A stretch of 41,008 bases of DNA from Candidatus Allobutyricicoccus pentlandensis. Its GTDB lineage: Bacteria; Bacillota; Clostridia; Oscillospirales; QAMX01. The notes under the pieces were generated by a model. The model did not search any database. It worked only from the letters and a program-made list of their open reading frames with translations, and was not told the origin of the DNA. Location: the NCBI GenBank assembly GCA_904398645.1, contig CAJFPH010000077.1:1-41008 (forward strand), written 5' to 3'. A program made the translations under genes and the position numbers. Below, piece by piece: positions 1 through 41,008 of this stretch (the stretch's first letter is position 1; each line of letters starts with the position of its first letter).

Positions 1-74
1 CTGTTTAAGATTACAAAACGCCGAAAAATTCCATTTACCGTTCATAATTTTTGAAAAACAGTTGTATAGTATAA

Positions 75-117
75 AAACGGTACCCGTCCGGAGACGCAAT
101 CCGGACGGGTACCGTTT
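75..117 (-). terminator. Intrinsic terminator after the FGGY kinase gene
   Basis: Perfect 17-bp inverted repeat AAACGGTACCCGTCCGG / CCGGACGGGTACCGTTT with a 9-nt loop. On the - strand it runs into a T-tract, 11 nt past the stop at 129-131. Confidence 0.8.
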
Positions 118-128
118 CTGCATAATGT

Positions 129-1451
129 TTATTTATTCATATAATACTTCACAAGCTCGACGTTGCCGAGAATCGGACAGTCATCTACGACCTCAAACTC
201 AAAACCGGGAATTTCATGTTTTTTCAGCTTGATATAGCTGGGCGTAGCCATACCGCCGGAAATTTTAATGGTGGGGGAGAGGTTCTGGACCGCAGCTGCC
301 TGATCAATTGCTTTTTTCAAAACGCCCTGCATACTGCGCAGCATAGCGGCCAGCATTTTGTCGCGTGTGGCCTCCAGTGTCAGTCCGTGCCAGGCACCCG
401 TCTTTTTTTCAAGGCTCTGCCGGTCGCCGGTCATATACGGATCAAATGTGACGCTGTCGTCGTCCATACACTGTTCGATTACGTCGTCTACATATTTGTA
501 AAATTCCTTTTTTGTCATCTCGCGGCAGAGCTGGTCATAGAACCAGTCTATGGCAAAACCACCCGCCGTAGTGGCATAGATTTGCCAGATACCTGGAAGC
601 GCGGAATTGCGGAGATAGTATTCGGGATTGACAGCCGGCTTGTCGGTCAGAATGCTGACCATTTCGCTCGAGCCTGTTGTATTCATCATCTCTCCTGCGT
701 GAGAGTTGTGTGCGCCCATTTGCGCAGAGGCAACATCGTTGGTACCGACAGCGACGGGGATGCCTGCTGTCACGCCAAGTTTTGAGGCGATTTCGGGCAA
801 CAGAGAACCGTGACGCGTTCCGGGATTATAGATCTCACCAAAAAGTGAACGCTCCAGACCAAATGCGTGAATCAGTTCATCGGACCAACCCCTCTGCGTT
901 GTCGTCTCATAAAGGCCCATCATGGAAGCGTTCACCAGATCTACCATCCACTCGCCGGTGAGCTGCTTGTGAATATAAGTCGGCAAATGGCCAACACGGT
1001 AGGCAGTCTTGTAGACCTCCGGTTCATTTTGCAGGAACCAGATATAAGTCATGGCAGAACAGCCGCCGGGAAACGGATAAATACCGGAAATATTCATATA
1101 GCGGTCTTTCCCGATCAAATTGTCAATAAAAGCAGTCTGTGGACGGCTGCGGCGGTCCATATGCGTAATGATGTTTTCATATACAAGGTCGCCGTTGCGG
1201 TCAAGGATAACGGGAGACGGGGAAAAGGTATCATAACAGAGATATTCCACCTTGCGGCGCAGCGCAGGGTCAAGTTTTTCTGCCGCAGCGAAAAGTGCGT
1301 GCCACAGTTCATCTTTACTCATTTCTACTTTTTCACCGGGAAGCAATATATAGGGATAATTTTCTTTTGCCCAGCAGAGCGTATGGGAATTTTCATCCAC
1401 GATACTGAGTTTTACCGCCGATGTGCCGAAGTCGATGGACAGAAATAACAT
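129..1451 (-). CDS. FGGY-family carbohydrate kinase (xylulokinase/glycerol-kinase-like)
   Basis: N-terminal LSIDFGTSAVK actin-like ATPase motif, plus GTNDVASAQMG and a C-terminal ISGGMA motif. I chose the start at the internal ATG (1451) because GGGAGG lies 6 nt upstream. The ORF-track start at 1508 has no RBS. Confidence 0.85.
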   Translation of the reverse strand: MLFLSIDFGTSAVKLSIVDENSHTLCWAKENYPYILLPGEKVEMSKDELWHALFAAAEKLDPALRRKVEYLCYDTFSPSPVILDRNGDLVYENIITHMDRRSRPQTAFIDNLIGKDRYMNISGIYPFPGGCSAMTYIWFLQNEPEVYKTAYRVGHLPTYIHKQLTGEWMVDLVNASMMGLYETTTQRGWSDELIHAFGLERSLFGEIYNPGTRHGSLLPEIASKLGVTAGIPVAVGTNDVASAQMGAHNSHAGEMMNTTGSSEMVSILTDKPAVNPEYYLRNSALPGIWQIYATTAGGFAIDWFYDQLCREMTKKEFYKYVDDVIEQCMDDDSVTFDPYMTGDRQSLEKKTGAWHGLTLEATRDKMLAAMLRSMQGVLKKAIDQAAAVQNLSPTIKISGGMATPSYIKLKKHEIPGFEFEVVDDCPILGNVELVKYYMNK

Positions 1452-1607
1452 AGAATCCTCCCTTGGCGGGTATAGACGCCGCCTGTCTTGATATTGATAT
1501 GATAGCAACCTTTTTCGGCTGTGTCAATCCGTTTCCGTGACAAGGCGCCCCTGTCGGAAAGCGGTGAATTTTGAAACAGGAAAATTAATAAGAATGTGTT
1601 AAAGGTA

Positions 1608-1636
1608 TTTACAAACGAAAAAACATGTGGTATTAT
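1608..1636 (+). promoter_or_regulatory. Sigma-A type promoter for the rpiB-transketolase operon
   Basis: TTTACA, a 17-nt spacer, then TATTAT preceded by TGg (extended -10). It lies ~85 nt upstream of the rpiB ATG. Confidence 0.6.
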
Positions 1637-1721
1637 GATTATACTTGTATATACAGGGCTGCGGTGTCTTTGTGCAAATTCGTGGAACCTGCAAGTATTT
1701 TAAAGTGTGGAGTGGTTGTTT

Positions 1722-2168
1722 ATGAAAATAGCATTCGGGTGCGATCCCAACGCGACAGATTTTAAAGCGGCTCTGATTGCTCATGTCAGAGCAAAGGGCC
1801 ATGAGTGCGTTGATTTTGGAAGTGATGATCCGATATATGCCAATGTTGCCATAGAAGTTGCTACAGAAGTCGCTTCCGGTAAATATGACCGTGGCATTCT
1901 CGTGTGCGGTACGGGTATCGGCGTCTGCATTGCAGCGAATAAGGTCAAAGGCGCTTATGCGGCACTTGTGAATAATGTCTATCAGGCACAGCGCGCGCAG
2001 CTTTCCAATAATGCCAACATTATTACCATGGGCGCGCAGGTCACTGGCATTGAAGTGGCGAAAATGATGGTTGATGAATACTTAAGCTGTACATTTGATC
2101 CGAAGTCTCGTTCCATGCCGAAGGTGCAGCGTATTTATGACTATGAGAAGGAGGCGTCTCAGTCGTGA
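1722..2168 (+). CDS. rpiB: Ribose-5-phosphate isomerase B / LacAB-family sugar-phosphate isomerase
   Basis: MKIAFGCDPN...VCGTGIGVCIAANKVKGAYAA is the typical RpiB core. The ATG at 1722 is preferred over the GTG at 1707. Confidence 0.9.
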   Translation: MKIAFGCDPNATDFKAALIAHVRAKGHECVDFGSDDPIYANVAIEVATEVASGKYDRGILVCGTGIGVCIAANKVKGAYAALVNNVYQAQRAQLSNNANIITMGAQVTGIEVAKMMVDEYLSCTFDPKSRSMPKVQRIYDYEKEASQS

Positions 2169-3028
2169 CGAAACAGGGCATAAAGGATCTGGAGCTCTCA
2201 GCGGCAAAGAGTCGTCGGAACGTCCTGCGCATGGTTGAGGCCAGCCACCATGGCCATCTCGGCGGAGCGATGTCCTGCCTCGATATCGTGACTGCGCTGT
2301 ATTTCTACAAGATGAAGATCCGTCCGGACGATCCTAAGTGGGCCGACCGTGACCGTTTTCTGTTGTCGGCGGGCCATAAGTGCATGGTACAATATGCTGT
2401 GCTGGCTGAACGGGGATATTTTGATAAGGCAGTTCTTGATACGTACGGCGCGCTGAAAACGAAGATTCCGGGGCATCCTGATATGTATAAGTTGCCGGGT
2501 GTCGAGGCAAATACTGGTGCGCTTGGACATGGACTTTCCATTGCGACCGGTATGGCGTTGGCGCTTCGCGCCGACGGTAAGGATGCAAAGGTTTATGTCG
2601 TGATGGGCGACGGTGAACTCGCCGAGGGTTCCAACTGGGAGGCTGCCGCTGCCGCTGCGCATTATGGCCTTGATAACCTTGTTGTGTTTGTGGATTTCAA
2701 CGGCTTACAGATCAGCGGCAAGGTGCAGGACATTATGGACTTCACGCCGATTTCCGATCATTTTGCGGCGTTTGGCTGGGCTGTACGTGACATTGATGGA
2801 AACAACATGGAAGAAGTTGTCCGGACGCTGGACGCGCTTCCGCTGGAGAAAGGGAAACCAAGTCTGATCGTTGCGCACACGGTCAAGAGCAAGGGCATTT
2901 CGTTTGCCGAAAACAAAGCGGCCTATCACTATTGGACGCCAAAGGGCGATGAAATGGCACAGGCGATTCATGAAGTGGAGACAAGCATTGCAGAACTGGA
3001 AAAAGAGATCAAGGAGGCGGCGGAATGA
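2165..3028 (+). CDS. Transketolase, N-terminal (TPP-binding) subunit
   Basis: GHLGGAMSCLDIV and GDGELAEGSNWEAA thiamine-diphosphate motifs. GTG start with GAAGGAGG upstream, overlapping the rpiB stop. Confidence 0.9.
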   Translation: MTKQGIKDLELSAAKSRRNVLRMVEASHHGHLGGAMSCLDIVTALYFYKMKIRPDDPKWADRDRFLLSAGHKCMVQYAVLAERGYFDKAVLDTYGALKTKIPGHPDMYKLPGVEANTGALGHGLSIATGMALALRADGKDAKVYVVMGDGELAEGSNWEAAAAAAHYGLDNLVVFVDFNGLQISGKVQDIMDFTPISDHFAAFGWAVRDIDGNNMEEVVRTLDALPLEKGKPSLIVAHTVKSKGISFAENKAAYHYWTPKGDEMAQAIHEVETSIAELEKEIKEAAE

Positions 3029-3963
3029 AAGGCGAGTTGAAGGATCCGAGAAAGACCTTTGGTAAGGCCGTTTCCGACATTGCGGAAAACGATGAGCGCA
3101 TATATGTTTTGTCTGCCGACAGCGGCGGAAGCTCTGGATTTAAGGAGTTTGCGGCGGCGCATCCGGATCGGTACTTTGAGTTTGGTATTATGGAGCAGGG
3201 TGTGACGGGCATTGCGTCCGGTATGGCGACGACTGGAAAAATTCCGGTGTTCTGTGCGATTGCCCCGTTTGTTACCTGCCGCAACTACGAGATGTTCCGT
3301 AACGATTTAGGTTATATGCGCCAGAACGTAAAGATTGTCGGGCGCAACGGTGGCTTTACGTATTCTGATCTGGGCGCAACGCACCACTCCCTTGAGGATT
3401 ACGCCATTATGCGTATGATCCCGGGCGTTGTGGTACTGGCGCCGCAGTCGCCGGATGAAATTCGCGGCGCGGCAAAGGCCATGCTTGCACACGATGGGCC
3501 TGTCTACATGCGTATCGGCAACCCGCCCATCCCGGAACTTTATGATGGAGAGCGTGAATTTGTCATCGGCAAAGGCCAGCTGTTGCGGGATGGCAGTGAT
3601 CTGACGATCATCTCCACCGGCAGCACGACGGTCGAGACTTTGAAGGCAGCCGAGACATTGGCGGAAAAGGGTGTTTCTGTGATGGTCATTGGCATGCCGA
3701 CGGTTTGTCCGATTGACGAGGGAATGGTGCTGATGGCTGCAAAGAAGACCGGCCGCATTATGACTGTTGAGGAACACTACGTCCACGGCGGGCTGGGGAC
3801 GCTGGTTGCGGAAGTCTGTGCCGAGAACTATCCGGTGCCGATCAAGATGCACGGCGTGCCGAAGGAGTATGCTACGTCCGGTCCGTACGACGAGCTTCTG
3901 CACTATTATAAACTTGATGCCGAAGGTATTGAGGAAACTGCGCTGGCGTTCCTGAAAAAATAG
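3025..3963 (+). CDS. Transketolase, C-terminal (pyrimidine-binding) subunit
   Basis: FEFGIMEQGVTGIASGMA and the C-terminal transketolase fold. ATGA overlap with the upstream subunit. Confidence 0.9.
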   Translation: MKGELKDPRKTFGKAVSDIAENDERIYVLSADSGGSSGFKEFAAAHPDRYFEFGIMEQGVTGIASGMATTGKIPVFCAIAPFVTCRNYEMFRNDLGYMRQNVKIVGRNGGFTYSDLGATHHSLEDYAIMRMIPGVVVLAPQSPDEIRGAAKAMLAHDGPVYMRIGNPPIPELYDGEREFVIGKGQLLRDGSDLTIISTGSTTVETLKAAETLAEKGVSVMVIGMPTVCPIDEGMVLMAAKKTGRIMTVEEHYVHGGLGTLVAEVCAENYPVPIKMHGVPKEYATSGPYDELLHYYKLDAEGIEETALAFLKK

Positions 3964-4036
3964 AAAAGCGGAACCCGCGTATACAGAAAGAAATAAAAAG
4001 GCTTATTATATAGAGAGACAATACCAAGAGAAGGGA

Positions 4037-4070
4037 AAAACGGCGGATGCTTTTCAGCATCCGCCGTTTT
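4037..4070 (+). terminator. Intrinsic terminator after the transketolase operon
   Basis: AAAACGGCGGATGC-TTTTCA-GCATCCGCCGTTTT hairpin with a T-tract. Confidence 0.8.
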
Positions 4071-4202
4071 GTTATAGAAAAATTGGAGCACTGCGTATGA
4101 AGAGTTGCCGCCCAGGACTATCGAATGCTTTCTCCCAGCCGGTATATGTTTGCTGTGAATTTATGGTCCGGCGGTAAAAGCAGCGGAAAATTGGTAAATT
4201 CT

Positions 4203-4241
4203 AAAGCAAAGAACCGGCACCTTGCCGGTTCTTTGCTTTTT
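4203..4241 (-). terminator. Hairpin terminator downstream of asnB
   Basis: GCAAAGAACCGGC / GCCGGTTCTTTGC inverted repeat, ~20 nt past the asnB stop, with A/T tracts on both sides. Confidence 0.7.
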
Positions 4242-4259
4242 GACTGTTTGTGTATCCAT

Positions 4260-5837
4260 TTATTGACCGCTCGCGCCGTAGTTTGACAGCACACGCGCGG
4301 AAGGGTCATTCACGTTGCAGCCTTCCCAGCTGCGGTTTGGCATCCAGAAATCCACTACCATGCCGGACTGACCGGGATAATATTTTTCAAAAATCTCGCG
4401 GTAAAGCAGGGACTCCTTTGTAAAGGGTTGCGCGTGATCATAATCGGTACAGCGCTCGGCAAATTCCTCGTCGGAATAAACCTCTTCCGCATAGAGCTTC
4501 AGATAATCCACCATGGAGTGCCCGACAGCATCGCTGAACGCGGCCTTTTCGCGCCACAGGATATCCTCAGGCAGATAGTCGCCTTCAAATGCCTTACGCA
4601 GCAGATATTTTCCCTTCCCATAGGTGTTGCGCTTTTTCTCCGGATCGATCGAGAGAACGTAAGATACAAAATCGAGATCGCCAAAAGGAACGCGCGCCTC
4701 CATGGAGTTTGCGGAGATACAGCGGTCGGCACGCAGAACATCGTACATGTGCAGTTCGCGGATTCGTTTGACGGATTCCTCTTGGAAGGCCTCGGCTGAC
4801 GGTGCAAAATCCGTATATTTATAGCCGAAGAGTTCATCAGAAATCTCGCCGGTCAAAAGTACCCGGACGTCGGTTTGCTCGTGAATTGCTTTACAGAGCA
4901 GATACATCCCCATGCTGGCACGGATTGTGGTAATGTCATAGGTACCGAGAATAGAGATCACTTTTTCCAGCGAAGAAAGGACATCCTCACGAGTCATGAT
5001 GATTTCCGTATGCGCGCTGCCGATGTAATCCGCCACTTCCCGGGCATATTTGAGATCAATGGCGTCTCCTTCCATACCTATGGCAAAAGTACGTATCGGC
5101 TTTCCGAGCAGTCTTGCGGAGATGGCACAGACAAGAGAACTGTCGAGCCCGCCGCTGAGCAGGAATCCGACGGGAGCATCGGCATCCAGACGCTTTTCCA
5201 CGCCGGCGACCAGCTTGTCGTGAATTTTTCTACAAATTTCAGGAAGCGTATCATGAGAGACCTCCGGCACCTCTGTGATGTCCCGGTAGCAGATGAACTT
5301 TCCGTCCGCATAGTAGTGACCGGGCGGAAACGGAAGAATTTCATCGGCAAGGCCAACCAGATTAACAGGTTCGCTGGCAAAAAGAATTTTCCCATTTTTG
5401 CTGTACCCGTAGTAAAGCGGACGAATGCCGATCGGGTCGCGCGCCGCGATAAGGGAGCCGCGGCGCGCGTCGTAAATCACCAGCGCGAACTCCGCATCAA
5501 GCATGCGGAACAGATCAAGTCCGTACTCCTCATAGAGCGGGAGCAGGATTTCGCAATCTGAATCGCTACGAAAATGATATTTTTTGGAAAGTGCGTCCTT
5601 TACCGGCCGAAAACCGTATAATTCGCCGTTACAGACACAGTAATTTCCATTCAATTCGAAAGGCTGCATGCCTTCCTCATGAAGTCCCATAATAGCAAGA
5701 CGGTGGAAACCCATAAGTCCGGCACCGGTTTCGATTACTCTTGTCATGTCTGGACCGCGGTATTTGGTGCGGTCAAAGCATTGAATAAAAGCATCTTTGG
5801 CAATACTTTGATCAGAGAATCCGATAATAGAACACAT
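4260..5837 (-). CDS. asnB: Asparagine synthetase B (glutamine-hydrolysing)
   Basis: N-terminal MCSIIGF (catalytic Cys2 of Ntn amidotransferases) and the SGGLDSS PP-loop. Confidence 0.9.
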   Translation of the reverse strand: MCSIIGFSDQSIAKDAFIQCFDRTKYRGPDMTRVIETGAGLMGFHRLAIMGLHEEGMQPFELNGNYCVCNGELYGFRPVKDALSKKYHFRSDSDCEILLPLYEEYGLDLFRMLDAEFALVIYDARRGSLIAARDPIGIRPLYYGYSKNGKILFASEPVNLVGLADEILPFPPGHYYADGKFICYRDITEVPEVSHDTLPEICRKIHDKLVAGVEKRLDADAPVGFLLSGGLDSSLVCAISARLLGKPIRTFAIGMEGDAIDLKYAREVADYIGSAHTEIIMTREDVLSSLEKVISILGTYDITTIRASMGMYLLCKAIHEQTDVRVLLTGEISDELFGYKYTDFAPSAEAFQEESVKRIRELHMYDVLRADRCISANSMEARVPFGDLDFVSYVLSIDPEKKRNTYGKGKYLLRKAFEGDYLPEDILWREKAAFSDAVGHSMVDYLKLYAEEVYSDEEFAERCTDYDHAQPFTKESLLYREIFEKYYPGQSGMVVDFWMPNRSWEGCNVNDPSARVLSNYGASGQ

Positions 5838-5865
5838 ACCTTACCTCACATTTTGTGCAGGCCCG

Positions 5866-7962
5866 TTATTTGACGCTGAACAGCAGTTCACCGTAAGTCG
5901 GATAGGGCCAGTATTTGGAGGATGTCATAACCTCAGACTCGTCGACGACAGCGCGAAGCTCATTCATCGCGGCAAAGACGTGGTCTTTATAGTAGACAGC
6001 CTGGTCAAGAATATCCGACACGGCCTTCACACCAATCAGGGCGTTGTCAAGGGTATCGATTTTTTCAACGATACAGGCCGTCAGACGTGAGAGCTTATCG
6101 ACGATTTTTTCTTCAAATGAACAGTCGGCCGTCGTGATAAAACTACGCTTTGCCAGCGCCGTATCGCATAAATCCTTTACATACGCGCTGATGGCCGGCA
6201 AAATGTCGCGTTTTGCCATGTCAAGCATCGTTAACGCTTCAATGTGGATGACTTTGCAATAGTTTTCAAGAAGAATCTCGTAACGGGATTTCATTTCGCT
6301 TTCTGTAAAGACGCCGTGCGTCGCGAAAAGCTTCACATTTTTCTCATGCAGGAAATAGGGAAGACAGTCGGTCGTCGAACGAAGATTTAGCAGGCCGCGG
6401 CCTTCCGTAAGCTCACGGATGTTATTCTCGTCATAGCCGTTTCCATTGAAAATAATGCGCTTGTGCGCGCGGATGGTATCGCGGATCAGATCGTGGAGTG
6501 CGGACGTAAAGCATTCTGCGCCTTCGAGTATGTCCGCATATTCACGCAAGGCTTCTGCAACGGCCGTGTTGAGTACGATGTTCGGACTTGCGACAGAGGC
6601 GGAAGAGCCAAGGCTTCTGAATTCAAACTTATTGCCGGTAAAGGCAAATGCCGAAGTGCGGTTACGATCTGTCGTATCTTTCGGGAAACGGGGCAAAACG
6701 TGGACGCCGATCTTCATCTGCACTTTTTCGGGTGCATCGTAGGAGGCGTCGTTTTCAATGGCTTTGAGAATATCGTTGAGCTCATCGCCAAGGAACATGG
6801 AAATGATGGCAGGCGGCGCCTCGTTGGCGCCCAAACGGTGATCGTTGCCGGCAGAGGCCACGGAGATTCGCAAAAGATCCTGATATTCGTCCACTGCTTT
6901 AATCACCGCACACAGGAAGAGCAGGAACTGCGCGTTTTCATGAGGCGTATCACCCGGCTCCAGGAGGTTTACGCCGGTATCGGTGGAAATAGACCAGTTG
7001 TTATGTTTGCCGCTGCCGTTAACGCCGGCAAAGGGCTTCTCATGGAGCAGACAGACAAGGCCGTGCCGCTGCGCGACTTTTTTCATGACTTCCATGGTCA
7101 ACTGATTATGGTCTGTCGCAATATTTGTTGTGGTGAAAATCGGCGCAAGTTCATGCTGCGAGGGCGCCACTTCGTTGTGCTTTGTTTTGGCATAAACGCC
7201 GAGTTTCCAGAGTTCCTCGTCCAAATCCTTCATGAATGCGGAAATACGGGGCTTTAAACTGCCAAAATAGTGATCGTCAAGCTCTTGCCCCTTCGGCGGT
7301 TTGGAGCCAAAGAGAGTACGGCCCGTATAAATGAGATCCGGACGTTTATCATACATTTCTTTGTCAATCAGGAAATATTCCTGCTCCGGACCGACGGTCG
7401 TCTTAACGGAATGGACGTCGGTATTGCCAAAGAGCTTCAAAATACGCAGGGCTTGTTTATTGATAGCCTCCATGGAGCGCAGCAGCGGCGTCTTTTTATC
7501 GAGCGCTTCGCCGCCATAGGAGCAGAACGCGGTCGGAATGCAGAGCGTACCGTCCTTAATGAATGCATAAGATGTGGGATCCCACGCGGTATAACCTCTT
7601 GCTTCAAACGTAGCGCGCAGACCTCCGGACGGGAAACTGGAAGCATCGGGTTCACCCCGGACGAGCTCTTTACCCGAAAACTCCATGATAACGTTTCCGT
7701 CATCTGTGGGAGAAATAAAGCTGTCGTGTTTTTCGGCGGTAATGCCGGTCATAGGCTGGAACCAGTGTGTGAAATGTGTCGCCCCATTTTCAACCGCCCA
7801 GTCTTTCATCGCGTTGGCAACGACGTTTGCAACATTTATGTCAAGTCTTTTGCCGTCACGAATGGCGGTTTTCATAGCCTTATAGGTTTCTTTGGGAAGG
7901 CGGGCCTTCATGGTTGTATCATTAAACACCAGACACCCAAAAATTTCAGGAACGTTTGACAT
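5866..7962 (-). CDS. glnN: Glutamine synthetase type III
   Basis: ~700-aa GS with the N-terminal MSNVPEIFG...[17 protein letters not shown] typical of type III enzymes. Start at 7962 has GGAGGG upstream. Only 28 nt separate it from asnB, so the two are likely co-transcribed. Confidence 0.9.
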
Positions 7963-7992
7963 GGATAACCCTCCGTTTCTGTAATTAAAAAG

Positions 7993-8030
7993 ACAAAGGC
8001 GCTGCAGCATTTCTGCCGCGGCGCCTTTGC
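7993..8030 (-). terminator. Intrinsic terminator-like hairpin inside the glnN leader (candidate attenuator)
   Basis: On the - strand: CAAAGGCGC...GCAG-AAATG-CTGC...GCGCCTTTG followed by TCTTTTT. It sits between the promoter at 8046-8074 and the glnN RBS. Confidence 0.65.
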
Positions 8031-8045
8031 CGTATCAATGTACAA

Positions 8046-8074
8046 ATTATAGCTCCAATCACCTCAGATGTCAA
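8046..8074 (-). promoter_or_regulatory. Consensus sigma-A promoter upstream of glnN
   Basis: - strand reads TTGACA, a 17-nt spacer, then TATAAT. Both hexamers match consensus exactly. Confidence 0.75.
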
Positions 8075-8157
8075 GTGGGAAGCCTGCTGAAATATCACCA
8101 AAGATTCTCGCTTCCCGGGGCAGCAATGTTGGTTGCAAGTGACAGCTTTCCAGGATA

Positions 8158-9756
8158 TCAGCTTTCCAATGCGGAGAGAACGGCCTGTGCAACGCGAATG
8201 CCGTCCACGGCGGCGGACATGATGCCGCCGGCATATCCGGCCCCTTCCCCACACGGGAAAATGCCGTTCAGGTTTGACTGCATATTATCATCGCGCACGA
8301 TGCGCACCGGGGAGGAGGACCGCGTTTCAACGCCCGTCAGCACAGCATCCGGCATGGCAAAACCGTGCAGGTGTGCGTCAAATATGGGAACGGCTCTCCG
8401 CATGGATTCCACAGCAAAAGATGGTAATACGGCCGATAGATCACAGAAGTTGAGACCGAGAGGATAGGTGGGAAGGACACTGCCCGCTGCGGAGGAGGGA
8501 ACACCCTGCATGAAATCACCTAAAAGCTGTGCGGGTGCAGTGAAGTTACGGCCGCCCACGGCAAAAGCCGCAGCCTCATACTGACGTTGAAACGCGACGC
8601 CGGCGAGCGGGTGACCACTGCCAAAATCCTGGGGTACCACATTTACAAGCAACGCGCTGTTGGCGTTTTCACCGTCCCGTGCGAAACGGCTCATACCGTT
8701 TGTCACAACGCCGCCTGGTTCACTCGCCGCCGCGACAACCTCGCCGCCCGGACACATGCAGAACGTATATACCGAACGTCCGCCTTCTAAGTGACATGCA
8801 AGCTTGTAGTCCGCGGCCCCAGGTATGGGATGATCCGCGCAGCCGTACTGCGCAGCGTTGATCAGACGCTGCGGGTGCTCAATACGCACGCCAATGGAAA
8901 AGGGCTTTTGATCCAGCGCCGCGCCATGGCGGTACAGCATCTCAAAGACATCACGCGCACTGTGCCCCGTAGCAAGGATCAACAGATTGGATGGAATTTC
9001 CTGACGTTCGAAGGCATGCGCTGCCACGATGCCGGAAAGCCGGCCATCTTCCAACACGATGTCACACAGCCGCGTTTCAAATCGAACGTCTCCGCCTGCA
9101 CGGAGAATCCGTGCGCGTATCTTTTGAATCACGCCGGGCAAGAGATCTGTACCGATGTGTGGCTTTGCCTGCCACAAGAGTTCCTCCGGAGCGCCTGCCT
9201 TAACGAAAGTCTCCAATACGTGCGCACAGCGCGGATCATGGATGTTGGTGGTGAGTTTACCGTCGGAAAAGGTCCCTGCTCCTCCCTCGCCAAACTGAAT
9301 GTTGGACTCCGGGTCAAGCAGCCCGGTCTTGTGAAAGCGTTCGATTGCATCGAGCCGCGCCGCGGCATCACGGCCGCGCTCCAGAACAATAGGCGCCGCG
9401 CCTGCCTCGGCAAGCGTCAGCGCGGCAAAAAGGCCCGCTGGGCCGGCCCCGCAAACAATCGGACGCAGCTGCGGAGACCTGCGTATTTTCTTTATGAATA
9501 AGGGCGCAGGTGGCCTATATGGCGCGGCATCGGGACACTTCGCACGCTGCAGTATTGCATGTTCGTCGCCATTTACGGTGAGAATTAACGTCATGACATA
9601 AAAGAGCAACGGTTTTTTACGAGCGTCGACAGAACGTTTGCGCAAGCTACAGGAAAGGATACGCTCCCTAGGAAGCTTCAGCTTCCGTGCGGCGGTTGCT
9701 ATGACCTCTGCCCATTCCGCCTGGACAGGTACTTTGACATTGCGTATTTCAATCAT
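8158..9756 (-). CDS. FAD-dependent oxidoreductase (COG2509-like uncharacterised dehydrogenase)
   Basis: Dinucleotide-binding motif IVCGAGPAGLFAAL. Size and layout fit the NAD(FAD)-utilising dehydrogenase family. AGGAG RBS. Confidence 0.75.
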   Translation of the reverse strand: MIEIRNVKVPVQAEWAEVIATAARKLKLPRERILSCSLRKRSVDARKKPLLFYVMTLILTVNGDEHAILQRAKCPDAAPYRPPAPLFIKKIRRSPQLRPIVCGAGPAGLFAALTLAEAGAAPIVLERGRDAAARLDAIERFHKTGLLDPESNIQFGEGGAGTFSDGKLTTNIHDPRCAHVLETFVKAGAPEELLWQAKPHIGTDLLPGVIQKIRARILRAGGDVRFETRLCDIVLEDGRLSGIVAAHAFERQEIPSNLLILATGHSARDVFEMLYRHGAALDQKPFSIGVRIEHPQRLINAAQYGCADHPIPGAADYKLACHLEGGRSVYTFCMCPGGEVVAAASEPGGVVTNGMSRFARDGENANSALLVNVVPQDFGSGHPLAGVAFQRQYEAAAFAVGGRNFTAPAQLLGDFMQGVPSSAAGSVLPTYPLGLNFCDLSAVLPSFAVESMRRAVPIFDAHLHGFAMPDAVLTGVETRSSSPVRIVRDDNMQSNLNGIFPCGEGAGYAGGIMSAAVDGIRVAQAVLSALES

Positions 9757-10891
9757 ATGATTCTCCTATGGCACTGTGCGCGGCCAGAATGCCGGAGGCA
9801 AACGCCCAGTGTAGGTTATATCCGCCGCAGGCGCCGTCAATATCCAGCGCCTCACCCGCCGCGTAAAGACGCGGGGAAAATAAGGAACGCAGCGTGCCGG
9901 AATCAAATTCCGTAAGCGCCGCACCGCCGCGCGTGACCTGCGATTGCTTTTGATCGCCGCATCCCCGCACGGTCAGTCTAAACTTCTTGACCGTTTGCGC
10001 AAGTTTGATCGGATTGGTTCCGCCTGCCGCCCGTAACAGGGCTGCGGCTATGCGGCTGTGGAATATTCCTGTTAAAAACGTTTCTCCGCGGCGCAGGGGA
10101 TGCATGGCCGCCCGATCCGTAAAAAGCTTACATAATTCTGCATATGTGAAGTCAGGTAAAAGATCGACGGACAGTACGTCGCCAGGCTCCGCATAGCGGG
10201 AAAGATCGAAAATAACGATGCCGCTGACACCGTAATCCCGAAATAAAAGCTCACCATGCAGGGAATGGAGCGTTTTTTCGCCGCGCAGAAGTGTGACAGC
10301 ACATTTGGCACGGAGGCCGGAAAGACCGCGGATTGGTGCGGTATCAGTCTTTAACGGGCACAGTACCGGTGAAAACGGTACGATACGGTGCCCGGCGCTT
10401 TTCAGGAGCGTGGTACCGCCGCCGGTCGCTATCATTACGGCATCCCCTAGAACTGTGCGCCCGTCCGCAGCACAGATAACCCCATCCGGTAAAATACGCG
10501 TTGCCTCAAATCCACATAATGTCTGCACGCTATACTCATCACAGGAGATCCGCAATATGTCGAGCACACTGGAGGCGGCGTCACTGACTGGATAAACACG
10601 ACCCTGTTCGTCCGCATACGAAAACAGGCCGAGACCGGCAAAAAACGAACGCAGCTTGTCACATCCGATTTTGGAAATTACCGGAGCGACAAAATCCGGC
10701 GCATTGTAAGCGGCAGGAGACACGGCGGTATTCGACAAATTACAGCGCCCATTGCCGGTTTGCAGGATTTTTCTGCCTACACGGTCTGCACGTTCGAGCA
10801 CGGTGACCTGTGCGCCCAGCCGCGCCGCCGTAACGGCGGCGGCCAGTCCGGCTGCGCCGCCGCCAACTATGACAAGATGCCGTTTCGCCAT
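9749..10891 (-). CDS. HI0933/BaiN-like (aminoacetone-oxidase family) FAD flavoprotein
   Basis: VIVGGGAAGLAAA Rossmann motif followed by GRKILQTGNGRCNLSN. I chose the start at MAKRH (10891) because of an AAGGAG RBS. It overlaps the downstream gene by 8 nt. Confidence 0.8.
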   Translation of the reverse strand: MAKRHLVIVGGGAAGLAAAVTAARLGAQVTVLERADRVGRKILQTGNGRCNLSNTAVSPAAYNAPDFVAPVISKIGCDKLRSFFAGLGLFSYADEQGRVYPVSDAASSVLDILRISCDEYSVQTLCGFEATRILPDGVICAADGRTVLGDAVMIATGGGTTLLKSAGHRIVPFSPVLCPLKTDTAPIRGLSGLRAKCAVTLLRGEKTLHSLHGELLFRDYGVSGIVIFDLSRYAEPGDVLSVDLLPDFTYAELCKLFTDRAAMHPLRRGETFLTGIFHSRIAAALLRAAGGTNPIKLAQTVKKFRLTVRGCGDQKQSQVTRGGAALTEFDSGTLRSLFSPRLYAAGEALDIDGACGGYNLHWAFASGILAAHSAIGESYD

Positions 10892-11241
10892 ATCATACTC
10901 CTTTGTTGTCTGCATTCAGTCTGTGGAAGTTTGTTGAGACGCTGTGTTGCCGTCTCCACATCGTCTGCCGTTAGGCCTGTGCTTGGGATCTGTCTTTATT
11001 TGGCGCGCCGACAGTCGCATTGCGGCGGTCTTTATCCTCTAAAACTGCTCAAGCTGCCTGTTTTCAATAGTATAACACGAGCCGGATTGTGGTTCAAGCC
11101 GGTTTTCCATGCGCTGTGCCACCATACAGAGATACCACCTCACTGATTTTTTAAATGTATCTATGGTAAAAGACAGATAATGTGTTATAATATACGGCAG
11201 AGTGAGAAGAAACGAAAAACTTTATCAGTGGGAGGTGCGCT

Positions 11242-13026
11242 ATGGCGCTGAAGAGTAGAAAGGAAATGGATCCTCAATATATGTGGGATCTTTCGCATAT
11301 TTTCCCGACACGTGAGGCGTGGGAAAAAGCATATCAGGAGGCGGAGGCTCTTGTAAACCGGGTTCCGAAAGTGGCGGGAACCCTGGGCGATTCGGCAGAC
11401 AGTTTGCTGGCGGGACTGAACGTGGTGATTGACGCGTTGCGCGCGGTAGAACTGGTTTACCTCTATGCGTCGCTGAACAAGTCGGGCGATCAGGGCGACG
11501 CGGAGGCGCAGACTCTGGAAGCCCGCGCGGTAACGCTGTATGTCAAATTGAGTACGGTAACCTCCTTTGTTGACCCTGAAATCCTGGCGATCCCGGAGGA
11601 TAAGCTGGCGGCTTATATGGCTGACCCCCGGCTTGCCGTCTACCGTCAGTATCTCCGTAATACGGCCCGGTCCCGTCCGCACACGCTGGACGCGGAGCGC
11701 GAGCGCATGCTTGCCATGTTGGGCGATGCGGCACAGTCTCCGTCAAACAGCTTTGACATGCTGGAAGCTGTTGACATTACGTTTCCGGACATTACGGATG
11801 AAAAGGGCGAACAGGTAACGTTAACGCACGGAAATTTCGGTGTGTTCCGTGAGAGCACGGACCGCCGTGTCCGCCGCGAGGCGTTTGAAACGTATTTCGG
11901 CGAATTCCGTAAGTTTCAAAATACATTGGCGGCTATGTATGCCGGCTCTGTAAAGTTTGACTGTTATTACGCGGACGTGCGCAATTTTGACAGTGCGCTT
12001 GCGCGAGCTCTTTTTGTAAGCAACGTCCCGGTTACAGTTTATGATGCGTTGGTTGAGGCTATCCACGGCGGACTGCCGGTTATGCGCCGCTATTTGGATC
12101 TGCGCCGCCGTGTGTTGGGACTGGAAGAACTGCATCTCTATGATCTTTATACCCCCATGGTGGACAACATTGACTTTACGATGCCGTATGAGGATGCAAA
12201 GGTACTTGTAAAGAAGGCATTGGCGCCGCTTGGTGAAGTATACGCCGCATTGCTGGATAAAGCTTTTCACGAAAAGTGGATTGACGTCTATGAAAACCAC
12301 GGCAAAACGACCGGCGCGTTCTCGTGCGGCGTTTACGGCGTGCATCCGTACGTCCTTTTGAACTATACCGATACGCTCGATGACGCCTTTACTCTGGCGC
12401 ATGAACTTGGTCACGCCATGCATTCCTATAAGTCGAGCGAAGCCCAGGAGTATGTCAATCATGAATACGAGATCCTGGTGGCTGAGGTGGCTTCGACAGT
12501 CAATGAGGTGCTGTTGACAAAGTATCTGCTGTCTGTTGAGACGGACGCGCGCCGCCGCGCATATATTCTGAATCACTTCCTGGAGGGCTTCCGTACCACG
12601 GTATTCCGTCAGACCCTTTTTGCAGAGTTCGAGCGCCGGGCGCATGAAATGTACCAGTCCGGCCAGCCGCTGACGGCACAGAGCCTCTCTGCCGAATACC
12701 ACGCGCTGAATGACCTGTATTATGCCGGCGCAGTCAATGACGAGATAATGGATATTGAGTGGGCGCGTATACCGCACTTTTACAACGCATTTTATGTTTA
12801 CCAATATGCGACGGGCTTTTGCAGTGCAGTTGCCATTGCAAACAATATTCTGACGACGGGTGACGCCGGCCGTTACCTGAAATTCCTGACGACGGGCGGC
12901 AGCGATTATCCGCTGGAGGAGTTGAAAATTGCAGGCGTTGACCTGACAAAGCCTGATACGGTGCAAAGCGCTCTGAAAGTGTTTGATGAAACACTTGATG
13001 AGCTGGAAAGCGTGTTAAATTTATAA
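11242..13026 (+). CDS. pepF: Oligoendopeptidase F (M3B metallopeptidase)
   Basis: HELGHAMH zinc motif, ~594 aa, GGGAGG RBS. A TGtTATAAT extended -10 lies ~50 nt upstream. Confidence 0.9.
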   Translation: MALKSRKEMDPQYMWDLSHIFPTREAWEKAYQEAEALVNRVPKVAGTLGDSADSLLAGLNVVIDALRAVELVYLYASLNKSGDQGDAEAQTLEARAVTLYVKLSTVTSFVDPEILAIPEDKLAAYMADPRLAVYRQYLRNTARSRPHTLDAERERMLAMLGDAAQSPSNSFDMLEAVDITFPDITDEKGEQVTLTHGNFGVFRESTDRRVRREAFETYFGEFRKFQNTLAAMYAGSVKFDCYYADVRNFDSALARALFVSNVPVTVYDALVEAIHGGLPVMRRYLDLRRRVLGLEELHLYDLYTPMVDNIDFTMPYEDAKVLVKKALAPLGEVYAALLDKAFHEKWIDVYENHGKTTGAFSCGVYGVHPYVLLNYTDTLDDAFTLAHELGHAMHSYKSSEAQEYVNHEYEILVAEVASTVNEVLLTKYLLSVETDARRRAYILNHFLEGFRTTVFRQTLFAEFERRAHEMYQSGQPLTAQSLSAEYHALNDLYYAGAVNDEIMDIEWARIPHFYNAFYVYQYATGFCSAVAIANNILTTGDAGRYLKFLTTGGSDYPLEELKIAGVDLTKPDTVQSALKVFDETLDELESVLNL

Positions 13027-13031
13027 GGATA

Positions 13032-13070
13032 AACGCCGGACTGGATTTTGCCCTGTCCGGCGTTTTTATT
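13032..13070 (+). terminator. Intrinsic terminator after pepF
   Basis: AACGCCGGA...TCCGGCGTT hairpin followed by TTTTATT. Confidence 0.75.
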
Positions 13071-13152
13071 TACCATGGTACGTCCGTCGGGGAGCGGGGA
13101 TACAAAATGGTCTGAATGAAATTGAATAAAGAGTCAAAAATTGACGTCCATA

Positions 13153-13181
13153 TTGACGAAATCCTGTACAGTCTGTATAAT
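13153..13181 (+). promoter_or_regulatory. Sigma-A promoter for the serine hydrolase gene
   Basis: TTGACG, a 17-nt spacer, then TATAAT. A second TTGACG copy lies 12 nt upstream. Confidence 0.6.
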
Positions 13182-13204
13182 AACAACAGACTAAGACCGA
13201 AAGG

Positions 13205-14383
13205 ATGGGCGTTACTATGGCTGGAAGAAAGGCAATGGACGAACTGCTCTCTAATTTTGTGAAGACGGGCCCGGCAGGTTGCGGGTGTATTGTCACAAAA
13301 GACGGCGAGCGCATTTACGAGAACTATTTTGGAATTGAGAACATCAACACGGGCAAGCCAATTGATGCGGAATCTATTTACCGTCTCTTTTCCATGACGA
13401 AAGTAATTATCTGTACCGCCGCAATGAAACTTTTTGAAGAGGGTAAGTTTCTTTTAAATGACCCGATCTACGAATACTTCCCCGAGTGGCGTAACACGCA
13501 AAAGGTTGTGTATCATCCAAACGGCAACTACGATATTGTTCCGGTGGAGCATCCCATATTGGTCAAGCACGCTTTTTCCATGGCAATGGGGATCGGCTAC
13601 GGCGGCAATGACGCCACGCATCAGAAGGCTGCGGAGGTGCGCCGCCGCCTGCGTGAAGCAAAGGGGAAGTATTATACCTTGCGCGAAGATATCGCCGCTA
13701 TGAGTGAAGTGCCGGTTGCCTTTGAACCGGGGACACACTTCCTCTATGGGTTTGGCCATGAGATGGTGGCGGGGCTGATTGAAGTCTGCTCTGGAATGAC
13801 AGTCGGCGAATACCTGAAAAAACACATTTTTGAGCCGCTTGGCATGACGCGTACCGGCTATCGCTTCTTTGGGAATGTAACCGACCATTTGGTGACGCCG
13901 TGCCGCCGGGAGGAGGACGGCTCCCTCGTTCAAGTGCCGGCAATGATGGATGAAAACATGCAGCCCGATGCGACGTATGAAGCAGGAGGCGCAGGTCTCT
14001 TTTCGACAGTCAGTGATTATTCCAAGTTCGTTGCAACGCTTGCGAACGGCGGCATTATGCCGGACGGCGAGCAGCTTATTGGCCGTAAGACCATTGATTT
14101 GCTGCGCGATAACCAGTTTAATGCCGACCAATTAAAAGAACTGCGCAATTTTTATAACGCGGGTTATGGCTATGGACTTGGCGTACGAACGATGATGGGT
14201 CGTGCGCTTGGCAATTCCAACGGCACTCCCGGTGAATTTGGCTGGACGGGCGCGATGGGGACTTATACACTCATCGATCCGGAAGAAAACTTTACGACGA
14301 CTTATATGCATCAGATGATGCCGAATATGGAGGAGTATCATCATCTGCGCGTGCGCGCCGTAGCGTACGGTATGCTGCGCTGA
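13205..14383 (+). CDS. Serine hydrolase, beta-lactamase/PBP4*-like family
   Basis: SxxK motif (FSMTK) near the N-terminus and class-C beta-lactamase-like length. The true start may be 13217 or 13235. Confidence 0.8.
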   Translation: MGVTMAGRKAMDELLSNFVKTGPAGCGCIVTKDGERIYENYFGIENINTGKPIDAESIYRLFSMTKVIICTAAMKLFEEGKFLLNDPIYEYFPEWRNTQKVVYHPNGNYDIVPVEHPILVKHAFSMAMGIGYGGNDATHQKAAEVRRRLREAKGKYYTLREDIAAMSEVPVAFEPGTHFLYGFGHEMVAGLIEVCSGMTVGEYLKKHIFEPLGMTRTGYRFFGNVTDHLVTPCRREEDGSLVQVPAMMDENMQPDATYEAGGAGLFSTVSDYSKFVATLANGGIMPDGEQLIGRKTIDLLRDNQFNADQLKELRNFYNAGYGYGLGVRTMMGRALGNSNGTPGEFGWTGAMGTYTLIDPEENFTTTYMHQMMPNMEEYHHLRVRAVAYGMLR

Positions 14384-14437
14384 CGATTGACCTGTGAGCC
14401 GCTTGCATATGATTTATGGGTGAAAACGGAGGATACT

Positions 14438-15130
14438 ATGAATATTCTAGTCCTGAATGGCAGCCCAAAGACAGAGAAAAGCGACACGATGTATGTGACG
14501 CGCGCGTTTCTCGAGGGTATGAATTGTGACTGTGAAAATAGCGTTCGGATTATAGATGTCATTCGCCTGTAAGTCCTTCCTTGCAGAGGTTGTTTTGCCT
14601 GCTGGTATTCGGAAAAGAAAAGCTGTATTCAAAAAGACGATATGCAGACAATTATGGAGGCGGTGATTGCGGCTGATTTGATTATCTGGAGTTTCCCCCT
14701 TTATTATTTCGGAATGCCTTCTCACCTGAAGGCGGTTTGCGACCGTATGCTGCCGTTGGTTTCGATGAAAATGCAAACGGTGGGGGAAACCGTTCAGCAT
14801 GTGGCGCGGTACGACTTTTCCCAAAAAAGGTATGTTATGATATCCGGATGCGGATTTCCGAACTTTGAAAATAACTTCAAACCGGTGCTTATGCAGTTTT
14901 ATAACCTGTACGGCGATCGGTTGACGGCTATTACGGTGCCGGAATCCCCCATGTTTCAAGTACCCGATGCGGCTCCTGTCACAAAACCGTTTTTGGAGAA
15001 GGTAGTGTCAGCAGGCAGGGAGTATGCAAGGGAGGGAAAGCTCTCGGAAGAGACGAAAACGCAACTTCATATTCCCATGATTCCAAATGAGACCTACATA
15101 CAAATCGTAAACGCACAGGCGAAAGACTGA
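14438..15130 (+). pseudogene. Iron-sulfur flavoprotein (Isf)/NADPH-FMN-reductase family gene interrupted by an in-frame TAA
   Basis: ORFs 14387-14572 and 14642-15130 are in the same frame. Reading through the TAA at 14570-14572 gives ...IIDVIRL*VLPCRGCFACWYSEKKSCIQKDDMQTIMEAVIAADLIIWSFPLYYFGMP. That is a continuous flavodoxin-like fold with a CX2CX2CX7C cluster motif. Confidence 0.75.
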
Positions 15131-15144
15131 AAGAAACGCCTGCT

Positions 15145-15183
15145 AATACAAAGCCCCGGACAATTTGTCCGGGGCTTTGTATT
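15145..15183. terminator. Bidirectional terminator between convergent genes
   Basis: AATACAAAGCCCCGGACA-ATTTG-TCCGGGGCTTTGTATT perfect hairpin. Confidence 0.8.
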
Positions 15184-15244
15184 GAACGTAACCGCCTTTG
15201 ACAGCGGACCGCACCATGACTTTGCCTCGTGTGATACCGGAGAA

Positions 15245-15862
15245 CTATTCTTCCGAAATCCCAAGTTCCAGCGCAGAAGCGGTAGCAATCGAGACTTCAT
15301 ATGCCGTACGCTCTTCCGCCCTGCCGTCTATGACTTTAATATAGTTTCTGCTTTGGATACGGCCTTCCAGTTCAATGGTACTTTTGGGGGGAAGAGAGGC
15401 GCACAGGCGGGCAACACTTCCCCAGGCAATGCAGGGAATATAATCGCAACGATGGATACTTCCGGTGGTATACTCACGCTCAACGCAAAGCATCATGTCG
15501 GCAATTTCACGCCCAAATGGCGTGCGGCGATAAACTGCCGGTTTACATAAGGTTCCAATTAAATGGACGGTATTTGCATGAGGCTCGTCGCAAACTGTTA
15601 TTTCTCGTGCCCATGCGCTGATTTTCAAACGATTATGTTCGGCCTCACGGTCATTATAGGAACGCAGTTCGCCTGCCAGAGAAATGGTCATGTGCTCGGA
15701 AAGCCCTGTGCAGAGAGTGGCGGGTGCAATAATGCGAATGGTATCGTATGTACCGGAGAGCCGCTGAATGGCGAGAGGAAAAGTAAAAAATTCGCGGTTA
15801 TGGTTTACATGGGACAGGACAGGCGCGGCTTCTATATCGCCGCAGAGTTTGATTTGATTCAT
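15245..15862 (-). CDS. SSB-like protein with two OB folds
   Basis: Both halves fit the SSB OB pattern (I-x-L-x-G ... W ... GxxxSR/Y). The second half reads HLIGTLCKPAVYRRTPFGREIADMML...CIAWGSVA...ELEGRIQSRNY. There is no acidic C-terminal tip. The ATG at 15862 has GAGAGG upstream. Confidence 0.6.
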   Translation of the reverse strand: MNQIKLCGDIEAAPVLSHVNHNREFFTFPLAIQRLSGTYDTIRIIAPATLCTGLSEHMTISLAGELRSYNDREAEHNRLKISAWAREITVCDEPHANTVHLIGTLCKPAVYRRTPFGREIADMMLCVEREYTTGSIHRCDYIPCIAWGSVARLCASLPPKSTIELEGRIQSRNYIKVIDGRAEERTAYEVSIATASALELGISEE

Positions 15863-16064
15863 AGCAGGCACCTCTCATGTGATTTGTCTCATATCTATGC
15901 GCCTGTCCACAGGAATAGACCTGTATCTGTTTTGAGACACAGCTGTTTGTATCTACTTAAGATATTGTCAAAATGACTGGATTTTTTAGTTATGCGAGGC
16001 TATAATATCAATGTAAGGATGGACACTTGTAGCCGACGTTTGAAAGTATGCAAAGGAGAGGCTT

Positions 16065-17882
16065 ATGAATTATGACACCATGCGCAGGGACATGCTGAAG
16101 GGCTTTAATACCTATGATACCTATTCTGTGTTGTCGCATGTGCTGTTGCCGGAAGGATTTGCAATCCGCCTTGGGTTAAAAAATCGTGTAGACAAAAGCA
16201 TCCTGCGCAATGCGCTGATTGGGCGTTTTGGTGATCAGGAAGAACATATTCATCCGGGTGTGCGGACAGTAGACGGGTCCTATACGCAGCTTGAGTTGGA
16301 ATACCGGGGCGCGAAGCTTCGCATACGCTCCGCCGCGCAGGACCGGGATCAGTATATCCTGATTGAACCGGAAAATGAGCGGTGTCGTGAACTGATCCTT
16401 TTTATGGAATGCGGCTTTTTGTGGAACCGGCCCGGCGCGGCATACCTGCGTGGCGATTGTATCGAAGGCGTGACGGACGGCGGCTCCATACGTGTCTATA
16501 TGACCGGGTCCGATACGCGGGAACTACATCTCGGCGGTTTTGGCGTGACGCGTGTCAGCGATTTGAATGAACCGGTCGCGGTTTCGACCGGTCGTGCGGC
16601 AACAGTAGATGAAGTGCGTGCACGGATAGAGCGTGCATGTATGGCGGCACAGGTGAGCGCATCGAAGTATGGCGAGCTTGCGGAAGCGTATGTTGCCATG
16701 CGGACAGGCTATGCCTGGAATACGATTTATGAGCCGGAACATCAACGTATTTGCTCGCCTGTCAGCCGAATCTGGAATATCAATTGGGGTGGCTATGTAC
16801 TGTTCGACTGGGATACGTATTTTTGTGCACTGATGGCGTCTCCGGAGTCACGCGAACTGGCGTACGCAAATGCTTTTGCCATCACAAATGAGGCGACGGA
16901 ACGCGGCTTTATACCAAATTTCGGCGCGGCCGGGGATAATAAAAGCCGAGATCGCTCGCAGCCTCCGGTGGGCGCCATGACATTCCGCGAGCTATATCGG
17001 CGATATGGAGAGAAGTGGATTTTAGAAGAAAGCTTCGATACGCTGCTTTCCTGGAACCGCTGGTTTGCCGAAAACCGTATGTTGAAAAATGGGACAATGT
17101 GCTGGGGTTCCGATCAGATAGCGCAGCCCTTTGCAAGCTTTGACGTCAATAATCATCAGGCGGCGGAGTATGAATCGGGCCTTGATAATTCGCCGATGTT
17201 TGACGGCGCTTTATTTGACCCGGAAACGGGACTGATGCAGTTGGCGGACGTGGGCCTTACGGGCTTATACTGTATGGACTGCGAGGCCCTGGCGGATATC
17301 GCACGTATTTTGGACCGCAGCGAGCGGGAAGAAATTCTGGAGAGGGGCAGGCGTGCTGACCACGGTATGCAGACATTGTGGGATGAGGAGGCCGGCATGT
17401 TTTTAAACCGGGATCTCACGACGGGGGAGCTTTCCCATCGAATGGGACCGACAAATTTTTATGCGGGTTTCTGTCCGTCTGTCACGCCGCAGCAGGCAGA
17501 ACGCCTGTGCGCACACTACTTTAATCCGCAGGAGTTTTACGGGGAGTATGTAATTCCTACCATTGCGCGCAATGATCCGGCGTATTCCGATCAGATGTAT
17601 TGGCGTGGACGTATTTGGGCGCCGACGAATTTTCTGGCGTATCTTGCGTTCCGGCGTATGGGCGCGTACGATGTCTGCCGTGACCTTGCGGAAAAATCAG
17701 CTTCGCTGATTTTAAAAGAATGGCGCAAATACGGGCATATTCACGAAAACTACTCCGGCGATGACGGCTGGGGTTGTCCGAACCCGAGAAGCGATAAATT
17801 TTATCATTGGGGAGGACTTTTGACGCTGATTGCCTTGATCGAAGCCGGCTATGTGGAAGCGCCCGAAGGACTCCTGGATTAA
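16065..17882 (+). CDS. Glycoside hydrolase, (alpha/alpha)6-barrel GH63/trehalase-like family
   Basis: Motifs DWDTYF, ESGLDNSPMFD, YWRGRIWAPTNF and HENYSGDDG are typical of the GH63/GH37-like clan. AAAGGAGAGG RBS. Confidence 0.75.
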   Translation: MNYDTMRRDMLKGFNTYDTYSVLSHVLLPEGFAIRLGLKNRVDKSILRNALIGRFGDQEEHIHPGVRTVDGSYTQLELEYRGAKLRIRSAAQDRDQYILIEPENERCRELILFMECGFLWNRPGAAYLRGDCIEGVTDGGSIRVYMTGSDTRELHLGGFGVTRVSDLNEPVAVSTGRAATVDEVRARIERACMAAQVSASKYGELAEAYVAMRTGYAWNTIYEPEHQRICSPVSRIWNINWGGYVLFDWDTYFCALMASPESRELAYANAFAITNEATERGFIPNFGAAGDNKSRDRSQPPVGAMTFRELYRRYGEKWILEESFDTLLSWNRWFAENRMLKNGTMCWGSDQIAQPFASFDVNNHQAAEYESGLDNSPMFDGALFDPETGLMQLADVGLTGLYCMDCEALADIARILDRSEREEILERGRRADHGMQTLWDEEAGMFLNRDLTTGELSHRMGPTNFYAGFCPSVTPQQAERLCAHYFNPQEFYGEYVIPTIARNDPAYSDQMYWRGRIWAPTNFLAYLAFRRMGAYDVCRDLAEKSASLILKEWRKYGHIHENYSGDDGWGCPNPRSDKFYHWGGLLTLIALIEAGYVEAPEGLLD

Positions 17883-17909
17883 AACCTACAAAAACACTCG
17901 GATTTATGG

Positions 17910-17938
17910 TTGACAAATGTAGACGAAAATGATATACT
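17910..17938 (+). promoter_or_regulatory. Sigma-A promoter for the sufC-like operon
   Basis: TTGACA, a 17-nt spacer, then TATACT. Confidence 0.65.
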
Positions 17939-17974
17939 TTATTTGCAGAAAAAAACGGATGGAGAGGAACTGCA

Positions 17975-18706
17975 ATGCTGGAAATCAAAAATTTGAGCTT
18001 TCGTGTCGACGGCGATGCCGGGCATGAGCTCGAAATTATCGATAACGTCAGCCTGCGTGTAGACGACGGCGAGTTTGTTGTTGTCACCGGTCCCAATGGC
18101 GGCGGGAAAAGTACGCTTGCCCGGCTGATTATGGGTATTGAGCAACCAACGGAGGGTGTGATCCTTTTTAATGGCAGAGATATTACGCATCTAAGCGTCA
18201 CGGAACGTGCGCGGCTCGGTATTGGCTATGCGTTTCAGCAGCCGCCGCGCTTTAAGGGACTGACGGTGCGCAAGCTCTTGAGCCTGGCCCATGGCAGCAC
18301 GCTTCCGGAGGATGTTTGCTGTAATTATTTGACAGAGGTAGGGCTCTGCTCGAAGGATTATTTAAATCGTGAGCTGGACTCGTCGCTTTCCGGCGGAGAG
18401 GTAAAGCGCATTGAAATTGCAACTTTAATGGCACGCAATCCGGGACTGGCTATTTTTGACGAGCCGGAGGCCGGAATTGACTTGTGGAGCTTTGCCATGC
18501 TGGTGGATACTTTCAAAAAAATGCATGATAAGGGCGAAAATAGTATTATGATTATCTCTCACCAAGAGCGGATTATGATGCTGGCCGACCGTATACTGGT
18601 AATCGATCATGGCCGTGTTCGCACGGATGGATCGCGCGGAGCAGTACTTCCGACGCTGCTGGGAGAGTTTGCATGCGAATGTGATTTCAGGGAGGCGGCA
18701 AAATGA
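17975..18706 (+). CDS. sufC: SufC-like Fe-S cluster assembly ATPase
   Basis: Walker A GPNGGGKST, signature LSGGEVKR, Walker B IFDEPEAGID and H-loop ISHQ. Confidence 0.85.
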   Translation: MLEIKNLSFRVDGDAGHELEIIDNVSLRVDDGEFVVVTGPNGGGKSTLARLIMGIEQPTEGVILFNGRDITHLSVTERARLGIGYAFQQPPRFKGLTVRKLLSLAHGSTLPEDVCCNYLTEVGLCSKDYLNRELDSSLSGGEVKRIEIATLMARNPGLAIFDEPEAGIDLWSFAMLVDTFKKMHDKGENSIMIISHQERIMMLADRILVIDHGRVRTDGSRGAVLPTLLGEFACECDFREAAK

Positions 18707-19623
18707 TTTCCAAAATAGATTTTGAACTGCTGGAACAGATCGCCGGACTACATGAAATTCCGGCGGGCGCCTACAATATTCGAAAAAACAGCGAGGGAGC
18801 CGGACGAAACTCGACGGAGAATATTATTATTACGACGAAAGAGGACAAGCCCGGCATAGATATTCACATTAAACCAGGCACCAAAAATGAGAGCGTGCAT
18901 ATCCCGGTCATCATTACGGAGGCCGGTATTACGGAGACTGTTTATAACGATTTCTATGTGGGTGAGGGCGCGGACGTTTTGATTGTTGCAGGATGCGGCA
19001 TTCATAATGGCGGCGACGATAAAAGTGAGCATGACGGCATTCACCGTTTTTTTGTCGGAAAGAACGCACATGTAAAATATGTGGAAAAGCATTACGGCGA
19101 GGGTGATGGCAGCGGCGAGCGCGTGATGAATCCAACGACGATACTGGAGTTGGAGGAAAACGCGGTTTGCGAGTTGGAAATGGTGCAAATCAAGGGCATC
19201 GATTCAACGGTTCGCTCCACAACGGCAAATCTGGCGCGCGGCGCTAAAATTATCGTCACGGAGCGTCTGATGACGCATGGGCGGCAGTTGGCCCGCTCCG
19301 ATATGGAAGTGAATTTAAACGGCGAGGGTTCTTCCGCGCAGATTGTCTCGCGTTCCGTTGGACGTGACAGCTCAGAACAGATTTTTAATCCGCGCGCTGT
19401 TGGGAATCAGGCGTGCGCCGCACACATTCAATGTGACTCCATTATTATGGATCAGGCGCGAATTCGTTCCATTCCGGAGATTGCGGCCAATCATGCTGAG
19501 GCACAGATTGTTCATGAAGCAGCCATTGGACGTATTAACAACGACCAGCTTGTGAAGTTGATGTCTTTTGGAATGGACGAGCAGGAGGCGGAAGAGGTTA
19601 TTATTCAGGGCTTCCTGCGGTAA
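18703..19623 (+). CDS. Short SufB/SufD-family Fe-S scaffold protein
   Basis: C-terminal SufBD beta-helix signature (ANHAEAQIVHEAAIGRINNDQLVKLMSFGMDEQEAEEVIIQGFL). Only 306 aa. ATGA-coupled to sufC. Confidence 0.8.
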   Translation: MISKIDFELLEQIAGLHEIPAGAYNIRKNSEGAGRNSTENIIITTKEDKPGIDIHIKPGTKNESVHIPVIITEAGITETVYNDFYVGEGADVLIVAGCGIHNGGDDKSEHDGIHRFFVGKNAHVKYVEKHYGEGDGSGERVMNPTTILELEENAVCELEMVQIKGIDSTVRSTTANLARGAKIIVTERLMTHGRQLARSDMEVNLNGEGSSAQIVSRSVGRDSSEQIFNPRAVGNQACAAHIQCDSIIMDQARIRSIPEIAANHAEAQIVHEAAIGRINNDQLVKLMSFGMDEQEAEEVIIQGFLR

Positions 19624-19629
19624 AGTGCA

Positions 19630-19664
19630 AATCGGAGGCCGGCGGTATACGCCGGCCTCCGATT
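19630..19664 (+). terminator. Hairpin terminator after the suf-like pair
   Basis: AATCGGAGGCCGGCG-GTATA-CGCCGGCCTCCGATT. The T-tract is weak. Confidence 0.65.
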
Positions 19665-19771
19665 TACTTGTGTTGCGGGTAAGCTGTCTTTGAGAGAGCA
19701 ATGTGCTTTTCAGCCAATTAATTTTGTGTTATGATTACAGTTATCAAGTATATCTGTAGGGGGAAAGTGCG

Positions 19772-20362
19772 ATGGACATGCTGAATTTTATGAAATCCCG
19801 ACGCTCTACAAGAAAATTTAGGGATAATCCGGTAGAGGAAGAGAAACTGGCGCAGGTAGTTGAAGCGGGCTGCTATGCTCCCAGCGGTGGGAACAATCAG
19901 AGCTGGCACTTTGTGGTGATTCAAAAGAAAGAGGTGCTTGTAAAACTGGCGGAATTGGTCCAGCACGCATTTTGTGAAATGGACTATGACGAGACCACAT
20001 ACGCTTCGCTTGTCAACTCGATTCGGCTTTCCAAAAAAGGCGGCTATGTGTTTCACTATGGAGCGCCGGTATTGATCGTGGTTACCAACAAAAAGGGTTA
20101 CGGAAACGCCATGGCGGATAGCGCGTGCGCTCTCGAAAATATGATGTTGATGGCAAACGCTCTTGATTTGGGCAGTTGTTGGATCAACCAGCTTCACTGG
20201 CTGGATGAGAATTCATGCATTCGCACGTATCTGAAGCAGTTTGACGTGACGGACGGCGAGACGATTTGCGGGGCAATTGCGCTCGGCTATGCTGATACAA
20301 AGGACGGCCTGCCTGACCGATCGCCGCTGCCGCGTAAAGAAATTCGCATTACGCGGGTATAG
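19772..20362 (+). CDS. Nitroreductase-family flavoprotein
   Basis: RRSTRKF motif, ...PSGGNNQSWHF..., ~196 aa. A TGtTATGAT extended -10 lies at ~19727-19735. Confidence 0.85.
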   Translation: MDMLNFMKSRRSTRKFRDNPVEEEKLAQVVEAGCYAPSGGNNQSWHFVVIQKKEVLVKLAELVQHAFCEMDYDETTYASLVNSIRLSKKGGYVFHYGAPVLIVVTNKKGYGNAMADSACALENMMLMANALDLGSCWINQLHWLDENSCIRTYLKQFDVTDGETICGAIALGYADTKDGLPDRSPLPRKEIRITRV

Positions 20363-20430
20363 TCCTCAAAATACATAAAGGCCGGCCATTCAACCGGCTG
20401 GAGAAACTAAAATTCAAACCTCATAAAAAA

Positions 20431-20460
20431 ACGTTCCGGCAGAGTAACCTGTCGGAACGT
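20431..20460. terminator. Bidirectional hairpin between convergent genes
   Basis: ACGTTCCG...CGGAACGT flanked by an A-run and a T-run. Confidence 0.65.
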
Positions 20461-20464
20461 TTTA

Positions 20465-21202
20465 TTATTCTTTTACCTGCATTCCCGTGTGATCCATATA
20501 GAAACCGTCCTGATAGATCAGTTCTGATACCGGGGCGAAAGTGAATCCGCGCTCGATTAAACCGTCAATAATTGCGGGAAGCGCCGCAGGCGTTTGTTCG
20601 GCGGCATTATGGAACAGAATAATGGAGCCGGATTTTGTTTTTTCCAGTACGCGTTTTACAATTGCATCGCTGCCTGGTTTTTTCCAATCCAGGCTGTCCA
20701 CGTCCCATTGAATGGTATAGAAGCCCTCGTTTCGCATGGTTGAGACGACAGAATCATTATAGTCACCGTAGGGGGGACGGAAAAGATTCGGACGCACACC
20801 TGTCACAGCCTCGATCTTATCCGCACAGGCTTTTACCTCCGCCGCCATTTGAGAAGAGGAAAGCTGTGTAAAATGCGGGTGCGTGTTGGAGTGGTTCATG
20901 ACCTCGTGACCGGCGTCATAAAGTGCTTTTACAGACTCGGGATATTTATCAACCCATTCTCCCACAACAAAAAAAGTTGCTCGGATATCATGTTCTGCAA
21001 GTATATCTATGAGCTGTTGTGTGTCTTCATTGCCCCAGGCCGCATCAAACGTGAGAGAGACAACGTTGTCCTCGCGTCCGACACAGTAGATCGGGAGATC
21101 ACGGTCTGCGCGAGCGGCCAGCGCAAAGGCAGAAAGCGATGCGATGGCCAATGTAAGCGCCAGAATAAAGCTCAGGCGTCTTTTTATTTGAAAAAACTTC
21201 AT
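20465..21202 (-). CDS. Secreted polysaccharide deacetylase (CE4 / NodB homology domain)
   Basis: Signal peptide, then LTFDAAWG, HSNTHPHF and LFHN motifs. Confidence 0.85.
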   Translation of the reverse strand: MKFFQIKRRLSFILALTLAIASLSAFALAARADRDLPIYCVGREDNVVSLTFDAAWGNEDTQQLIDILAEHDIRATFFVVGEWVDKYPESVKALYDAGHEVMNHSNTHPHFTQLSSSQMAAEVKACADKIEAVTGVRPNLFRPPYGDYNDSVVSTMRNEGFYTIQWDVDSLDWKKPGSDAIVKRVLEKTKSGSIILFHNAAEQTPAALPAIIDGLIERGFTFAPVSELIYQDGFYMDHTGMQVKE

Positions 21203-21335
21203 AGGAATACCTCGTTATACGGTTTTTCGCATACAGTATATGTCAGATTACGACTTTTATACGCCTCGACAGAAATCGACACACATACATGGTAATTAAT
21301 GGTAAAATATGACATCAACTGGAAGGGGCGATACA

Positions 21336-22295
21336 ATGTTCCGAAAGATAGGTGTTTTTATATTGATGCTGGTTTTGTTTTCCGGATGCGCGAATGTTGC
21401 AGGGTACGACGGTCGTGCAGATGACGAGGATTTAAAAACGTATATCAGGGAACTGTGTGGAGAATATGGGATTCCAGAGACATTAATTTTTGCCGTGATT
21501 GAAAAGGAGAGCAGTTGGAACGCCGATGCGGTGAATTATAATGAAACATGCTTTGGGCTTATGCAGATTAACGTCGTCAATTTTGATTGGCTGGAAGACG
21601 AATTGGGACTGGATGACCCTAAGGAACCATATCAGAATGTACGTGCAGGAATTTACATGCTCTCTGTATATTTGGAAAAGTATCTGGATTATCACATGGC
21701 GCTTATGTGCTACAATTGCGGTGAAAATGGCGCCCGTCAACTCTGGCAAGATGGCATTTTCACAAATGCTTACAGCCTGTGGGTGATCGACCGAATGCAC
21801 GACCTCGAATGGGAGGCTCTGGACGCCGCACGGGAACAACTTGACTTGCAGGCCAGTGAAAGAGAAACAGAGTCAGACGATTCGGAAAAAATTATCTCTG
21901 AAACGGTTACGAATGATGAAAAGAAATACTCTCGCGATTTGATATATGAGGAATCATCTCCAGAAGAGACCGGTATCCGGACAGTGACGCAGGATACGAT
22001 TCATTTAGAGTATGCGGACAACCCGGAGAATGCTGTAGTCACGGAAAAAACAGGGGTGGAACTCTATACGGAAGATATCGTTTTAAAGAATATTGGATAT
22101 TTTGGTTCTCCGGTTCTTACCGTGCCGCATTCCGACACATGCGAGAAGTCCTGTTATACCAGGGTGTGTCTGGAAACCGGAGCTGCACTTGTACGTGCAT
22201 ATGCCTATGGACAAGCCGGACATGCGGTACTTGGTTTCATTACCATGCCGCTGAGCTGTTCCTTATGTTGGATGCGCTTTGCGGCTTTATCCTGA
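21336..22295 (+). CDS. Lytic transglycosylase (SLT domain) lipoprotein with an unrecognised C-terminal half
   Basis: Lipobox LFSGC after MFRKIGVFILMLV. SLT catalytic motif EKESSW...GLMQIN...YNCG. The start at 21336 has GGAAGGGG upstream. Confidence 0.8.
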   Translation: MFRKIGVFILMLVLFSGCANVAGYDGRADDEDLKTYIRELCGEYGIPETLIFAVIEKESSWNADAVNYNETCFGLMQINVVNFDWLEDELGLDDPKEPYQNVRAGIYMLSVYLEKYLDYHMALMCYNCGENGARQLWQDGIFTNAYSLWVIDRMHDLEWEALDAAREQLDLQASERETESDDSEKIISETVTNDEKKYSRDLIYEESSPEETGIRTVTQDTIHLEYADNPENAVVTEKTGVELYTEDIVLKNIGYFGSPVLTVPHSDTCEKSCYTRVCLETGAALVRAYAYGQAGHAVLGFITMPLSCSLCWMRFAALS

Positions 22296-22336
22296 AAAAA
22301 TGATAGAAACTGAAAAATTAATATGATTTGTCCCCT

Positions 22337-22380
22337 GGTCCTGTCACATGTCTCCCCCGTCATGTTGCAGGACCTTTTTT
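22337..22380 (+). terminator. Intrinsic terminator after the SLT gene
   Basis: GGTCCTGtcACATG...CATGTtgCAGGACC followed by TTTTTT. Confidence 0.75.
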
Positions 22381-22456
22381 AAAATTTAACATCCTGCACT
22401 TTCTTTGAATTCCGTATATTGATATAATGTTGGTATTCAGAATGATCGAGGTGTTT

Positions 22457-23344
22457 ATGAGAAACGAAAAGGAAATGTTTGACCTGATTCTGGACGTGGC
22501 GCGTCAGGATGACCGTATTCGTGCGGTTTACATGAATGGTTCCCGTGCAAACCCAAATGTAGAGAAGGATCCGTACCGCGACTATGACATCGTCTATGTG
22601 GTGACAGAGACCATACCTTATGTGAAAAATCCGGACTGGATTTCCGTATTCGGCGAGATTGCAATTGTTCAGGAACCGGACCGAAATGATCTGTTTAGTG
22701 GAAGCAAAACGGATTTTACCAAGACTTTTACCTGGCTGATGCTGTTTCGGGATGGAAACCGTATTGATTTGCATGTGGAAACGGTGGAAGCCATGCAGGA
22801 CTCCTATGGAACCGATACCCTGACAGTTCCGCTGCTTGATAAAGACGGCATATTACCGGCTCTCCCTCCGCCTTCAGATTCCGGATATTTCATCCAAAAG
22901 CCTTCGGAAAATCAGTTTCATGCAGCCGCAAATGAATTCTGGTGGTGCCTCAACAATGTAGCCAAGGGTCTTGTACGCCAGCAACTCCCGTATGCCATGT
23001 GGATGCTGGAATGTATCATACGGCCGGAGCTGGAATGCATGACGGAATGGTATATCGGCATACAGCATCATTTTCAGGTTACGGCTGGCGCCCATGGCAA
23101 ATACTTTAAAAAATATTTACCGGACCAGCTTTATGCAATGCTTGTCAAAACGTATTCCGACGGCGACTATGACCATCTATGGGACGCTGTGTTTACTATG
23201 TGTGAGCTGTTTGGCGTTTTGGGCCGTGAAGTGGCGGAAGCACTCGGTTACACATATCGCGCGGATTGGGAAGAAGGCACCCTCGCCTATTTGCGGGGCA
23301 TGAGAAACGGAAAATTTCAAATAGAGCAGAGTACGCATAAGTGA
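22457..23344 (+). CDS. Aminoglycoside 6-adenylyltransferase (ANT(6)/AadK family) homologue
   Basis: N-terminus MRNEKEMFDLILDVARQDDRIRAVYMNGSRANPNVEKDPYRDYDIVYVV matches the streptomycin adenylyltransferase family pattern. ~295 aa. Confidence 0.75.
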   Translation: MRNEKEMFDLILDVARQDDRIRAVYMNGSRANPNVEKDPYRDYDIVYVVTETIPYVKNPDWISVFGEIAIVQEPDRNDLFSGSKTDFTKTFTWLMLFRDGNRIDLHVETVEAMQDSYGTDTLTVPLLDKDGILPALPPPSDSGYFIQKPSENQFHAAANEFWWCLNNVAKGLVRQQLPYAMWMLECIIRPELECMTEWYIGIQHHFQVTAGAHGKYFKKYLPDQLYAMLVKTYSDGDYDHLWDAVFTMCELFGVLGREVAEALGYTYRADWEEGTLAYLRGMRNGKFQIEQSTHK

Positions 23345-23353
23345 ATATTGGAA

Positions 23354-23393
23354 ATAATCCCGACCGCATTCTTTTTGGCGCGGTCGGGATTAT
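23354..23393. terminator. Bidirectional terminator between the ANT(6)-like gene and degV
   Basis: ATAATCCCGACCGC...GCGGTCGGGATTAT perfect 14-bp stem. Confidence 0.8.
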
Positions 23394-23411
23394 CATGTTT
23401 TCATATGGGAT

Positions 23412-24257
23412 TTAAGCTTTTCGAATAAACAGAATGCCGAGCGTATGCGGTCCGCAGTGGCAGGAAATGGTGCATCCGGCTGTCGTTTCAATTACCTGCT
23501 CAAACTTCGCATATTTTGCAATTTCTTCCCGAACGAGCGGGACGATACCATCATCTACAGGCGTATGCGTAATAAAAATGCGGTCAAGCACAAGGTCGTC
23601 ACGCCCTGCCAGACGATCGCGTACATATTCACGCAAACATTTTTCAAAGGAACCGCGGTACTTTTTCACGACGTCCATTTTCCCGTCGATAACTGCGATG
23701 CATGGCTTGATATTAAAAAGGTTCGCGCCAAATGCAGCCGCCGCAGAACAGCGTCCCCCCTTTTTCATATAGTCGAGATGGTCCAGAATGAAACTTGCGT
23801 CAACCCGGGCGGTCAAATCGTTCAGACGCGCCACAATTTCCTCGGGCGGCAGACCGGCTTCTGCCATTTTTGCCGCCTCGATCACAACATGTCCATGTCC
23901 GGTGGAAAGATTCCGGGAGTCAACGACATATACATGATCTAGCTCCTGCGCTGCTGCGCATGCGCTGCGGTAGCAGGCGGAAAACTCGGCGCTGATATTG
24001 ATGTGGATAACCGTGTCATAGGATTTGCGCAACTCGCTGAAAACTTCGATGTAGTCTGCAACATTGACTGCGGAAGTGGTACATAGTTCCCCGCCGGCGG
24101 CAACATGAGCAAAGATATCCTCCGGTTGAATCTCGACCGAATCTTTGTAATAGTTTCCCGCTTTACAAATAGAGAGCGGGACGATCGTGATATCATGCTG
24201 CTTTAAAAGCTCCGGCGACAGGTCGCAAGTACTGTCGGAGGAGATTTTGATTGACAT
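23412..24257 (-). CDS. DegV-family fatty-acid-binding protein
   Basis: MSIKISSDSTCDLSPELLKQHDITIVPLSI is a typical DegV N-terminus. 281 aa. Confidence 0.85.
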   Translation of the reverse strand: MSIKISSDSTCDLSPELLKQHDITIVPLSICKAGNYYKDSVEIQPEDIFAHVAAGGELCTTSAVNVADYIEVFSELRKSYDTVIHINISAEFSACYRSACAAAQELDHVYVVDSRNLSTGHGHVVIEAAKMAEAGLPPEEIVARLNDLTARVDASFILDHLDYMKKGGRCSAAAAFGANLFNIKPCIAVIDGKMDVVKKYRGSFEKCLREYVRDRLAGRDDLVLDRIFITHTPVDDGIVPLVREEIAKYAKFEQVIETTAGCTISCHCGPHTLGILFIRKA

Positions 24258-24508
24258 GTTTATTCACAACACCTTTCCTGCTTCAAAATCGATATGATAA
24301 GCTGTGGAAGTTATTATACATGAAAATATTCTCTTTGTATAGAGTGATTTTCCATCATGACCTTGCTTTTACTTGCATCCCTCGCACTTCCGTTGACAAA
24401 CGTGTATGCTGTGATGTAAGATAATTTACGGAAACGGTCGATTTCGTACGTAATCTATGAAAAACCGACAGTTTTTTATCCGAACCTCTTTAAAGTTAAA
24501 AAGAGTTG

Positions 24509-24517
24509 TGTTATAAT
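24509..24517 (+). promoter_or_regulatory. Extended -10 promoter element upstream of the hydrogenase locus
   Basis: TGtTATAAT, ~75 nt upstream of the hydC ATG. A second candidate (TTGACA, 18-nt spacer, TAAGAT) lies at ~24394-24423. Confidence 0.5.
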
Positions 24518-24591
24518 GCTATGGTACATGTGTAACCATGACAAGATCCGGGCGTGGTATATAAAAAGTGCCCGGTACGAGGAGGATTTGT

Positions 24592-25083
24592 ATGGCAAAA
24601 GTGATCGCGTCGGTACCGTTTAACGGGACTGCGGAACAGAAGCAGCAGCTTCTCGACTTCATTGCTGCGCATAAGGAACAAAAAGGCGCTTTGATGCCCA
24701 TTATGCAGAAGGCACAGGAAATTTATGGCTATTTGCCGGTGGAAGTGCAGCGTATGATCTCAGAAGAAACGGGGATACCTCTTGAAAAAATTTATGGTGT
24801 CGCCACCTTTTATGCGCAATTCACGCTACAGCCAAAGGGACAGTACCGCATTTCCGTCTGCCTTGGTACCGCGTGCTATGTTAAGGGTTCGCGTCAAATT
24901 TTTGACAGGATTTCTGAAATCCTGGGTATCGGCGAGGGCGGCTGTACGCCTGACGGCAAGTTCTCCCTTGATTCCTGCCGCTGCGTCGGCGCCTGTGGCC
25001 TGGCTCCCGTCATGATGATCAATGACGACGTATATGGACGCCTGGTTCCGGCCGATGTAGATGGTATTTTAAAGAAATATTAA
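24592..25083 (+). CDS. hydC: NuoE-like [2Fe-2S] subunit of NADH-dependent [FeFe]-hydrogenase
   Basis: Thioredoxin-like 2Fe-2S pattern C-x4-C...C-x3-C (SVCLGTACYVKG...CRCVGACGLAP). GAGGAGG RBS before the ATG at 24592. Confidence 0.85.
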   Translation: MAKVIASVPFNGTAEQKQQLLDFIAAHKEQKGALMPIMQKAQEIYGYLPVEVQRMISEETGIPLEKIYGVATFYAQFTLQPKGQYRISVCLGTACYVKGSRQIFDRISEILGIGEGGCTPDGKFSLDSCRCVGACGLAPVMMINDDVYGRLVPADVDGILKKY

Positions 25084-25117
25084 TGGAAGGGCGCCGGTTC
25101 TGAAGGGAGAATTTCGT

Positions 25118-25462
25118 ATGAAAATTCGCGAGATCGTGCCGCTGCTTGAAGCAGAAGTGCTTTGTTGTGAGGAAGATTTGGATGTCGAGATCTATAATGC
25201 CTGCGGCAGCGATATGATGAGCGATGTGCTGGCATATGTGAAGGATCAGACGGCGCTTCTGACCGGCCTGGTCAATCCGCAGGTCGTGCGTACGGCTATG
25301 ATGATGGATATGCGCTGCATAATTTTTGTGCGCGGTAAGTGTCCGACTCCGGAGATGATCGCCCTGGCTGAAGAAGGCCGCATTGTCCTGCTTTCCACAA
25401 AGCTGCGCATGTATGAAGCATGCGGGAGACTGTACGTAAGTCACTTGGCTGGAGGGGTTTGA
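25118..25462 (+). CDS. DRTGG-domain protein (copy 1)
   Basis: Small protein with a GSDMMSDVL...LLTGLVNPQVVRTA core typical of hydrogenase-linked DRTGG proteins. Confidence 0.7.
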   Translation: MKIREIVPLLEAEVLCCEEDLDVEIYNACGSDMMSDVLAYVKDQTALLTGLVNPQVVRTAMMMDMRCIIFVRGKCPTPEMIALAEEGRIVLLSTKLRMYEACGRLYVSHLAGGV

Positions 25463-25466
25463 CGGT

Positions 25467-25892
25467 ATGGATGATGCCTTGCGATTCCATTTTGACATAG
25501 ACGGCGATAACTTTACTTCGGCGGGGGAGGCCTCTGTTGAGGTGAAAAAGAAGCTGCGGCAGCTGGGTTTTCCGCCGGATGTCATACGCCGTGTGTCGAT
25601 CGCCATGTATGAGGGCGAGATCAATATGGTGATTCATGCCCGTGGCGGAGATGCGGATGTGTTTGTATACCCGGATCATATTGTGATTATATTGGAGGAC
25701 CATGGCCCAGGAATTGAGGATATTGACCTTGCCATGCAGGAGGGATATTCCACCGCTCCGGACAGTGTTCGCGCGCTGGGATTTGGCGCGGGTATGGGCC
25801 TGCCAAATATGAAGAGGTATACCGAAGAAATGCACATCGAGTCAACGCTCGGTGTTGGAACGAAGATTACGATGGTAGTAAATGTTCAGTAG
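25467..25892 (+). CDS. HATPase_c protein, anti-sigma-factor-like Ser/Thr kinase fold (copy 1)
   Basis: N-box (YEGEINMVIHA), G1 (EDHGPGI) and G2 (GFGAGMGLPN) Bergerat-fold motifs. No HisKA domain. Confidence 0.75.
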   Translation: MDDALRFHFDIDGDNFTSAGEASVEVKKKLRQLGFPPDVIRRVSIAMYEGEINMVIHARGGDADVFVYPDHIVIILEDHGPGIEDIDLAMQEGYSTAPDSVRALGFGAGMGLPNMKRYTEEMHIESTLGVGTKITMVVNVQ

Positions 25893-25901
25893 GGGTGTTT
25901 C

Positions 25902-27200
25902 ATGTCTGAGTATAGGCACTCAGTATCGCTGGAAGAGGATAAGTGTAAGGGCTGCACAACGTGTCTCAAGCACTGTCCTACAGAGGCAATCCGGATTCGT
26001 AACGGCCATGCTGTTATCAATTCCGAAATCTGTATCGACTGCGGCGAGTGTATTCGCGTATGCCCGCATAAGGCCAAGAAAGCGATATTTGATAAGCTCG
26101 AGGATATTGGTCCGCGCTATAAATGGCGCATAGCACTGCCGCCGCCATCCCTTTATGGACAGTTTGAAAACCTTGACGACGTGGATTACGTCCTTCAGGG
26201 GCTGCTCGACTGTGGGTTTGACGAAGTATTTGAGGTTGCCCGTGCGGCGGAGATTGTGTCGGAATATACACGTAGGTATATGCATAAAAAGGACGTGTCA
26301 CGGCCTGTCATCAGTTCCGCGTGCCCTACGATTGTTCGTTTGATCCGTTTACGGTTTCCGTACCTGTGTGATAATGTCATGCCGATGCTGCCTCCTGTCG
26401 AGGTGGCAAGCCGTATGGCAAAGGCCGAGGCGCGAAAGAAACATCCGGAGCTTTGTGAGGACGAAATTTGCACGGTGTTTATTTCGCCGTGCCCGGCGAA
26501 GGCCAGTTACGTCAAAAACGGTATATCCAAAAACCGCAGCAGTATTGATTATGTTGTGTCAATGAGCGAAATGTACTTCAAACTCATTGGCGCAATGAAA
26601 GCAGTTGAAACGCCGAAAGTGGCCAGTGCGTCCGGTATGATCGGCATTAGCTGGGCAAGTTCCGGCGGAGAGGCGTCTGCGCTGTTTAACGACCGCTATC
26701 TGGCTGCCGACGGTATTGAAAATGCGATAAAGGTGCTCGACGAAATCGAGACTGGAAATTTCCCGTATTTGGAGTTCGTTGAGCTGAATGCTTGCCCGGG
26801 CGGTTGCGTGGGTGGCGCCGCGACTGTGGAGAATCCCTATATTGCCAAGGTGAGACTGCAGTCTTTGCGCAGATATCTTCCGATTTCACTGAACCGTCTG
26901 GAGAAAAGTGATGAGCCGGACGATTATGTACCGGCGGAGTTCATGCTTGGATCTCCGATTACATATGCGCCTGCAATGCGGCTGGATGCAAACCGCGGCA
27001 TTGCGATGCAGATGATGTCGGATATTGAAAAAATATATGAGTTACTCCCCGAGATTGATTGTGGTTCCTGCGGAGCGCCCACCTGCCGCGCATTTGCGGA
27101 GGACGTTGTGAAAGGGGAGTGCAAGGTAGAAGAATGCGTGGTGTACATGCGCGAACGAATGCGCGAATTCTGGTCAAAGCGGGGAGATGAACATCCATGA
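25902..27200 (+). CDS. HydS-like putative sensory [FeFe]-hydrogenase (group C-like), no PAS domain
   Basis: N-terminal 2x[4Fe-4S] ferredoxin motifs. Degenerate H-cluster motifs: SSACP for TSCCP, SPCPAK for MPCxxK, ACPGGCVGGAA for CxxGCxxGGGQP. C-terminal CGSCGAPTC...C Fe-S motif. Confidence 0.8.
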   Translation: MSEYRHSVSLEEDKCKGCTTCLKHCPTEAIRIRNGHAVINSEICIDCGECIRVCPHKAKKAIFDKLEDIGPRYKWRIALPPPSLYGQFENLDDVDYVLQGLLDCGFDEVFEVARAAEIVSEYTRRYMHKKDVSRPVISSACPTIVRLIRLRFPYLCDNVMPMLPPVEVASRMAKAEARKKHPELCEDEICTVFISPCPAKASYVKNGISKNRSSIDYVVSMSEMYFKLIGAMKAVETPKVASASGMIGISWASSGGEASALFNDRYLAADGIENAIKVLDEIETGNFPYLEFVELNACPGGCVGGAATVENPYIAKVRLQSLRRYLPISLNRLEKSDEPDDYVPAEFMLGSPITYAPAMRLDANRGIAMQMMSDIEKIYELLPEIDCGSCGAPTCRAFAEDVVKGECKVEECVVYMRERMREFWSKRGDEHP

Positions 27201-27523
27201 CGGTAGCTGAATTGGCTTCGGCGCTCAACCTGACGCCGGTTGCCCTTGGCGATCCACAGCGTGAAGTGACGGGCGGATATGCCGGCGACCTGCTTTCCTG
27301 GGTTATGGGCCGTGCTCAGGCCGGCGATGCGTGGGTGACGATTATGTCCAACGCAAACATTGTCGCGGTCGCGACGCTTGCGGATACGGCGCTGATCGTC
27401 CTGGCCGAAGGCGTAACGCTGGAGGAGGACGTTGCCGCGCTTGCCCAGGCAAAGGGCATCAATGTGTATACCAGCCCGCTCGATACCTTTACGCTCTGCG
27501 GAAAGATTGCCGCACTTTTATGA
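27197..27523 (+). CDS. DRTGG-domain protein (copy 2)
   Basis: GGYAGDLLSWVM...IMSNANIVAVA core. ATGA overlap with the HydS-like stop. Confidence 0.7.
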   Translation: MTVAELASALNLTPVALGDPQREVTGGYAGDLLSWVMGRAQAGDAWVTIMSNANIVAVATLADTALIVLAEGVTLEEDVAALAQAKGINVYTSPLDTFTLCGKIAALL

Positions 27524-28257
27524 CGCGCTATACGTATGATCTGCACATCCATTCCTGCCTGTCTCCCTGCGCGGATGATGATATGACGCCTGCAAATATC
27601 GCAGGTATGGCGTCTCTGGCCGGCGTGCAGTTGCTGGCGCTGACAGATCATAACAGTTGTGGAAACTGCGAGCCGTTCATGAAGGCGTGCCGTCAGTATG
27701 GAATCGTTCCGGTACCGGGGATGGAATTGACCACTGCGGAGGAAATTCATCTTGTCTGCCTGTTCCCGGATCTGGCGCCGGCGCTGGCTTTTGACCGCGA
27801 AGTAAAGGCGCACCTTTTGCCTGTGAAAAACAGGCCAGAGGTGTTTGGAAACCAGTTAATGGTAGATGAGAGGGACGAAATTGTCGGCGAGGAAGAACTT
27901 CTCCTTCTATCGGCAACCAGTTTACAACTTGAGGATGCCTATGCGCTTGCGTTGTATTACGGTGGCGCTGCGTATCCTGCGCATATTGACCGCAGTGCAA
28001 ACGGCATTATCGCCATCTTGGGCACTATGCCCCCGGAACCGGAGTTCCCGGCGGTGGAGCTGCGGGACGGCTCCAATCTGGAAACGTATACAGGAAGGTA
28101 TGGGCTTTCTGGAAAGCATATTCTCTGTTCGTCCGATTCGCACAATTTGTGGACGGTTGGGGATTGCGGAGCTTCCATTGAACTGGACGATGAGCCGTAC
28201 AGCAGCGCAAGAGTGCGCGGGGCGCTGATTGAGATGTTGAGGGGTGACGCGCCATGA
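27520..28257 (+). CDS. PHP-domain phosphoesterase
   Basis: YDLHIHSCLSPCADDDM...LTDHNS PHP metal-binding motifs. The real start is the ATG at 27520 (ATGA overlap), not the ORF-track start at 27331. Confidence 0.8.
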   Translation: MTRYTYDLHIHSCLSPCADDDMTPANIAGMASLAGVQLLALTDHNSCGNCEPFMKACRQYGIVPVPGMELTTAEEIHLVCLFPDLAPALAFDREVKAHLLPVKNRPEVFGNQLMVDERDEIVGEEELLLLSATSLQLEDAYALALYYGGAAYPAHIDRSANGIIAILGTMPPEPEFPAVELRDGSNLETYTGRYGLSGKHILCSSDSHNLWTVGDCGASIELDDEPYSSARVRGALIEMLRGDAP

Positions 28258-28784
28258 AGGAATTATCACTGAATATCCTTGATATCGCAAAGAACTCCGT
28301 GAAAGCGGAGGCTACTTGCATTGAAATTTCCATTGTAGAGGAGCAGGGGATCCGAACGCTGACAATTCGGGATGACGGGTGTGGTATGAGCCCGGAGTTC
28401 CTTGCGCAGGTGACGGACCCGTTTACAACGACGCGAACCACCCGCCCCGTCGGGATGGGGCTGCCGCTTTTAAAGCTGGCGGCGGAACAGGCTGACGGGA
28501 AGCTCACGATTACCTCACGCCAGGGAGAGGGTCACGGTACGACCGTACAGGCAACCTTTCGAATCGATCATCTCGACTGCGTACCCGTGGGCGATGTCGC
28601 CGGAACCATGGTGACGCTTATTCAGGGAAGTCCGAATATTGATTTCGAATTCCTATACCGGACGGATGCCGGAGAAAAACGCCTGTCAACGCGGGAGATG
28701 CGTGAAGTGCTGGGCGATGTGCCGCTCGACACGCCCGAGGTACTTGTGTGGGTGTCGGAGCTTTTGAATGAACCATTTAGTTAA
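28254..28784 (+). CDS. HATPase_c ATP-binding protein (copy 2)
   Basis: LNILDIAKNSVKA (N-box), RDDGCGM (G1), GMGLPLLK (G2). No HisKA or receiver domain. ATGA overlap with the PHP gene. Confidence 0.75.
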   Translation: MKELSLNILDIAKNSVKAEATCIEISIVEEQGIRTLTIRDDGCGMSPEFLAQVTDPFTTTRTTRPVGMGLPLLKLAAEQADGKLTITSRQGEGHGTTVQATFRIDHLDCVPVGDVAGTMVTLIQGSPNIDFEFLYRTDAGEKRLSTREMREVLGDVPLDTPEVLVWVSELLNEPFS

Positions 28785-28830
28785 GTAAACCATAAATTTG
28801 ATATAAACGAAAAAGGGAAGGGAAAGCACT

Positions 28831-29202
28831 ATGAAAACTTTAGCGGAACTCCAAGCAATCCGTGACAGTATGAAAGACAAAGTCTCCCTGCGCAACGGAA
28901 CTGCCGGCATGCGTGTGGTAGTTGGTATGGCTACCTGTGGTATTGCGGCGGGAGCCCGTCCTGTACTGAATGCGTTTGTGGAGGAAGTGAACAAGCAGGG
29001 CCTTACTGAGAAAGCTACCGTTACGCAGACCGGCTGTATCGGTATCTGTCAGTATGAGCCGGTCGTTGAAGTGTTTGAGGCTGGAAAGGATAAGGTCACT
29101 TATGTCAAGATGACCGCCGAGAAAGCCCGCCGCGTTGTTGAGGAGCACATCAAGGGCGGTAAAATCGTTCACGAGTATACGATTGGCGCGGCCCAGAACT
29201 AA
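28831..29202 (+). CDS. Thioredoxin-like (2Fe-2S) ferredoxin-domain protein
   Basis: VVGMATCGIAAGA...TGCIGICQYEP pattern. 123 aa. Strong RBS. Confidence 0.8.
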   Translation: MKTLAELQAIRDSMKDKVSLRNGTAGMRVVVGMATCGIAAGARPVLNAFVEEVNKQGLTEKATVTQTGCIGICQYEPVVEVFEAGKDKVTYVKMTAEKARRVVEEHIKGGKIVHEYTIGAAQN

Positions 29203-29220
29203 TTTGGAGGGGAAACCAAC

Positions 29221-31020
29221 ATGATACGTTCACATGTATTGATTTGCGGCGGTACCGGCTGTACCTCGTCGGGTAGCCAGAAGATCCGGGAGCACCTGGA
29301 AAACGAACTTGCGGCCAAGGGCCTTGCTGATGAAATCAAGGTAGTGCAGACCGGCTGTTTTGGCCTGTGCGCACTTGGTCCCATTATGATTGTCTATCCG
29401 GAGGGAACGTTCTATAGCCGCGTTACCAATGAGGATGTTTCCGAGATTGTAGAGGAGCACCTGTTAAAGGGCCGTCCTGTCGAACGCTTAATTTATAATG
29501 ACGGTGCGGAGAATGCGGCCAATGAGCACGGTGTCTCGTCGCTGAACGATACAAACTTTTATAAGTCTCAGAAGCGGGTTGCGCTGCGTAACTGCGGTGT
29601 AATTAATCCCGAGGTCATTGATGAGTACATAGCTCGCGACGGTTATATGGCACTTGCCAAGGTACTCACGGAGATGACGCCGGATGACGTCATCAATACA
29701 CTGCTTGCCTCCGGTTTGCGCGGCCGCGGCGGCGCGGGTTTCCCAACCGGTATGAAGTGGAAGTTTGCCAAGGCGTATGATAACGATCAGAAGTACGTCT
29801 GCTGCAACGCGGATGAGGGCGACCCCGGCGCATTCATGGATCGTTCCGTTCTTGAGGGCGACCCGCATGCGGTTTTGGAGGCTATGGCCATCGCCGGCTA
29901 TACCATTGGCGCAAATCAGGGTTATATTTATGTCCGTGCGGAGTATCCGATTGCTGTTCAGCGCCTGACCATTGCCATTGCACAGGCACGTGAATATGGC
30001 CTGCTCGGCAAAAATATTTTGGATACCGGGTTTGATTTTGATATTGATCTCCGTCTCGGCGCCGGTGCGTTCGTCTGTGGCGAAGAAACCGCGCTGATGA
30101 CTTCTATAGAAGGTAACCGCGGTGAACCGCGCCCACGTCCGCCGTTCCCGGCAGAAAAGGGCCTTTTCCAGAAACCTTCGATTTTGAACAATGTAGAAAC
30201 TTATGCGAATATTCCGCAGATTATCTTGAAAGGCGCCGACTGGTTTGCTTCCATGGGTACGGAAAAGTCCAAGGGTACCAAAGTCTTCGCGCTCGGCGGT
30301 AAGATCCATAATACGGGCCTCGTTGAGGTCCCGATGGGTACCACGCTCCGTCAGATCGTTGAGGACATCGGCGGCGGCATACCGAACGGCAAAAAGTTTA
30401 AGGCTGCGCAGACCGGCGGACCTTCCGGCGGATGTATCCCTGCCGAGCACCTGGATGTCCCGATTGACTACGATAATCTGACGGCCATCGGCTCTATGAT
30501 GGGATCCGGCGGCCTGATCGTCCTTGACGAGGACGACTGTATGGTTGATATTGCAAAGTTTTTCCTCGAATTCACCGTCGAGGAGTCTTGCGGTAAGTGC
30601 GCGCCTTGCCGTATCGGCACCAAGCGCCTATATGAAATTCTCGATAAAATTACGAGAGGCAACGGCACGTTAGAAGATCTGGACAAGCTCGAGGAGCTCT
30701 GCTATCACATCAAGGCCAACTCCCTCTGCGGACTTGGACAGACCGCTCCGAACCCCATACTCTCCACGCTGCGTTACTTCCGCGACGAGTATATTGCACA
30801 CGTCGTTGAGAAGCGCTGCCCGGCGGGCGTCTGTAAGCACCTGCTGCGCTACACAATCGATCCCGATAAGTGCCGTGGCTGTACGGCCTGCGCCAGAGTA
30901 TGTCCGGCGGAAGCCATTACCGGCCGTGTCAAGGAAGCCCACGTCATCGATCCTGAGAAGTGCCTGAAGTGTGGCGCCTGTATGGAGAAGTGTAAGTTCG
31001 GCGCGATATCGAAAAAGTAA
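29221..31020 (+). CDS. hydB: NuoF-like flavoprotein subunit of electron-bifurcating-type [FeFe]-hydrogenase
   Basis: N-terminal 2Fe-2S domain, GRGGAGFPTGMKW FMN/NADH site, ESCGKCAPCR N3-type cluster and two C-terminal CxxCxxCxxxCP ferredoxin motifs. Confidence 0.9.
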   Translation: MIRSHVLICGGTGCTSSGSQKIREHLENELAAKGLADEIKVVQTGCFGLCALGPIMIVYPEGTFYSRVTNEDVSEIVEEHLLKGRPVERLIYNDGAENAANEHGVSSLNDTNFYKSQKRVALRNCGVINPEVIDEYIARDGYMALAKVLTEMTPDDVINTLLASGLRGRGGAGFPTGMKWKFAKAYDNDQKYVCCNADEGDPGAFMDRSVLEGDPHAVLEAMAIAGYTIGANQGYIYVRAEYPIAVQRLTIAIAQAREYGLLGKNILDTGFDFDIDLRLGAGAFVCGEETALMTSIEGNRGEPRPRPPFPAEKGLFQKPSILNNVETYANIPQIILKGADWFASMGTEKSKGTKVFALGGKIHNTGLVEVPMGTTLRQIVEDIGGGIPNGKKFKAAQTGGPSGGCIPAEHLDVPIDYDNLTAIGSMMGSGGLIVLDEDDCMVDIAKFFLEFTVEESCGKCAPCRIGTKRLYEILDKITRGNGTLEDLDKLEELCYHIKANSLCGLGQTAPNPILSTLRYFRDEYIAHVVEKRCPAGVCKHLLRYTIDPDKCRGCTACARVCPAEAITGRVKEAHVIDPEKCLKCGACMEKCKFGAISKK

Positions 31021-31035
31021 GGAGGGACGTACACA

Positions 31036-32778
31036 ATGGATACCGTAAAAGTTAAAATTAACGGCATAGAAGTCGACGCCCCGGTAGGCTCGACCATCTT
31101 GGAAGCCGCACACATGGCCGGCATTCGGATTCCGACGCTGTGCTACTTGAAGGGAATTAACGCGATTGGCGCCTGCCGTATGTGCCTGGTTGAGGTAAAA
31201 GGCGCGCGTGCGTTGGCCGCCGCCTGCGTTTATCCTGTGAATAACGGCATGGAGGTTTTTACAAATACTCCTGCGCTTCGCAAGGCGAGAAAGACCACCC
31301 TGGAGCTGATTCTCTCGAATCACCGTATGGATTGCCTTTCCTGTCCGCGCAACGGAAACTGCGAGCTGGCAACTCTCGCAAAAGAGTATGGCGTAGATCA
31401 GTATAAATATGGCGATGGACGTGAAATCCCGGTAGAACTTGACACTTCCTCGCCGCACCTGATCCGCGACAATTCCAAATGTATCCTCTGCCGCCGCTGT
31501 GAGGCCGTTTGCCGTTCGAATCAGCTTGTGTCTGTAATCGGTGCAAATGAACGCGGCTTCCGGACGCATATTGGCAGCCCGTTTGAGATGGACCTCGCCG
31601 AAACACCCTGTATCAACTGCGGCCAGTGCATTACGGTTTGCCCGACCGGCGCCTTGCAGCCAAAGGACGACACCGGGAAAGTGTGGGATGCGATCGCCGA
31701 CCCGTCAAAACATGTCGTCGTTGGACCTGCTCCTTCTGTCCGTGCCCAGCTTGGCGAATGCTTTGGCATGCCGATCGGCACGAATGTCGAAGGAAAGATG
31801 GTTGCCGCGCTTCGCCGCCTTGGATTTGACAAGGTGTTTGACGTGGACACGGCGGCTGATATGACCATCATGGAAGAGGGAACAGAACTTCTTGAGCGCA
31901 TCCAAAACGGTGGAACGCTCCCGCTGATTACATCGTGTTCTCCCGGTTGGGTGAAATTCTGCGAGACATATTATCCGGAGTTTATTCCGAATATTTCTTC
32001 CTGTAAATCTCCGCAGCAGATGTACGGCGCGTTAATGAAAACGTATTATGCTGAAAAGACCGGCCTTGATCCAAAGGATATTTTTGTCGTTTCCGTCATG
32101 CCGTGCACAGCAAAGAAGTTTGAGATTGGCCGTGAGGATCAAAGCGCTTCGGGTTATCCGGACATTGATGTTTCCATCACGACGGTGGAACTTGCTAACA
32201 TGATTAAGCGTGCGGGCATTCAGTTCGACGCCTTGCCTGACGAGGAGTTCGATCCGGTATTCGGTATCGGCACCGGTGCTGGTCACATCTTTGGGGCAAC
32301 CGGCGGCGTTATGGAGGCTGCATTGCGTACTGTGTATGAAGTGGTAACTGGCAATACTTCGCCAAATGTGGACTATACAGAGGTTCGCGGCACGGAGGAT
32401 ATCAAGGAAGCTACCTATGATATCGGTGGGATGAAGGTCAATGTCGCAGTTACCTCCGGTCTTGCCAATGCTGCAAAACTTCTTGACAGCGTAAAGTCCG
32501 GTGAGAAGAATTATCACTTTATTGAAGTCATGTGCTGCCCAGGCGGCTGTGTCAATGGCGGTGGTCAGCCCGATCAGCCCGGCTACGTCCGTAACTTCCA
32601 GGATCTCCGTGCCTTGCGTGCGAAGGCCCTGTATCAGGAGGACGAAGCTTCTACCTTCCGTAAGAGTCATGAAAATCCGGTCGTCAAGGAGATCTATAGT
32701 ACGTACCTTGAGAAACCCGGCAGCCACAAGGCGCATGAAATCCTCCATACTTCCTATGTGGCAAGAAAGAAATATTAA
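31036..32778 (+). CDS. hydA: [FeFe]-hydrogenase catalytic subunit (group A3-like, NADH-dependent)
   Basis: N-terminal 2Fe-2S plus His-ligated and 2x[4Fe-4S] domains. H-cluster motifs MPCTAKKFE and EVMCCPGGCVNGGGQP. The L1 motif reads TSCSPGW. Confidence 0.9.
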   Translation: MDTVKVKINGIEVDAPVGSTILEAAHMAGIRIPTLCYLKGINAIGACRMCLVEVKGARALAAACVYPVNNGMEVFTNTPALRKARKTTLELILSNHRMDCLSCPRNGNCELATLAKEYGVDQYKYGDGREIPVELDTSSPHLIRDNSKCILCRRCEAVCRSNQLVSVIGANERGFRTHIGSPFEMDLAETPCINCGQCITVCPTGALQPKDDTGKVWDAIADPSKHVVVGPAPSVRAQLGECFGMPIGTNVEGKMVAALRRLGFDKVFDVDTAADMTIMEEGTELLERIQNGGTLPLITSCSPGWVKFCETYYPEFIPNISSCKSPQQMYGALMKTYYAEKTGLDPKDIFVVSVMPCTAKKFEIGREDQSASGYPDIDVSITTVELANMIKRAGIQFDALPDEEFDPVFGIGTGAGHIFGATGGVMEAALRTVYEVVTGNTSPNVDYTEVRGTEDIKEATYDIGGMKVNVAVTSGLANAAKLLDSVKSGEKNYHFIEVMCCPGGCVNGGGQPDQPGYVRNFQDLRALRAKALYQEDEASTFRKSHENPVVKEIYSTYLEKPGSHKAHEILHTSYVARKKY

Positions 32779-32900
32779 GCGCTGACATTCTCTGCGTATT
32801 GTAAAAAGCACAACGGGGCCTGCGTCTTCTAGGACGTGGGCCCTTATTTTCAGGCGTACAGCAAGTAGAGCCGGCTTTCGTGAGATGTAATTTGTAAGAA

Positions 32901-32932
32901 ACACCCCCGGACGTACATTCATCCGGGGGTGT
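32901..32932. terminator. Strong hairpin between convergent hydA and the adhesin gene
   Basis: ACACCCCCGGA-CGTACATTCA-TCCGGGGGTGT, 10 nt from the adhesin stop. A weaker hairpin plus T-tract lies at ~32813-32848, directly after hydA. Confidence 0.8.
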
Positions 32933-32942
32933 TCTGTGTGCG

Positions 32943-35900
32943 TTATTTTGTTTCTGAATCAGCTTCATTTTTGCGGCGCCCTTTTAAAAGGAGGACGGTA
33001 AGCGCGGCAGAGGATAGTGCCAAAACACCTGCCCACAGAATCCACTCGCTGGAATCTCCGGTTTTTGGAATATCTGCAAGCGGCACATCTTCATCGAAAA
33101 TGTTAATCAACCCGTTGCCGTCTGCAAGCGGCACATTTTCGTCTACGATATCGGTCAGGCCGTTATCTTCTTCGGAGGAATTTCCCTCATTGGCAGCGCC
33201 GGCTAAATCGCCGCCGTCTGTAAGAGGCACATCCTCATCCGGAATGTCTTCTATATCCTGGTCCAGATCGTTTCCGGGCTCCGGTTCCGCTTCAGAGTCC
33301 TGACCGTCAGGCTGTTCGGGGTCCGGATTTGTTGAAGGAATCGTGTCGGGATCGCTCGGATCTGTGTCCGGAATGTTGTTTACCGTTACATAATAGACGC
33401 GTATGACGTTGCTGCCCGGGTCAGAGGTGATGGTCAACGGGAAATTCGAAGCGCCGGTATAGTGGGAATTGAGGCCATACTTATGTGTGAAGCTGTCGAT
33501 GACATCTCCGAAAGTTGCCGTTCCATATTCCGTGGCGCCGTCGTCACGTACGCCGTCATAGTAGTACTCAACGCGATAGCCAAACTCGCCCTTCACATAG
33601 TAAACACGGATGACATTATTGGCCGGGTCCGTATCTACGGTCAGCGGCGCTGTGTCATGATCAAATATATATCCATCCGCTGCTTTATCCGGATAAGTGC
33701 TGATAGAATCGTGGAACTTTGCGGTCCCCGTCACAGTGGCACGGTCATCTCGAATGCCATCGTAGTAATATTCCACGGTGTAGGTATAGTCCGAACGGAT
33801 ATAATAAACGCGGATGATATTTTCATCTGTGTTGCTGGTAATGTTTAGCGGGAGACCGGTAACGGTTTCAAGCTCGTAGCCGGTGCGTGTTTTATCCGTA
33901 TAGGATGAGATGGTATCGTGGAAAGTGGCAGTGAATGAATCCGTTTTGGATGTGTCGATCACACCGTCGTAGTAATATTCGACCTTGTAACCAAAGGAAT
34001 CTTTGACATAGTAGATTCTGATAACATTATTGTCTGCGTTTGCAGTTACCGTCATGGGAAGATTTTCAGTCTTGTCAAGTTTGTAACCATCAATCTTCTT
34101 GTCGGGGTAAGTCGAGACCTGTGTGCCGAACGTTTCTGCGGCGCCGATGACCGTCTTGGTATCATCCTTTACGCCGTCATAGTAATACTCAACGGTGTAT
34201 GCGTACTGTCCCTTGACATAATAGATGCTAATAACATTATTCTCTTCGTTCGAGGATATGGTCAGCGGGAGATTTTTTTCACCATTTTCAGCAAGCACGT
34301 ACCCATCGCGAAGCTTTGCAGAGTAGGTGGAGATCTTCTCGCCGAAGGTTGCCGTTCCGGTAACGGTTGCCGCGTCGTCGCGCACGCCATCATAGTAATA
34401 CTCAACTTTGTAACCAAAGGAATCCTTCACGTAATAGACGCTGAGCACATTCTGCGATACATCTGTGCCAATGACCAGTGGCGCGGTATCACGGTCAAAC
34501 TTATAGCCGTCGATCTTCTGATCCGGATAAGTAGCAATGCTTGCGCCATATGCGGCGGACAACGTCTGTGTTTTGCTGTTGTCAATCACACCGTCGTAAT
34601 AGTAGTGAATGGTATAGTCGTAGCTCTTATAAGAGGTTTGACCGTATACGTTAACGTTGTCGGCGGGCATGACATCAGGGATTGTCGCACTTGTCGTATA
34701 GCTGGAGTCGGAATACCAGCCGGAAAACGTCAAATATGTTTCCGAAGGCGCATAGGTATATGCCGTAACGCTTTGCCCTGCATAATAGGAATCTGTGTGA
34801 ACGACTACACCATCGACGTAATACGTAATGGCGTACTGCGTCTCAGGCGTATATGTCCAGATGCCCGTAAAGACAACGCCGGATTCTGACATGACGGCGG
34901 AGGTCTGGTTCCAGGAAGTAAGCCTCCAGGTGCCGACCGTCACACCGTTTTCCGTGACAGTATAAGTTGTATCAATCGCCGGAGCCTTGTCGGAGAGAAA
35001 AACGGTTGCGCCTGCAAGGTACGTATTGGTATCCGAAACCTGGAATTCGCCGCTCTGTGTGGAGATCGCCGCAGGCAGAGAGCCGGAGGCTGCGGTATAT
35101 TGATACGCAACGCTGTAAGTTGGAAGTTTATTGTAGTAAAATTTCAAAACAAGGCTGCCATCGCCCGCAATGGTGCCGGACGCCATGTTGTTTGCATGAT
35201 CTTCGTCAAATACATAGCCGTTGTATGTTTTTGGACTTGCCGTTGCTGTGGAACCTGTTGTCCCGGACTGTGTATTTGACTCATGAAGCGCATAGGAGCC
35301 TGAACCGGACGCTGTCTCCAGATAGTGCGCTACGGTATATTTGGTGTCGCTGTTCGGGGTCCACTGCGCGTAAAGGGTTGTGGTTTCAGAAATATAGAAG
35401 GATGAATTAACGCTGAAGCTGGTTCCGTCACCGGTTGCCGTTGAATTCCACCCCGTGAATGTGTAACCAGGACGAGAGAGCGTACCGGGCCCCTCAACGG
35501 TTACCGCAGCGCCTTCGACGTACTGTCTCCCGATTGGCGGCTCACCGTTGTAATCCGTGCAGTTGGGGTGATAATACAGATTGATTTTTGCCTTATCCAG
35601 AACAACACCGTCAATGTGCCATCCGTCGGTGTTGTCATACTTAATGACATACCATTCGATATACTGAGTCGCCGGGTCATAGGCCGAATATACCTTTTTA
35701 ATTTGCGCAGAAGTCGGAACGCTATTTAAATTTTGGCTGACGGCAGCGTTTCCCGAAGTAAAAACGCCGCTCTTAATTACATTTTGAATGGTAATACCTG
35801 CGGTATATTGGCTGGAAGGGTATTTTCCAGGTTCATATGGAATTTGACCATCCAGACGAATATAAAAGGTACCGGTTACATTTTGAGGCGCCTGAGAATA

Positions 35901-36926
35901 GGTGAGAATGGAAGCCGGGGTCACGGTTACATAGTAGGTCGTAGTATGTAGCGTGCCGTCCTTCTCATAAGAGTGCGTAATAACGGTTTCGCCTTCCTTC
36001 ACACCTGTCACAGTACCTGCAAGTACAGTGGCAATCGTTTCATCCGAGGAGGTCCAGCTTTCATTTGTGAGATTGCTTGTATCGGAAAACTGTACGGCAA
36101 GTTCGGCGCTCTCGCCAACGACTACTTCGACAGTCTCCTCATGGACGACAGGTTCAGGCGTATTTTTGCTCCATTTTGCATAGAACGTTGCGCTGCCGGA
36201 GAGCGCGGAGAGGTCGGCAGGCGTGGTAAATCCGGCGTCTGCATACCAGCCGTCAAACACGTACCCTTCATAAGAAATTTCCGGAAAGTCGGACGGCGCC
36301 GGGAACTGATCTGGTAACGCCGGAACGACGTAAACCTGGATATCCTCGCTGCCGTTATTCGAGATAAAAGTTACGGTGTAATAGGAATATGTGGTTTCTT
36401 TCCAGGTATAGCAGGTATCATAATGCGCTGCCTTTCCGCACTGGGGCTCTGCTGAACGATAACATGTCTCCGTGTGCGTATGACCGGTGCCGCTGCATGC
36501 GTCCGTATGCGTGTGGTTCTCCTCCATGGCACAGGTGAGATAACCATAGAAGCCGGTGTCTCCAGCCTCCACCAGCACGCAAGCGCCTGTGTGCTTACCG
36601 TTGTCGTCATAGTGATCCGGGTTTGTGTCTGGCGTGCATACCGTGTAACAGCCGCTATCATGCGTATGATTTTCAGGAATCGCACATGGGGATGATTCCT
36701 GACCACACAGCGGTGCTTCGCTGATATAGCACTCCGCTGCGTGTACATGGTGCGTTTCGTCTGTGCAGATAAGCTCCTGTGTCCAGACATGATAAAGCCC
36801 ATCCTCGGCAAATGTATTTTCATACGAGGCTTCGCCGGTGGCCAAAGTCTTCCACGACGCGGCGTATGTAATTACCATGGAGAGAACAAGGATAAGGGAG
36901 AGCGTCTTCTTAAATGTTTTAACCAT
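32943..36926 (-). CDS. Large sortase-anchored cell-surface adhesin (InlB-B/Listeria-Bacteroides repeats, Big_2-like domain, MucBP-like repeats)
   Basis: Signal peptide MVKTFKKTLSLILVLSMVITYAAS. Three GY-x-F-x-GW...YA-x-W repeats. Big_2-like WTSSDETIATV...GVKEGETVIT. Six ~70-aa YxVEYYYDG repeats. C-terminal IPKTG, then a hydrophobic helix and a KGRRK tail. Confidence 0.9.
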   Translation of the reverse strand: MVKTFKKTLSLILVLSMVITYAASWKTLATGEASYENTFAEDGLYHVWTQELICTDETHHVHAAECYISEAPLCGQESSPCAIPENHTHDSGCYTVCTPDTNPDHYDDNGKHTGACVLVEAGDTGFYGYLTCAMEENHTHTDACSGTGHTHTETCYRSAEPQCGKAAHYDTCYTWKETTYSYYTVTFISNNGSEDIQVYVVPALPDQFPAPSDFPEISYEGYVFDGWYADAGFTTPADLSALSGSATFYAKWSKNTPEPVVHEETVEVVVGESAELAVQFSDTSNLTNESWTSSDETIATVLAGTVTGVKEGETVITHSYEKDGTLHTTTYYVTVTPASILTYSQAPQNVTGTFYIRLDGQIPYEPGKYPSSQYTAGITIQNVIKSGVFTSGNAAVSQNLNSVPTSAQIKKVYSAYDPATQYIEWYVIKYDNTDGWHIDGVVLDKAKINLYYHPNCTDYNGEPPIGRQYVEGAAVTVEGPGTLSRPGYTFTGWNSTATGDGTSFSVNSSFYISETTTLYAQWTPNSDTKYTVAHYLETASGSGSYALHESNTQSGTTGSTATASPKTYNGYVFDEDHANNMASGTIAGDGSLVLKFYYNKLPTYSVAYQYTAASGSLPAAISTQSGEFQVSDTNTYLAGATVFLSDKAPAIDTTYTVTENGVTVGTWRLTSWNQTSAVMSESGVVFTGIWTYTPETQYAITYYVDGVVVHTDSYYAGQSVTAYTYAPSETYLTFSGWYSDSSYTTSATIPDVMPADNVNVYGQTSYKSYDYTIHYYYDGVIDNSKTQTLSAAYGASIATYPDQKIDGYKFDRDTAPLVIGTDVSQNVLSVYYVKDSFGYKVEYYYDGVRDDAATVTGTATFGEKISTYSAKLRDGYVLAENGEKNLPLTISSNEENNVISIYYVKGQYAYTVEYYYDGVKDDTKTVIGAAETFGTQVSTYPDKKIDGYKLDKTENLPMTVTANADNNVIRIYYVKDSFGYKVEYYYDGVIDTSKTDSFTATFHDTISSYTDKTRTGYELETVTGLPLNITSNTDENIIRVYYIRSDYTYTVEYYYDGIRDDRATVTGTAKFHDSISTYPDKAADGYIFDHDTAPLTVDTDPANNVIRVYYVKGEFGYRVEYYYDGVRDDGATEYGTATFGDVIDSFTHKYGLNSHYTGASNFPLTITSDPGSNVIRVYYVTVNNIPDTDPSDPDTIPSTNPDPEQPDGQDSEAEPEPGNDLDQDIEDIPDEDVPLTDGGDLAGAANEGNSSEEDNGLTDIVDENVPLADGNGLINIFDEDVPLADIPKTGDSSEWILWAGVLALSSAALTVLLLKGRRKNEADSETK
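33375..34622 (-). repeat. Six tandem ~207-nt (~69-aa) coding repeats, MucBP-like
   Basis: Each unit reads Y-x-[VI]-[EH]-YYYDG[VI]-x-D...[FY]G/FHD-x-I-[SA]-[TS]-[YF]...GY...PL...NV[IL][RS][VI]YY[VI][KRT]. Confidence 0.85.
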
Positions 36927-36961
36927 AACCTGTTTCCTTTCTTACTATATATTTCATCAAA

Positions 36962-37408
36962 CTATTTTGAACCAGCCTGAATACCGGATTGATTGCTGTA
37001 CGACAAAACACCATCCATCAGCTTCAGCATTTCCAAAACACTTCGGAATGGCATAATCTCTGCCCGATCCACCCAGGCTAAAGTACCCTGCCAACTTGCA
37101 TGTTGTCGAAAGAGTACACGCAGTTTGAAAACCGCGAGCGGAGACTGTTGCCGGTGCTGCCCGTTCCAGATAACTGTGGACGGTCTGGCCTTAAAACACC
37201 GGGAGGCCATGGCCGCTTGTGGATAATTGAGCGAGTCAAGCATTTGATCGAGAATCAGAAGCAGTTCGGTTGCACTGTCAAATGAAATTTTTCTGTCACA
37301 AAAGGGATTTTGAATTGTTCCGACCGGATTTTTATGTTCATAGGAAACGATTTCAATCATAGAAATTTTTACGTCGTTTGGAACATAACGAATTGGCGTC
37401 AACGGCAC
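36962..37408 (-). CDS. Hypothetical protein, no recognisable domain
   Basis: ORF is open to 37453 (a TTG). AGGAGGTG lies 5 nt before the GTG at 37408. It ends 35 nt upstream of the adhesin start on the same strand. Notable motif: FKLRVLFRQHASWQGTLAWVD...FRSVLEMLKLMD. Confidence 0.6.
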   Translation of the reverse strand: MPLTPIRYVPNDVKISMIEIVSYEHKNPVGTIQNPFCDRKISFDSATELLLILDQMLDSLNYPQAAMASRCFKARPSTVIWNGQHRQQSPLAVFKLRVLFRQHASWQGTLAWVDRAEIMPFRSVLEMLKLMDGVLSYSNQSGIQAGSK

Positions 37409-37490
37409 GGAGCCACCTCCTGTCGCCCGTAAAGTCTGAATGTAGTGTAACAAGGGACCGTTATTTTTCGGTTACATTTCAACACCTTCA

Positions 37491-37748
37491 TTAAAAAATT
37501 TTCTGGTGCCAATGCCCGCCACGATATGCTTTAAATTGTGCGGCAAAAAGATACCAAACAATCAGATCCGTGTGTGTGGATACAATCAGATTTTCAAATT
37601 TTCCGGTATGATGTGTCGCGGCGGAAAACTGTATATTTACGCTTTGTAAAGAAGCTTTAGCATAACGAATGCTTTCAATAGCCTGTCGTGTTGTCACAAA
37701 GAGTAAAACGGAGATTTTTTGTAACAATAAATTACAATGGTTGTACAT
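37491..37748 (-). CDS. Possible small hypothetical protein (85 aa) or part of a long 5' leader
   Basis: Open frame with unbiased composition in a lower-GC stretch, but no convincing RBS before the ATG at 37748 and no recognisable family. Confidence 0.25.
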   Translation of the reverse strand: MYNHCNLLLQKISVLLFVTTRQAIESIRYAKASLQSVNIQFSAATHHTGKFENLIVSTHTDLIVWYLFAAQFKAYRGGHWHQKIF

Positions 37749-37817
37749 CAGCCTAAAGAAAGCGGAGAGAGCGGAAAAAACTTTTGGTATCTTGACGATG
37801 ACAGAGCAAAAAGGATT

Positions 37818-37826
37818 TGTTATAAT
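37818..37826 (+). promoter_or_regulatory. Extended -10 promoter element for the atp operon
   Basis: TGtTATAAT. A TTGACG lies further upstream but at a non-canonical 23-nt spacing. It gives a ~270-nt leader before atpB. Confidence 0.5.
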
Positions 37827-38101
37827 GTTGTCGTTTTAAATAGGTGAAGGGAACTGTGGCTTGCCGTATTTGATCGGCGCTGCGGGCCGTTATGTTGAAG
37901 AGAAATATGAACCTGTGTGGAACAGGAAAGCATCCGTTAAAACCGTTGCTTTGAATCTCGCGAGCTCATTTATGTATGAATAGATTGCGTGCTTTGGTAC
38001 TGACTTTACCGCGGGATTTTTCCGGCGGTCTTGTTGCTTTTTGCATAATTTGCAGATGAAAGTATGTTGAGAGATAACAATTGAAAAGAAAGGAGCGGCA
38101 T

Positions 38102-38941
38102 ATGAGTGCGAAGAAAAGGAAGATTGGCATCGCCATTTGGGCTTGCGTTGTACTCGTTTTGCTGGTTGTCAGTATCCTGACCGGAAATGCCGGTGGGGAG
38201 CAGGAGTCAATTAAAGAAGTAATGCGCGACGCCGTTCTTCATGAAACGGGGAAAATTGAATTTTTGGGGATACTGGAGGTAAATCCGGCCGTAATCTCCG
38301 GATTTCTGGTAACAGGTGTTCTGCTCTGCTTTGCGGCGTGCGTCCGCCTGTTTGCAATTCCAAGATTTCGATATGTTCCCGGCAAGTTTCAATTGCTGAT
38401 TGAGCAAGTCGTTAACCTGTTTGACGGGTTGGCAAAGTCAAACAGCCCCCATCGAAATGGGTTCCTTGGTGCGTATATCTTTGGTGCAGGCGTCTATATC
38501 TTCGTTGGAACTTTATTTGAACTGTTTGGTTTTCAGGCTGTTACAACGGAGGGCGTATCAATTGCGCTTCCTGCTCCGCTTTCTGATATTAACGCTGCCA
38601 TTTGCCTTGGGTGCTTGTCTTATCTGGTGATTCTCTCAGGAGGCATAGCAGGAAACGGTTTCCGCGGCGTTGGAAAGACACTAAAAGATTTCTCTCTGCC
38701 GATATCAATGAGCTTCCGTCTGTTTGGCGCGTTGCTCAGCGGCCTTTTGGTGACGGAGCTGGTCTATTATTACATTAGCTTGAGCTTTGTGCTGCCTGTA
38801 GTCGTTGCGGTGCTGTTTACGTTGCTGCATGCTCTCATTCAAACCTATGTTCTAACTATGCTTACGGCCCTGTTCTATGGAGAGGTGTCGGAGCCGCAAC
38901 AGAAAAAGAAAAAGTTAAAAAAACAGGCGGCAAGCCTGTGA
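38102..38941 (+). CDS. atpB: F-type ATP synthase subunit a
   Basis: Conserved SMSFRLFGALLSG helix with the essential Arg, in a polytopic membrane protein. AGGAG lies 6 nt before the ATG at 38102. The track start at 38081 is a TTG. Confidence 0.9.
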   Translation: MSAKKRKIGIAIWACVVLVLLVVSILTGNAGGEQESIKEVMRDAVLHETGKIEFLGILEVNPAVISGFLVTGVLLCFAACVRLFAIPRFRYVPGKFQLLIEQVVNLFDGLAKSNSPHRNGFLGAYIFGAGVYIFVGTLFELFGFQAVTTEGVSIALPAPLSDINAAICLGCLSYLVILSGGIAGNGFRGVGKTLKDFSLPISMSFRLFGALLSGLLVTELVYYYISLSFVLPVVVAVLFTLLHALIQTYVLTMLTALFYGEVSEPQQKKKKLKKQAASL

Positions 38942-38960
38942 GCTGAAATGTTGGAGGTAG

Positions 38961-39350
38961 ATGAAAATGAACAGAAAAAGAAAGAGCGTATTGGCGTTCC
39001 TGTTGCTGACGGTGGTTTTGGCGGCGCTTTGCGCAGTACCGGCTTTTGCTGCGGGCGAGCCTGGTGACGGAACTGTTGGAACGGATGCGGCAAGTGAGAC
39101 TGCGGCGGAGGCCTCCACCGCGGATTCTACCGGCGACAAGGCGTTGGCGGCGGCTGTTGCAGTTGGCTTGGCGGCTGCGGGCGGCGCAATTGGTATGGGT
39201 ATTGCGATTGCCAAATCTACGGAAGGCATTTCCCGTCAGCCGGAGGCAGAGGGCCGTATTCGTACGGCCATGATGCTGGGCCTGGTGTTCATTGAGACCG
39301 CGATTATTTATGCGTTGATTGTGGCAATTCTGATTATATTTGTTCTGTAA
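38961..39350 (+). CDS. atpE: F-type ATP synthase subunit c with a 60-aa N-terminal extension
   Basis: The C-terminal 69 aa form a canonical c hairpin (GxGxAxA helix, RQPE loop, FIETAIIY carboxylate helix). Residues 1-30 look like a Sec signal peptide. The start may be the second ATG at 38967. Confidence 0.85.
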   Translation: MKMNRKRKSVLAFLLLTVVLAALCAVPAFAAGEPGDGTVGTDAASETAAEASTADSTGDKALAAAVAVGLAAAGGAIGMGIAIAKSTEGISRQPEAEGRIRTAMMLGLVFIETAIIYALIVAILIIFVL

Positions 39351-39356
39351 AGGTGT

Positions 39357-39857
39357 GTGAAGAGCGTGGGTGTTCCGTTGAATATCGATTGGCAGCAGAT
39401 CCTACTGCATCTTTTCAATTTTGCAATACTTGCAGGCGGGCTGTATCTGTTGCTTTATAAGCCGGTAAAAAACTTCATGGAAAAGCGGACTGCGTATTAT
39501 CAGGGCCTTGACGCTACTGCCAATGAAAAACTGGCGCATGCCGAAGCAATGGAAGCGGATTATCAGAAGCAGTTAGACCAGGCAGAGGCAGAGATCAGCC
39601 AGAGAAAGGCAAAAGCGGCGAAGGAATCGGAGCTTGCTGCGGCAGCGCAGATGAAAAATGCGAAAGAACAGAGCGAAAAGCTGATTCTTGCGGCGCAGCA
39701 GGCGGCGCAGATGGAGAGAAAGAAGATACTGGGTGAAGCAAGAGAAGAAATTGCACAGATCGCCGTTGAGGCGACACAGAAATTATTGAAGGCGGACGCC
39801 TCTAAAATATATAATGAGTTTTTAGACGCCGCATCAAAGGAGCAGGGGCATGAGTGA
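39357..39857 (+). CDS. atpF: F-type ATP synthase subunit b
   Basis: A single N-terminal TM helix, then a long charged Ala/Glu/Lys/Gln-rich coiled coil. Operon position fits. Confidence 0.85.
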
Positions 39858-41008
39858 GTTGCAGGCGGTTCTGAAAGGGTTGGTTCCGCCTGATTCGTCC
39901 CAGGAGGATCGAATCAGGGCCTTTTTGGAACAGAAATATGGCGCGCCGGTTGTACTTGTATGGGAAGTGGATCCCACAATAGCAAGTGGGTTCCGCCTGG
40001 AAATTGGCTCCGACGTATATGATTGGAGCCTGCGGGGCCGTTTTGCGCAGTTAAGGGATGTGCTGGAACAGCTTCCGTACATGACTGGCGGCATTGTCCC
40101 ACTTTTAAGGGATACCGTAAAAAATTGGACGCCCCGTGCCCTGGCGGAAGAAATTGGTACCGTTTTGACTGTCGGAGACGGTATTGCGACTGTTGGCGGC
40201 CTGGAACATGCTGCTTATGGAGAAATTTTAATCTTTTCGTCAGGCATCCGTGGTATGGTTCAGGACTTGAGGCGTGAAGAACTTGGTTGCATCCTCTTTG
40301 GTGATGACCAGGAAATTTTGGAGGGAAGCGCTGTCAGAAGAACCGGCATGATGGCTGGTATCCCGGTTGGGGATGGCTTTATTGGCCGTGTAATTAATGC
40401 GCTTGGCGCGCCGATTGATGGGAAAGGACCGATTAAGGAAGAAGATTACCGGCCGGTTGAAGCGCCTGCGCCTAACATTATTGACCGTCAGCCGGTGAAT
40501 AAGCCGATGGAGACGGGCCTTCTGGCGATCGATTCCATGTTTCCAATAGGCCGTGGACAGCGTGAGCTGATTATAGGCGACCGTCAGACAGGAAAGACGG
40601 CAATTGCGCTGGATACGATTTTGAATCAGAAAGATAAAGACGTAATCTGCATTTATGTGGCAATCGGGCAGAAAGCCAGCTCAGTTGCACAACTTGTTGA
40701 AACCTTGAGACGGCATGGCGCGATGGAATACACCATTGTTGTCAATGCATCTGCCAGCGATACGGCCCCTCTGCAGTATATTGCACCGTATGCAGGCTGC
40801 GCCATGGGCGAGTATTTTATGAATATGGGCAGAGACGTTCTTATCGTATATGACGATTTGTCCAAACACGCGATTGCGTACCGGGCGCTCAGCCTTTTGC
40901 TGGAGCGTTCGCCGGGCCGTGAAGCGTATCCGGGTGATGTCTTTTATTTGCACTCTCGTCTTTTGGAACGCGCAGCGCATTTGTCTGACGAAAAGGGCGG
41001 CGGTAGTA
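39850..41008 (+). CDS. atpA: ATP synthase alpha subunit with an in-frame N-terminal delta-C-terminal-domain-like extension (3' end outside the window)
   Basis: I translated this by hand; it is absent from the ORF track because it has no stop in the window. ATG at 39850, after an AAGGAG RBS. The first 77 codons resemble the delta/OSCP C-terminus ([39 protein letters not shown]). The frame then runs without a stop into alpha (GDRQTGKT Walker [33 protein letters not shown]). Confidence 0.85.

What the first reader, a model, noticed from the sequence alone, without database searches (positions are those of the whole stretch)
39850..41008. ATP synthase delta reduced to its C-terminal ~55 residues and read in frame into alpha
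No normal ~180-aa atpH lies between atpF and atpA. A well-placed AAGGAG-ATG at 39850, overlapping the atpF stop, opens a frame whose first 77 codons match only the C-terminal segment of delta/OSCP (consensus-like ...V-x-L-x-x-x-VDP-x-I-x-GF-x-L-x-IG-x-x-x-x-D-x-S-L-RGR...L). I translated codon by codon and found no stop before or after the ATG at 40081, where a full-length alpha would begin ([16 protein letters not shown]...). No Shine-Dalgarno sequence precedes 40081. Canonically, the delta N-terminal domain grips an alpha N-terminal helix and its C-terminal part contacts subunit b. Here the N-terminal domain is missing and the link to alpha would be covalent. That raises a stoichiometry problem: three alpha copies for one stator stalk. 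It could be resolved by dual initiation (39850 and 40081) or by proteolysis. I do not recognise this as a described architecture. Mycobacterial b-delta fusions are the nearest known analogy.
Basis: partly seen in the sequence, partly recalled or inferred. Interest (0 to 1): 0.72.

Follow-up and report, generated by a model that had tools for sequence, protein, structure and literature searches.

The report
Natural delta-alpha fused ATP synthase subunit
In this gut Clostridia genome the ATP synthase 'delta' connector has lost its front half and its back half is fused to every alpha subunit, the same design that engineers showed in 2025 lets the enzyme carry up to three stator stalks and make ATP from a weaker membrane voltage.

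Summary
Window 39850-41008(+) is one open frame. Codons 3-71 match only the C-terminal third of the delta/OSCP profile (positions 102-171 of 172), and a complete alpha subunit follows with no stop. There is no separate atpH between atpF and atpA.

It is not an artefact:
- Three independent assemblies of the same species give an identical junction.
- A 79%-identical relative keeps the frame, with dN/dS 0.13 for the delta part.
- All 120 best full-length homologues (549-603 aa) are fused alphas; 112 carry the recorded OSCP hit.
- 461 clusters at 50% identity match the 95-residue N-terminal query.

The architecture is also not undescribed. Ueno et al. [quoted passage not shown] A model of the window protein superposes on their structure, 9JC1 (TM 0.72-0.77).

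This is therefore a new, large clostridial member of a recently recognised kind. Whether it carries several stalks in vivo is untested.

The parts
37798..37826 (+). Promoter-like site upstream of the atp operon (ATGACA-17-TATAAT, with TG)
   Evidence: Consensus scan, 11 of 12 matches. This is weak evidence: the number of sites found is about what the shuffles give.
38102..38941 (+). atpB, F0 subunit a (279 aa). Divergent: about 65 extra N-terminal residues, a 12-aa insertion and a 13-aa deletion compared with unfused relatives
   Evidence: Pfam ATP-synt_A, 63 bits. The best NCBIfam match is 61.6 bits, below every curated cut-off. Alignment A4. The start is taken from the 279-aa gene called in L010. 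The mechanical ORF starts at TTG 38081.
38961..39350 (+). atpE, F0 subunit c precursor (129 aa). Signal-peptide-like residues 1-30 (38961-39050), an acidic spacer, then the canonical hairpin (39144-39335)
   Evidence: Pfam ATP-synt_C at residues 62-125. The extension is present in every fused-type locus and absent from the unfused relatives.
39357..39857 (+). atpF, subunit b (166 aa from GTG 39357, or 163 aa from GTG 39366). Free-standing, of normal length, with a conserved C-terminal Y-x-x-F-L-D-x-A motif
   Evidence: Pfam ATP-synt_B at residues 15-144, alignment A7, and a 163-aa gene called in L010.
39837..39842 (+). Shine-Dalgarno AAGGAG for the fused gene, 7 nt before the ATG. The start overlaps the atpF stop by 8 nt, which suggests translational coupling
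   Evidence: Read directly from the sequence.
39850..40080 (+). [quoted passage not shown]
   Evidence: Pfam OSCP, residues 3-71 to profile 102-171 of 172, E 4e-11. The AF2 model has pLDDT 77-86 and a beta-alpha-beta-beta-beta-alpha fold. dN/dS is 0.13 against L002.
40069..40092 (+). Short linker that includes Met78 (ATG 40081). Its length is fixed across the family
   Evidence: The distance from YDWS to the alpha N-helix is 25 residues in 85 homologues and 26 in 19. A Met is present in only 4 of 104. The model has pLDDT below 50 at residues 78-80.
40081..41008 (+). atpA, a full alpha subunit beginning with its N-terminal helix (40093-40122), then the beta-barrel crown (40147-40347) and the nucleotide-binding domain (40516-40998). 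It is cut off by the window end
   Evidence: TIGR00962 aligns from residue 82. The full-length same-species protein P0314 scores 747 bits against a cut-off of 484.

Best explanation
Shown: this is a genuine, conserved gene fusion. One 580-aa polypeptide consists of the delta C-terminal domain (the part that binds the C-terminus of the b2 stalk), a fixed-length linker, and a complete alpha subunit. It sits in an otherwise complete F-type operon, a-c-b-(delta'alpha)-gamma-beta-epsilon, that has no free delta. Inferred: every one of the three alphas in the F1 head therefore carries its own b2 docking module. Nothing occupies the threefold axis, which is the place the delta N-terminal domain fills in ordinary enzymes. 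The enzyme can then bind more than one b2 stalk, up to three, each bringing its own a-subunit. That multiplies the ions carried per rotor turn (N = Nc x Na) and raises the H+/ATP ratio. ATP synthesis, or reversible coupling, would become possible at the low membrane potentials of a fermentative, hydrogen-producing anaerobe. By its c-subunit site the coupling ion is predicted to be H+.
For: The frame is open and the domain assignment holds. Three independent assemblies of the same species have an identical junction. L002 and four other genomes carry 580-597-aa fused ORFs followed by gamma, beta and epsilon. All 120 best full-length homologues are N-terminally extended alphas of 549-603 aa, 112 of them with the recorded architecture OSCP+ab_N+ab+ab_C. 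The 95-residue N-terminal query finds 461 clusters at 50% identity. Selection is purifying, with dN/dS 0.13 for delta' and 0.02 for alpha. The linker length is invariant and there is no conserved internal Met. The L002 fused protein aligns colinearly with the engineered fusion chain 9jc1_I, residues 27-562 to 27-566. An AF2 model of window residues 1-168 superposes on 9jc1 chains I, J and K over 163-164 columns (TM 0.72-0.77, rmsd 2.8-3.4 A), whereas ordinary alphas match only 65-111 columns. Ueno et al. showed that the engineered fusion assembles up to three stalks and a-subunits, reaches H+/ATP 5.8, and that the delta N-domain limits the stalk number to one. They predicted multi-stalk enzymes for natural fusions. 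A natural F1Fo with two stalks and two a-subunits exists in Chloroflexus. The C-terminal motif of b is conserved. Subunits a and c are both remodelled in fused-type operons only. The atp operon lies in a hydrogenase-rich neighbourhood.
Against: No stoichiometry or structure exists for any natural fusion enzyme. In the engineered enzyme, three-stalk particles were rare in cryo-EM. The operon has single a and b genes, and nothing in the sequence proves they are made in threefold excess. The c-ring size is unknown, as is whether three of these divergent a-subunits fit around it. The rest of the genome could not be searched for a free delta N-domain. The link between the a and c changes and multiple stalks is a correlation in 7 fused (6 for subunit a, since L006 reads as frameshifted there) against 2 unfused operon types.
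Confidence: 0.55

Rival explanations
1. Single-stalk enzyme. The fusion only replaces the anchoring job of the lost delta N-domain with a covalent bond. One delta' binds the single b2-a stalk and the other two stay empty, so the bioenergetics are ordinary.
For: The operon has one a gene and one b gene. The engineered enzyme gave mixed populations in which three-stalk particles were rare. Nothing in the sequence fixes the stoichiometry.
Against: In the engineered case, free delta' sites did recruit extra b2 and a, and H+/ATP rose to 5.8. A purely neutral tether does not explain why subunits a and c are remodelled together with the fusion. It also does not explain why the design persists in hundreds of lineages.
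Confidence: 0.3
2. A mixed alpha population. Internal initiation at Met78, or proteolysis in the linker, yields one delta'-alpha and two plain alphas per F1, restoring a 1:3 ratio.
For: An ATG is present at 40081 in the window and in L002. The linker is predicted to be flexible, with pLDDT below 50 at residues 78-80.
Against: A Met occurs in the linker in only 4 of 104 homologues. No SD precedes 40081. The linker length is strictly fixed, which fits a structural constraint better than a cleavage site. The engineered fusion works without any such processing. Proteolysis cannot be excluded from sequence alone.
Confidence: 0.07
3. Artefact or pseudogene: an assembly deletion or frameshift removed the delta N-domain and the stop codon.
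For: The window ends inside atpA. Many database homologues are contig-end fragments, and one relative (L001) comes from an indel-rich assembly.
Against: The junction is identical in three independent assemblies from different samples. Full-length fused ORFs exist in many genomes. Selection on delta' is purifying.
Confidence: 0.01

Closest known systems
Engineered Bacillus PS3 deltaΔN-alpha fused FoF1 (Ueno et al., Nat Commun 2025, PMC12229609; PDB 9JC1)
   Same: The same construct logic: delta residues from about 105 to the C-terminus are joined by a short linker to the alpha N-terminus, with no delta N-domain. The chain length is also the same, 580 aa. The sequences are colinear across the junction and the model superposes at TM 0.72-0.77.
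   Different: That fusion is man-made in a Bacillus enzyme with ordinary a and c subunits. The one here is natural, about 30% identical in the aligned 164 columns, and comes with a remodelled a subunit and a c subunit carrying a signal-peptide-like extension. Its stalk number has not been measured.
Natural delta-alpha fusions noted in Acidaminococcus fermentans (UniProt D2RLW6), G4Q3K6 and A0A1I2C5T3 (Ueno et al. 2025, Discussion and Supplementary Fig. 9)
   Same: A natural atp operon in which delta lacks its N-domain and is fused to alpha. A multi-stalk enzyme was predicted for it.
   Different: The named species is Acidaminococcus fermentans (which I recall to be a Negativicute). The window belongs to a clade whose named members are Clostridia: Oscillospiraceae, Lawsonibacter, Christensenellaceae and some MAGs labelled Lachnospiraceae or Roseburia. 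Common ancestry of the two fusions was not tested, because those sequences could not be retrieved here.
[quoted passage not shown]
   Same: It is a natural F-type enzyme with more than one stalk and more than one a-subunit. Its delta C-domain is the best PDB sequence match to delta' (E 1.5e-6).
   Different: There delta is a free 157-aa subunit whose shortened four-helix N-domain dimerises on top of F1. Here there is no N-domain at all and the link to alpha is covalent.
Mycobacterial b-delta fusion (atpFH; e.g. PDB 7JG5 chain d)
   Same: A gene fusion involving delta in the peripheral stalk. Its delta C-domain aligns with delta' (E 4.5e-4).
   Different: In mycobacteria a full-length delta, including the N-domain, is fused to b, and there is still one stalk. 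Here b is free-standing, and only the delta C-domain survives, on alpha.
N-ATPase (alternate F1F0) subunit b, TIGR03321
   Same: delta' weakly matches the C-terminal 65 positions of this 246-position b model (E 0.003). That hints at another case of an N-domain-less delta C-domain fused to a stator partner.
   Different: The fusion partner is b, not alpha. The window's alpha fails the N-ATPase alpha cut-off (610 against 750.5 bits), and the gene order is the ordinary F-type one.

Membership tests
Natural deltaΔN-alpha fusion F-ATP synthase (as defined by Ueno et al. 2025) | No free-standing atpH between atpF and atpA | tested here: met
   atpF ends at 39857 and the fused ORF starts at 39850. 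The same holds in L010-L012.
Natural deltaΔN-alpha fusion F-ATP synthase (as defined by Ueno et al. 2025) | Alpha is extended at its N-terminus by the delta C-terminal domain only | tested here: met
   OSCP profile positions 102-171 of 172 match residues 3-71, and alpha (TIGR00962) starts at residue 82.
Natural deltaΔN-alpha fusion F-ATP synthase (as defined by Ueno et al. 2025) | Delta N-terminal domain absent from the organism | tested here: inconclusive
   No OSCP hit in any other window ORF scanned (the 1327-aa ORF was not scanned here but L010 records only Flg_new for it) or within 10 kb either side in L010-L012. The whole genome was not available.
Natural deltaΔN-alpha fusion F-ATP synthase (as defined by Ueno et al. 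2025) | Colinear with, and structurally like, the engineered fusion subunit (9JC1) | tested here: met
   phmmer aligns 27-562 to 27-566 in one stretch. Foldseek gives TM 0.72-0.77 and rmsd 2.8-3.4 A over 163-164 columns.
Natural deltaΔN-alpha fusion F-ATP synthase (as defined by Ueno et al. 2025) | More than one peripheral stalk and a-subunit per complex | not testable with these tools
   This needs the native enzyme (cryo-EM, quantitative MS). It has been shown only for the engineered enzyme.
Natural deltaΔN-alpha fusion F-ATP synthase (as defined by Ueno et al. 2025) | Shared ancestry with the Acidaminococcus fusions | not tested
   D2RLW6 and the other UniProt entries could not be retrieved with the tools available.
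F0F1 ATP synthase subunit alpha (TIGR00962 equivalog) | Score at or above the curated cut-off of 484.45 bits | tested here: met
   The full-length same-species protein P0314 scores 747.1 bits. The truncated window copy scores 483.5 bits.
ATP synthase delta/OSCP (PF00213; TIGR01145) | A full-length delta with an N-terminal helical bundle and a C-terminal domain | tested here: not met
   The Pfam gathering score is passed (43.7 against 22.3), but only by the last 70 of 172 positions. TIGR01145 scores 33.1 against a cut-off of 57.5.
N-ATPase (alternate F1F0) | Alpha passes TIGR03324 (750.5 bits) and the operon order is atpDCQRBEFAG | tested here: not met
   The score is 609.8 bits. The order here is a-c-b-(delta'alpha)-gamma-beta-epsilon.
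Mycobacterial b-delta fusion | Delta, including its N-domain, fused to the C-terminus of a b subunit | tested here: not met
   b is 163-166 aa with its own stop codon. No N-domain is present.
Chloroflexus-type two-stalk F1Fo | A free delta with a shortened four-helix N-domain that dimerises | tested here: not met
   delta' starts at the C-domain boundary and there is no free delta gene.

The most novel reading that the evidence does not exclude
A large group of gut and rumen Clostridia (Oscillospiraceae, Christensenellaceae and relatives) naturally run a three-stalk, three-a-subunit F-type ATP synthase. Its ion/ATP ratio would be up to three times the canonical value, about 10 for a c10 ring. 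The specially remodelled a subunit and the signal-peptide-bearing c subunit would have co-evolved with the fusion to make this assembly possible. Such an enzyme would let these fermenters make ATP at roughly 50-60 mV. No natural enzyme of this kind has been isolated.
Probability: 0.4. Interest if true: 0.75.

Novelty: new member of a known kind. Interest (0 to 1): 0.5.

Why it matters
The H+/ATP ratio sets the minimum membrane potential at which a cell can make ATP. Until 2025 it was thought to vary only with c-ring size. The engineered deltaΔN-alpha enzyme and the two-stalk Chloroflexus enzyme showed that the number of stalks and a-subunits is a second variable. This window shows that the design behind the engineered three-stalk enzyme is a conserved and widespread natural state in abundant anaerobic Clostridia, not a curiosity of one Acidaminococcus genome. 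It also comes with concerted changes in subunits a and c. That supplies many natural candidates for testing whether multi-stalk F-ATP synthases exist in nature. It also bears on how strict fermenters with hydrogenases balance their energy budget at low pmf.

Tried and rejected
1. Frameshift or misassembly: rejected, because three independent assemblies give the same junction and the frame is conserved at 79% nucleotide identity.
2. Dual initiation at Met78: rejected as a conserved mechanism.
3. N-ATPase membership: rejected on score and gene order.
4. Mycobacterial b-delta as the nearest analogue: superseded by 9JC1 and Acidaminococcus.
5. The first homologue search, with a 130-aa query, returned only fragments of 228 aa or less. 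That briefly suggested a split alpha. It turned out to reflect contig-end fragments and one indel-rich assembly, and a full-length query found the 549-603-aa proteins.
6. The full-length AF2 model was poor (mean pLDDT 62, shallow alignment) and was used only for the delta' part. A 168-aa model with a more diverse alignment was better, at pLDDT 77.
7. A cluster look-up for taxon names of 10 divergent family members returned no names.
8. Literature searches for any other description of a delta-alpha fusion, or of a triple-C-domain delta, found nothing beyond Ueno et al. and Zhang et al..
9. I recall a precedent for a signal peptide on subunit c (Aquifex aeolicus; Zhang et al., FEBS J 2013). I could not find it in the held library, so it rests on memory.
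10. A separate atpH elsewhere in the genome could not be checked beyond the 41-kb window and 10 kb downstream.

Full report
**1. The observation**

Translating window 39850-41007(+) gives 386 codons with no stop, and the frame runs off the end of the window. An AAGGAG at 39837-39842 sits 7 nt before the ATG at 39850. That ATG overlaps the atpF stop codon (TGA 39855-57) by 8 nt.

- Pfam places OSCP on residues 3-71, matching only profile positions 102-171 of 172 (E 4e-11; 43.7 bits against a gathering score of 22.3).
- ATP-synt_ab_N follows at residues 100-166 and ATP-synt_ab at residues 223-383.
- NCBIfam's atpA equivalog aligns from residue 82 at model position 7, so the alpha N-terminus is complete.
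- Upstream lie atpB, atpE and a normal, free-standing atpF.
- No other window ORF that I scanned matches OSCP; the 1327-aa ORF was not scanned here, and L010 records only Flg_new for it.

**2. It is real and conserved**

The same species was assembled independently in at least three other samples (L010, L011, L012). Over window 39850-41008 these are 99.5-100% identical, and the junction is identical. In them the ORF is 580 aa, and the operon reads a(279)-c(127)-b(163)-delta'alpha(580)-gamma(299)-beta(466)-epsilon(139).

A relative at 79% nucleotide identity (L002) keeps the frame. Against it, dN/dS is 0.13 for the delta' part and 0.02 for alpha.

Four more genome loci carry fused ORFs of 581-597 aa (L003, L004, L006, L007); L005 has the same kind of ORF, but there the mechanical ORF starts upstream inside atpF.

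A search with the full-length L002 protein returned 120 best hits of 549-603 aa, all N-terminally extended alphas; 112 have the precomputed architecture OSCP + ab_N + ab + ab_C, and the other 8 lack only the recorded OSCP hit. A search of 1.84 billion representative proteins with the first 95 residues found 461 clusters at 50% identity.

Source names, where present, are:
- Oscillospiraceae
- 'Clostridia bacterium'
- Lawsonibacter
- Christensenellales / Christensenellaceae
- MAGs labelled Roseburia and Lachnospiraceae

. Databases simply call these proteins 'subunit alpha', or 'subunit delta, partial'.

**3. Anatomy of the junction**

Among the 104 full-length homologues in which my motif search found the landmarks, the distance from the invariant Y-D-W-S motif of delta' to the alpha N-terminal helix is 25 residues in 85 and 26 in 19. 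A methionine occurs in the linker in only 4, and those belong to the window's own small clade.

The alpha N-terminal helix (I-P-L-L-x-E-T-V-x-x-W-T-P) is strongly conserved. So is the C-terminal Y-x-x-F-L-D-x-A motif of subunit b.

A normal 168-aa delta from Eubacterium / Lachnospiraceae MAGs (P0302 / P0363) carries the same YDWSLRGR motif in its C-domain. It sits in an ordinary operon, a(199-217)-c(72)-b(161)-delta(168)-alpha(502). That is a plausible picture of the ancestral state.

**4. What is known**

Ueno et al. (Nat Commun 2025; PMC12229609) reasoned that the delta N-domain sits on the threefold axis of alpha3beta3 and so limits the enzyme to one stalk. They deleted it (residues 2-104) and fused delta 105-178 to the N-terminus of alpha in Bacillus PS3. 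The resulting enzyme had up to three b2 stalks, each with an a-subunit, and an H+/ATP ratio of 5.8.

In their Discussion and Supplementary Fig. 9 they note that the Acidaminococcus fermentans operon has exactly this fusion (D2RLW6), as do G4Q3K6 and A0A1I2C5T3. They propose that natural multi-stalk enzymes exist.

Their fused chain is 9jc1_I, also 580 aa. It aligns with the natural L002 protein in one stretch, 27-562 to 27-566.

An AF2 model of window residues 1-168 (pLDDT 77) has the fold E4-10, H16-30, E34-40, E48-52, E55-58, H61-73, linker, H82-91, then the beta-barrel. It superposes on 9jc1 chains I, J and K over 163-164 columns with TM 0.72-0.77 and rmsd 2.8-3.4 A. Ordinary alphas match only 65-111 columns.

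Zhang et al. (PNAS 2025; PMC12002316) solved a natural Chloroflexus enzyme with two stalks and two a-subunits. It is held together by a dimer of shortened delta N-domains. Its delta is the best PDB sequence match to delta'.

I found no other description of delta-alpha fusions.

**5. Most likely mechanism**

Shown: the fusion puts one b2-docking module on each of the three alphas, and nothing is encoded in the operon to occupy the axis.

Inferred, by analogy with the engineered enzyme: more than one b2-a stalk assembles. Ions per turn then become Nc x Na, and ATP synthesis becomes feasible at low pmf. With ΔGp of about 50-60 kJ/mol and a c10 ring (an assumption), three a-subunits would lower the required pmf from about 155-185 mV to about 52-62 mV.

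The genomic setting fits a low-pmf anaerobe. A multi-gene [FeFe]-hydrogenase cluster lies about 5 kb upstream of the atp operon (24568-32778), separated from it by the 1327-aa surface-protein ORF on the other strand.

The c-subunit ion site reads E65-T66-A67-Y70 with Met at position 32, in Ilyobacter tartaricus numbering. That alignment is my own, made against a sequence recalled from memory. The site lacks Gln32 and the polar residue at position 67 that are required in Na+ enzymes (PMC2359735), so H+ is predicted.

I put the multi-stalk reading at about 0.55. The main rival is a single-stalk enzyme in which the covalent bond merely replaces the lost N-domain anchor, at about 0.3. Mixed alpha populations by internal initiation or proteolysis get about 0.07, and an artefact about 0.01.

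**6. What is new here**

The fused design turns out to be a large clostridial family, not only the species named in the 2025 paper. In every fused-type operon examined, two other stator or rotor parts are also altered compared with unfused relatives.

- **Subunit a.** It gains about 65 N-terminal residues: a TM helix followed by a conserved E-V-M-R-D-A-V-L-H-E-T segment. It also gains a 12-residue insertion, loses 13 residues before the Arg helix, and reads RLFGA instead of RLFGN. It is so divergent that it fails every NCBIfam a-subunit cut-off.
- **Subunit c.** It carries a signal-peptide-like leader (..AVPAFA|AGE..) and an acidic spacer.

Whether these changes are adaptations to having several a-subunits around the ring is speculation. 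It rests on 7 fused (6 for subunit a, since L006 reads as frameshifted there) against 2 unfused operon types.

**7. Verdict**

The claim of novelty, the proposed resolution by dual initiation, and the choice of nearest analogue are not supported. The finding is a new and widespread member of a kind first recognised in 2024-2025, and its defining functional property, the stalk number, has never been measured in any natural enzyme. I score interest at 0.5.

Noticed in passing
L008:6001-7095 (also L009; proteins P0263, P0249, P0289): Delta subunits of 349-364 aa with a normal N-terminal domain followed by THREE tandem C-terminal domains (Pfam OSCP, 3 stretches). They occur in Clostridium argentinense / C. 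faecium and other Clostridium sp., in an otherwise ordinary operon: an unannotated 120-aa gene where atpI would sit, then a(226)-c(84)-b(159)-delta(364)-alpha(504). This may be a second natural route to several b2 docking sites. I found no description of it in the literature. P0311 (two C-domains, no N-domain) and P0255 (two C-domains) are related oddities.
   Followed up: partly
window 38961-39140 (and c genes of L001-L007, L010): The F0 c subunit has a signal-peptide-like leader (MKMNRKRKSVLAFLLLTVVLAALCAVPAFA|AGE) and an acidic low-complexity spacer of about 30 residues before the canonical hairpin. This is conserved in all fused-type operons and absent from the unfused relatives (c = 72 or 84 aa). 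No atpI gene is seen. From memory, Aquifex aeolicus subunit c has a cleaved signal peptide; I could not verify that in the library.
   Followed up: partly
window 38102-38941: Subunit a of the fused-type operons is highly divergent. It is 27% identical to the unfused clostridial a subunits and scores below all NCBIfam a-subunit cut-offs. It has an extra N-terminal TM helix plus a conserved EVMRDAVLHET segment, a 12-aa insertion, a 13-aa deletion, and RLFGA in place of RLFGN.
   Followed up: partly
L001:7635-8009 and L001:9116-9490: One fused-type relative has two c-subunit genes, one before and one after atpB. Both carry the signal-peptide-like extension. That assembly is rich in indels: alpha and beta are each split into pieces.
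   Followed up: no
window 24568-32778: A multi-gene [FeFe]-hydrogenase cluster. It holds NuoE-like and NuoF-like subunits and a 580-aa HydA, looking like an electron-bifurcating HydABC. It also holds a second hydrogenase-like protein and genes with DRTGG, histidine-kinase-like ATPase and PHP domains, which looks like a sensory or regulatory module. It lies about 5 kb upstream of the atp operon, and the arrangement is conserved in L002 and L010-L012.
   Followed up: partly
window 32943-36926 (-): A 1327-aa secreted protein with many Flg_new-type repeats and a C-terminal membrane anchor, lying between the hydrogenase genes and the atp operon.
   Followed up: no
window 22427-23344 (+): A strong match to streptomycin adenylyltransferase (PF04439, E 1e-112). 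This is a likely aminoglycoside resistance gene.
   Followed up: no
window 41008 (end) and proteins P0001-P0047: The window, and presumably the contig, breaks inside the highly conserved core of atpA. Most database relatives found with a short query are likewise fragments of 120-228 aa; the two checked are one frameshifted gene in an indel-rich assembly and one fragment labelled 'partial'. Such truncation would help explain why the fusion is often annotated 'subunit delta, partial'.
   Followed up: partly
window 39850-40080 against NCBIfam TIGR03321: delta' weakly matches the last 65 positions of the N-ATPase b-subunit model (E 0.003). This suggests that N-ATPase b subunits end in a delta C-domain-like module.
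   Followed up: no
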